From contig CM035358.1 of NCBI GenBank assembly GCA_020137815.1, forward strand, positions 3,534,001-3,598,000: a DNA stretch of 64,000 nt, written 5' to 3'. Each line of letters begins with the position of its first letter. Position 1 is the first letter of the stretch. The stretch comes from Hormiphora californensis. Its lineage: Eukaryota > Animalia > Ctenophora. Shown in pieces: positions 1 through 64,000 of this stretch. The translations under genes and the position numbers were made by a program. A model generated the notes under the pieces. It worked only from the letters and a program-made list of their open reading frames with translations. It ran no database searches and was not told the DNA's origin.

Positions 1-1170
1 TCAAAGTGGCGTTTTTTCAATTTTTGTTGAAATTTTTAACCTCAGGACCACTTTTTTTGAGATAGAAACATTAAATTCTTGGAATTTGAAGAGAATATAA
101 AGGTGAATAAGCCCAAAGAAGGATTTTTGAAATGGAGCTTATTTCTGGCCATGAGAACGGTTTACTTTTTTGCTTCTTTGACACGCTGGCTGAGAATGTT
201 CCCATGCTTCATTAGAGATGAAAATCTGGAAATAATTGTTCAAAACGATTATCTATGTGGCCCAAAAATTTTGGAACTTTCCCGCCAAAGATGTGGTGTA
301 CAGAGCTTTTTTTGTGAAACCTGTCTTTTTGAATAAGAGGGAAATTCCCTGTATCTCAAAAACGGATGATCGTAGAGACCTGGGACTAAGCTTAATCGAT
401 TCAGAAGGTCCGATTTTGGGGGGGTCTTCTGAGAGACATTTTGCTCCTACTCCAACCGATTTTGCTGTAATTGCGAAAAAGGTATCAGCAAGTAAGGGGG
501 AAATCAGCCCGATGCAGGCTACTGGAATAGAGTTGTTTCCTCTTTTCATAGAATTGGTTTTTTGCAATTACAGCAAAATCGGTTGGAGTAGGAGCAAAAT
601 GTCTCTCAGAAGACCCCCCCAAAATCGGACCTTCTGAATCGATTAAGCTTAGTCCCAGGTCTCTACGATCATCCGTTTTTGAGATACAGGGAATTTCCCT
701 CTTATTCAAAAAGACAGGTTTCACAAAAAAAGCTCTGTACACCACATCTTTGGCGGGAAAGTTCCAAAATTTTTGGGCCACATAGATAATCGTTTTGAAC
801 AACTATTTCCAGATTTTCATCTCTAATGAAGCATGGGAACATTCTCAGCCAGCGTGTCAAAGAAGCAAAAAAGTAAACCGTTCTCATGGCCAGAAATAAG
901 CTCCATTTCAAAAATCCTTCTTTGGGCTTATTCACCTTTATATTCTCTTCAAATTCCAAGAATTTAATGTTTCTATCTCAAAAAAAGTGGTCCTGAGGTT
1001 AAAAATTTCAACAAAAATTGAAAAAACGCCACTTTGAAAATAGGCTGTAGCAAAAATATGAATTCGACTTTAGGGCTAAAATTGCATATTTGAGGTCCAT
1101 TTTGTATGGCCTAAACCCTGGTGAAGTCATTTGGTTGGGCACTCGATGATGAAAAACGCCAGGTGTACCC
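1..1170. mobile_element. Giant foldback (palindromic) non-autonomous DNA transposon, Kolobok-like; left end lies outside the window
   Basis: 1-480 is the near-perfect reverse complement of 558-1037 (mirror ORFs 79..336+ and 702..959-), with a loop at ~481-557. The right end reads GTACCC|TTAA (1170/1171). TTAA with RR..YY termini is the Kolobok signature. A related terminus TTAA|GGGTAC occurs at 45280. Confidence 0.8.
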
Positions 1171-1725
1171 TTAATAAGTTATCATTATATTAACGCATAT
1201 CATAATATTCACACATACAAAGAAGCGATTAGCGACCCAAAAGCCCTCTTCAAAAACTTGAATAGTCAAAATGTCACTTTGATATAAATCCCAGACAATT
1301 ATCACGAATAACTGGCACGCTTTACCAGGGGCAGCACGGTTCCGTCCAATGTGTTCACTGCTCAATCACATATTATATCAAGCAATAACAGCTGGTAGCA
1401 GGAAGCCCATCCTGTGTAAAAAGACTTAGGACAATATTAGTTGGTAATAGGACATAAAACTGTATTTGTGAGCAGTTAATACTACTGTAAGGGTAACGCC
1501 CTCACCGAGTGACACGAAATGACGGTGGTGTTCGGATTATGATATCTGAGTAAGAAACGTGGTTAGTATTTCGGCTTGGTACGCACTGATCACACACATG
1601 CAGGGGTATATCTGAGGGGTATTACACCTAGATACCGGGACCTATAACGGGGCTTATACCGGGGCATGTAACAGAAATTATAACGGGACAAATAAACCCT
1701 ATAGCCATGCCTGCTATTCTATCAG

Positions 1726-1772
1726 TTGGTTACGAAGTCACCCCTCGCGCGGAGGGATAATTTCATTACCAA
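1726..1772. mobile_element. 47-bp MITE (TTGGT..ACCAA termini, 9-bp TSD, Mutator-like)
   Basis: TIRs ttggttacgaagtcacccct / agggataatttcattaccaa; TSD TTCTATCAG at 1717-1725 and 1773-1781. Confidence 0.75.
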
Positions 1773-1820
1773 TTCTATCAGCAAGTTGGAACATGCTCAA
1801 CTGTTCAAACCTTTACGTAC

Positions 1821-4676
1821 CGATTGCCTCTCTGTAAAAGGTGACATAACCATTAAAACTGATATAGTTAACGGTACTCCAATCTGGGCATGCAGGGGGG
1901 AATTCAATCACCCCCAGTAGAACACCGTTGTGTTCAAGTATCATGGCATTCTGTCTCATTGTAATCTTCCATACAGTTTCATTCACTGGTTGTTTTGTCT
2001 TAAACAAGTGAAAATCGTTCTCATCGTCACAATTTATACTGAACCGATTATTGGCAAAAGTCCCGCCTGGGGGTATCTGGCTATATATGAGTATAAGATC
2101 GTTGGTCTCATAATCCTCTAAACTGCTCCATAGATCTATTCTAATCGACTTGAAGGAGCGTATCTCTACTGCTGCATTCTTGATTTCAATTGGTTGAGTT
2201 TCCAGGTCCCATGGAATTTTAGCATCTGTAATTACTGGCTGCCACCCTGAAACACATTTCTGTTGCACCCAAACTCTCCTCGCACTGCTCAGAACTTTTT
2301 ATTATTTATTTTCTGATCAGATTGAGAATTTTGGGTGGGTTGGTAGGTGCTCAATATGATCATAGTGGCAATATCATAGAATAGAGGTAAGCCACGGCGT
2401 GCCCCAGAGTAGTTTAACATTTGTTTGAGTGACCACCTCCAATTCCGGTTGTAACTAGTCGGGAAGACCTCCCTGAAGGTCGTGGCGGAGCGGGAATAAT
2501 CATGTAGACCCGCTGCGGCTTCAGAAAATTGAGAAAAAGATAGCTATATTTTTTTTCACTTTGAAAATAAGAAATTTTCACAGATACCGCCTTTTTCTAC
2601 AAGATGTGGTTGTCCCCGACCTATTTTTGCACGTAGAATCGAATGCCGCTGGAGTCAAATCTTTAAAATGTAGGCAAAATGGAGAAAATCGCGTTTTTAG
2701 GTGTTTTTTGGTGAAAAAAGCGTCCAAACTGGTACTAGTTGATAAGATAGGGTCCCAAAAATATCACAAATCGATTTTTTGGGTCCTTTTCGCCCTAGAA
2801 GCAGAGTTTTATGATAATCCAGTACAACGCCTATTCTCCGCTTACTTTCAAAGAAAGTGAATATTGCTCTAATTTAGCCAATTTTGAAGAAAAGTCGTCC
2901 AAAACGATACTAGCTGACAGGATAGAGTCCCAATAACTTAAAAAATGTCATTTTTAGGCCTTTTCTACCCTAAAAACAAATTTGCTTGGCGATAAGCCAT
3001 CTCGGTAGGCCTCTGAAGTAAGTGGAAATAGCCATGATATAGCGATTGTGGCAAATGAATGTGAATAAACGCTTATCAAACCTACTTTAGCATCATGTAT
3101 GACCTATTTCTGGACTTCTGGACTATGCAAGAGCCACTCTTCAACTTCACAGTTTCAGAGATAGGACATACATGATGCTAAAGTAGGTTTGATAAGCGTT
3201 TATTCACATTCATTTGCCACAATCGCTATATCATGGCTATTTCCACTTACTTCAGAGGCCTACCGAGATGGCTTATCGCCAAGCAAATTTGTTTTTAGGG
3301 TAGAAAAGGCCTAAAAATGACATTTTTTTAAGTTATTGGGACTCTATCCTGTCAGCTAGTATCGTTTTGGACGACTTTTCTTCAAAATTGGCTAAATTAG
3401 AGCAATATTCACTTTCTTTGAAAGCGAAGGGCGGAAAAATTAGGGCTTGACATTATATTATCAATGACGAATTGGTCACCTTTGATATAATCCAGACCAA
3501 CATCAGAATACTGCACGCTTACGGGTCAGATGGTATCCGCGTCCGTGTGTTGGAGAATTTCACTCATCACAAGTACATTAAAGCAAATACGTACAGGCCC
3601 TCTGTAAAAGGACAAATTATGTATAGGACGTACTGATTGTGAGATTAATACCCGTAGAACCCTGGTAACGAATGACGGTGTTGGAAATTTGAGTGGAGCG
3701 TGTTAGATTTCGTTTGTCGCTCAAACACACACCATCACTGCAGGGTATTGGGGATTCACTGTGGACAATAGTTTATCAAACAGATAGGAAAACAACCATG
3801 TGTTTTACTTACAACACTCTGGAATATTTATACAATTCTTGCTTGGCATGCTCTTGTTCAACTTACAACCTCACTCTAAAAAGGTAATAAAAAACGATTG
3901 TTCTATTCGTTGGCATGATTAAACAGGAGTTTTTAACATACCAAAAATTCAGTGTGGGTGGGTAGATATTTGGCATTGCAATGCTCGAAACTACCACAAC
4001 CTACACAAATTGTCATTTGATTCGGTCACTTCACTAAGACATGGTTTTCTCATTGTAATTTTAAGTTTCATTCCCTGTTGTTGCTAAACAAGCTATAAAT
4101 GTGTTCAGTCACAATTTATACTGAACCGATTAACAATCTAACTACATATATGAGTTCAATTGGCCAAATCAAATCTCAGAAGCTATTCTACACCTAAAAC
4201 TTTCTTGCTATGCGCACTCTACTTTAAGTATATGGCATTCGTCCATGAATTTTCCATCGTTAATTCACTGGTGATGCTGAAACACATGTTCTGTTGCACC
4301 AACATTACTGACCGTTATCAAATACTTTTATATTATTGCTATATGATATAAATCTTTGGTCTGGTAGTGCTCAAATGATCCATAGGATATTCATAGAATG
4401 AGGTAGAAGGACCTAATCTCTGTCTACGCTGATATCTGATTATTGTATTTCCAGGTGGAATAGATTGAAATACTGTCCACACTGAACACATTTGAACCAA
4501 ACCTCCCGCATCGGTTAGACTGTATACTGATTACTGATCGGAAAGTTTTGGAGGGTTGTATTCAATAGACAGTGCATATCAGCTGAATAGGTAAGCATAA
4601 TAATCTCCCTACCTGATAGATGAGTATTTCCCAGGTGAATTGAAATAGTCAGCAGCAAACAAACCAAACACCGCAT
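1821..4676 (-). CDS. Secreted protein with a ctenophore-expanded beta-rich domain ([12 protein letters not shown]...VWKITM...HNGV); multi-exon, 3' end uncertain
   Basis: Signal-peptide exon 4613-4676 ([23 protein letters not shown] donor). Domain exon ~1821-2285 ends at a GTACGT donor. A possible small further exon lies at ~1506-1545. The family assignment is from recall. Confidence 0.6.
2393..3424. mobile_element. Chapaev-like foldback element, right arm truncated
   Basis: Starts CACGGCGTGCC like the 13008 element and shares CCTATTTTTGCACGTAGAATCGA with it. Perfect palindrome 2845-3424 centred at ~3135. Confidence 0.7.
3425..4560. other. Degraded, indel-rich direct copy of neighbouring sequence (probable assembly noise)
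   Basis: 3470-4410 is colinear with 1270-2390 (e.g. gtcacaatttatactgaaccgatt in both). 4410-4512 resembles 4600-4680. Confidence 0.65.
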
Positions 4677-4774
4677 ATCGGTGATATGGGAACTGAACTT
4701 GTGGGAACAGGTTTTTGCAGGGTTTATATTCGAGCCAGCTGTATAATGACTTGGAAATGGAAAAATAATTTTTG

Positions 4775-4776
<2 letters not shown>

Positions 4777-4827
<51 letters not shown>

Positions 4828-4891
4828 AGAGAAAGAGAAAGAGAAAGAGAAAGAGAAAGAGAAAGAGAAAGAGAGGGAGAGAAGGAGAGAG
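4777..4891. repeat. (GA)n/(GAAAGA)n microsatellite
   Basis: Direct reading. Confidence 0.95.
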
Positions 4892-5073
4892 ACGGACACC
4901 TGTTATTGTTCCAAACCGCCCCTACCCCAGACAATGACTTATACCGTTAACTACTCGTGCCACTATCCTACCCAATCGGTGCACTATTAGGAAAAAATAT
5001 TCACTAACGACTCAAACTACTTCATTGCTATATCTATACTCTCCACACCTGTCTCTAATTCTTTTTCCCTCAG

Positions 5074-8000
5074 GATGCCCAACTAGACTCACCTAGCCGA
5101 CCTGCTATTTTCAATTTTGGCTCAACAACCGCGGACGATGCCCTTTCTGTTGCAGTGAGGACGGCTAACGTTAAAATGGTGGCCCGACTTCTCCTGTACG
5201 GGGCGGCATCGCATATCACAGTATGCCCCCTAACCTACTATCCAGATTCTCAGTCTCAAGAGGTATTTTAGGAGTGATTGGTAAGAAGCCCGATTTCAGA
5301 TTTAGCTTGCACATTCAGGGCAGTAGGTAAACGGAGAAATGTCACATCCAACACCGGCGGAAAATATCTCTGGATCCGATCAGAGTTTTTGTGTGTTTGG
5401 AGCGCGCGGTCGTGTTGATTTGGGGTATTGCGCGCGTTGGGTAGACCCGTGGGAAAAAAGCGTGGGAAAATTGAGACCGCTCACCCATTTTCAACACAAA
5501 CTCCGCAGGTTTTTACCTGGATGGTACTGATGTTTGTGGCTGTGGGCTACAAATTCACACAGGATGACAAGGAGACAATTTCCAAGAAGATGGGAGATTC
5601 AGCGGATATTTTCTCGCTGTACATGGACAGAGGTCTGGTGTGTCTGGAGGAGTCAGGAGATAACCTCAAGGTCCGCCTCTCAGACTAGATATGTTAACCC
5701 TTCCCATGACTCCCTCGTTTTAATCAATATGAGATATATAAGACTTGTTTCTCCCCAAAACCCCCGCTCATTGCCCCCCCCCCCCCCCCCCTGATAATGC
5801 TCCCGCCACACCAGAGCTCTCTCTCCTTGATAATAATTAATCATTAATCCCCCACACTAGATTTCACCTCTGAAGATGGTTCTAGATCGTAATGACAAGG
5901 GAGCCTACAAGGACGTAGTAAAGTTGATCATGATCGGAGAGGTTAAAGCTCACTTTAAAAAGGACATTCCGAGTCTGGGGGTCAACATAAAACAGGTCAG
6001 TGACTGCTACTCAGGCTCATATAAACTGTGGTGAATGTGTGTGAATTGGAATGATGTTCGTTTGTGAATGATGTTCGTTCTTTTGTTTGGTCAGTTGACC
6101 ACTCCGACTTCAAAATGAAACACATGATATAAGCTGGTAATTAATTCAGTTGCAATTAATGACACATATGGGCGTGTCGGCACTGCCCATCACCGCACCT
6201 CACGGTTCCACAGGGGCACCCATCAGCGTTAGTTCCATTGCAGTCATCATCGTCCTTGGGGACATAGTCAGCATCGTTGTCATATCGGTTGGTCTTGGAC
6301 ATCTTGGGGACAGCTCCATGATCAAAGATCTGGCAGCCATGGTGCCCTCGTCGGGTGTAGAAGTATCCTTTCATGCCCCAGGGTCCCCAGGAGTTCTTAA
6401 CAATCATGGCAGAGTGAGTATATCTGGGGAGGGGGAGGGTTGTTAGTGAGTGTATCTGGGGAGGGGGAGGGTTGTTAGTGGCAGAGTGAGTGTATCTGGG
6501 GAGGGGGAGGGTTGTTAGTGGCAGAGTGAGTGTATCTGGGGAGGGGGAGGGTTGTTAGTGGCAGAGTGTATCTTTGGGAGAGGAGGGTTGTTAGTGGCAG
6601 AGTGTATCTTGGGGAGAGGAGGGTTGTTAGTGGCAGAGTGAGTATATCTGGGGAGGGGGAGGGTTGTTAGTGGCAGAGTGAGTATATCTGGGAGGGGAGG
6701 GAGGGTTGTTAGTGAGTGTATCTGGGGGTTTTTAATGGGGGGAGTGGGGGTGTTAGTGGGACAGGGAGCTATTGGGATCAGAAGGAGAGTGGAACGGCTA
6801 TGCCCATATATGGCATGTCACCATGACAACAACTCACCCAACAGCGGTGACGGCGTGGTTAGCGAAAGATTTGCAAGGTGTTATCAGCAATGATTCCCTC
6901 GGTATACTTGAAGAAGTTATCGGTAACCTGTAGTTAAAATAGGGGCTGGTTTTCAGTTTCTCTCACACTTTGTTTTCATTTCAAGTGTCTTCAACAACTA
7001 CTCAATCATCATCATTTTCCAACTAACCTCGTAGGCGACGGAGACGGCTCCCTGGTTCAGCATGGAGATCATGTTGCTCTCTCCCTTGGGGATGAATCTA
7101 GCTCCAGTGATTTCAGCAGCGATCAGTCCGTTGTGCACGTTTCCGTAGTTGCAGCTAAGGGAGGAGGAAGGTGGTTTTAATGACTTAGAGAAGGAGTTAT
7201 AGGATAGGAAACTACGGTACATTAGTGAATACGTTTGTGTTTTCTGGCTGGGCATTAGTGAATTATATATCTGGGGATTAGGACCCTCTCTCAGTTTCAA
7301 TGACTCATTACCGGTCCCTCTCTCAGTTTCAATGACTTACTACTGGTCCCTCTCTCGGTAGGGGACGGCATCAGAGGTGGCGAGTCGGTGGTCCTTGGCA
7401 GAGTACTCCCAGGCCTGGTAGTACCAACCCCCCTGGCATCCGTCCCTTCCCCTCTCACTCTCGTAGGTACAGTCCAGATACTCCTGGTTTAGTGTGGGAA
7501 TGGGTTAGTAATTAGTAACAGGTAATTAGTTAGTAATTAGTGTAATTAGGAGGGAGACGGAGTTGAGGTAATTGTAAAGATTTGATAGCAAGGGTTGAAT
7601 ATTTTGAAAAGTCGTACCTGCTCAGCGAAAGCCTTCCTCTTGTTGGTGGTGACAGCGTAGTTGGTCTCGACAGCTCCGACGGCAGAGAACGCCCAGCAAG
7701 ATCCACAGCCTCCCTGGTTCTTGACTCCAGTTACCTTACCCTGCAGGGAGAGAGAGAGGAGTGCTGTTAGGGGGGGGGGGTGCTGTTAGGGGAGGGGGTT
7801 GTTAGGGAGGGAGTGTTGTTAGGGGAGGGGGGTTGTTAGGGAGGAGCAAAATGATGGTATTTAGTATTTTGGAGTATTTTGGAGATAGAGGAAAAGCACG
7901 CTTTTGAGAGAGAAATTGTAGTCTTAGTAACCATGGGCGGGGATAAGGGAAGTAGTAAAACGTGGTTGAGCAGCGCTTGTGACCATATTAGGTAATAACT

Positions 8001-11000
8001 GCACCAGCCAGTTAACAGGTTTACCTGGGATCTCCAGTCCACACTACTAGCGGCAGGAGCAGAAGAGAGGAGGGGCTCGGGCAGGACATTGACATCAGAG
8101 GTGAATGTTGAGACCAAGATAGGACTGTTTCTCAGCAGCAGTCATGCCACTGAACATGTTGACTCCTGATAGGGAATAATGTTTGTTAATTAAGGCTAAT
8201 GTTAGTTAATTAATGGCATGATTAATTAAGGGAATGTGTAATTAACAAGATAAATTGTTGAATATGATTGGCCTAGGGGGATCTGGATCTGGTAAATTAG
8301 TGGAGAACTCAAGAGGTGTATATTATCTATTGGGGTGTATTACAGGGAGAGATACAGGGAGAGAGGTGTATATTATCTATTGGGGTGTATTACAAGGGGT
8401 ATGGTTCTTACCAGAAGTCCAGTCGTTCTCCTTGTTCAGCTGCACCACTTTCTTCAGGTCAGCCCTGAACAGCCTGAATCGGAGGGGCTGCTCAGCGGCA
8501 CTGTACAGCTTCCCATACTTCGCACTGTACTCGTTGAAGAGGTTCTTCAGAGCTAGGGGGCTCTGGAGGACTCCCTCATAGTCGAGAGCAGCGGTCAGGC
8601 AGACGATGGACAGTAGAATCAGACACTTCATGATGATGAGAGATGTTGGGGAGTGAGCGGTGGGGTCGGAGTTTTATAGTGGGACAATGAACACCAGATG
8701 GGATACTGTGAGATCGGGCCAATCTGGTTAGCACTTATTTAGTGCTTTAGTCTCCACACCTTACCTGATTATTCTACTCTTACAGCGGCCGTTTATTTTA
8801 TTAGATACTGATTTTATATGCTAACTCGATAATGGCCGCCATAGCTCCCTCTTTTTTGACGCTTTATTAAGCTTTTTGAGGCTGCCCTGCAACTGTCAGG
8901 AGCCGGACAATCACGGCGCCAGACAGGCCCAGGACGTGAAAGGAGACTATGAGAGGGAGAGAGCGAGGGGGACCAAGGGAGAGAAATTCATTTTTTTGTT
9001 CAAAAAAAGACTAAATGAACATTTAGAGAGCGAGAGAGTGAAGAGTATTATGAGTTCTTCAAAGACATAACCATACCCCTTTTAGCATACCTATTATACG
9101 GGTTTCACTTGTCTCGTGCCTTTATTGCAGTGAAAGCATTCAAACCCATTAACTCAAGTATATTCCTGCGATAAAAGCATGTGACCTCCTCCCTCTCAAT
9201 GTGACCTCCTCCCCTCTCTCAATTGACCTCCTCCCTCTCAATTGACCTCCTCCCTCTCTAAATTGTCCTCCTCCCTCTCAATTGACCTGCTCCCCTAGCT
9301 CTCTAAATTGTCCCATATTTTCAGGTGCTACACTGCGTCCACAAGAACTGCAAGACCAGTAAATTGACGTCTGAAGCCGTGGCAGAGTTGACTCAGCTAA
9401 TGGACGGCCAGTCACCCAGGGAGGGTGAGAGTAGCTCCTGTTCTCTGGTTACCAAGGTTACAGAAACCGCAGAGGTGAGTTATAATACAGGGTGTTCACT
9501 AAATTGTTGAACTCTTTTCGATGTTATTCCAAATTTATTTATCATCCTGAATAATACGTAGCTTTTTGCTCCGTGGAAGACACCTTTTTGCCTTTCAGTT
9601 AGTTATCTCATTTCCAGTTATTTCGTATTCACTAAAGAGCAAAGATAACGATAATTTCAGCAATATTAAATAACACATAATTAGTACATCAAATATTGTT
9701 TACAATTATATAATAGAATATCTTCGTCCAGCATATTTATTACCAATATTTATTACCGATTACGATAGCTGTATTACGAATATGTACTTATTTTGTCTAG
9801 ACAAAATACTATACAAGATGTTAAACTACTACGAGTAAGCTGATAGCCTGTCTTTTAACAAGTTTCGGTGCATCATGACATCTCTCAGAATCTCTCCATT
9901 CAATTGAGTGAGAAGGTATATATTTCAAATCCATCTTGTCATTGAATTGCATGTAATGAGGTGAAAAGATATTCTGAGAGGTGTCATGACGTACCGACAC
10001 CTACTCGTGTGCTCCGCTCAGAACGGAGTGACAGAGTGGTCAGGCATCATGCTGAGACTGACAGCTGGTAACTGCCGACAATACCGACATCAAACATCAT
10101 CAATAATTATTATATAGAGTACTAATCGATATATTAGAGTTACAATCGAACAGCTCCTGAGCTCAATATGTCACACTAAATATCTGTCCACATACTATAT
10201 CCTATTCCACTTTCTTGGCCCCGTTCTCCTCAACAGTGACGGTAGAAGCGAGGGCTAGGGGTGCAATAACGAGCACATGGCACACAAGATGCATGGCAGC
10301 CATGGCAACATACCGCTCTACACCACTGGGTAGAACACCACACAGCACCACACTAACCATCACCATGACACCCAGTTGTAGGATCACCTCCCGTGTCATA
10401 TCACCCATGAGGGCGTGCTTCTGGGCGGGGGAGCGACCACCAGCGAAACTAACACACATATAGTAGAAGGGAGGTCCGAAGAGAAGGAAGAAGATGATGT
10501 AGGCATCACGGAACCTGGTCGTGGAGAAGAAGGAGAGGAAGGAGTAGGGGACACCAGCGTGAAACTCGTCATAAGAGCCAGAGTACATGAAGGTGTCGTA
10601 GAACATGCCCTGAAGGGGGGGGGCTGGTTTAGGAAGAACTAGTATTGAAAAAGAAAACGTAAATTATAGTGATATTGAGTTGAACAAAGCTAGTTTCAGG
10701 GAAACAGAAAGTGGTATATCACACTACCTGAGCAGTGAAAAACACAGTGAATGCTCCCAGGGAGGTTCTCATGAGTATTTTCACTCCAAAGTTCTGGAGA
10801 AGAAACATACTGATCCAATATCCTACCACTGTTATCATCTAGATCAAGGGTAGTTGTAGTTAGATCTGGACCTTCATTTGGGATCCAAATATATGGGGTC
10901 TTATAGGTGTATTAGTACTGGTGATAGCTGCAAGTTGTATCATATGTTGTCTCTGTTATAGGTACACGTGGCATGTGGGCTAAGCTATTAAACTTACCAC

Positions 11001-14000
11001 ATGTAGAAGAGTAGCAAAGGCAATAAGTGTGCTATCAGTAGTTTCACGCATCATAAAGCTGGTCTCCCAGTCAGTGTGTCGGTGCAGCACCCAATTCTCC
11101 ACCGGCACAAATGTGAAGGAAATCAACATTAGCAGAGAGGTGAAGTACCTGGGGGATTGAGGGATTAGCTTGAGCAGGGAGGTAAAGTACCTGGGAGAGA
11201 AGGGGGATTAGCTTGAGCAGAGAGGTGAAGTACCTGGGAGAGTAGGAGGGTTAGCTTGAGCAGAGAGGTGAAGTACCTAGGAGAGTAGGGGGGTTAGCTT
11301 GAGCAGAGAGGTGAAGTACCTGGGAGAGTAGGGGGGTTAGCTTGAGCAGAGAGGTGAAGTACCTGGGAGATTGGGGGATTAGCAGGGAGGTGAAGTACCT
11401 GGGAGAGTAGGGGGATTAGCTTGAGCAGAGAGGTGAAGTACCTGGGAGAGTAGGGGGATTAGCTTGAGCAGAGAGGTGAAGTACCTGGGGGAGTAGGGGG
11501 ATTAGCTTGAGCAGAGAGGTGAAGTACCTGGGAGAGTAGGGGGATTAGCTTGAGCAGAGAGGTGAAGTACCTGGGAGAGAGAGTAGGGGGATTAGCTTGA
11601 GCAGAGAGGTGAAGTACCTGGGAGAGAGAGTAGGGGGGTTAGCTTGAGCAGAGAGGTAAAGTACCTGGGAGAGTAGGGGGATTAGCTTGAGCAGGGAGGT
11701 GAAGTACCTGGGGGAGAGTAGGGGGATTAGCTTGAGCAGAGAGGTACCTGGGAGATTAAGAGGGATCATATGTGAGATAAAAATAGAGCTTCTCTGTCGA
11801 CTGTCATAAATTGTTTATTCCTTTTCGATTGGCTCAACATCATACCTTACTCTCGTTTTTTAAGAAACGCTTTAGTAAGAAACTTTTTTATAAGAAACTT
11901 TTCAAATGTAAATCACACTATTCAGAGACACCACAACAAAATAGAACACCCCTAACTTGTTTAGTTTCTTGATAAAGGAGAAAATCTTTTTGTTTTTGGA
12001 TTGCTAACACCTGTAGTTTCCTAGAAAAAAAGTTTCTTATTTAAAAGTTTCTTGAAATATGCGAGCTTAATTAACGAGAGTAAGGTATTTCACTCTGATG
12101 ATATACACTGTACCTGTTTCCCCAAATGTCCTTGACGTTGACCAGCTTGTGACTGGCACATGTTACACAGAAGGAGATGGTAGCGTACACCCAGAACGGC
12201 TCCAATACCAACATATCTTATCAAGAACTAACAAAACTTAGTTAATTGTGCTCCTAAACCATATATACTAGTACATGTCTTATTTAGAGCAGGTTCTACA
12301 ATGGTTTCAAGGACAGCAAAAAGGACAGATTATGAGTGACCAGGGGTCGGCACACAGTGCTATTATAGAAGCAAGAGCTGCTGCACACTGTACAAGGGGT
12401 CGAACAAAGACCAGTAAACAAATAAATGCATATATTTGTATACATATTTTATTTAGTATATGCAGCCGGCATACATTTTAATTCATGAGTTTTAAATCGC
12501 CATTTATAGTATAGAGGAGAATCATAGAGAAGTTTTAGAATGAATCTGCTGCACAATACGGCACGGAGATGGAACGATCTGCTTTACTCAGCTGTGGTGC
12601 TTGATTTCTTGTTAAAACCATCTGAATCCCAGATTACTAGGGCAGTACCACAAATTAAATACTATTACTGGTTGTTATGACTGAATACAATAAAGTTTGC
12701 CTTGTTTGAACAAAACAAAATAAAGTAGAAGGACGAATATACAAATGAATATTAGATATTGTTACTGCCAGCAGGAAAGTAGAAGGACAAAGAGAACCTA
12801 TACAAAATATGAAGATGAGCTAGTTACTGCCGGCGTGTACTGTTGATTAATTGCAAACTTTTCCTGGAACAACATTTCTATGCCGCTATATGTTGTACAC
12901 TCCCAGCTTTATGCTAATAACTGAGAACTAGGAGAAATATGGAGTTAGAAGAACCAGGAAAAAAAAGAGGAAATTAAAGTCTCATTTTCTTTTTTTCCTC
13001 GTTCTAACACGGCGTGCCTGGTGAAATTTTAACACGACCTAGCATGCGACGGGAAACCACCACTTGTACGTGGTAGCTGAGGGTCTACAGAATGGCGCTA
13101 CGGTGCGGGAAAAAACATTCCATTCCCTAAAATCGTTTTTTTTACTTTTATTTGATTTGGGTCAAAATTGGCTATATTAAACGTGGTCCCGAAAAATCCA
13201 TAATGACTTAGCACACGAAATATGTCACCCCTACCTATTTTTGCACGTAGAATCGATTGCCGTTGAAGTCGAATCTCTAAAATGACTGTAAAATGGTCAA
13301 AAGTTGATTTTTTACCATTTTTTGGAGGTTTTTGGCCCCTAAACCATTGAAAACGTTGAGATAGGGATTTGAAACTAGTGCCAATCGTTAAAATGGTCAT
13401 TTTTCTACCAAGAACCAAGTTTTCGTGTATATCCGATTTATGGTTAGATTTGGGCAAATTGTTGAAATCTGCCAACTAGGAGAACCGTAACTTGATTTTC
13501 TTGTTTTTTGGATTTTGGCATTTTTGACAGACTTCTGATTGAAATGGCCAGTCGGGACCATGCTTAAGTTGTTTATGGGACAATTTTCGACTAAAATCCA
13601 AGATTTCATACCAATCCAATAACAGATCGTTGATTTATAGAAAATTTGCGTAGGCAAAACGGTCAAAATAAGCAAGAAAAGTTGTTATTTTGACCGTTTT
13701 GCCTACGCAAATTTTCTATAAATCAACGATCTGTTATTGGATTGGTATGAAATCTTGGATTTTAGTCGAAAATTGTCCCATAAACAACTTAAGCATGGTC
13801 CCGACTGGCCATTTCAATCAGAAGTCTGTCAAAAATGCCAAATTCCAAAAAACAAGAAAATCAAGTTACGGTTCTCCTAGTTGGCAGATTTCAACAATTT
13901 GCCCAAATCTAACCATAAATCGGATATACACGAAAACTTGGTTCTTGGTAGAAAAATGACCATTTTAACGATTGGCACTAGTTTCAAATCCCTATCTCAA

Positions 14001-15272
14001 CGTTTTCAATGGTTTAGGGGCCAAAAACCTCCAAAAAATGGTAAAAAATCAACTTTTGACCATTTTACAGTCATTTTAGAGATTCGACTTCAACGGCAAT
14101 CGATTCTACGTGCAAAAATAGGTAGGGGTGACATATTTCGTGTGCTAAGTCATTATGGATTTTTCGGGACCACGTTTAATATAGCCAATTTTGACCCAAA
14201 TCAAATAAAAGTAAAAAAAACGATTTTAGGGAATGGAATGTTTTTTCCCGCACCGTAGCGCCATTCTGTAGACCCTCAGCTACCACGTACAAGTGGTGGT
14301 TTCCCGTCGCATGCTAGGTCGTGTTAAAATTTCACCAGGCACGCCGTGCTAACTCGATATGCTATTTCACAATATTAACCATCTACAAACTACATTTCCT
14401 ATCTACCGCACTAACCCCCCTCTCCTGTTGCAGTCAGTTCAAAAGTCTCTGGGAATTTCCCAGAAAACGGTGGATCTTCTCAGTCTGCTAATGCAACTGG
14501 TACTGGAATTCGTTGTGGGGGACAGTCTTGTATTATCTTGATGTGGCATCAGGTGACAACATATAGTTATTATTTTCAACATCTGTGCTAATATAATTGC
14601 CTCGCATAAAATTAAAAGTTGACATGATACCTAAAATAAAAGAAGACAGTCTACTAGAGACCGAGCACAGTAATGTAGAATGAGAATGCTAATAAAAAGG
14701 GTTATTTGCAAGATAGCAAGATACAGACCAGACAAAAGTGAGGATCATCTTAAAACCGATCAACTCAAATGGTTTCTCTTGATTGATTATCATGTCTGCT
14801 TCCTGATACCTTAATCAACCCCCATGGCTTCTCTCTGTCTGTCTCTCACTTACTCTCACCCACTCTTGACATCTCTCCCTATTTCTCACTCTTTCTCTCT
14901 CCACATCGATCTCCATCGACCTACCGAGACGGGTTTTAAAGCCTATAGGGTGTCGCGACAAATCGTTAGTAATACAGTTACATAGTTATCGGTTACTTAC
15001 TCACCTTCTTTCTCCCCTCTCTATCTCTCTCTCAGATCAGTCTGTATTCCCAGTCTGTATTTTAATCAGGGGGACTATCACGTGACAAATAAATAGCAAT
15101 CAGTTAATCGCCCTCGCTGTTTAAGTGGCCTCAAGAAACTTGAATAGTCACTCTGTTATAAGACAAAATATAATTCCTCATAGAAAGCAATTGAACTCAG
15201 TAGCCTAGTAGGTAATTGGTGTGGTGTCTTATACATAACATAAATATGGTTTGAGGCAACACTTAAGAAGGG

Positions 15273-15343
<71 letters not shown>

Positions 15344-15458
15344 AGTGAGTATGCTAATACTTTTTCAACACGCTGAGACAAACATTTTTAAACTTCTCTC
15401 TGTCTTTCTCTCTCTGTCTCTCTCTGTCTCTCTCTGTCTCTCTCTGTCTCTCTCTGTC

Positions 15459-15544
<86 letters not shown>

Positions 15545-18500
15545 TCTCTCGCTCTCCCTCTCCCTCTCTCCCTAGCCAACCACATGTTGTCCTATAATTA
15601 TAGGCCCAACCTATCCCATTATGCAGTACGTGATGGATTCGGCCAATGGTGTGGTGGCTGGTGGCATATGTAATATGTGTGGGAGTGGGCACCACTGTAA
15701 TTAGAGAGACCACTGTAATTAGAGAGACCATGCTTCTAGGGATGTAATTGCTTGAATAATTACATCCAGTTCTCACGAACCCACTGCACTAGAAACTTTA
15801 ACTGTACTTAACGTGAGAAAGAAAAATAGTTGAACCATGCATATTGCATACCATACAGTGAAAATTAAATTTTTAGAGACATGTCCACCCAATGACTTAT
15901 GACCCACCCCTTACTTAACAACAAATGACGGCTCAACTCATGGTGATGTCCCTTATAAATGACAGCTCAACGCTCTAGAACCATGACGCGATACACCATC
16001 AAATGACGTCATAATCGTGACGTCATTATCACGTGTTTCAGATGTTTGGTTGGCACTCGAACTGCTGGACGAAGACTCCTCTATTTCCTACGATAATGAG
16101 GCGCTCCAAGTTCTACTGTTCACGTTCATCCCCCAGGCTACCATCTCTCTTATTCAGGGTAAGGGCGAGTAGAAGTGTGACTCCACTAATTATACCACAA
16201 CTGTACCTCATGGTAGGTAATATTATGGAGTACCAATATAGCCAACCAATTAAATATATGTACTGCAAAGTATGTTCAAGTTACTTGTAGGTGATAAGTG
16301 TGTTTTGATGTAGGTGATAAGTGTGTTTTGATGTAGGTGATAAGTGTGTTTTGATAGCTTAGCAGTTAGCAATATCATAACACACTTGTCACTTGTCATT
16401 TTGCTATGTAATGGAAGACAACATCATGAAACATAAGTTACCAATATATTTGCAAAGTCACCACTTCGTGAGTTGTACGGGGTTTCAATGCTCTCTTGAG
16501 AAACTATGAGCCGGAGAATATAAATATTGAAATAAAGAGTAACTCTGACGATAAAAAAAGACAAATTAGTTCAAGTGTAGAAGTGTAGAAATATGATTTG
16601 TATTCACTGTGTACAGTGTACTAATTTACACTTTATACTGCTCAGGTATAAAATGCCTCTGGACTGGTGGTGGATCAAGAAGATCCATCTTCAGGGCTAT
16701 CATCTGTTTCATTGGATTTGGGCCACTACTAATTGGTATCGAATGTATCTACTACACACTAAGGTATAAAGTTAGGACTTAGCACTATAATCTGTAGAAT
16801 TCACAATACCCATATTACTGGGAAACCCACTCGCTTTGATAATCAACTCTCCAAGTTCCCCTAATCATAATCAACTCTCCAAGTTAATTAAGATGCTGCT
16901 CAGGTGGAATTATGAGAGTGAGTCGATAGCCCGTAAAGGTGGTGGGAGCAGTAAGACTAAAGGTGAAGAAAAGCCTCTCAAGGTAAATTATAATCAATCT
17001 CGCGATCTTTTGCGAGTTCTATTTCAAGGGGGCCTTGAGAAGGGGTTCATAATGATATTCAATCAATAAATTGCCAAAATACCTTACTGTCTAGTGCCTG
17101 ACGGTTCCTATTCAAAATAAAAAGCACGCTGTCGCTCAAAATGGGGGACAGCGGCGCGTGATTGTGACCAATTCTCCCTCCCCTAATCCTAATTCTCCCT
17201 CCCATAATCCCAATCTTCCACCCCCTCCACCCCAATTCTCCCTCCCCTATCGCTCAAAATGGGGGACAGCGGCGCGTTATTGTGACCGATAATAGATGGA
17301 CTCTGATCATCACACCTCGAATAAGAGACGTGAGGTCGTGAGTGGCACTCACTTAGTGCCTTTAGTTATAACTTGTTCCTTTTTTAGGCAAGCTCGAGAT
17401 TAATAATATTATGTATACAAAAGATAGCACTACACAATCGCACAAAGTGCAAATACACCATATATCTCGGGAGTCGGGTATATACTGCATAGAGAGTGGT
17501 TGATGCTCAGGGGGATGCAAATTAATTACAACTGAAGCCATGCTCTCCTTTCATTTCGAGTGTAGTGATATTTCTTCATCTCATTTTTCATGTCCTTTCA
17601 TTCACATTCTACTACAGTCGGACCCCGATTTAGGGACACCCTCGGGGGAAAGGCTCTTGTCCACTAAATCGGGGTGTCCACTAAATCGGGGTCAAATAAT
17701 GTTAATTTCCTATATCGGGGGATAAAAATCCTGTCCCTAAATCGGGGTGCCACTAAATCGGGGGCCACTAAATCGGGGTCCAACTGTATCAAGGGGGTGC
17801 ATTCTAACTCTAGTATCCTGTAGCGATGGCCATCAAATGACAATGTAAAAGATGTCTCCTAGTATCTTGATGGAAAAATTTTTTTTCTAATACCCACCCC
17901 TTCTTTACAGTGTTTACGGTGGTTTTACCCCCACCCCCTCAACCCCGATCTCCCCTCCCCAGTCCCCTCAACCCCGATCTCCCCTCCCCAGTCCCCTCAA
18001 CCCCGATCTCCCCTCCCCAGTCCCCTCAACCCCGATCTCCCCTCCCCAGTCCCCTCAACCCCGATCTCCCCTCCCCTGATCCCAATTCTCCCTCCCCTAA
18101 TCCCAATCTTCCACCCCCTCCACCCCAATTCTCCCTCCCGTAATCCCAATTCTCCCTCCCATAATCCCATAATCCCATAACTTTCTCCGCAGGATGTGCT
18201 GGACGAGTCAGTTGAGAAATGGAACACAATTCGAATCTGGGAGGCCTCTCTCGAAAGTGGACCCGAACTACTCCTGCAATTCTACATCGCGTTCTGTACT
18301 AACATCTACAGCATCACTTCCCTGACACTGTCCTTTGTGAGCCTGATCCAGGCAGCGGCGGAGTACTATTATTGTAAAGCTGATGGTAAGAAATTACCCC
18401 TCAACATATGAGCTCCCTATAAAGCGTAATATAGGGGTGACTGATCGTAACCAAAAGTTAGTAGTAGAAAGTAGTATAAGATAAAGCAAATCTGTATGGA

Positions 18501-21500
18501 AACATCCCGAACAGGATATGTACTAATAGTTATCACTTTACTCGGTTAATTTGATGAAATACACGCCAAGAAAATGTACAATATTTATTTAAAGATGTAC
18601 AGAGCTATTCATACAGTCTTAGAAACACATGTACACTGCTACTACCAACGGCCTACTGAACAGTATTTACCTCAGGTCACGACCACGGTAATATATTACA
18701 GCGCGAGTTATATAGTGTATCATATTCATAGTGCAAGAGGCCTGCATTAGCACGAACAGCAGCTGTTCGTGCTAATGCAGGCCTCTTGCACTATGATACA
18801 CTATATAACTCGCACTGTAATATATTACCGTGGTCGTGAGCTGAGGTAAATACTCCGTCATGAGCTAGCTGTGAAAAGATTATATTTTATATTTCACAGC
18901 GATTATGAAATGGTATTGTCATTGTTCATCCGGGGGTGCCCCTCTCTTTGTGTGCGAAATCACGATAATATTATGATTAAAAAAATCAGTAATCATGTAG
19001 AACTAGCACCTATACACTGGTTGAGAGAGTATTAGTTATTTCATACTGAACGCAGCGGCCTAATGATTTGAATAAAGAATATTCCCTTAAAGCGAATGAA
19101 TTAGCAGTTCTCGAAAATCGCTAATTCCTCGCTTTAACTGCTTCACTTTTTAACTGCATAACTTGTCACTGGTTTAAGGTGAGTGAGATTCTCACTTGGT
19201 AATGAAATTCCCCCTCTGCGCTAGCTATATGCAATAAATAGGGGTGACTTCGTAACCAAGATTCTCACTGTAACTCACACTCAGATCATAACGGGCCAGA
19301 GATTTACTAGGGAACACATATATGCATAACTGGTTGAGTAACTCACAATACATATAACTTGTTGGATAGTTACTGAGCTGCTCTGCGAGTTGATCTTGTG
19401 GTGGATCATGTGCACAATATCATGAATATATATGTGATAACCATTCAACACTCGAGACATGTACTGCTGCACCTCTCACACCGACTCTTATTTCTATCGA
19501 TATACAACATATGCAGAGAACACACGCGAGTTTTCTGAATTTGTTGTGAGTTCAACAAAACCCTCCCCATCTCTGCAGGTGCTATTGGGTACTTCCCCCA
19601 CCTGATCGTATTGAGTGTAACTACCATCCTGCTTCTGGTATCTCGCCTTACCGCTGCATTCGTCTTTATCTTCCAGTTCGGGGTAGGTGCTGATGTTACT
19701 TACATTGTTAGACTCACTCAGAGGTGACTCAGAGGTGACTCAGAGGTGACTCAGAGGTGACTCAGAGGTGACTAAGAGGTGACTCAGAGGTGACTCAGAG
19801 GTGACTCAGAGGTGACTGAGAGGTGACTTAGCGGTGACTGAGAGGTGACTAAGAGGTGACTAAGAGGTGACTGAGAGGTGACTGAGAGGTGACTAAGAGG
19901 TGACTAAGAGGTGACTAAGAGGTGACTGAGAGGTGACTAAGAGGTGACTCAGAGGTGACTCAGAGGTGACTGAGAGGTGACTAAGAGGTGACTAAGAGGT
20001 GACTCAGAGGTGACTCAGAGGTGACTAAGAGGTGACTCAGAGGTGACTCAGAGGTGACTCAGAGGTGACTCAGAGGTGACTAAGAGGTGACTAAGAGGTG
20101 ACTCAGAGGTGACTGAGAGGTGACTAAGAGGTGACTAAGAGGTGACTCAGAGGTGACTCAGAGGTGACTAAGAGGTGACTCAGAGGTGACTCAGAGGTGA
20201 CTAAGAGGTGACTCAGAGGTGACTCAGAGGTGACTCAGAGGTGACTGAGAGGTGACTGAGAGGTGACTGAGAGGTGACTCAGATGTGACTCAGAGGTGAC
20301 TCAGAGGTGACTCAGAGGTGACTCAGAGGTGACTGAGAGGTGACTGAGAGGTGACTCAGATGTGACTCAGAGGTGACTGAGAGGTGACTCAGAGGTGACT
20401 GAGAGGTGACTCAGAGGTGACTGAGAGGTGACTAAGAGGTGACTAAGAGGTGACTGAGAGTTGACTAAGAGGTGACTCAGAGGTGACTCAGAGGTGACTG
20501 AGAGGTGACTAAGAGGTGACTAAGAGGTGACTCAGAGGTGACTCAGAGGTGACTCAGAGGTGACTCAGAGGTGACTCAGAGGTGACTAAGAGGTGACTCA
20601 GAGGTGACTGAGAGGTGACTAAGAGGTGACTCAGAGGTGACTCAGAGGTGACTCAGAGGTGACTCAGAGGTGACTAAGAGGTGACTCAGAGGTGACTCAG
20701 AGGTGACTCAGAGGTGACTGAGAGGTGACTCAGAGGTGACTGAGAGGTGACTGAGAGGTGACTGAGAGGTGACTCAGATGTGACTGAGAGGTGACTGAGA
20801 GGTGACTCAGAGGTGACTGAGAGGTGACTCAGAGGTGACTAAGAGGTGACTAAGAGGTGACTGAGAGGTGACTAAGAGGTGACTCAGAGGTGACTCAGAG
20901 GTGACTGAGAGGTGACTCAGAGGTGACTGAGAGGTGACTAAGAGGTGACTGAGAGGTGACTCAGAGGTGACTAAGAGGTGACTAAGAGGTGACTGGGAGG
21001 TGACTGAGAGGTGACTCAGAGGTGACTCAGAGGTGACTGAGAGGTGACTTAGCGGTGACTGAGAGGTGACTAAGAGGTGACTAAGAGGTGACTCAGAGGT
21101 GACTAAGAGGTGACTCAGAGGTGACTGAGAGGTGACTGAGAGGTGACTAAGAGGTGACTAAGAGGTGACTCAGAGGTGACTAAGAGGTGACTCAGAGGTG
21201 ACTCAGAGGTGACTCAGAGGTGACTGAGAGGTGACTGAGAGGTGACTGAGAGGGGACTCAGATGTGACTGAGAGGTGACTCAGAGGTGACTCAGAGGTGA
21301 CTCAGAGGTGACTCAGAGGTGACTGAGAGGTGACTGAGAGGTGACTTAGAGGTGACTCAGAGGTGACTCAGAGGTGACTCAGACCACTGAATTAACTTTG
21401 TACACATAATCTCACTCTCACTGTTTTAGTAGATCCCCAATTTCCTGGGATCCTTGGGGTAAATTGGGTGCCGGTAAATCGGGTGCCGGTATATCGGGGT

Positions 21501-23540
21501 CGTATACTGACTAAATCATAAAAATAGTATGCTCTCTATAACGCGGTTTCCCATCCCCAGGTCGTTATAGTTCTACCAGTGGCGGTATTATACATCTGCA
21601 TTGCAGTAGATATAGTGATGGGGTGGAGTAAGGTGCGGAATAAAGTCCTCCATGTTACGGCCCATCTCTCTTCTCTCTTCATACTTGTCAGGTAGGTGGA
21701 CTGGGTGTGGGTTTGAGAGTGGGGACTGAATAGCTGGATTTAGGACCAACTTTGGTAACGAAATTACCCCTACATTGCGGGCACGCTAAAACGTGATGCC
21801 TGAGGGGTAATTTCGTTACCAATTTCGTTACCACGGACCAACTTACAAAAAGTACCCGGGTAGAACAATAGAATTGATAATTAAAGCATATTTTATATGA
21901 CCTCTCTTCCACTCAGGTCTAAGTTTGATAGGGAGAGTACAGGGAGGAGGATTGTATTCTACATGTTGATGTTTATTGCTAATGGGTTACTAATTATACC
22001 ATGTGTAATGCCTCCTACTATTGGTACGTATCACCTGGGAGCAGGAACCGACCGAATCAGGAAATACTGGTCCCTGATTGGCTGATAACCAGTCACGTGA
22101 CCTAAATAACGAGTTCTGATTGGTTGTTTACTTGTTTCGGTCGGTTCCTGCCTGGGGGTTACCGTGTAACCACGGTACCCCCACTGGCCCCCCAGTCCCT
22201 GAATCCCAATCCCAATCACACTCACAGATAGCTAATATCACTCCAGTAATATATTTCCCTTCCCCGCCCTTGTTACATAACACCCTTGTTACATAACACA
22301 CTTCCGGCTCTTTCTAACACCCCTCCTCCCTAACACCCCCATGTCCAGGTACTAGTGACACGAGGAACTGTACTTGTGCTCACAAATGTGAAACCATCAA
22401 CGGGGTCGAGGAATCCAATCACTACATTGATGCACCTGTTATACAGTGGTGGGGCAAGGACCCCATGACAAGTCAACCATTCCTCTACTTTAACCCTCTC
22501 ATTGTCTTTGGAACTTTTGTGTTGGGTGAGTTTAGTAGAGGCAAGATGAGTAACTCAGACCACATTTTCTCTATTATGAACTAACCCATTACTTCTCACT
22601 AAAAAAACTAACAAACTAACCCATTATTTCTCTCTAACTAACAAACTAACGGCCACTATTTCTATCCAACTAAGCCACTATTTCTCTCTCTAACTAACTC
22701 ATATATCTCCCCCTCCCCCCAGGTGTTTCTGTGATGTTACTCTACCAGCACATCCTCCACCCCTGGCGACACATTATGGCGAGTGAGCCCCTCTTTAAAC
22801 ACAAGGACAAAACGGAAACTGGTGCCAAGTTCCTTCTCGGCATCTCCCTCTCTCTCCTCTTTGCTGTAGGGGACCTGGCGGCACTGTGTGTTGTGTGTTT
22901 AGAATCATATGACAAGAGCATGGTTGATGCTCTGATCTTCTTTGGGTTTCCCTATGCCATGATCTTCATAGCGCTACTTGTATTCTTTATTGGACTGATT
23001 ACAAGCCAGAACTTGAACGGGTTAAAGATCTTGACCCGGCCTAACTGTGCAGTAAATGGTATGATATGTTTGTTCAAGGTTTCTGGGATTCAGGGTGCGA
23101 TTATCCTGGGTATAGTCAAGATAACCCGATCTGGAACTAGTGATATCGACGTTGCCATGGCGCTCTATTTAGTGTGCCAGCTGTGTGGAACATTCGTTAC
23201 AGTGGTCCTCTACCAGACCTCTGATCTGTCCAACAAGTTCGAACAGCGGGGTGAGGGAGGAGGATGGAATGGTGGGGGTGGTGGGATGTTAATGATGGAC
23301 GACAGAAGGAACACCCTGTACAGATCACATCCCCCACCACCACACCATCACCACCATCATCATGGACATGATGTGGGGGTACCCCTTCCACCAGCACTGC
23401 CCCCTAAACCAGCCGTGACCCCGCGGGGAGGACAGGTCCACAGGAAGACAGGGAGGGATACACCCGCATTTGGAGGAGGAGGAGGAGGGCACCATCCCCC
23501 ACATAGTAGGGGACGAGGGGGCAGGGGTAGAGGACACTAG
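5074..23540 (+). CDS. XK-related (Xkr scramblase family) membrane protein with probable N-terminal ankyrin-like region and an extra C-terminal TM extension; 5' end unresolved
   Basis: Exons with AG/GT ends: 5074-5262, 5509-5670, 5861-5995, 9325-9474, 14434-14552, ~16042-16158, ~16646-16763, ~16904-16982, 18194-18385, 19579-19682, 21561-21691, 21917-22023, 22349-22525, 22723-23540. XK motifs: [42 protein letters not shown]. Joining of the exons before 14434 rests on phase-0 compatibility only. One extra G at ~14520 must be removed, and the phase at 16158 is unclear. Confidence 0.7.
6156..8631 (-). CDS. Papain-family (C1A) cathepsin L-like cysteine protease with signal peptide, I29 propeptide and a short Cys-rich C-terminal tail
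   Basis: Seven exons. Catalytic motifs [11 protein letters not shown] (7618-7740), NHAVTAVG (~6838-6927) and IVKNSWG (6156-6423); DWR at the mature N-terminus. Two apparent +1 insertions (~8104, ~6875). Confidence 0.93.
6407..6725 (-). repeat. ~40-bp tandem array of the cathepsin last-intron acceptor plus exon start
   Basis: Minus-strand unit CTAACAACCCTCCCCCTCCCCAG|ATAYACTCACTCTGCCA; the real acceptor is CAG at 6424-6426. Confidence 0.9.
9181..9312 (+). repeat. ~19-bp polypyrimidine tandem repeat just upstream of the acceptor at 9324
   Basis: TGACCTCCTCCCTCTCAAT x~6. Confidence 0.85.
10202..12214 (-). CDS. Uncharacterised multi-pass membrane protein (~255 aa), 4 exons, nested in an intron of the XK-related gene
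   Basis: Exons ~12114-12214 ([10 protein letters not shown]..), ~10998-11148, ~10728-10838 and 10202-10609 join in frame with GT/AG ends; several hydrophobic segments. Confidence 0.8.
11131..11755 (-). repeat. ~43-45-bp tandem array (~14 units) of a splice acceptor plus first 18 exon bases
   Basis: Unit CAAGCTAATCCCCCTACTCTCCCAG|GTACTTCACCTCTCTGCT; the exon begins after CAG at 11149-11151. Confidence 0.92.
11845..12085. mobile_element. MITE with TA TSD (Tc1/mariner-like)
   Basis: TA|CCTTACTCTCGTT ... AACGAGAGTAAGG|TA. Confidence 0.7.
13008..14348. mobile_element. 1341-bp foldback element, Chapaev-like (CAC..GTG termini, 4-bp TSD)
   Basis: 664-bp near-perfect arms with a 13-nt loop (13672-13684); termini CACGGCGTG / CACGCCGTG; TSD CTAA at 13004-13007 and 14349-14352. 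Confidence 0.88.
15276..15572. repeat. (GA)n followed by (TC)n/(TCTCTCTCTG)n microsatellites
   Basis: Direct reading. Confidence 0.95.
17615..17786. mobile_element. Tc1/mariner/pogo-type MITE
   Basis: TA|CAGTCGGACCCCGATTTAG ... CTAAATCGGGGTCCAACTG|TA, with subterminal CACTAAATCGGGG repeats; same family as 37818. Confidence 0.85.
17930..18180 (+). repeat. C-rich ~29-bp minisatellite upstream of the acceptor at 18193
   Basis: CCCCTCAACCCCGATCTCCCCTCCCCAGT x~5, then TAATCCCAATT variants. Confidence 0.85.
18662..18854. mobile_element. ~190-bp palindromic MITE-like element
   Basis: AGTATTTACCTCAG..CTGAGGTAAATACT arms, centred on AACAGCAGCTGTT at ~18761. Confidence 0.7.
19196..19259. mobile_element. 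64-bp MITE of the TTGGT..ACCAA family
   Basis: 9-bp TSD GATTCTCAC at 19187-19195 and 19260-19268. Confidence 0.78.
19717..21383. repeat. 11-bp intronic minisatellite GAGGTGACT(C/A/G)A, ~150 units
   Basis: Direct reading; fills most of intron 19683-21560. Confidence 0.97.
21752..21834. mobile_element. MITE of the TTGGT..ACCAA family
   Basis: TIR TTGGTAACGAAATTACCCCT; 9-bp TSD GGACCAACT at 21743-21751 and 21835-21843. Confidence 0.75.
22042..22150. mobile_element. 109-bp hAT-like MITE (CAGGAACCGACCGAA TIR)
   Basis: TIRs present; TSD CCTGGGAG/CCTGGGGG; copies at 44949 and 45832. Confidence 0.88.
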
Positions 23541-24054
23541 ATGGAGGGGGACACCATCCCCCACATAGTAGGGGACGAGGGGCAGGGGTAGAGGACACTG
23601 ACAAAATTGATGGTTGGGCCACTGCTAGAAGGGAATATAGCACTGGTGTAACACATGATACACAGAGCATGATGAGTTGATGAACTGCTATGTGCCTGTT
23701 GGTATCTTCGTAACCAAATGTGCCTGACCCTAACTTGTAGCGTTGTTGTTTCATTTGAATATTTGTATTGTAGAGCTTTTAGTTTTGAGAGGAGTATGTA
23801 TTGTTCATGTTTTCAATTATTTTACTTGCAGTTATACAACGTGTTTTGCCATCTGGCACGGGGTTTAGAGAGGAAGGGCTCTTCTTTTTTACTCTCTCTC
23901 TCTAAGCCCCCTCTAAACTGCCTAATCCAGGAGATCATCAAGGTTGCTGGTTGGGTTCGAACGTGTCTCACCGGGTAGCGAACAGAAAAATAATAAATAA
24001 ATACTACATTGACATGGCAATGAAGTCTTCACAAATAAAGATTTCACAAAACCG

Positions 24055-27000
24055 TTACATGAACGGCTTCTTCATTTTACCGATCACATTTCTTGGAAAA
24101 GCAGCTATTTGACATTTCCACGTATCAGCGCTGTAGTCCCTCAAAAATGCCAACTTTGAACCTTGCTCCTCGTGCCTCTGACTCAGTTTCCGGCACAAAA
24201 AGTTAGAATAACTGAATGAATCTCTTTGGGGTAGAGATCTGAGGACCTCCGTTATATTGGTATTATCAAAGTCCACCACTGGTAAAATGTCCTCCTTGCC
24301 CCTCATCCCTAAATGGTGGGTCTGCTGGTGCCGGTACATTGTCTGCTGGGCTCCTTTGGTCCTGATCTTGGTTCATTGGAAGGGGGTCTCTTAACAATTG
24401 ACATGGATCTTGTAAACTTGACATAACCACTATTGTCTACCCTCCTGCAAGGTACTGTTCCTCTGGTCTGGTCCTGGGGGTTCATCTGCCACTGGTACTT
24501 GGGTACTTTGATCCTACTCAAGCCCAACTCTTCCCTCCTTCTCACCTCCTTCTCCTGCTGCATCCTGCGTCTGTTCTGGAATCTCATTATCCTCTCTCCG
24601 TACTTGTGTGCCCGGCCACCGGCTGTAGCATTCTGGACAGTCTTGTGGAAACCGAGGAATCTAACTCGATTTGATTCGTCTTCCTCTCTTCGAAGCTGTT
24701 TAACTGTCTTCGCTAGAACTGTCTGTTGGAATGATAGGGAGATTAATTGGTCGACTTTCCCATAAGTCTAGTTACGTTAGATAACTCATCTGAGTTATCT
24801 GGGTCAGGGTGATAGGTGGAGACCTCAGTTGCCTGGGAGGGTGATAGGTGGAGACCTCAGTTATCTGGGTCAGGGTGATAGATGGAGACCTCAGTTACCT
24901 GGGAGGGTGATAGGTGGAGACCTCAGTTACCTGGGAGGGTGATAGGTGGAGACCTCAGTTACCTGTGAGGGTGATAGATGGAGACCTCAGTTACCGGGGA
25001 GGGTGATAGGTGGAGACCTCAGTTACCTGGGAGGGTGATAGGTGGAGACCTCAGTTACCTGGGAGGGTGATAGGTGGAGACCTCAGTTACCTGTGAGGGT
25101 GATAGATGGAGACCTCAGTTACCTGTGAGGGTGATAAGTGGAGACCTCAGTTACCTGTCGTAAATATGGTATTGACTTGACATCAGTCAATACCATGCTA
25201 GGGCCAGGGGAGAGAAAGAGAGATACATTATAGCTTTTAGCACTGCATGCTAACTCTATCTCTCTCTCTCTCTCACTCCCTTCCCCTCTTTCGTCTGCTT
25301 TCCTTCCCCTTTCATTCTAGATCCTTCTCTCCCAGGGAGAGATGGAGAGAGTGAGAGAGAGGGAGAGAGAGAGATAGTGCGGCGCGGCTCTTATTTAATT
25401 AAGTCCCGAAGAGTGATAGCGTTTGTCTGCTTTCCACGTGACCACCCCATGTGACCCGATGACGAGGGAGAGCCTAGCCAATGAGGATCAGAGAAGAGGA
25501 CACGTGATATCTCGCCCCCGTGAGGCCAGACGGAGAGGAGCCTCACTTCTCGGATTGCAAGATCCACTGACGTTTGATTCTCTGTATTGGGCTGGAACTG
25601 CTGCGTTGTGGTGCCCTCTGAAGAGATCTCTCGGATTGCTTTTATTTACCTATCTATTACTTGGCACTTCGAGAACCCCTGTGTTTCTTTTGTTTTATAG
25701 TGTGTTTTCCCACATACCTGTGAGGGTGATAGATGGAGACCTCAGTTACCTGTGAGGGTGATAGATGGAGACCTCAGTTACCTGGGAGGGTGATAAGTGG
25801 AGACCTCAGTTACCTGGGAGGGTGATAGGTGGAGACCTAAGTTACCTGGGAGGTTGATAGGTGGAGACCTCAGTTACCTGGGAGGGTGAGAGGTGGAGAC
25901 CTCAGTTACCTGGGAGGGTGAGAGGTGGAGACCTCAGTTACCTGGGAGGGTGATAGGTGGAGACCTCAGTTACCTGGGAGGGTGATAGGTGTAGACCTCA
26001 GTTACCTGGGAGGTTGATAGGTGGAGACCTCAGTTACCTGGGAGGGTGATAGGTGGAGACCTCAGTTACCTGGGAGGGTGAGAGGTGGAGACCCCAGTTA
26101 CCTGGGAGGGTGAGAGGTGGAGACCTCAGTTACCTGGGAGGGTTGATAGGTGGAGACCTCAGTTACCTGGGAGGGTGATAGGTGGAGACCTCAGTTACCG
26201 GGGAGGGTGAGAGGTGGAGACCTCAGTTACCTGGGAGGGTGATAGGTGGAGACCTCAGTTACCTGGGAGGGTGATAGGTGGAGACCTCAGTTACCTGGGA
26301 GGGTGATAGGTGGAGACCTCAGTTACCTGGGAGGGTGATAGGTGGAGACCTCAGTTACCTGGGAGGGTGATAGGTGGAGACCTCAGTTACCTGGGAGGGT
26401 GATAAGTGGAGACCTCAGTTATCGGGGAGGGTGATAGGTGGAGACCTCAGTTACCTGGGAGGTTGATAGGTGGAGACCTCAGTTACCTAGGAGGTTGATA
26501 GGTGGAGACATCAGTTACCTGGGAGGGTGAGAGGTGGAGACCTCAGTTACCTGGGAGGGTGATAGGTGGAGACCTCAGTTACTTGGGATGGTGATAGGTG
26601 GAGACCTCAGTTACCTGGGAGGTTGATAGATGGAGACTTCAGTTACCTGGGAGGGTGATAGGTGGAGACCTCAGTTACCTGGGAGGGTGATAGGTGGAGA
26701 CCTCAGTTACCTGGGAGGTTGATAGGTGGAGACATTAGTTACCTGGGAGGGTGATAGTTGGAGACCTCAGTTACCTGAGAGGGTGATAGGTGGAGACCTC
26801 AGTTACCTGGGAGGGTGAGAGGTGGAGACCTCAGTTACCTGGGAGGGTGATAGGTGGAGACCTCAGTTACTTGTGACAGGGTGAGAGGTGGAGACCTCAG
26901 TTACCTGGGAGGGTGAGAGGTGGAGACCTCAGTTACCTGGGAGGGTGATAGGTGTAGACCTCAGTTACCTGGGAGGGTGATAGTTGGAGACCTCAGTTAC

Positions 27001-29273
27001 CTGGGAGGGTGATAGGTGGAGACCTCAGTTACCTGGGAGGGTGATAGGTGGAGACATCAGTTACCTGGGAGGGTGATAGGTGGAGACCCCAGTTACCTGG
27101 GAGGGTGTCAGGTGGAGAACTCAGTTACCTGGGAGGGTGATAGGTGGAGACCTCAGTTACCTGGGAGGGTGATAGATGGAGACCTCAGTTATCGGGGAGG
27201 GTGATAGGTGGAGACCTCAGTTACCTGGGAGGGTGATAGGTGGAGACATCAGTTACCTGGGAGGGTGATAGGTGGAGACCCCAGTTACCTGGGAGGGTGA
27301 TAGGTGGAGACCTCAGTTACCTGGGAGGGTGATAGGTGGAGACCTCAGTTACCTGGGAGGGTGATAGGTGGAGACCCCAGTTACCTGGGAGGGTGATAGG
27401 TGGAGACCTCAGTTACTTGTGACAGGGTGAGAGGTGGAGACCTCAGTTACCTGGGAGGGTGATTGGTGGAGACCTCAGTTACCTGGGAGGGTGATAGTTG
27501 GAGACCTCAGTTACCTGGGAGGGTGAGAGGTGGAGAACTCAGTTACCTGGGAGGTTGATAGTTGGAGACCTCAGTTACCTGGGAGGGTGATAGGTGGAGA
27601 CCTCAGTTACCTGGGAGGGTGATAGGTGGAGACCTCAGTTATCTGGGTCAGGGTGATAGGTGGAGACATCAGTTACCTGGGAGGTTGATAGGTGGAGACC
27701 TCAGTTACCTGGGAGGGTGATAGTTGGAGACCTCAGTTACCTGGGAGGGTGATAGGTGGAGACCTCAGTTATCTGGGTCAGGGTGATAAATGGAGACCTC
27801 AGTTACCTGGGAGGGTGATAGGTGGAGACCTCAGTTACCTGGGAGGGTGATAGTTGGAGACCTCAGTTACCTGGGAGGGTGAGAGGTGGAGACCTCAGTT
27901 ACCTGGGAGGTTGATAGTTGGAAACATCAGTTACCTGGGAGGGTGATAGGTGGAGACCTCAGTTACCTGGGAGGGTGAGAGGTGGAGACCTCAGTTACCT
28001 GGGAGGTTGATAGGTGGAGAACTCAGTTACCTGGGAGGTTGATAGGTGGAGACCTCAGTTACCTGGGAGTTTGATAGGTGGAGACCCCAGTTACCTGGGA
28101 GGGTGATAGGTGGAGACATCAGTTACCTGGGAGGGTGATAGGTGGAGACCTCAGTTACCTGGGAGGGTGATAGGTGGAGACCTCAGTTACCTGGGAGGGT
28201 GATAGGTGGAGACCTCAGTTACCTGGGAGGGTGATAGGTGGAGACATCAGTTACCTGGGAGGGTGATAGGTTGAGACCTCAGTTACCTGGGAGGGTGATA
28301 GGTGGAGACCCCAGTTACCTGGGAGGGTGATAGGTGGAGACCTCAGTTACCTGGGAGGGTGATAGGTGGAGACCTCAGTTACCTGGGAGGGTGAGAGGTG
28401 GAGACCTCAGTTACCTGGGAGGGTGAGAGGTGGAGACCTCAGTTACCTGGGAGGGTGAGAGGTGGAGACCTCAGTTACCTGTGAGGGTGATAGGTGGAGA
28501 CCTCAGTTACCTGGGAGTTTGATAGGTGGAGACATTAGTTACCTGGGAGGGTGATAGGTGGAGACCTCAGTTACCTGGGAGGGTGATAGATGGAGACATT
28601 AGTTACCTGGGAGGGTGATAGGTGGAGACCTCAGTTACCTGGGAGGGTGAGAGGTGGAGACCATAACACGACTCCTGATCGGAATCTAACAGACTAATAT
28701 CAAGACCATGGCGGTAGGATAACCTCTTAGCTTCACTCATAGGAACCTCGTCTCTAACGGTGTCTAACAGTGCACGCCGACTTATTTCCGTATCTGTATG
28801 GTTAAGATATTTTTTATATGTTGTTGTTCAGCGGCGCCGACCCGATCTGAGCGCACTGTAGTCTGTCTGGCGCCGCGACCCATCTGAGAATCAAATGGGG
28901 TATGGCGCCGCCATACAGACTGTAGTGCAATGTTTGAGGATAAAAAACGGGCACCCCGCTCGGCGCCGCCAGTGGTCGACCACAGACTTCCTGGAGCGTC
29001 TGGAGTAACATGCTTTGCATAAACTGATTGGTGGGTGGCCTTGCTACGGCAGAGTGGTGGACGTGCTGGGGCGCCTAATAAGCGTGCTCGGTGCGGCCGC
29101 CGCTACTTTCGAACAGGTCATCCGCCAGACGCAGCAAGTGCAACTACAAACAAACAAAACGGGCACCTTCAGACAGCTCTAAAAGGGACCTAGATAAACA
29201 TACTTATTTTGGAACAGGAAACATTAGCCACAGGGACGTGACTGAGACGCCGTAAAAAAGGAGGTCGTTGCAT
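24055..29273 (-). CDS. Uncharacterised basic protein (~300 aa), 3 exons
   Basis: Exons ~29204-29273 (MQRPPFLRRL..), ~28639-28793 (..CYGLHLSPSQ|GTAACT) and 24055-24722 (TVLAKTVKQLRREE..) are phase-compatible. One probable single-base deletion at ~24350 joins ORFs 24309..24587 and 24055..24339. Confidence 0.6.
24790..28662 (-). repeat. 32-bp tandem array (~100 units) of exon end plus splice donor, interrupted by a solo LTR
   Basis: Minus-strand unit GTCTCCACCTATCACCCTCCCAG|GTAACTGAG; the first unit is the in-frame end of the upstream exon. Confidence 0.95.
25156..25714. mobile_element. Solo LTR (559 bp), probably Gypsy/Ty3-type
   Basis: TGT...ACA termini; 4-bp TSD TACC at 25152-25155 and 25715-25718; it cleanly interrupts one repeat unit. 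Confidence 0.8.
28863..28918. mobile_element. 56-bp MITE with 8-bp TSD
   Basis: CTGTCTGGCG..CGCCATACAG; TSD ACTGTAGT; inverted copy at 59691-59747. Confidence 0.8.
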
Positions 29274-29833
29274 TAGGATTGCATTAGGATTGATAGATTT
29301 CGACAACGACTACTTCAGGTGAAGTCAGAATGGAGTCGATAAACTGACAGAGTCGACAAAGAAAACGTACTGATATGTCTAGAGAGAAGGATCAGAGAGT
29401 GTCAGAGTGGGAGACATAGCTTAGAGTTGGGGTAGATGCGTACTGGGAGGGTATATCACGCACCCCGGACACCACCGTGCCCAGATGAGTAGCGGTGATT
29501 AAACAACAGGCAGATGTGAATTTCGGCTACTTAATCAACGGTGTTAGCATGTGATGGCACTTTCTCACGGTGCATGGTATGGCAACGCTTCTCCTCTCCA
29601 TCTGAAGTCAGCGACTGAAGCATGTAGCACAAGAAATCTCGCTACGAGCAGAGCTCGAGCCGACGCATCACGCTATCGAGAGGCGGCCCGACACGAGAGA
29701 AGTGAGCTGCATAGTCGCTGAGACTCGAGCTGCAGCTCTAGAGACGAGAAGAGTAGAGAGAGAGAGTAGAGAGAGTCATATTCCCCTCGTAAATCGTCCA
29801 TCTCATTCGCCATTCTCTATACTTCCTCTTCCT

Positions 29834-29913
<80 letters not shown>

Positions 29914-30792
29914 TCTCTCTTTCTCTCGCTATCTCTCTCGTATTAATACTCGACATGATGCTTATGTTCCATAATGTTCCTTAGTTTCGCATAGTTTCCA
30001 AACAAGCTTGGTCAATCTTTTCTCTCTGAGAGAGTGATCTCTCCATCACTTTCCCCATTTCTCTCTCATCTCTAATAATATATGCATTGTATGACAAGCC
30101 TGGACCCCCAGCAGTGACTCGATGCCCTCATGAGTCACGACATTGACATATCTATAGACCATATTACATAGTTCAGTCTAACAATACGGACTGGCGAAGC
30201 AGCCCCTCCGTAGGAGGGTTTCGCGAAAAAAGAGGGTGCGACGTGCCCAAGGACAGTGGACACCACTGATATCCAGGGAGGCCAGAGAGGGGGACTGGGG
30301 GATGATATGTAAGGAACAGTACAGAATCTGTACGAAGACATGATTACAATCCCAATCTGGACATACAATTACAAGGCAGTACGGCAGACAGTAAAAGACT
30401 GGCATACAGTAGGTCTGACGGATCGGGATATATACACAGATGCTTCACAACATACATTCGATTCCACAGCCAATGTTCATGTTACCGAGACAAAGTAACG
30501 AATTTCAAGATTTTGGTTTGTTTGAAGTATAATTTTACGGCATTTTACAAAGTGAATAACTTAGAAATATAATTATTTACATGTGGTCAGGGAGGTACAA
30601 CTAAGACATTTCTACATTTTATGTTCGTTTCAGCCATCACAAATATAGCGAAAAAACTCTCTCTAGTTCTCTCTCTCTACAATAATAATAGAGTCCATTC
30701 CAGCAGGAACCACACTAAAACAGTGTTGAACAAGCCAAATATCACTCTCTCTACTGATCTAACTCCTCTGAGTCTCTTTCTCTTTCTTCAGT

Positions 30793-33700
30793 CTAGGCCT
30801 CCTTTTTCTCATAATCATCATCCTTCTTCAGCGCCTCCTCGCACTTTTCACTGTTGGCAGCAAACTCTGTCTTATCTCCCATACTGACAGTACAACCGTA
30901 ACAATCAGGCTTGTCTCCTCCCTTAATGCTGATCTTGAAACCCTTCTTGTTGGTGTATTTCACCTCACTCTCGTACTGAGCCATGTTATCACCTGGAAAG
31001 AGAGGGGGGTTGTTAGTAGTGCTGGAGATATTATGTATAGCAGTTGCAATGTGGATTGATTAATTGGGGGGGGGGGGAGGGTTAAGGTGGGCTTGGGAGT
31101 TTGGAGTCATTGTTACTTGTTACAAATTGTAACATGCAGTGTGGTTAACTTACCATTGCTGTCCCATCGGTAGAATTTGACATCGAGTCCAGAATCCTTC
31201 AGGTTCATCTTACTGTCCGCTTTGACAGCCTATGGAAATATAATTAAAGAGAAACAACGATTTTGCAGTACTAATATTCAATTAAGAATGAATGGAAATA
31301 TAATTATGATAATTTATTGGTTAATTAATTGGTTAATTAGTTATTATGTACTACGATTTCGATGCTGGTAGAGAATATATTGATTAGTGTCGACTGTCGA
31401 TGAATAAAACTTTTGAAGACGTGAAATATAGTGTTTTCAAAATCTATACCAGCGCTCTTATTTGAAGAAATGAGGGTCAGGCCAAAGCTATGACAGTGTA
31501 CCAGTGTCTACAATCACTCCAACTTACGTCAACTTTGCAGAACATCTTCTTAAAGCTCTTGGCAGCATCAACACTAACATCCACACTCCAATCTTCATTG
31601 AAACACTTCACAGCTATCTGCTCATTCTTCAGACAGAGGGCTCCCTCACCGTACGCTTCTCCGTGACAAGTATCACTGAACACGTGGTAGTTAGTTTAGA
31701 AATCAAGAAGGACCTCCTCTCTCTCAATATCTCTCAATATCTCTCAATATCTCTCAATATCTCTCAATATCTCTCAATATCTCTCAATATCTCTCAATAT
31801 CTCTCAATATCTCTCAATATCTCTCAATATCTCTCAATATCTCTCAATATCTCTCAATATCTCTCAATATCTCTCAATATCTCTCTCTCTCTCTCCCCAT
31901 CTCAAAACTTACGAGGTAATGAGGGTATCATCGTATTGACACTGGACCTTGGTCCACCCAAAAGCGTTGGACACAGTCTTCAGCTTGGAAGGGGCATCAA
32001 TCCTAACTCCACCCCTGTACCCCAGAGATCTGCAGATAGCACCAGCGGCATTGTCATTAAAGTCATCGTCACACCCAGTCATCCAGTCACCAGTACCAGT
32101 GACAGCGCCAGAAGCGTTAACAGACCTCGCTAGAACCCGACCAATGTTATCAGCCAATGCCCCACCGTTCTCAAGTTTGAACTCGATCTTGCTCCACTCG
32201 GTTGGGTCACGGCAGTGAGGAATCTCCATACTGTAATCCTCACGGCACCATCCCCAGTCCCCACGGGTAGTTTCAACCATCATGAAGCCTTCGTTACACT
32301 GGTACTGTGCCATAACAGGTGCAAGGGGGTTGGTCTCACTCACATTGAACTGTATAGCACGGCCATTCTCTGGGTAGTCTGGTAGATAACAATGGCCAGC
32401 CTCATACTTTGGTTTACACTCTGGCATGATCATGTGACCACTGTCATACATGCACAAACCAACTCCGTAGACCTCCAGCAGAGGGGGCTGATTGGCAGCG
32501 TCCTCAGAGAAATCAGCAGGGTTAGATACAACGGCAAGTCCATCGTAACAGTGATACTTGACAACTCTCATCTGGGTGTTATCAATACCAGTTTCAGCTT
32601 GAGAGTAGTCAGAGCTGTCCCAAACCATGAAACCACCGGAGATCATATCAGGGAAGTCACACTTCACTTCATCCTTATCATCATCATCATCATTAGATCG
32701 GCACATCCGGGGTGCTTCCAGTGATGGTACCAGACTCTCGATCACAATAAGCCCAGTCACTACCCTCCATGTAGTAACCTTCATCGCACATGTATCTAGC
32801 GCCATGGTCATACTCCTCTACCTTGTATCCGTTTTCTATGTCAGGATAGGCACAAGAGTAGTATTTCTTGCACTCAGGAGCCTCAGAAAGATTGCCATCT
32901 CCATCACACATCACCCAATCAGAGCCCTCCATTTCGTAACCCTCGTTGCACTCGTATCTAGCCTTGTAATCCATGACGTCAGAGGTTATGTTGCCATTAG
33001 CAACCAAATCATGAGGGAAGTTACATGGTTCTCCTGCTTCAATACATTCAGGGTATTTGTAGTTTCCATGGACATCACAAGACGCCCAGTTGTGCTCTAG
33101 AATCCTGAATCCATCGTTACACCTGTACCACGCACCCATACCATTCTCAGAGATCCCCTCCAGTACACCGTTAGTAATGTTCTGGAAGTCACACCGCCAC
33201 TCCTCACACTCAGGAACGTTGACGGCCTCAGTGCCGTTACACCAGGCCCACCCATCATGTCCCTCAGGCAGCTTCCATCCGTTCCACGTGTTACACTCGT
33301 ACCTCTTCTTATTGACCTTGTCCTCTGCAATGTACCCGTTCTCAATGTAATCAGGGAGCTCACAGGTCGCTACAATCTCCTTGCACTCAGGGTAACTCGC
33401 CACCCCATCAACACATCCTGCCCTGGCATCACCCTCCATCTCGTGAGTATCAGAACATCTGAACCACACGGCACCACTATCCTCCCTATCAACCCATCCA
33501 TTCTCTACGGCACCATGGTCATAATAACACCTCTTCTCCATACACCTGATATTGGTGATGGGCATGTCGTCTTCACATTTAGACCAGCCGTTACCCTCTT
33601 GCTCACTATCCTCGCAGTAGTAGTAACCCTCAACCCATCCCTCCTCACTCATCCATGTACTGGACAGTTTAGCTCCTTCATAATACTCAGGCAGGGTACA

Positions 33701-36700
33701 GTTCTGGGCCTTGTTACAGGTTGGAATGTCAGGGACAAGCATGTCCTTTCCGTTCTCATAGCTCTGGTAGCAGTACTTGCGGGTGTACTCGGGGAAATAG
33801 CCATCATTACACCTGTATTCAGCATACCACCGCCCGTCCTCATATCCCTCATTACCCTTCATACCATTATCAATGGAATCAGGGAACTCACAGTTCTCCA
33901 TGCACGTGGGGTACTGGTGATCGTCGACCTTTCCATTCTCGTTGGTACACCTAACCTCCCCACCACCATAGTTGGCAAACGAATATCCATTGTCACAGGA
34001 GTATTTCGCGGTAGGACATCCCTCATCAACCCACGAACCGTTGTAGTTTCCATTTTCGATAGAATCCTCGAAACTGCAGTTATTCTCGATACACTCGGGA
34101 ATGTTTTTCTCCCCAGCAGCGTTGTTGATATCGCAAGACGCCCAATTGTTGCACCACTTCGCCCTGAAGCCATCATTGCATTCATACTTAGCAGAGGTAC
34201 CCCACTCGTCTGTTTTCCTTCCGTTTTCAATCTCGTCGGGGAAGTTACAGCTCCTGCACTCAAACGGAACTCTTTCCTCTTTCTCATTGTCCCACACAGT
34301 AACGGAGAGGGTGCAGTTGTTACAGGAATCATAGTCACACTGCATATCCCAGTACCTTGATCTATCCTCGTTGGTCATAGGACACATGTGTTCCCCACAC
34401 CCCTGATTATCCCAGCATTCCTCCTTAGCATTTCCATTGTCACAGAAGAAGTTGCCCTTGTCGTATGTGGTTTCCATGTCCCATTTGGTAAAGTCGACAG
34501 ACCTTGGGACGGCCATGATCATGTTCATCACCTCTGGTCCCATGGTCATACCAACCATAAGGGCGTTGAGGTCATCCAAACCGAACCTTTTAGCAGCAGC
34601 CATACCACTGACAGCAAAGTCAGAGAACCTCATGGTGACAAGATTGGAGAGACCCTTGAGAATGGGGAACATGTAGGCACTGGTAGCACCATCAACCCCC
34701 AGCTCGTACTCCCGAGGGAAGGAGAGATATCGCTTATCATCATCAGAAGTACACTGTTTCTCAGCCTCGTTAGTGAGTTCAGCAGCCTCATGTAGCCAGT
34801 TCAGGAGGTAACATCCAGGATTCTCGTAGAGGTGCTCCCACTCAGCAGCAGCTCTTCCTGCCTTCTTGCCATCATAATCAGGGCATGCCTCTTCAAACCT
34901 AGCCTCCCAGTTCATGAAGTAACAGATCATCGCACTGGTGGAGTTAGCAGTCCAGGCATCTTCGAAACTGGAAGCCTCAGCGACGCCCTCAGCCTCACAT
35001 TTCTCCAGAATCCTGTGGTTGGCAAGGAGAATGGAACAACTATCAAGTCGGAAGTCGACAGCAATATCCAGCATGTTGTATCCCTCACGGAGGACGTTGT
35101 GTTCCATACATTCAGCCTCAGAGGTGGCTCCCCAGTAGGGCGTGTTGAGGTCAGTGTGGCAGGGTATACAGTTGTCACCGTCCAGGCCGTAGGAACCGAA
35201 GGGACAAGGGGTACACTCCAAGTTGTCAGCAGTGTAATACCCTGCCTTGCATGCCTCGCACGTCACTAAGAGGGGGAATTAGTTAATTGGATAATAATTA
35301 GTTAATTGGATAATAATTAGTTAATTGGATAATAATTAGTTAATTGGATAATAATTAGTTAATTGGATAATAATTAGTTAATTGGATAATAATTAGTTAA
35401 TTGGATAATAATTAGTTAATTGGATAATAATTAGTTAATTGGATAATAATTAGTTAATTGGATAATAATTAGTTAATTGGATAATAATTAGTTAATTGGA
35501 TAATAACTAAGGGGTAGAGACTAATTATATGGGTTGCATACAAGATGGTAGCAAGCGGCTGTACGGATCGTGTGGCCTTATCAACTCGGGTCGATACAAA
35601 GCGGTATTGGGTACACAACGTGATATCACACATTCCCATAAATATGGGATTAATAAATCTGGGATGCCTAGTGTGTGTGTGTGTGTTCGGTACCTCCCGT
35701 CGTTCCACCCCATGCTGAGGTTATTGATGACCCCTCAGCCGGCCCGTTACTGACCTCACTCCTTGCCAGATGACCCCCACACACAGGGTCACTGTCGGTA
35801 TGATTCCACTTAGATTCCACTGGTTTCCCAGCAGTCTCTTTGTGGTACCGCAAAAGGAGCATGCGAGTCTGTGTCGGGTTTGGCACGGAGAAATCTTTCC
35901 CCGCAGACATGTGATGGGACTTACCTTCCGATTGGATGGTCTTTGGTTACCACTGTCACGACAACTGTGGAAGTAGGTGATTTGCCGGATATCATTGATT
36001 ACCTATCAAGGGATTAAATGCTTATCTTTACACCAGGGGTCTTGTAGTCTAAGCTAGCTAGTAATGTATTCACAAGTACGACCCAAGGGTCCGGTCAGGC
36101 GATGTTGCCATCGCCGGGTGGCCAGGTTATAGATTAGTTGCTGTAAAACAACGTCTATGGTTGTCCCTGAGTGCATTTGACCAGTATCAGTTCACTCAAG
36201 GCTTCGCGTAATTAATGCGAGGGGTCTCAGTGTAAGCGTGTCTGCTATTTGAATAAGGGTACCATTGTTTAAGTGTCCCAAACTGTAATGGGCTTTTCCC
36301 TGACTACTAAAGGGTCTTTCAGATTTGTAGGTTTGTCACTTGCCTTGTTTTGGGGTGTGCGTGTCTGAGGCTCGGTGATTTGTTGTAGGTGTGGAGATCA
36401 CGCATGTGCGGAGCTTGGGATTAGGGGGGGGGGGGTAGGGTGTGTCTGAGGAGTCTAGAACTTGGGCTTGGAACTGTGCGCGCAGTTTGTTCGGCCTGGT
36501 CGGACTTTGTTCACCATGGCGTTTTCGCGCGTTACGTTTGAAATAGTGGTAGGGTAAGTTATTTTGTGTCTAGATCTGTTTTTTGGAACAAATAGGGTGT
36601 GGGGGTTAAATAGGCAGAGGTTTTTAGGTGCAAATTTGGGCAGGGGTTCCCCAGGGGCGACCAGCCCCTACTTGGTTATTACTGGGTTTATCTCTGCCCT

Positions 36701-39700
36701 GTCATAAAGACAGCCATGGGCAAGAGAGCTGTTTTGCAGGCGACAGCAGCCGGGTCGACGGGCAGAGCCCTCAGGGGTTGCTGTATATAGCGGGGTTGAC
36801 GTGAGTCAGAATTGAAAATATCCAGAAGTTGTCTGGACGTCCGTAGTCATTTAGCCGTCACTCTCTCAGAACTCTCTCTAACTCGCTCACCCACTCTCTC
36901 TCTCCCTTAACAGATTGACGTTACCAGGATGGACCACGCGGAGGTGGACTGAATCGGACTTGTTATGTGAGAGGTGGAAGTTACCAGCAACGACACAAGC
37001 AGAAGCCCCCACGGCGCGGAAAACACCGCAGGAGCCTCCACTACACACATCCCATAACCATTACCATCCCTGGGATGCCTAGTGAGCACATTTAATTAAG
37101 CGATTAATTTATACTTACTAGACGACCAGCCATCGCTAACTTTAATTCCCTTGCTCATACAGTCTTGTCCTCCAAATCCACCCTTGTAGGTGAAGGTCAG
37201 ACCCTCACCAACGTGGACACTGGAAAAGAGTCGTGTGTTAAATTTTCCACCCTATCATTTTCTGAGTTGCCTAGCTAGACTCTGTTTCGCGAGCCCTGGG
37301 TTAAAACATAACAATTTCTGAGATGATATTATAATGTGATTAATTCAACACATAATAACCCTTCAAGTTTACGAACTCCAAACTTACGCTGAAAAGCTGG
37401 CCATTTGAGCATCTACAGCCTTGTTTGTAGTCTTGACAATAAGAAGAGCCTCAGAAGCATCATTAGACATGAGTCGACAGCCACCGAAAATAGTCTCACA
37501 AGAACCACTGCAAACAGAAGAGGGTTAACCACTGTATAGTTCTTTTGGATTTTGTCTCTCAAACACTATCTCTGAAATCCTAATTAACCAACTAATTAAT
37601 TAACCAATTAATAATTGATAACTTACTCCTCAAAGCAGGCCCATTTGTTAGAAGCGTAGTTTGCAGCCTTGTTAAAGATGTTCCTGACCACACTCTTGCC
37701 AGCGTTGTCTCCACAACCTCTGAAGTTAGCATCTCCGCTAACCTCGAACCTGGCCATGTAGTAAGTGTAGGCTTCCTCAGCCTCCGTACCAGATGGGGTC
37801 ACTGGAGAAGCATAGTACAGTCGGACCCCGATTTAGTGGCATCCTCGGGGGAAAAAAATCCTGCCACTAAATCGGGGTGCCACTAAATCGGGGTGAGCCA
37901 TATTTGGCCCATAAAAACCTATTTTATGCCCGAAATGCTATACTAAAGACACCTCTAACTGTTATATGCAATATTCATGTATTAATGACCTGATCATTTC
38001 TGATTAGAAAAAGAAAACTATAAAATAAATTTTTCAAAAAAATTGTGAAAAATTCTCTAAGTTAAACCAGCCCGTCCGATTTGTGTTTCGAATCGGTGCA
38101 GCTTACTGAATGTCCTGTCGCTAATTAGCGGGTTCGAAACTAACCGATACGTGATACCATGCCGAATCGGGGCACCCTAAGCGGGTGAGGAAGTATCAAA
38201 ATTTCAAAATAACTTTTACTCTCAAAATTTATGGGGAGCACCGATCAAAGCATTGACAATCGTATTGTAAAATTTTGCAAAAAAAGTTTTAAATTTTAAA
38301 CTTTAAAGGTATACCAGCCACGTCCGAATCGTGTTTCGAATCGGTGCATCTTATCGCATGTCCTGCTGCTAATTAGACGGTTCGGAACGAACCGATACGT
38401 GATCTGCATGGGGCCATTGAATCACATGTTTACCAAGCGTCAAAATTTCGATTCGATGGGGATCACGTTTCGGTTCGTTCCGATCCGTCTAATTAGCAGC
38501 AGGGCATGCTATAAGATGCACCGATTCGAAACACGATTCGGACGTGGCTGGTTTTCCTTTGAAAAATTTTCAAAAAAATTTCACAAAAAAAAATTCAAAA
38601 AATTTTTGGGGAAAAAAAATCCTGCCACTAAATCGGGGAGCACCGATCAAAGCATTAACAATCGTATTGTAAAATTTTGCAAAAAAAGTTTTAAATTCTA
38701 AAGGTATACCAGCCACGTCCGAATCGTGTTTCGAATCGGTGCATCTTATCGCATGTCCTGCTGCTAATTAGACGGTTCGGAACGAACCGATACGTGATCT
38801 GCATGGGGCCATTGAATCACATGTTTACCAAGCGTCAAAATTTCGATTCGATGGGGATCACGTTTCGGTTCGTTCCGATCCGTCTAATTAGCAGCAGGGC
38901 ATGCTATAAGATGCACCGATTCGAAACACGATTCGGACGTGGCTGGTTTTCCTTTGAAAAATTTTCAAAAAAATTTCACAAAAAAAATTCAAAAAATTTT
39001 TGGGGAAAAAAAATCCTGCCACTAAATCGGGGTGCCACTAAATCGGGGGCCACTAAATCGGGGTCCGACTGTATTGGTTAACTGGTTAATTAATTAGTCC
39101 ATTTATTAGTAGTTTTTTATTATAAAAGATCGACCTCTTCATTTCATCTTCAATGTAAAATTATATGACATGATAATGTGAGATCTAAACAACAAGACAT
39201 GTTCCACATACCACAGTATACATTTCCATCAGAAGCCTCCATCTGTTTCATTCCTGAGACACAGATCTCCTCAAATCGAGGACTAAACTGTTTGATACGG
39301 AAATCTCCAATCTTGAGAGCATCAGCGTTAAGCTGCATTCCCCCAAGGGGCAGCTCCATAAGGTACTTGTTCAGCTCACTATCATGGGGGGGGGGGGGGT
39401 TAGGATATTAGGGATATTAGAGTGTCCCATAAATATTGTCCCTTGGTGGTTTTTTCAAGAAACTTGGCCATACTCATGTGATGTTGCAGAGTTAGATAAC
39501 TTGTGTTAATTAACTAATTAATTAACTAACTAATATCTCTCTCACCTGAAGCCGTATTCAATGATCTGAGAGCCCATCCCGATGTAAGCGTTGATAGTGG
39601 GGAGGAACCCCTGGACAAGCCTCAATGCCGAATAGGAATAAGAGCCCCCAAGTTTGGGGGATAGTAAACTGAATTGACATTGTCGTTATGATGTTACCTT

Positions 39701-41253
39701 CCTTCATCTGAGGTCCTGGAAGAGGGGATTCAGTGTCAGTGAGCATGAATTAATAGGAAAATATAACCTAAACTCATATTTAATTAAAATTATGATTTTA
39801 ATTAACTGCGTATAATTAACTCACTCGCAGTTGTCGACGTTAAGGCTCTGGATCTGGAGGTTGCTAACTACCCATGAGTGTCTCAGAGATGTTGGTACAC
39901 ATGTCCCCAGTCACGGAGACATCAAGGAAGATCCTCATCATGAAGGAATTGTGGTTCCTACTGTTCCTGTCTGAGAAAAGAGGGGGGATAGGATAAAGGA
40001 TCAATGGATAGTATGGGGGTGTAAAGAGCTGTAATAGTGAATAGTGATACCCAAGGGCTAAATTCTAACACCTATTGTCCATGATGGAGACTACTTCGGA
40101 GTTCGGTTGCTATGGTAACCAGACGAAACTCTCTTAATACAGCATGTAGCAATCTATGATAGCTTCATCTCTCCATGCTTGCAAGAGGGCCCCACACACA
40201 GTGGGATGATGATATGAATAAGTCTGGATGATTGGAGGGACAAGCAATATATATTGATTGGTGCTGTCTCTCTTTCATCAATAATACTGTCTGTACAATT
40301 GTACTATACGATCAGCCAGTATGAGAGAGATGCGGCAATCCTAACATCAATCCCAACATGATATGACCCCAATGCATGTGTCTATACCCACGCATTAAAA
40401 TATTACCTACCCACACGGCCACACATTGGTCCTGGCTGGTAGCATATAGTGTAACATAGTGTAACATCAATCTAACATGACCCTAACATGACCCGCCTAA
40501 CATGTAGTTAAAAACTATTACCTACCCACACATTGGTCCTGGCTGGTAGCACCCACGTCGAACGTGGTACCATCCCAACACCATTGGCACTCAGTACTGT
40601 CCTGTCTTGTTGTTGTAAGTACCGACCATGCAGGGGGCACAGTAGTCCACCATTAGACCCTCATCATTGTATGTCCCTGGAGTGGGGGGAGGGGTGTTAC
40701 AAGTAGTAGGGTCGGGAGTGGGGGGTGTTACAAGTAGTAGTAGGGTCGGTAGTGGGGGATGGGGGGTGTCAACTGTATGTCAACAAGACAAGAGTACAAA
40801 TTATATAGAGAATGTAATACTTAATCCGTATGAAAAATTGTCAGTAATTCTAAATTAACGATAATTTCCCATTACTGATTCACATTACTGATTCCCATTA
40901 CTAATTCCCATTACTAATTCACATTACTAATTTTCCATTACTAATTCACATTACTAATTCCCTAATTATTAATTACCTGCAGGACAGTCAAGGCACTCAG
41001 CAGTTCCAGCTGTAGACCATGACTGGTATTGGCCGGATGGGCAGGATTGTGCCTGGTCGAATTGCGCGTGTACAGTTCCCGCTACCAGGAGCAGCAACTG
41101 AGGGGAGTGGGGTGTTAGAATAGAATGGGTATCGTGTAAATAAATTAGAGGTTGAATTGTTCTGACTAAAAAATAATTAGAAAAATACTTGAGCGGGACC
41201 TAATTGCTAAATATTTTAAGATGACTTACAAAAATATTTCTCAGTTGATTCAT
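30793..41253 (-). CDS. Large secreted protein: signal peptide, GCC2/GCC3 (ephrin-receptor-like) Cys repeats, ~9 CCP/Sushi domains, SRCR domain and a C-terminal Cys-containing domain
   Basis: Exon 1 41230-41253 (MNQLRNIF) then LLLLVAGTVHA. GCC motifs CPAGTY and CPFGSY..GATSEAEC. Sushi repeats CxFP..IENG..A.Y.C.DG. SRCR motif GRV..W..CDDDFNDNAAGAICRSLGY. Giant exon ~31911-35264; last exon 30793-30992. Several apparent +1 frameshifts (~40595, ~39871, ~32718). Confidence 0.88.
31718..31885. repeat. 10-bp intronic tandem repeat CTCTCAATAT
   Basis: Direct reading, ~16 units. Confidence 0.95.
35277..35507. repeat. 19-bp intronic tandem repeat AGTTAATTGGATAATAATT next to an acceptor
   Basis: ~12 units; the minus strand carries a CTAAT branch-point-like motif in each unit. 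Confidence 0.95.
35674..37069 (-). mobile_element. ~1.4-kb non-autonomous non-LTR retroelement-like insertion
   Basis: 15-bp TSD CTGGGATGCCTAGTG at 35659-35673 and 37070-37084; (CA)n tail at the minus-strand 3' end; no long ORF. Confidence 0.6.
37818..39071. mobile_element. Tc1/pogo-type non-autonomous element with internal ~395-bp tandem duplication
   Basis: TA|CAGTCGGACCCCGATTTAGTGGC...CTAAATCGGGGTCCGACTG|TA. Duplicated ORFs 38399 and 38794 reflect the duplication; each copy contains a ~240-bp imperfect hairpin. Confidence 0.85.
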
Positions 41254-42746
41254 ACGATGAATTATTGTGTTGCTAAAAAAATCAAATCTCGTTAAAACTC
41301 AGATCACGCACATATGAGAAGCAGTAAAGCAAGGTCGCAGAGGTAAGAATACAACGTGTGATATGTTCCGAATAGAATCACATGGCCTGATAGTTTTAAC
41401 TGAAGTATCACGTGACTTCACATGTGTACTTCACACGTGAACAGCAAGTATGTGACCCCCTCAGCAGCTCAACAATACACCCTCAACCACTGCACAACTA
41501 CAGTGTGGAGATCAGTGACGTCAAAAGCATGTCTTAAAACAAAATCAAAATGTCTTAAACTACATGCATGGATAATACAAAGACTTATTGGAGACCCATC
41601 TAGACAAAGGAGAGAAACAAGCAGAAAAGGAGGGTTACCGCGGCCCTACGTGATAGAGAGGTATCAGAGTGGGATAATATTATTATAACGAGAGAGGGGG
41701 GGGGATAAACTAGATAAACAACACTGAACACGAAAGAATTCGTAATAGTGAGTAAAGCATAAATCATGATAATATGGGATTTATTCATTATTGACCAAGA
41801 CGATCAAGGCGAGCCTCATTCCCGTTACTGACCAGGCCTTTTCGGGTCCCATCTATATTAACATTCAGTAGCCCAATACGATATTATTTTTTTATATCCA
41901 ACCCTAGATCAGGCTACCTAAAGCGATTATATACGGCCGACGAATGCTAGATTCCATATCCAACCCCGGGCCTGATTGGACTGCGTGAGCGGTCAGGATA
42001 TAAATACGAGATGAGACGAATGTGGTGGTGTAAGGTATGGAACTGAATAAACAAGCTCCAGTTCAAACAAAAGCCTCCCCCGTTATGTCATATGAAGATC
42101 ATCTTCTATTATCCTTAGAGAGAGGGAGGTCACGTGTCAGCCAACTACGATATAAACTGTGATTGGTACTATTATAGGGGTATTGGAGCAGGGAGGGAGA
42201 GGTATTACACTAACAGGTCATGTACGGACTACGAAGGTACGAGAAGATTCCAGATATACCCAGGAGAGACTAGAGAGAGAGAGAGAGAAACTTTGTGCCC
42301 CAGGTGAACAAGGAAAAGGGGCATGTTTGGATAACTGCAGCACATCCCGCGAGGTGGGGGGATACCTTCTTGTTTGTGTAAATCTTACATGGGTGAAGTT
42401 TCTAGAAACCAAAACCACGCTTTAGTAAGCCTTTAGAGCGAACTAAGGAACAATATCAAATGTCCTCTCGACTTAGACCTCAATGACTTGAAAAAGAATG
42501 AGAAGGATTACGTAGATAATAGCCCATAGATATCATTATAATCAAATTAGATGATACGGCACATAAGGGACTACGTCAATGGGCCCCCAAAAACACTATT
42601 ACGCCTCAGATATCCGTCTACTGCTCCAGTGGAAATGGCAAGCCGAATACCGCTATAGAAGCTCTTATTTATACCGGAATTTCGTTACCAAGCAGAACTA
42701 AACAAAGATGATATCATTCTAATTCTAGTAGAATCTACGGGTCACA

Positions 42747-43897
42747 TAATAATAATAATATAATAATATTCCGCGCTTATATACCGCCCATACCCGACGG
42801 AAACATGTCAAAATATTGGCGATGCTCCGCCTGGTCATCAGAGCGGTATATCCTCGAGTAAATATATGACACACACAAACACTCTGGTTGAAAAAGACAA
42901 TATATAGAAGCCGATATAACTGGACTTATAAAACTGGTGGAATAACTGGTCCCATAAACCTGTAGATATAAATTTAAAACACGCTATACTCACACCTGCT
43001 AGGGAAAAAAGTTTAAACTAGGTAGTGATTTAATAGCATGCCTAGAGAGAGGATGACACCGATTGCCCGCAGGCTCCACAACTACAACAAACATTACAAC
43101 TCAGCCGCGGGTTCCCCATCACCCACTCCAAATGCACCAACGAAGAGATGTGTCTTCAGACGGGCCTTGAATGTATCCACATTGGGGATTGACCTGAGCT
43201 CAAGAGGTAACTCATTCCAAATAGTAGGCAGGAGCACTGATAGTCTCCTACGTCTCAACTTAGAGTTGGCGTTGATGCTTGTCATCTTTGGGTGTTTTAA
43301 TCTGTACGGATCAGTAACACTAGTCATCCTTGTTGTCCTGGAGAGACCCCAGCTGTCATCAAGTGGCACCATTTCCTGGAGGTAACGGGGTGCTGTTCCA
43401 TAGACTATCTTGTAGGCGATCAGACAGGCTTTGAAGTCCAGTCTGTAGGAGATGGGCAAGATATGGCACTGCCTGAAGTATTCCAAATAGCTTTCCTGGT
43501 GTCCATGGATGTTGTATATAAAGCGCACACAGGCGTTAAGAAGTTTCTGGAGCCCACTGAGAACTCGACCTGGAAGTCCACAGTACAGTATGTTACTGTA
43601 ATCAATTCTTGATATGATCAATTGTTTGACCAACATTATCTTTGTTGGAATATCAAAACACCTGTGCAACTGCCAGAGATTCCGTAATGCCAATCCACAC
43701 TGTTTCCTCACATTGTTAACCTGTCGTTCAAGATTGAGATTGTGATCCAAGAGGATTCCAAGGGTTTTCCCGGTTGTTCCACTACATTCACTAGGGGAGA
43801 TTTCTGTTCCTCCAAAGTTAATGACTGGATCGAAAGTGACCTTGCCTAAGGAACTGCGCTTTCCAAGAAGGATGAATTCTGTCTTAGCCTCGTTTAA
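42747..43897 (-). mobile_element. 5'-truncated LINE (L2/CR1 group), RT C-terminal part and 3' UTR
   Basis: LNEAKTEFILLG, LGILLDHNLN, LIISRIDYSNILYCGLP, IWNELPLELR..FKARLKTHLF; (TTA)n 3' tail at ~42747-42767. Confidence 0.9.
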
Positions 43898-44294
43898 AGT
43901 TTTAGGTGGCACCGCTGTACTGTAGCTATACAAAACTAAATTCATAGAGGGGGCGCCATACAACTATTTCGGCCTTCTCTTATATATATATTACTCACTG
44001 TATAAAAATCACGTGATCCTGACGTCACACGTGTGTGCACGAGAAAAATCTTACCTGCTTGCTTGACTATCCAAAACTCCGATTCTTTTGGGCTGTTCTT
44101 TTGAGACATGTCTCGCAGCTAGTAGTACAAAAGGGTGGGTGTTAAATATAATACAGAATTAGAAATTAACGAGAATGAATTCAACACAGGGTAATTTAAA
44201 ACTTTACTGATCTTAATTACACTACAGTAGAACCTCACAAATAGGTTTCTGACAAATACAGGATAGCTACAGTACAGCGGTGCCACCTAAAACT
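43898..44294. mobile_element. Kolobok-like MITE inserted at the LINE 5' end
   Basis: TTAA|AGTTTTAGGTGGCACCGCTGTACTGTAGCTAT ... ATAGCTACAGTACAGCGGTGCCACCTAAAACT|TTAA. Confidence 0.85.
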
Positions 44295-44390
44295 TTAAAC
44301 AAAATAGTTGAACTCTGTTCAGATCATCTGTTGACAAAGTAGATCGAGAAATAGATACCTTCCTTCTCGATATATTTCCCATATAATATA

Positions 44391-46348
44391 TTATTTCCCC
44401 ACTCTCTTCTCTATTTTATTGTACTTTCTGATGGAATCTAAGAAATCCGTCGGAGAGATAAGGTGACACGTTGGTAGTGATATTATTTCAGTAAGGTGGA
44501 CAGGCCAGGGTGGGTAACCCGCCAGAGAGTGAAGCGTCCCAAACTTTAGGATCATTTCTGGGTTATCGTGTGAAAACACCTGGAGAAGGGGAGGGAGATT
44601 AGAGGCAATTTGATACACTAAAACTTGTCAGCCAAGGTATAATGTATATACTGCTTTGAGGGGAAGAGAGACATAGCTAGAAGGTTTTGATAATCGATCA
44701 CTGTACCTTTAAATAATCTTCCACTGTATTCTGTGTAATTTGTGGGGTACATCCGCTCAGAACCTCGCTGGCTATAGTTCGAGCTGCAGTGGATGGGGAC
44801 AAGTTAGTAAAGAAGAAGGGAATATAGGCCAGGAAAATAGTACCAATATTATTGGCAGTAAACGACCATTCTGGGAACTAATTTTCCATTTCTATACTAG
44901 GACAATCATGTTGCTATGGAAACCTAACTACCTAAATGTACTAATAACCAGGAACCGACCGAAACAAGTAAACAACCAATCAGAACTCGTTATTCATGTC
45001 ACGTGACTGGTTATCAGCCAATCAGGGACCAGTATTTCCTGATTCGGTCGGTTCCTACTAATAACCTGCATGAACGATGTCATTCCTCCCATTTTCAACG
45101 CTCACAAACTTGATATTAGCCCTTAGGTCCCCTCCTTTAGGACAAATTTTGGAATCTTTGGTGAATGAGGTATAATACTCTCGCAGCTCCTTGTCAATTT
45201 CAATCTTGTTGTTACGTAGTCTACCATAGTAGTCGTATAGGGAGATGGTGGTGACACCTGTGTAACATAATAGGGATTGTTAAGGGTACGCTAACCAAAA
45301 AATTTTTTCGAGTGCAGGGAAATCTCTCACCGTAGGGTTGTAGGCCATACCAAGGAGACCTCAAATATTCAATTTTAGCCCTTAAGTCGAATTCATATTT
45401 TTGCTACAGCTGTTTAAAAAATGTCCTGTAAATACATTTTTGGCATCTCAAAAAATTTTTTATTATTTATTATTGAATTGTTAACGGCTCAAAGGGACTG
45501 TTATAGATATCCACCATTTATTAATAATTAAATCACCTAGACCCCATGGCGTCATATATTATAGTTCCAATGGGTGAATGTTTCATGACACCCCTATGGC
45601 GGTATGTATAATCAAAAGAAGGCCCGCTTGTTCAGCCAATCACGCAAACAGATGATGTATTTAACAAACTTCACAGTGTATGAAGCTAACGGAGCTGATA
45701 TACGTCAGGGGATGACTCCATTTCAAAACTGGTTCTGATGATGCAGCTACACGTACAAGTGGTGATTTCCGGCAGCATGCTAGGTCATATTAAAGTTTCA
45801 CCAGGCACGAAGCGACCAGCAAGTTACATACCAGGAACCGACCGAAACAAGTAAACAACCAATCAGAACTCGTTATTTAGGTCACGTGACGGGTTATCAG
45901 CCAATCAGGGACCAGTATTTCCTGATTCGGTCGGTTCCTGTTACATACCCAAACAGATGCACCAGACAATGGGTTTAACAAGGTCCTCCATTGGCACACC
46001 CTCCTCAAGGAAGACCAGAGACACATGGGCTGGAACTTTGCCAAGATTCTTCGAGTGAGCCATGAGGATATCCACATTCCATTTGGAAACTCTCCACCAC
46101 CTGCAATTAAAGAGGGTTAATTGTGTCACTGCCTAAAAAGGGTTGTTAAAATATTGTACAAATGCTATTGCACTGGGTTATTTGTTATTGAAACATGGGT
46201 ACAAATAACAACCGACAGGTGGTCCGAATAGGACATCTAAGGGAAGATCTTACCTCAGCAGATTAAAAGCAGATTGGGATATCACTTGTAATTGGCAGTA
46301 AGTGTGTAGAAAGAGGTGGATCACAAACAGAAATCCTTCATACATCAT
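44391..46348 (-). CDS. NUS1: Dehydrodolichyl diphosphate synthase complex subunit NUS1 (Nogo-B receptor)
   Basis: Five exons. KVPAHVSLVF..IVWCICLGVTTISLYDYYG, NPEMILKFG..LAGYPPWPVHLTEII and C-terminal EKRVGK (RxG motif) match NgBR. Confidence 0.92.
44949..45057. mobile_element. 109-bp hAT-like MITE
   Basis: 8-bp TSD CTAATAAC at 44941-44948 and 45058-45065. Confidence 0.9.
45284..45814. mobile_element. Composite TE remnant: Kolobok-like left end and Chapaev-like right end
   Basis: 45284-45410 resembles the reverse complement of 1040-1170; 45750-45814 resembles 14285-14348. Confidence 0.6.
45832..45940. mobile_element. 109-bp hAT-like MITE
   Basis: 8-bp TSD TTACATAC at 45824-45831 and 45941-45948. 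Confidence 0.9.
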
Positions 46349-46790
46349 ATTGAAGGAGCTAGAACAGTAAGGAGGGTTAGAATAATATTTTAGAGTGGTT
46401 ATAAGTGGTCCTTGAATGAGAGATTGGAAGGAGAGTCACACATACACTCATGGAATGATTGAAATTAACGTGTCCATGATGTGAACTTTCCAATGAAGCA
46501 GTTGCTTGCGCGCAGCTGAGTGCGCGTTTGTCTCGCGCCGACCACTCTACAAAATTGGTGTGGGGCGTCCGCGTCTGGAGTTCCTCGCGCTAAAACATGA
46601 CGTGTCCCTGGCCCACGGAAGTCTCCAGCATAATATGCAGGAAACCATGAGAGAAAAGGTGTGAGATGGTGTAAAACAAAGCAGCTGTGGACAGGACCGG
46701 CATTATATCGATAGAAAGGCAGAACAGATGCGAACACACTGGCTTTATACACGTTAAAAAGTCAAATATTAGAGATTTTAAAAAGTTGGA

Positions 46791-47633
46791 CTACAAAATA
46801 GTGCTGGGGTCCCAGCACACTTTCATGTCACAATCCAAAGCTGATAAAGCGCTCACTTCCTCTTCGCTCAATTTTACCGAATCCAAACCATTGAAATTGT
46901 CCACCACCCGGTCACATTTTGATGTCCTTGGTATACAAATAACACCCTTACTGCAACACCATTTTATCAGAACGGTTGCCGGGGTAACAGAGTGTCTCTC
47001 TGCTATCTCAACTACAGTTTTATTATCCAGTAAAGCTCCTTGTGCGAATGGTGAGTATCCCATAATCTGAATACCATGCGATGTAGCAAACTGTATTGTA
47101 GATGTATCTTGGTACAGGGGGTGGTATTCGTTTTGTAGAACACTAGGTACATGATCCGGTGACTGGGCGATTAGTTCTTGTAAATGTCTTTTGGTATAGT
47201 TAGAAACACCTATCCTCCTAACCTTGCCTTCCCTTTGTAACTCCTTCAGTACTTCCCATGATTCCGAGCGTAAAACAGAGTTCTGACAATCACCGTGTTT
47301 AATTTTAGCGACACCCGGCCAGTGAATCAACATTACATCAACATATCCACCAAATAGTGCCGCACTCCTCTCTACGACATGTCTGCACTTGTCCCTTCCT
47401 TGACTGGAGGGCGCTATCTTGCTCACAATAGTTATATCACCTCTAGTTAGGTTGTGTGAAGGAAGGAGGGTGGTTAGAGACTCTGCGATTAGGTGGTCAT
47501 TCTTGTAACACTCAGCTGTGTCAATTAGACGGATCCCGCAGGAGAGGGCAGCGTTGAGGACGTTGTGGAGGTTAGGTTGTGATTTTAGCTGGAATGTTCC
47601 GATACCAAGTAGGGGAAGAGCAGGTAATGACAT
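46791..47633 (-). CDS. Aldo-keto reductase, intronless
   Basis: LGIGTFQ, IDTAECYKN (catalytic D/Y), IVSK, LIHWP, IGVSNY, GYSPF, IPRTS motifs in a 280-aa ORF. Confidence 0.95.
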   Translation of the reverse strand: MSLPALPLLGIGTFQLKSQPNLHNVLNAALSCGIRLIDTAECYKNDHLIAESLTTLLPSHNLTRGDITIVSKIAPSSQGRDKCRHVVERSAALFGGYVDVMLIHWPGVAKIKHGDCQNSVLRSESWEVLKELQREGKVRRIGVSNYTKRHLQELIAQSPDHVPSVLQNEYHPLYQDTSTIQFATSHGIQIMGYSPFAQGALLDNKTVVEIAERHSVTPATVLIKWCCSKGVICIPRTSKCDRVVDNFNGLDSVKLSEEEVSALSALDCDMKVCWDPSTIL

Positions 47634-48077
47634 GCTATATAGAGACGAAAAATTAACTTCTGGAATCGCTGAATTGATTGTTGTATGAGATTCAATAACT
47701 TAGCAAACTAGCAAACAGAATTATTAGCGAATATATTCGGGAAGGATCACATGACCTGACTAACTTTCAAAACATTGCACCTGTGTTAGTCTGATTAAAC
47801 TAACCACATGGAAAAACTTATCGTAATTGTCACGACAAAGAAAATAAAACAAAATCTTTAACTGTCATGGATGATTGTTGCTAGCTTTATACTTGTAAAA
47901 TACAGAACCAAAGTGGGAGTGAACGAAGATCGTGTAAAGTTCGATTTTTTAAAATGCAAACCGGGGGCGTGCATTTAAAATGCATTTACATAATTCGATT
48001 TGTGCGTGCTAAACCATTTCGATCACATCTTTGGCTCCTGATAAGACTTGATCTTGGTTGCATTGAAAAGGTCTTAA

Positions 48078-48552
48078 AGTGAGGGTGGACAGAATCAGAA
48101 TTGGACAAGTTTTTTGGAGGTTGTAGAGATTAGTTCTATGAGCATTTTGCGTTTTTGCCGCTCAAAATCGACCCATCCATCACTGAGATATTTTTGTTAC
48201 TCTCGGGGAATTCCTGCTGGATCAGTATTTATGAAACAGGATAGAAACAATCCTTGTGTTTTACTAACAAATTCTTAAAATTTTTAATATGCTGAATTGC
48301 ATTGCTCTGCTTCTGTGCATAGACATGTCAACCTCACTGCTTATATTCAGAATGTGTTAGTAAAACACGATGATTGTTTCTATCCTGTTTGTTACATACT
48401 GATTAAACAGGAATTCCCCGAGAGTAACAAAAATATCTCAGTGATGTATGGGTCGATTTTGAGCGGCAAAAAGGCAAAATGCTCATAGAACTAAAAAAAA
48501 TCTCTACAACCTCCAAAAAACTTGTCCAATTCTGATTCTGTCCACTCTCACT
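48078..48552. mobile_element. Kolobok-like foldback MITE
   Basis: TTAA|AGTGAG...CTCACT|TTAA; ~200-bp imperfect arms. Confidence 0.85.
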
Positions 48553-48576
48553 TTAAAATTATCTTTCCAACACTTC

Positions 48577-49627
48577 GGGGGGGTACCAACCTATTTTTTT
48601 GTATTTTTTTGTATTTTTTTGTACGGTCCGTACAAAAAAATAACCAAAATTCCCTGCTTTTTCCGTACAAAAAATACAAAAAAATACAAAAAAATATACT
48701 GCTGAAGGGAACTTCTTTAGGGCCCCCTATAAGTCTCTAGAGGTTTGCGGGGTCCTTATACTGGCCTGTATAGCCCTCTAGTTTCGTAGTACTCATAATC
48801 CCATGCTTTTTCCATGCGAACATTACCATGATTAAGTTATTCTAGACCTGAACTTGCTCCAAATCCTAGTTGGGTAACAGCAAAATATGTCGGGATAGTG
48901 CCCAAGCTTTATTTTCTGATGAAATTTCATTTCTCGGCCGAATATGCCTACTTATTCCCCCTCATGCCTGGAAAAAGGAGGCATAAGCAGGCCGAAAAAC
49001 TGAAAAAGCCGAATCGGCCTCTCTCCCCCGGCCAGTTGTGCGCGCGCTACATTATATACTCTCAAATCGCAGTCTATTCAGTCCCCCCATGGTGTAGTGG
49101 TTATTGCATATACTTGACACGCAGAAGGTCCCGGGTTCGAAACTCGCCTGGATCATTTTTTTCAAAACTTTTTAAATACTAACACTTGGTATAGCAAGTG
49201 TGTAAATCAATTAATTTCAAAAACTCGACCGTTTTTTAGACTATTAAATTAAAGTTCCACTATCTTGAACTATTATCAAACTAACTTAGACCACGGGAAA
49301 AAATCGGCCAAAATGGGGATAAATTTTGGCCATTCTCGGCCAAAAAATATGCTGGGACACCGGGTTAGTAAGACTTGTTCTAGTTAGGAGTCGTGGGGAC
49401 GGGGAATGGTAAAATAAACTAAATAAACACTCTAGAGGCCTTTAAAGGCCAATAGAAGGACCTCGAGCGCCTCTAGAGACCTGTAGAAGGCACCAAAGAA
49501 GTTCCCGACAGCAGTAAACTTTTTTGTATTTTTTTGTATTTTTTTGTATTTTTTTGTACGGACCGTACAAAAAAATATTGCCTGCTTTTTCCGTACATCC
49601 GTACACAAAAATGGTTGATACCCCCCC
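48577..49627. mobile_element. Mutator-like non-autonomous element with long imperfect TIRs
   Basis: G7/C7 termini; 9-bp TSD CAACACTTC at 48568-48576 and 49628-49636; inverted similarity over >200 bp. Confidence 0.78.
49083..49155 (+). pseudogene. tRNA-Val-like pseudogene (GAC anticodon position) in the centre of the MULE-like element
   Basis: A box TGGTGTAGTGG, B box GGTTCGAAAC, T7 terminator at 49156; resembles tRNA-Val, but the acceptor and anticodon stems pair poorly. Confidence 0.7.
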
Positions 49628-51368
49628 CAACACTTCCGGGATCAAGTTTTAAAATTATCGAATTAAGTGCACGCCAGGGACGGCGCTCGTGGGTGTCTGG
49701 GTGTCTGCGGACACCCAGACCAAAAAGACGGAGAGAGAAAAGAAAAAAATGGAAAAAAAATAATTTGAAAAAAATCGGTGATTTTTTCTCGTGATCAGGA
49801 AACTTCTTTTTTTTTCCATTTTTCACAAAAGGAGTTCAATTTAAAAACTCCTCAAAACGTCCGAAATTTTCGCCCCTGGAGTCTACTTGTGGGGGGTTTC
49901 ACCCCTACACCCCCGAATCAGGCTCCCGCCCCTGGCCCCGGACACCCAGGGACTTGCCATCCCTGGTGCACGCCCCCGGTTCGCATTATTAAAAATTGGA
50001 ATTTTGAGTGTTTGTGCCCCATTTTCCAACTTGGAATATAAATAAGAATAATTGCGGTATAATGTCATACCGCCTGATTTCCCCGCCAACAGAATCCTGA
50101 ATCCGGACATTTTAGCAAGCTAGAAATTGGAAAACGGGGTCAATATCGTCCATATAGTCAGGTTAGAATTAAAAGATTATATAGATTGGTATATGTGCCC
50201 CTTGTTCATGGGGGATATTGCATCCCTTTTCAGTTTTCAACTGAGAAAAAAAAAATACTTGAAAATTGAGAAATCAAAAAAAATTCACAAAACAAAATGT
50301 TAAAAACTTTTGAAATGATTTTCAAACCGAAAGTCTTCTGCGCGCGCTGCGCGGCGGCTAAATGCATTGTACTAAATTTCAAATAGCGCGTTCCCAAAAG
50401 TCAAAATTATTATATCGCTATGACGTCATTGAATGGCACAGCTGCTTCGAAATATTAGGGCTGACAAAATTAAATGCATAATATGGTCCTGTGAAAAAAG
50501 AGCAGTAAAATATCGGCAAATAAGGTGATTTTTCACAATTTATCAATATTATTAATATCATTATTTCGTCACCATGACGGTCATGTGGAATTGCATTGCA
50601 AGATCTTTCAATTATCACAAAACCCAAATCAGGGTCTTTTTAGTTTGAATTTTAATTAAATTTCCAAGCAATATTTAAAGTCCATTTTTTTTCAACTGTT
50701 CACCCAAAATTGAAATTTCAGTGAAATTTAGAATTTTCGTGGCGCGCGCTACACGTTAACATGTGATAGACGCGCAAAACAATTCCGCGCACGACTTTGG
50801 GGGGTGAACAGTTGAAAAAAAATGGAGTATATTGTAAAATAGAATCTTTTGATGGCAAGCAGGAAGAACTTGTCCATTACTCTCACTCTCACTGAGAGTC
50901 TCACTCATTCTGATCTCATGAGCACAATCAAGTAGCTTTTATGAATGTGCCAAATCAATAAGATATTGATAAGTTGAATCAGAATCAGAATAGCAAAGTG
51001 GCCCCCGAAGTTCCCTCAACTTCAACTTCAAGAGGTCAAATCGATTCAAAACAGATCCACATAGCTCGCGTCGCCAGATCAGGTCTCGACCTGAGACAGC
51101 CTAGCTCCAGGGAGGCATGTCATCGGTAGTAGCAGTAGCACTACTAAGCACCAGAAGGATCCAACTTTGGTGAGATAGACACCTGGCGCGACCCCCGCAC
51201 ACACGTGTGCGCCAGGTCGCACCTCTGAGCTCATTGCCAAAAAACAGCTCGTGAGAGCAACGGACACGTTCTTGCTTTTCGAATGATTGTGATTCATCGT
51301 AAAATAACGAAATACAGTGACACAGTGTCACCAATGCATGATCTTAATGGAATGAAGACGGCAGCTCA

Positions 51369-53125
51369 TCAAACTTGAATATCTTTAACTTCTTCACTGT
51401 CTTCAGTGGACCTGTCCAGGATTAAAATAACTTTGTTAAACGCTCTCCATCTCTTTATCAGGTTCAGATACATCTTAACCTGAAATATAATTTGAGTGTG
51501 AATGATTTCGGTACCAAGTAGTAAGTCAGGATTGGTTATAGGTAGTCTCCAAATTGTGAGACTGAGGATATCTCCAGCTCCAACCTCTGGAGGATGGAGA
51601 CACGCATGGTAAACGCAGTTGTGCAAATTTGTTGGTATGATTACCTGAGCGAAGACAAAAGAAAGACCTCCAACAAACCCGATAACGACCACAACTACTT
51701 TAGTCCAGAATGCCCAACCAAGATTTGCCTGATCGATATCCTGAGGGGGGATAGAGGTGTAAGTTTCTGGATAGCGAGTAACGAGAGCCTTCCCAAAGAA
51801 AGTTTAGGCACCGGTTCGTTGTTTGCTTTCACTAGTTCAGTAGGTACTCAACGGCCCAACTATTTTGCACAACCCCTCCCTCCCACTCTGTCAGAACAGT
51901 GGCCGGACAGCTCCCACTGCAGTCGGGTAAACTGGGGTAAAATAGTCCACGGGGCAAAGTGGCACATGTATGGGGCAAAACGGTCCAAGTTACATGTGGT
52001 CACGTGACTTTGGCCGGACAGCTCCCACTGCAGTATTGTTACCTGTAAGAGTCGCTGCAGTAGAATCCAGATGCTCCAGCCCACACATGTGATGGCTAGC
52101 AGGTGAAATGTAACGGAACACAGTATCTTTCTCCGCTCGTGACGAGATAAAGACAACAGCCGCCACTGAAACAGGACCATTGGTTAATGTCGCTATGTCA
52201 CCAACTTGTTAATTGGTCTGGTGACAGGCGGTGCTCAGATTTGGTCGATGCCGCCCGACAGTGGTTAATTGGTAATGAGGTGTGCCTTTCCCTGCTCCGG
52301 CCTGAGGGGTTATGTATTACTAAGCCCAGTTTTACCCCGTCTTACCTTGTCAGGCCAATGCTCTGACCACAGAATAGGGTCATGCCAATGCTCTGACAGG
52401 TTTTACCTTTGAAAATGGTCGAATAGTTGAGTGTAGTTTAAATTCGTATCGACACAGCTCACACCTCGTCTTCTGGGTACTAGACAACCACTCTTGCAAA
52501 CATCTCTGGGAACAAATTGGAATAATTAGTGACCTGTCGCCTGATGAGTGATGATTGGTTTCCCGTCAGGGATTCCATGAAACGTGTGTCGCGTCCTAAA
52601 TACAGCTGTATTATTTCGTTGGGAATAATTAGTGACAATAGTATTAGTGGCGCTAGCTAGAGGATGTAACTACAGCTGCATTGTCATAATTTGACTTAGA
52701 TTAACTTAAATTAGCTGTGATTATTATCACCTGATGTATGTAGCCTAGACTGCCAGTACAGTGGCATGGTGATATCAACTCTTCTCCCTCCTCTATCCCA
52801 CAATGACATATTCTAGAGGAGAAATAGAAGATTAAGTTAGTTGATTAAGCTAAGAAAAGCTAGTTCAATATCAGCAGTTGCCAAATATAAAACATTCCCT
52901 ACATATAAAACCCTCCCTCCCCAAAACAAACATCTACCTGCATATTTGTTCCTCGGCATCAGACCATTTCCTTTGCTCAACTCCATGCATGATAGTTGTG
53001 TTTATAAAGGAGCAAGGAACTTTCTAGTACTATCGATGTTTAATTGTCATCATCTCTTTCAAAATCATCCTCTCATTCTGGTATGTGTCCGCTTCCTGAT
53101 CAGCTCATTTGGATCTATAAGAATC
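51369..53125 (-). CDS. MARCH1/8-type RING-CH membrane E3 ubiquitin ligase (5' end uncertain)
   Basis: [43 protein letters not shown]. TM segments: ERRKILCSVTFHLLAITCV and WAFWTKVVVVVIGFVGGL. Tail: KRWRAFNKVI. Confidence 0.9.
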
Positions 53126-53357
53126 TGAGATAGTTTAAAAGAGAAGGTATGATTGCAGCTATAAACTATTATAGAAACTTTTTGAATTACTCTAATACTA
53201 TTAGTTACTAATTGTACACAAAATACATCAGCATAGTTGCACAAGAATAAAGCTTGCTAGAACTAGAAGCACCCACTGCTCATACTACTAAGAGGGACAA
53301 TGCATTGCAATATGGAGCTACTCGCCCTTGAAGTGTTCAATGTATTCAACAAAGCTA

Positions 53358-53571
<214 letters not shown>

Positions 53572-53752
53572 AGATGTATCATTGTATTGTAAGTTGGCTA
53601 TCTACATAATACCCAGTGCTGGTAGAGAGAGAGAGAGAGCTGGGAGAGATGTGAGTACCCTTGGACCGAGTGGGTTTATGTCTAGGGTCCTAGGGTCTTG
53701 GTAACACCAACAACCACTGCCAGAGCATTGGCCTGACAGATTAACTAGTTAC

Positions 53753-53810
53753 TTGTACTGAGCTGTACGTGCTCGCAGTTATAACTGCGAGCACGTACAG
53801 CTCAGTACAA
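53753..53810. repeat. 58-bp perfect palindrome with no loop
   Basis: TTGTACTGAGCTGTACGTGCTCGCAGTTA|TAACTGCGAGCACGTACAGCTCAGTACAA. Confidence 0.9.
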
Positions 53811-54088
53811 ACGATAAAGGCACAGTACACATACACACAAGAAGCTTAGAGCTCTAGATATAATTGCTATACGTCGTAGTATATACGTGCGGGTAATTAT
53901 GAAGCCCGCCGGTCTGAGTAAGAAACATATAATACAATAATAACTCATACAAGTTGGGAGCTTTCATTTCATCTTGACGTGCTTCAACCCTGTTCTTTGT
54001 GTAGCGAGAACTCGATATTGATCAAAGAAGAAGACTATAATGACAAATACAACTTGCTTCGTTTTGTGTACCGCGTGGCCCAAATTAA

Positions 54089-55157
54089 AGGGAGGGTACG
54101 TTGGCCTTCTTTTCACCCAGAAGTTTAATTTCAATCACTCTGATATTTTGACACAATGTCTGCATGGGTACTCATTCGAGGAATCCGAAGTTTCAAATCA
54201 TAAAAGTTGAAAGTTCATTAATGAACTCAATTTTTCGTTTTTCGGGTTTTTTGAGGTTTTCTCTTGACTAAATTCGATTTTATTATTTAAAACACCGCCA
54301 TACAATAGAGCAAGTATCAACAAATGGCAATCTGCATCTTTATTAAAATTGAATCAAGTTTAGTGGGTGAAATAAGTTATTTAAAGATGATATTTTTTAC
54401 CAAACATCGATTTTGACCTGTTTTGACCAGAAATCGGTAAATTCAGGCGCTAAAAATCTGTACGGCCACTACACTTGATGAATTTTGATGTTAGCCGGAA
54501 TTTAAGCTCTCTATCTTAAAATTCATTTTTCCGACTGGAATGAATCCTGAATGAACTTGAAAACAGGAATGCTTTTTGGAACCGGAATTTCACAGTCGCC
54601 TTCGGGTATCGATTTCCGTTCAAACGCGACTAATTTGAGCTCAATTGGACCACCACAAGAGACAGTGTCTAGTTATCTAACCTTAGGTTTGGTTATCTGA
54701 CACCTAATGAGACGATAGCGTCATTACTAAGTGCCAATAAGCAGGTGTAACTGTCGAGTATCACGTATCACGTCTGCTAATGAGGATGGTGTACCGATAC
54801 AGCATCCGTTAAAATGTAAGCTCTCTTGCTAACACGTCATAATTTGATGGGGATCACATGACTTACCCTAGGCTTAGAAAACGGACCCCTGTGATTCTTG
54901 TGGTGATCCAATTAAGCTCAAACTGGTCCCATTCGAAAGGAAATCGATAGCTAAACAAATTTGTGAAACGTTGGTACCGAAATATGGTCCCATATTGGTG
55001 TTCATTCAATGTTCATTCGGTCGAAAAAAATGAACTTTTATCCAGAGGGCTGAAACTTCGGATTCCTCGAATGAGTAACCATGCAGACATTGTGTCAAAA
55101 TATCAGAGTGATTGAAATTAAACTTCTGGGTGAAAAGAAGGCCAACGTACCCTACCT
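54089..55157. mobile_element. Kolobok-like non-autonomous element, ~107-bp TIRs
   Basis: TTAA|AGGGAGGGTACG ... CGTACCCTACCT|TTAA. Confidence 0.85.
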
Positions 55158-55199
55158 TTAATTTGGGCCACAGCAGAAATGAAATCAACTAAAGGAAAC

Positions 55200-55340
55200 C
55201 GACAAAGTTCGAATGAGTTCGAAATAAGTTCGAAATAAGTTCGACAAAGTTCGAGATAAGACGAAATAAGTTCGAAATAAGACTAAATAAGTTCGAATGA
55301 GTTCGAAATAAGACGAAATAAGTTCGAAATAAGACGAAAC
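55200..55340. repeat. 11-bp tandem repeat AAATAAGTTCG
   Basis: Direct reading. Confidence 0.85.
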
Positions 55341-55430
55341 GAGGAGTAGGGATCACACGGTCAAGAGAGAAGGATGTATACCATCATTGCTTGTATAGAT
55401 AGTGGCATGCTAATCTTCGTAATGAGTCAC

Positions 55431-55449
55431 AGGGAGAGAGAGAGGGAGG

Positions 55450-55531
<82 letters not shown>

Positions 55532-55680
55532 CAGAGACAGAGAGACAGAGAGACAGAGAGACAGAGAGACAGAGAGACAGAGAGATAGAGAGATAGAGAG
55601 ATAGAGAGATAGAGAGATAGAGAGATAGAGAGATAGAGATAGAGAGATAGAGAGATAGAGAGATAGAGAGATAGAGAGAC
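55431..55680. repeat. Compound (GA)n/(GACAGAGA)n/(GATAGAGA)n microsatellite
   Basis: Direct reading. Confidence 0.95.
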
Positions 55681-56836
55681 AACTTTGCTTTGGAGGAAAG
55701 CAGGCTAGCTGTTCCTACGTCAGAAATCGTAATGCAAGCAGCTAGGTGGCATCGGCGAAGATGTTTGCCTAATTGTACCAAGTTCTTTCTCTCTTCTCCC
55801 CCTCTCCTCCCCCTTCACATTTCCTCTCACTCTAAAATGTTTGCCCAAAAAGGCCAAAAAGGAGTAGAGGCGTAGAGGCCTCGCCCTGTTTTGGGGAGTG
55901 AAAAGGATGTAGAGTCTCTGTTAGAGAGACAACAAAATAAGAGAATGTGTGCGTTATAAATAGTGCATGCATTTCCTTGCTGGCAGGTACACATGTAACT
56001 TACTGAAGGAAGAGACAACAGTAACTATAACATAGTACACACACGTGATGTAAGAATCTAGGTAGTTCCATGCAGTTCCACAAACATATAGTATGACTAT
56101 GTACAACTACAATAGTGTAACAGCTCAACTATACTATGATATTATATTGGCTGTTGTAGTATCCGACCATACATATATTATTAGCATACATATAGAGCTC
56201 TAATAACAGCTACATATAAAGTTCGAACAGTGCAGTACAGCTAGTGAGTTCGAATAGAACAGTACAGCTAGTGCAATATAGAATTCGAATTTTACCAAAA
56301 TAGGAATAATCCAAATTTCACCATATCTCTCCATGCCTTTTCATATCTCTTTTTTATTAAAAAATATCGAGCAGTTCAGTATAATATGGAACAACAGGGA
56401 GGGATGCTCAGGAAAATGGTGAAAATAGGCATGGCAATTACATATCTAAGATCTCTTGACGCTATGAGAGACAGCAGAGGAGAGAGAGAGCAGGGAGGAA
56501 GATAGAGAGAAATACAAATATTTGTCTTTCGCTCTATCTTTCTCTCCTGCATTTACGTATGAGCTCAATTTACAAATTGAGTTCATGCGTAAATGCAAGC
56601 TTTATGTGATTGTAAGTGTATGGTATTAACTATGGACGTTAATTGTTAACCAAATACTTTTACATTATTCAGTTAAAATAAAATATTAAACAGTGAATCG
56701 CAGAAATCTATTAATTTTCAAAACCCAGAAAAAAATAAATGTAAAGTAGTCATTACTCATTAATCAACAAATTAAATATTAATTTTCAAATCATAAAACC
56801 ACAGCTACTCAATACTCAATACCCAAATCCCTCAAA

Positions 56837-58677
56837 TTAATAAAAACTACTAACTTCACAGTCATACCCAAACAGTTCACAATCTTGCTGGTACCTCTCC
56901 CTGTACAGATTTAATAACTCAGGGCTCAGGGTGGAGAAGTACTGTCTCCACGTCGCATGCTTGGTACCCCCTTTTAGGGTCGGATTGGAGTGCCACTCGA
57001 ATCCCTCATAAGTCAATCCATGCGTTTTGAGAACAAACAAGTTGTCAATGTTGAGTGTTTCAAATTTAACTATTTCAGTGTAATTGACTGAGCAGGGAGC
57101 ACACCAATCACTGTAACGTGCCCAATGCATGTCCTGTTTATTATCCAAGAGGACCGCTGAAGAGAATTCTGCAAATGTAGGAGCAGGGGGATCTAGGTAT
57201 GGGTTGCTTGCGGAGGGAGTGGTGTTTTTGGAGAGGATCTGAAGGTCAGCTTGGGACATGAGATCTTCCTGACGGTTTTTAGTCATACCGGCTGGGATAG
57301 GACGGTATTTCTGCTTCGCAAATCGGCCAATGCTATTATAGTAAACCTGTTGAAAATTAATTAAGACAACTTTATATCTGTAGACGATATTATAACCGCC
57401 TACTGGAGTTCTAATGAACTTATTAATTTCATACCATTTTGTCAAGGGCCTCCACTTTGTCCCTGAATGCACTCACTACTCTCTCATAGGGATGGCGTAC
57501 AACCAGGAAGCTAATGTAGTCAGACGGCTGCAGGGAAAGAAGGAGGATTTGGCTGTTGATAGTTAAAGGGGTCTATTATAGGTAATTACCGATACAGATT
57601 CGGGGATCTGTGAATCCTTGACTGATCAGCGAACCCGCAGGACTTATGAGATATTAAATGTCTACATGATTTGTTAATTAACTTAAGCAACTTACTATGG
57701 AAATCTTGGGGTGGTTAAACTTGGCTTGAAGAACATTGTGGAGACATGCCCCTCTCGCTCCCTGCCGCTTTATTCCTGCACACTTCCTAGAAGTAGTAGC
57801 CAAGTAATGAAGAAAGTGATTATAAAAATTGTAAACCAACAAAAATAGCTTTAAATATTAGTTAATTGATAGTTACGTACAGTCGGTCCCCCCAATTTAC
57901 CGGACGGCAACGATCCGATCTGGGGGTGCCTGACAGATACTGATAGCACGTACCTGTCAACATTTGTAATTTTTGCCAGGTATTTCTTCCAGTTGCTACT
58001 TCCTGCCTTGTAGATCGGGCACCACCCCAATTTGAACTCACTGAAAATAATTTGGTGGGCGGTGGCGGCATCTGGAATATCTATAAAAATGATTTAGAGA
58101 ACATGAGGAGCTGTCAATACTGTGAGAGTAGGTTTTAATTGAATTGGAGAAGCAAGAGGTAATTCTGGAATTGACACATGCACAGAGTACTCTTATATGT
58201 CACATGATACTCACTCGAAATGATGAAAATGTTTAGGCTGTTTCGGATGAGTCGTCTTTGAAGTAAGTTCTTGAAACTTGCACATTTTGTGGAGAAGTGA
58301 AACACGGCTATCCATCTCCCTCGCTATGTCCTCAAACTAAAACACAGTATGAAATGGTATTCTTGAGATCTGTTCAAGTGAAACTTTTCAGAGCATTGGC
58401 CTAACAAAGTATAATCGTAGTGAAAAGAGTTTCTTACACTTTCGACAGACTCCAATTGCTCCCAAAGATCTGGAATACTTTTCTGAGTCCAGTGCAGTTG
58501 CTCCTGGACGCCATGTTCAGAACTCAGTACGGAAGAAAGGGCGGGATCAGAGGGAGGGGCAACACTTTGGGGCGGGGAGGAGGGTGTGGGCTCAGGTTGC
58601 GGTCGGGAGAACAGGAACGTTAATCCAAAAAGAACAAGGAGCAGGGTCGAAAGGAAAATTAAAACTTTCCCTCTCAT
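56837..58677 (-). CDS. Golgi carbohydrate sulfotransferase (Sulfotransfer_2, CHST8-14-like)
   Basis: Type II TM anchor MRGKVLIFLSTLLLVLFG; 5'-PSB WCPIYKAGSSNWKK (57954-58072); 3'-PB FLVVRHPYER (~57477-57527); HWARYSDWCAPC, KFETL and YQQDCELFGY. Confidence 0.92.
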
Positions 58678-59054
58678 GACGATAACAAGAAAATACTAAT
58701 CAGCACTAAATACGAACCGGACACTTGAAAGAATACAGTGAGAGAGAAAGAGAGAAAGAGAGAGATAGAGAATAAAGACATGTGATTTGTTATTGTTTGG
58801 AGTTGTTGTACTTCTTTCATACCTTGTTACAGCTTGTTACCGACTCACACAACAAGCCCCAACTGCTAATACTGGCGGAAAGCCCAGCAATGACCATGAC
58901 GTAACACACAATGGGATATGGGTATTGATCCATATAATATCCATATAATATTGGTATCCCTTCCCGGTGTACTGGGCCGGTGTGCAGACTCTAGTGCTAA
59001 AATCATTTGCATCGAACTCGAGATTTCGGCCGATAGGCCGGAAACGAGAGTTCA

Positions 59055-59798
<744 letters not shown>

Positions 59799-61578
59799 AC
59801 TGCTTAAATAAATTTAATGGATGTTCACAATGCCGAAATTTTGTACTTCGTGGAATGCGCTGTTTTTTTGTTAATACACTGCATTTAGCCGCCGCGCTTA
59901 TCGCGCGCGTGGAAGGTTTTGTTTGTTTTTCTGAAATTCAAACATTTTGGCCGAGTGAAAAAGCAGGAAACTGAACAAGCAAAAAAAGAACCCTCGGGAG
60001 TCGGGCCGTGGCCCGTGCCCTGGTCGGAACTCGGAGCTTTTGATAATTGATAGCTCATAGCATCACAAAGTGAGATCCTTACGCACAACGTTTTTGTAAC
60101 CTTGTCGTGTAGTATCTCCGAAGGTCCGAATTTAAATTTTTGCCAGCGCCTAGCTTTCCAAGAAAAGTTATCCAAATTTTTGCTTGCAGACGCGGACACG
60201 GTGGTCGGTGGATTCCCTGACAGAGTTCAAAGTGATCCTTGGCTGGTGAGATTCGTAGACCGATCTCCGGTGACCGGCTACACTTCACAGAAAATCAAAC
60301 CGATTCGCAACTGGACACGAAATACGAATAGCTTCCAAGGATGGCGAGCCGCGAGGCTTTATGGGGAGTTGGTCCTGCGCCTGTACAATGTATGCGTGAA
60401 GAGGACTGCAAGACTACTAGTCTGCGGAATCAGTATTCCCACAACGAAATATTACAACTGTGTTTTTGCTGGAAACTAGTATAGATCCTAGACATGATGG
60501 AAATCTTGTTGAAGCTGCAAGTTCTATTGCGATCCGATTAAACTCATATTCAATAGATTTTGTGGAATAATGCGGCATGTATTGCCGATACCCGTACCAA
60601 CATATTCTATTCTTATTCCTAACCACATACTAAACGATAATTTCTTTTTCATAAGACCATATTGTTAGATAGGATCATTGGCAACACAAACACGTAGCGT
60701 TCCAATGTAAACTCGACGTTTATTCGTTCTACGTTAAATGACCTGATACTTCATTCTCGCACTTTCTTGCCCCTCTCTTCAAATCGAGAAGCTCTTTCTC
60801 AGAATCTCCTGCATGTTTAACCAAATATGGCTAACCCTACACCAAGTCCAGGTCGCTGCTATATAGCGATAACGAGAGGGGCATCCGGTTAGTATTTTTC
60901 ATTTTTACTGCTTCTTCCCTCTTTCTGTCTATTCGTAATATTATGATCATCTTTGGACTGAGAGGGAATCCTTATAAAAGCTGTCACACTCACATTCGAT
61001 ACTCCGGCACCAACACTTTTCAGAGTGATCCTAAATATTCAAGCGACTAGATTTATATACTTTTCTGTCAGTCTGGCTTTCGTAGTTACGGGAGCGCTCT
61101 CCCCTTAACAAGAATAACTGCATTATGTTTCATAATGCTATGTTTCCCGGCCAACCTCTATTTTCATAACTATTAGTATCTAAATCTAATGTGAAGGCGG
61201 GCCAGACATTTCTCATCATTTATCAATCACTCAAACCTTATGGAACTTGGTCTTGTGTTTTAGTAGCACTAAATTGCGTGCCACAATGCGCGGCTCACAT
61301 TTCCTGAAAACGTGCCATTGAAGTATTTGATGAAGGAGCAACACCGTTGTCCCTCGCAACTGAGCGTGTTACAGCCAGTTTTGTGACCGTGACACCTCAC
61401 TAATATGTAACTTGTCGAATTCTAAACCCCTATGCCTTTTTACAAAAGGCATCCGGGTGAATGCCTTCGGCATTCACCCGGGCGGGGAAAAAATTCTGGC
61501 TTTCGTAGACAAGATGACTCAAATTTAGTGATAGTTTTCATTTCCTCTAACATGAGACCTTTCCAATAGCGATATGAC

Positions 61579-62173
61579 ATGATAATCCGAAGAAACATAG
61601 TAATATTTCTGGTGGGTCTAGCCCACCTGGTATCATCCGAATCATCCTGTGCGGAAAACACGTGTTACGGACGGGGTGTGTGCTACCAACAGAGCCAGGA
61701 CTCAGTAGCTTGTGTCTGCCAGGAGGGATACACAGGAAGCAGGTGTCAATTCAACAAGGTCAATTGTGCGGCCCAGAGCTGTGGAAATGGAGGCCAGTGC
61801 GTGGATGACCACTGTGTGTGTGCTGATACCTGGGCAGGATCACTGTGTCTCCAGGAGGATTTCTGCCGGGGTAACCCGTGCCGTGGCCATGGAAAGTGTC
61901 TCTCGGTCGATGGGGGATTCCGGTGTCTCTGCGACAAGGGATACACCACTGCTAATTGTGAGAAAGATGTGAATGAATGTGAGATGAATCCAGGGATATG
62001 TCAGAACGGTGGGAGGTGCGTCAATACGGAGGGGTCCTTTCAATGTCAGTGTCCTGCTGGTTATGATGGAAAACTGTGCGGGTTTGAGACGAACGAGTGC
62101 GAGACTAATCCTTGTTTGAATGGTGGACGATGCATTGACGAGCATAACAGTTTCAGATGTGAATGTCCTACCG
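61579..62173 (+). CDS. First exon of a secreted/membrane tandem EGF-repeat protein (Notch/fibropellin-like)
   Basis: Signal peptide, 5 EGF repeats including Ca-binding DVNEC..CQNGGRC and ETNEC..CLNGG; ends at a G|GTAAGT donor. Confidence 0.9.
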
Positions 62174-63207
62174 GTAAGTGATCATATCTGATTATTTATT
62201 TATTATCATTCCCATTGACGCCACAGCTTAATTTAAATGTGTCGAGTAGCAGACAGAAGATTTAGACACTTTTAACAATTATAATGAATAGACATGTAAG
62301 CGGACAAACAGACATACCTATATTATACAGACATACCTAAACCTTTCTGCGTAATGGAAACTGCTAGCTTTGAGGGAGACACGTTTGTATTCATGTAAGT
62401 TGAGACTTGAGATATATAGTATGTACTTATAAGTACTGATACTTAACTTGAACATGCTAATATTAGTCGTATATTATTACGGCTTGGGAATTATTATTTG
62501 ATACTTGAGACTTGAGTTAATTGTATTGCCCTCGCCTTGCGCCCGTTTACAAGCCCTTTGGGAAATATATGGTGTATATGGTCACCAAAGAATAGCGAAT
62601 AAACTTATCAATAAGTTAAGCTGGTTTATATCGAATTCTTTCTCGTTAGAGAGATGAATATCTAGATGGGGATCCCATGTGATACTACATGGAGCCAGGT
62701 ACTTTGTTATCGACTCTTTGAGTATGGGTATATAGAATATCAATATTCTATTATTATGAATAAGCATCTCTTATGTAAGAAGGTCTTTTCTACCTTCTCT
62801 CTCTCTCTTCTTTATTTCTTTATAAAATATGCAGACAAAAAACCTTACACATTCACTCCATCGCTCTTACCTGAGACAAAGTATACCCCCATATTTTCTG
62901 TATCTCAGCTTCTGACTTCTCTCTGATTCTCTGAATCTCTCCGACTCTTTCTCTGACTCTCTCTCTCTCTCTCTCTCTGACTGTCACAATTTATGAACCC
63001 TCTCTTGCCATCTCTCGCTCTGTTGTACTATTATAGCAGCTCTTTTCTCAGGCTACCCCCTTCTCATCTTTTTAAATGTGCATAAGTTAATGAATTTTCA
63101 AGTTTCCTAGTCGACAGTATATTTTTATTTTGTAGGTAGTGCGTGTGTATCTGTGTAGACCTCTCTCCTGGCCTATAGCTCTCCCCGTATCTCTCTCTCC
63201 GTGCGCG

Positions 63208-63279
<72 letters not shown>

Positions 63280-63281
<2 letters not shown>

Positions 63282-64000
63282 TCCTTCCTTTCCCCCTTTT
63301 TTTTTAGTTAAAACGGGGGTTTTTCCGGGCGCTGTCCACTATGAACCCCAATGCGGTCCACACCCTATTTGCTCCAATGGGGGGCAGTGGGACCATCACG
63401 GCAGGGAAAATAAAAGAAGAGAGAAGAAAGGGGGGAAGAGAGCCGTCCCCCCTTTCCCGGACAAACACGCGCAAAACATCAGGGCCCAAAAAACAGGAGA
63501 GGGGGGGAAAGACAAAGGGAGAGAAAAGTGAGGAAACGGTTAGGAATAACAGAGTGGTTATTATATTATCCCAGAGAGGAACAAAGATAGAGGTATTAAA
63601 TCTTCGAGGACCATTTACTAATCGGGGAGAGTGAATCTGAAGTTGTTCTAACCCTCCTTTACACGGAAGGAGGGTCGAGCAAGGCGAATCTGAGCTGTCA
63701 GGGTGGGTTTGGGGGGTAATTTCAAACGGGGTCCCCAAATCTTTTCCCCCAAAATGAAAAAACAATTCTTCCATAATCTCCACTTTATAAATTTTTTCAA
63801 AAGTTTTCTTTTTCTCTTCCCTTTTTTTTTCCTTTTGGATTTCCCTGGGGTTTTATAGGTAATTTCGCCCAACCCTCCCGGGGTTTTTCCCCTTTTTTTC
63901 CCCCCCCTCTCCCCCCTCCCTCGGCCTTTTCTCTCCCCCTCCCGCTCTCTCTTTCTTACCTCAATTTCCCCTTCTCCTAACTCCTGTAATTTTTTTCCTA
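63280..64000. other. Low-quality, homopolymer-rich sequence, possibly containing a garbled EGF exon
   Basis: Excess homopolymer runs; remnant PQCGPHPICSNGGQ at ~63345-63390. Confidence 0.5.

Follow-up and report, generated by a model that had tools for sequence, protein, structure and literature searches.

A predicted ctenophore intron with about 100 tandem copies of its own 5' splice junction, likely a large case of a known repeat type

Minisatellites that span a splice junction have been described in human genes, among them F7 intron 7 (37-bp unit, 5-9 copies), CBS intron 13 (15-20 copies), 6-16 intron 2 (25 pseudo-sites), LMNB2 and PDGF intron 4 (Borensztajn et al. 2006, PMC1557585). In F7, the first of the identical donors alone is used, and in CBS and 6-16 two pseudo-donors are used too (PMC1557585). 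Amphioxus carries 'mirage' minisatellites in Adh3 and in the globin genes BflGb6 and BflGb9 (Ebner et al. 2010, PMC3087553); their splicing was undisturbed by RT-PCR, and they were proposed as raw material for intron gain (PMC3087553). Recursive splicing at ratchet points is known from Drosophila and vertebrates (PMC8758631; 10.1101/2022.12.22.521701), with exceptions to the pattern of long introns and kilobase spacing (10.1101/2022.12.22.521701), and the Rogers model describes intron gain by tandem genomic duplication (PMC3443670, PMC2812944). Here we analysed a splice-junction array in a 64,000-nt stretch of Hormiphora californensis DNA (the window). A literature search found no paper on this arrangement in ctenophores.

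Anatomy of the array and of the predicted gene

A preliminary description of this DNA had reported about 100 tandem copies of a 5' splice junction, and TRF bore this out with about 103 copies of a 32-bp unit lying head to tail on the minus strand in two blocks (93% matches; Table 1). As described there, the unit on that strand joins the 23 nt that close the 28639-28793 segment to the 9 nt that follow them. The junction CAG/GTAACT (slash, splice point) occurs at 90 array sites, first donor counted in, and AG/GTAACT at 91. Rare unit variants were each seen 2-4 times at separate spots of the array, as expected where amplification is genuine; since single-base frameshifts of the assembly affect neighbouring genes, the copy count may be inexact. 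The array begins 23 nt ahead of the first GT and stops 9 nt past the last AG, and an array of complete mini-introns was ruled out by this phase and by unit size (32 nt, against 88 nt for the shortest of 36 window introns). Metagenomes gave 0 matches to the unit.

The blocks are separated by a 559-bp insert, integrated at one repeated donor, that makes a decoy donor, CAG/GTATGT, stronger than the array donor (10.9 vs 9.3 bits). TG...CA termini and a short target duplication are hallmarks of LTRs, and on these features the insert appears to be of the LTR class; no second copy was found in the window. Past the last unit the intron continues for 76 nt as unique sequence up to the acceptor at 24723, giving a whole intron of 3916 nt. 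The statement that the intron is built of junction copies thus holds for the array itself, which is real, and fails for the insert that splits it and for the tail that holds the acceptor. Collapse of the array would leave a complete 76-nt intron, close in length to the shortest of the 36 window introns (88 nt). Since the unique tail carries the acceptor, the array seems to have grown within an older short intron, of which the tail is probably the remnant, contrary to a Rogers-type gain.

The exon-intron structure was drawn from protein relatives and is accordingly a predicted one. A HMMER search with exon 3 gave 7 matches, of which P0022 was excluded because its match was repetitive and spurious, while P0020 did not enter the profile. 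The relatives are distant, single continuous proteins on contigs of up to 102,771 bp. Joining 28639 to 24722, as first proposed, gave a model colinear with them across the junction, and adding exon 2 lifted the joined score against their profile from 109.4 to 127.1 bits. The linker is 21 aa, compared with 14-23 aa in five relatives (that of P0016, 17 aa, was counted by eye from the alignment). Exon 2 alone ranked third among 2736 six-frame fragments, with weak homology (7.9 bits, E 0.32). A word-index protein search with exon 3 returned none among 97 candidates of 75-240 aa or 510 of 241-2000 aa, no Pfam family was found for exons 2 or 3, an Atlas search (best match 0.75) gave no lead, and 30 pattern matches to related loci in metagenomes yielded 0 confirmed. 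Beyond exon 3, the family's C-terminal motif runs on in another frame at 24058-24372. A search for RNA runs with exon 3 brought up a single one, X1, at a share of 0.00, and none carrying RNA of the gene. X1 gave 33 short diverged pieces and 0 joints against 6720-11128 and 0 pieces against 28663-29800; the array lies outside both intervals, and the run is uninformative on its expression.

Table 1. Positions of the repeat blocks, insert, intron parts and predicted exons in the window
Feature	Position	Strand	Remarks
Predicted first coding exon	29204..29273	-	ab initio; ATG to phase-1 donor GTATGT; frame fits exon 2; without homology support
Predicted coding exon 2	28639..28793	-	the first repeat unit, a partial one, forms its final 23 nt; profile match
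First donor CAG/GTAACT	28633..28641	-	no other AG/GTAACT copy gives the full frame
Main minisatellite block	25715..28662	-	TRF, 91.8 copies
Insert, solo-LTR-like	25156..25714		559 bp, TG...CA ends, 4-bp target duplication
Second minisatellite block	24793..25157	-	TRF, 11.3 copies; final three junction copies without GT
Possible 23-nt micro-exon (acceptor-side model)	24776..24798	-	130.4 bits; needs -2.7-bit donor and 53-nt intron
Non-repeat intron tail	24723..24798	-	76 nt; TTAAT branch-like motif and acceptor; starts with 10-bp hairpin
Predicted coding exon 3	24309..24722	-	conserved core of unnamed protein family

Donor choice and the origin of the array

That one donor must be picked, as had been claimed, is consistent with the reading frame: 90 of the 91 AG/GTAACT donors truncate the protein at 86-88 aa, and the first alone restores the full frame. 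When 235 GT positions were paired with the 24722 acceptor, only 2 kept the core in frame, and 28638 (9.3 bits, against -1.2 bits for the other) is the sole real-looking donor among them. Because the whole protein would come from the first splice signal only, the array is likely not a new splicing device but a large case of a repeat type that has already been described in genes of human and lancelet.

On this evidence the locus is probably a junction-spanning minisatellite that grew in an older intron of about 76 nt, with the first donor the one likely used and the copies not needed for removal. A 32-bp segment, likely spanning the exon end and the 5' splice site, would have been copied to about 100 tandem units by ordinary minisatellite slippage or unequal exchange. 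The spliceosome would take the exon-adjacent donor, as the experiments on human F7 suggest by analogy, and remove the 3.9-kb intron; leaky transcripts would presumably be lost to nonsense-mediated decay. Human CBS and 6-16, which make use of two pseudo-donors as well, show that exclusive use of the first donor is not guaranteed. Were an internal unit spliced to now and then, the same donor would be restored and the mRNA would not change; such events would do no harm and would require no selection. The condition of the copies favours this explanation: the three junction copies nearest the array's 3' end have lost GT (AT, GC, AT) while the first donor is intact, and the LTR-like insert lies within the array.

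Intron gain by tandem duplication of an exonic AG/GT segment, which the preliminary description had invoked, is highly improbable here, whether precise or imprecise. The unit does contain AG/GT with good donor and acceptor scores, as in Rogers introns, where AGGT lies within the duplicated segment, and the uninterrupted relatives may mean that the intron is absent there. In the precise form, the last copy must be the acceptor, after which coding resumes (PMC3443670). Here, stops are present past the last unit and the 76-nt length is not divisible by 3, so using a unit as acceptor and adding the tail does not rebuild the frame; the tail would also lengthen a linker that already matches the relatives. 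Both splice sites do not come from copies of one exonic AGGT: the acceptor lies outside the duplication, and what was duplicated includes intron as well as exon sequence. With the acceptor in unique sequence and the frame not rebuilt, a Rogers-type gain is not supported.

Acceptor quality of the unit

The window's 35 other hand-annotated introns served to build position matrices for donors and acceptors. The array donor stood at the 83rd percentile. As acceptors, the consensus unit scored 13.8 bits (77th percentile) and the end of exon 2 scored 16.1 bits (91st percentile), and 0/632 coding-exon AG sites reached 13.8 bits. When the letters of the unit were shuffled 20000 times, only 2 of the results equalled its acceptor-plus-donor quality. 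The earlier observation that the unit looks like an acceptor fused to a donor is thus correct, and it counts against the minisatellite explanation: the exon end outscores as an acceptor both the real one at 24723 (10.6 bits) and every one of the 632 coding AG sites. AG/GT as such is ordinary at window junctions (AG before 15/35 donors, GT after 13/35 acceptors). The minisatellite explanation treats the acceptor look as chance or as a bias of C-rich DNA to expand. Richness in G/C runs marked 4/12 arrays with four or more copies vs 3.4% of background; the G-run score of the unit fell only in the top 11% of background, a weak test of expansion bias for this unit, and G-run bias was set aside as the cause of the acceptor look.

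The acceptor look would be accounted for if the array instead held about 100 copies of a genuine 3' splice site, with exon 2 ending at 28668 (or 28662) and the last unit serving as acceptor of a 23-nt micro-exon followed by a 53-nt intron. In a historical variant the gene once had this structure, and exon 2 absorbed the first unit at a later time. Such models score 130.4 (three exons) and 127.9 bits, against 127.1, and two of the three other junction-spanning arrays of the window copy an acceptor. The 3-bit lead is unremarkable, because eight alternative models were enumerated and the linker is poorly conserved. The donors required score -2.7 and -2.5 bits, compared with 3.7 for the lowest of 35 real donors, and about 90 strong donors lie just downstream of them. 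Before expansion, the first intron would have measured 23-29 nt, and the second measures 53 nt, both below the window minimum of 88 nt. We consider this arrangement unlikely.

A strong 3' splice site joined directly to a 5' splice site, the signature of a ratchet point, was found at 89 of 172 AGGT sites, and the likeness is real insofar as the unit is an unusually good acceptor. The units could be zero-length-exon ratchet points, the intron being removed in several steps of two or more units with CAG/GTAACT rebuilt each time. We regard such recursive removal as improbable, and equally doubtful the broader proposal that a unit which is both strong acceptor and strong donor is removed stepwise, any landing unit rebuilding the donor and leaving the mRNA unchanged. 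Known ratchet points are few per intron and kilobases apart, in introns over 10-24 kb (PMC8758631), whereas here about 90 sites of one repeat origin lie 32 nt apart in a 3.9-kb intron, and the step is far below the 88-nt minimum. YTRAY branch motifs are missing from 76/89 unit sites and present at 13, a weak comparison since only 20/35 real introns have one. AG/GT shows no special conservation among the units, which are not independent: in 94 32-mers its four positions carry 4, 1, 5 and 0 changes (mean 2.9 per position), and donor positions +2 to +6 are invariant, but so are 12/32 unit positions. The acceptor array at 11131-11745 also has the acceptor-plus-donor look, with branch motifs in 14/15 copies, and its first copy has no role as a donor in the gene model.

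Of the three other junction-spanning arrays, two repeat an acceptor, 9 and 15 times, and the third repeats a donor. YAG/GT units occur in the two longest of the four, which have about 103 and 15 copies, and are lacking in the other two, which have 9 and 2. The expectation that repeats are enriched at junctions was not upheld in the window, the scope of this test (4/26 intronic arrays vs 2.3 expected, P 0.20). Array edges fell within 40 nt of a junction 13 times vs 8.2 expected with the present array included (P 0.037), and in 12/25 arrays vs 7.9 expected without it (P 0.063). If stepwise removal were true, AG/GT units would in effect be self-excising, escape selection and outgrow other junction repeats; recursive splicing would have been born from a repeat in a 4-kb ctenophore intron, which would tie it to repeat expansion and explain the costless growth of some junction repeats.

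Comparison with known systems

With about 90 identical donors that are each also good acceptors, and unit variants that let reads be placed, the array is a good test substrate and could separate first-donor scanning from stepwise removal. The locus has tandem units of minisatellite size and a splice signal reiterated within an intron, and by protein homology and splice-site scores its terminal unit spans the exon-intron boundary (at the other end under the acceptor-side model). It thus corresponds to the class described in PMC1557585 and PMC3087553, of which it is a natural example of very large size, and it would extend this class to ctenophores. As in the human minisatellites, the exon-intron boundary lies within the first monomer, the real donor is succeeded by identical pseudo-donors, and downstream donors would upset the frame. 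The locus differs from them in copy number (about 100 vs 5-25), in that each unit is also a strong acceptor, in its ctenophore host and in that splicing is predicted here from sequence, and from F7 in the exonic share of the unit (23/32 nt vs 4/37). In the amphioxus mirages, as in the arrays of this window, intron-exon boundaries with AG/GT signals have been duplicated in tandem, on the donor as well as the acceptor side and in several places per region; here the copies are far more numerous and the phylum is another, and mirage splicing was established by RT-PCR where ours is predicted from the DNA.

Anatomy of the array and its host gene

The 32-bp array lies in the intron between predicted coding exons 2 and 3. 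When the minus strand was cut at each copy of the junction, 103 pieces resulted, representing 41 types. One contains the element that splits the array and another is a 6-nt remnant; the 94 that are 32-mers carry on average 0.99 differences relative to the consensus. The array extends from 23 nt upstream of the first GT to 9 nt past the last AG, and CAG|GTAACT occurs at 90 array sites. GT is replaced by AT, GC and AT in the three last junction copies. Downstream of the last unit are 76 unique nt, closed by the terminal acceptor at 24723.

Features of the array, its host gene and other loci in the window
Feature	Position	Strand	Description
Main 32-bp tandem block	25715-28662	minus	TRF, 91.8 copies
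Second 32-bp tandem block	24793-25157	minus	TRF, 11.3 copies
Element splitting the blocks	25156-25714		559 bp; TG...CA ends and 4-bp target duplication, from which we take it to be a solo LTR
Inverted repeat	24779-24800		Perfect, 10 bp, at array 3' end; folds over last junction copy
Exon 3	24312-24722	minus	Predicted coding
Intron 1 segment	28863-28921		60 bp, 97% identical to 59688-59747; probably a small mobile element
Acceptor array	11131-11745	minus	43-bp unit: CTAAT/CTAAC branch motif, pyrimidine tract, YAG|GT, donor score 7.9; host gene with weak Mpv17/PMP22 match (E 0.043)
Cathepsin gene (papain family)	6407-6714, 7284-7356	minus	9 copies of last acceptor; 2.3-copy repeat over one donor
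Gene apparently hosting cathepsin gene in an intron	exons near 5861-5941, 9325-9424	plus	
Four arrays	35277-35506, 7765-7846, 17935-18169, 40691-40758		Copies of branch-point/pyrimidine-tract DNA, ending 11-24 nt upstream of acceptor
Array in XK-related gene	19716-21383	plus	152 copies of 11-bp AG|GT-containing unit, almost filling a 1747-nt intron; 33 nt from donor, 46 nt from acceptor
Palindromic duplications	13098-14258, 61-977		Long; identical ORFs on opposite strands; foldback-element-like
289-aa ORF	43094-43963	minus	Resembles C-terminal part of LINE reverse transcriptase; no significant Pfam match

Six of the seven protein matches to exon 3 were credible, unnamed relatives. Translating the window in six frames gave 2736 fragments, which were searched with a profile from 13 relatives. 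Exon 3 came out on top (109.4 bits), ahead of another frame at 24058-24372 (11.2 bits); exon 2 took third place with 7.9 bits (E 0.32). The joined 212-aa exon model scored 127.1 bits and was colinear with the relatives across the junction. The C-terminal motif of the family lies in a different frame, past about 24312-24372. Since single-base frameshifts also occur in the cathepsin gene (twice) and a sushi gene, those in all three genes are likely assembly indel errors; the alternative for exon 3 is a broken allele. Apart from four frameshifts (about 8100, 6880, 32700 and 24312-24372), the three genes are open. A Pleurobrachia bachei protein shares 92% identity with an aldo-keto reductase of the window, over 49% of the length of the latter; the DNA is accordingly from a Pleurobrachia-like ctenophore.

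Choice of donor and acceptor strength of the unit

We hand-annotated 36 introns in 10 window genes, with some exons anchored by Pfam, and built splice matrices from the 35 introns other than the focal one. Joined exons were free of stops in 6/10 genes; two more were frameshifted and two imperfectly resolved. When 235 GT positions were joined in silico to 24722, the conserved core stayed in frame for two, 28638 and 28629, scoring 9.3 bits (the first, exon-adjacent donor) versus -1.2 bits. Among 91 AG|GTAACT donors joined in the same way, one gave the full 212 aa, one gave 88 aa and 89 gave 86 aa, because an in-frame stop opens unit 2. The preliminary description was therefore right that the choice of donor matters.

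It had also read each unit as an acceptor fused to a donor, and the acceptor look of the unit held up. The end of exon 2 scored 16.1 bits as an acceptor, against 13.8 for the consensus unit and 10.6 for the terminal acceptor. No AG site among 632 in window coding exons reached 13.8 bits, and 2 of 20000 letter shuffles of the unit equalled it as acceptor plus donor. This strength is the strongest point for the ratchet reading, and our best explanation does not fully account for it. Because the unit scores so well, the array might instead precede a 23-nt micro-exon and repeat its acceptor, a gene model reaching 130.4 bits against the profile. However, the donor that this model requires scores -2.7 bits, below the 3.7 of the weakest real donor, and its introns would measure 53 nt and, before expansion, 29 nt, whereas the annotated minimum is 88; we consider the model improbable.

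Stepwise removal, intron gain and junction enrichment

Stepwise removal through ratchet points (YAG|GT, zero-length exons) as the main route is about as improbable. YTRAY is absent from the consensus unit; 12-45 nt upstream it was found at 13 of 89 strong AG|GT sites, versus 20 of 35 real introns. The AG|GT positions of the array vary like the average unit position. Ordinary window junctions carry AG|GT at 15/35 donors and 13/35 acceptors, so junction copies often resemble ratchet points. The acceptor array of the 43-bp unit, with 15 YAG|GT copies, 14 of them with a branch motif, is also ratchet-like, and is a better look-alike than the focal array. Introns over 10-24 kb, with one to seven sites each, hold most of the ratchet points described (PMC8758631), and lariat data place such points across a range of intron lengths (10.1101/2022.12.22.521701). 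A literature search on recursive splicing and VNTRs brought up one review, whose passages draw no link between the two.

Intron gain by tandem duplication, also mentioned in the preliminary description, is very unlikely. In the Rogers model a single exonic AGGT, once copied, supplies both splice sites (PMC3443670), whereas the Hormiphora acceptor lies beyond the repeat, in unique sequence. Once the array is collapsed, what remains is a full 76-nt intron that carries an acceptor of its own; the linker, 21 aa when neither array nor tail is counted, fits the 14-23 aa of the relatives.

Enrichment of junction-spanning repeats was not significant within the window. The 35 annotated introns, a count that omits one host of a nested gene, contained 26 of the 42 merged minisatellite arrays; 4 of the 26 spanned a junction versus 2.3 expected (P 0.20), and 13 ended <=40 nt from one versus 8.2 expected (P 0.037; 0.063 without the focal array). 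In a genome so rich in repeats, whose introns are short, junction-spanning arrays are close to chance level; tandem repeats account for 13% of the Hormiphora genome (PMC8527503).

Proposed origin and known systems

The following account is the most likely one, and we regard it as reasonably probable. A junction-spanning segment would have been amplified within a short older intron, and the spliceosome would take the exon-adjacent donor. Leak to later donors would meet the stop and the transcript would likely be degraded, and splicing to an internal unit would be silent, with the donor restored.

Among the papers listed in literature searches, none dealt with junction-spanning minisatellites in ctenophores. 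In human F7, CBS, 6-16, LMNB2 and PDGF, the first minisatellite unit lies across the exon-intron boundary, as it does across the predicted boundary in Hormiphora; F7 minigenes select the most upstream working donor, and in CBS and 6-16 two pseudo-sites are used as well (PMC1557585). Amphioxus 'mirages' copy both boundary types with splicing undisturbed (PMC3087553). The Hormiphora array is most likely a further case of this already described junction-spanning arrangement.
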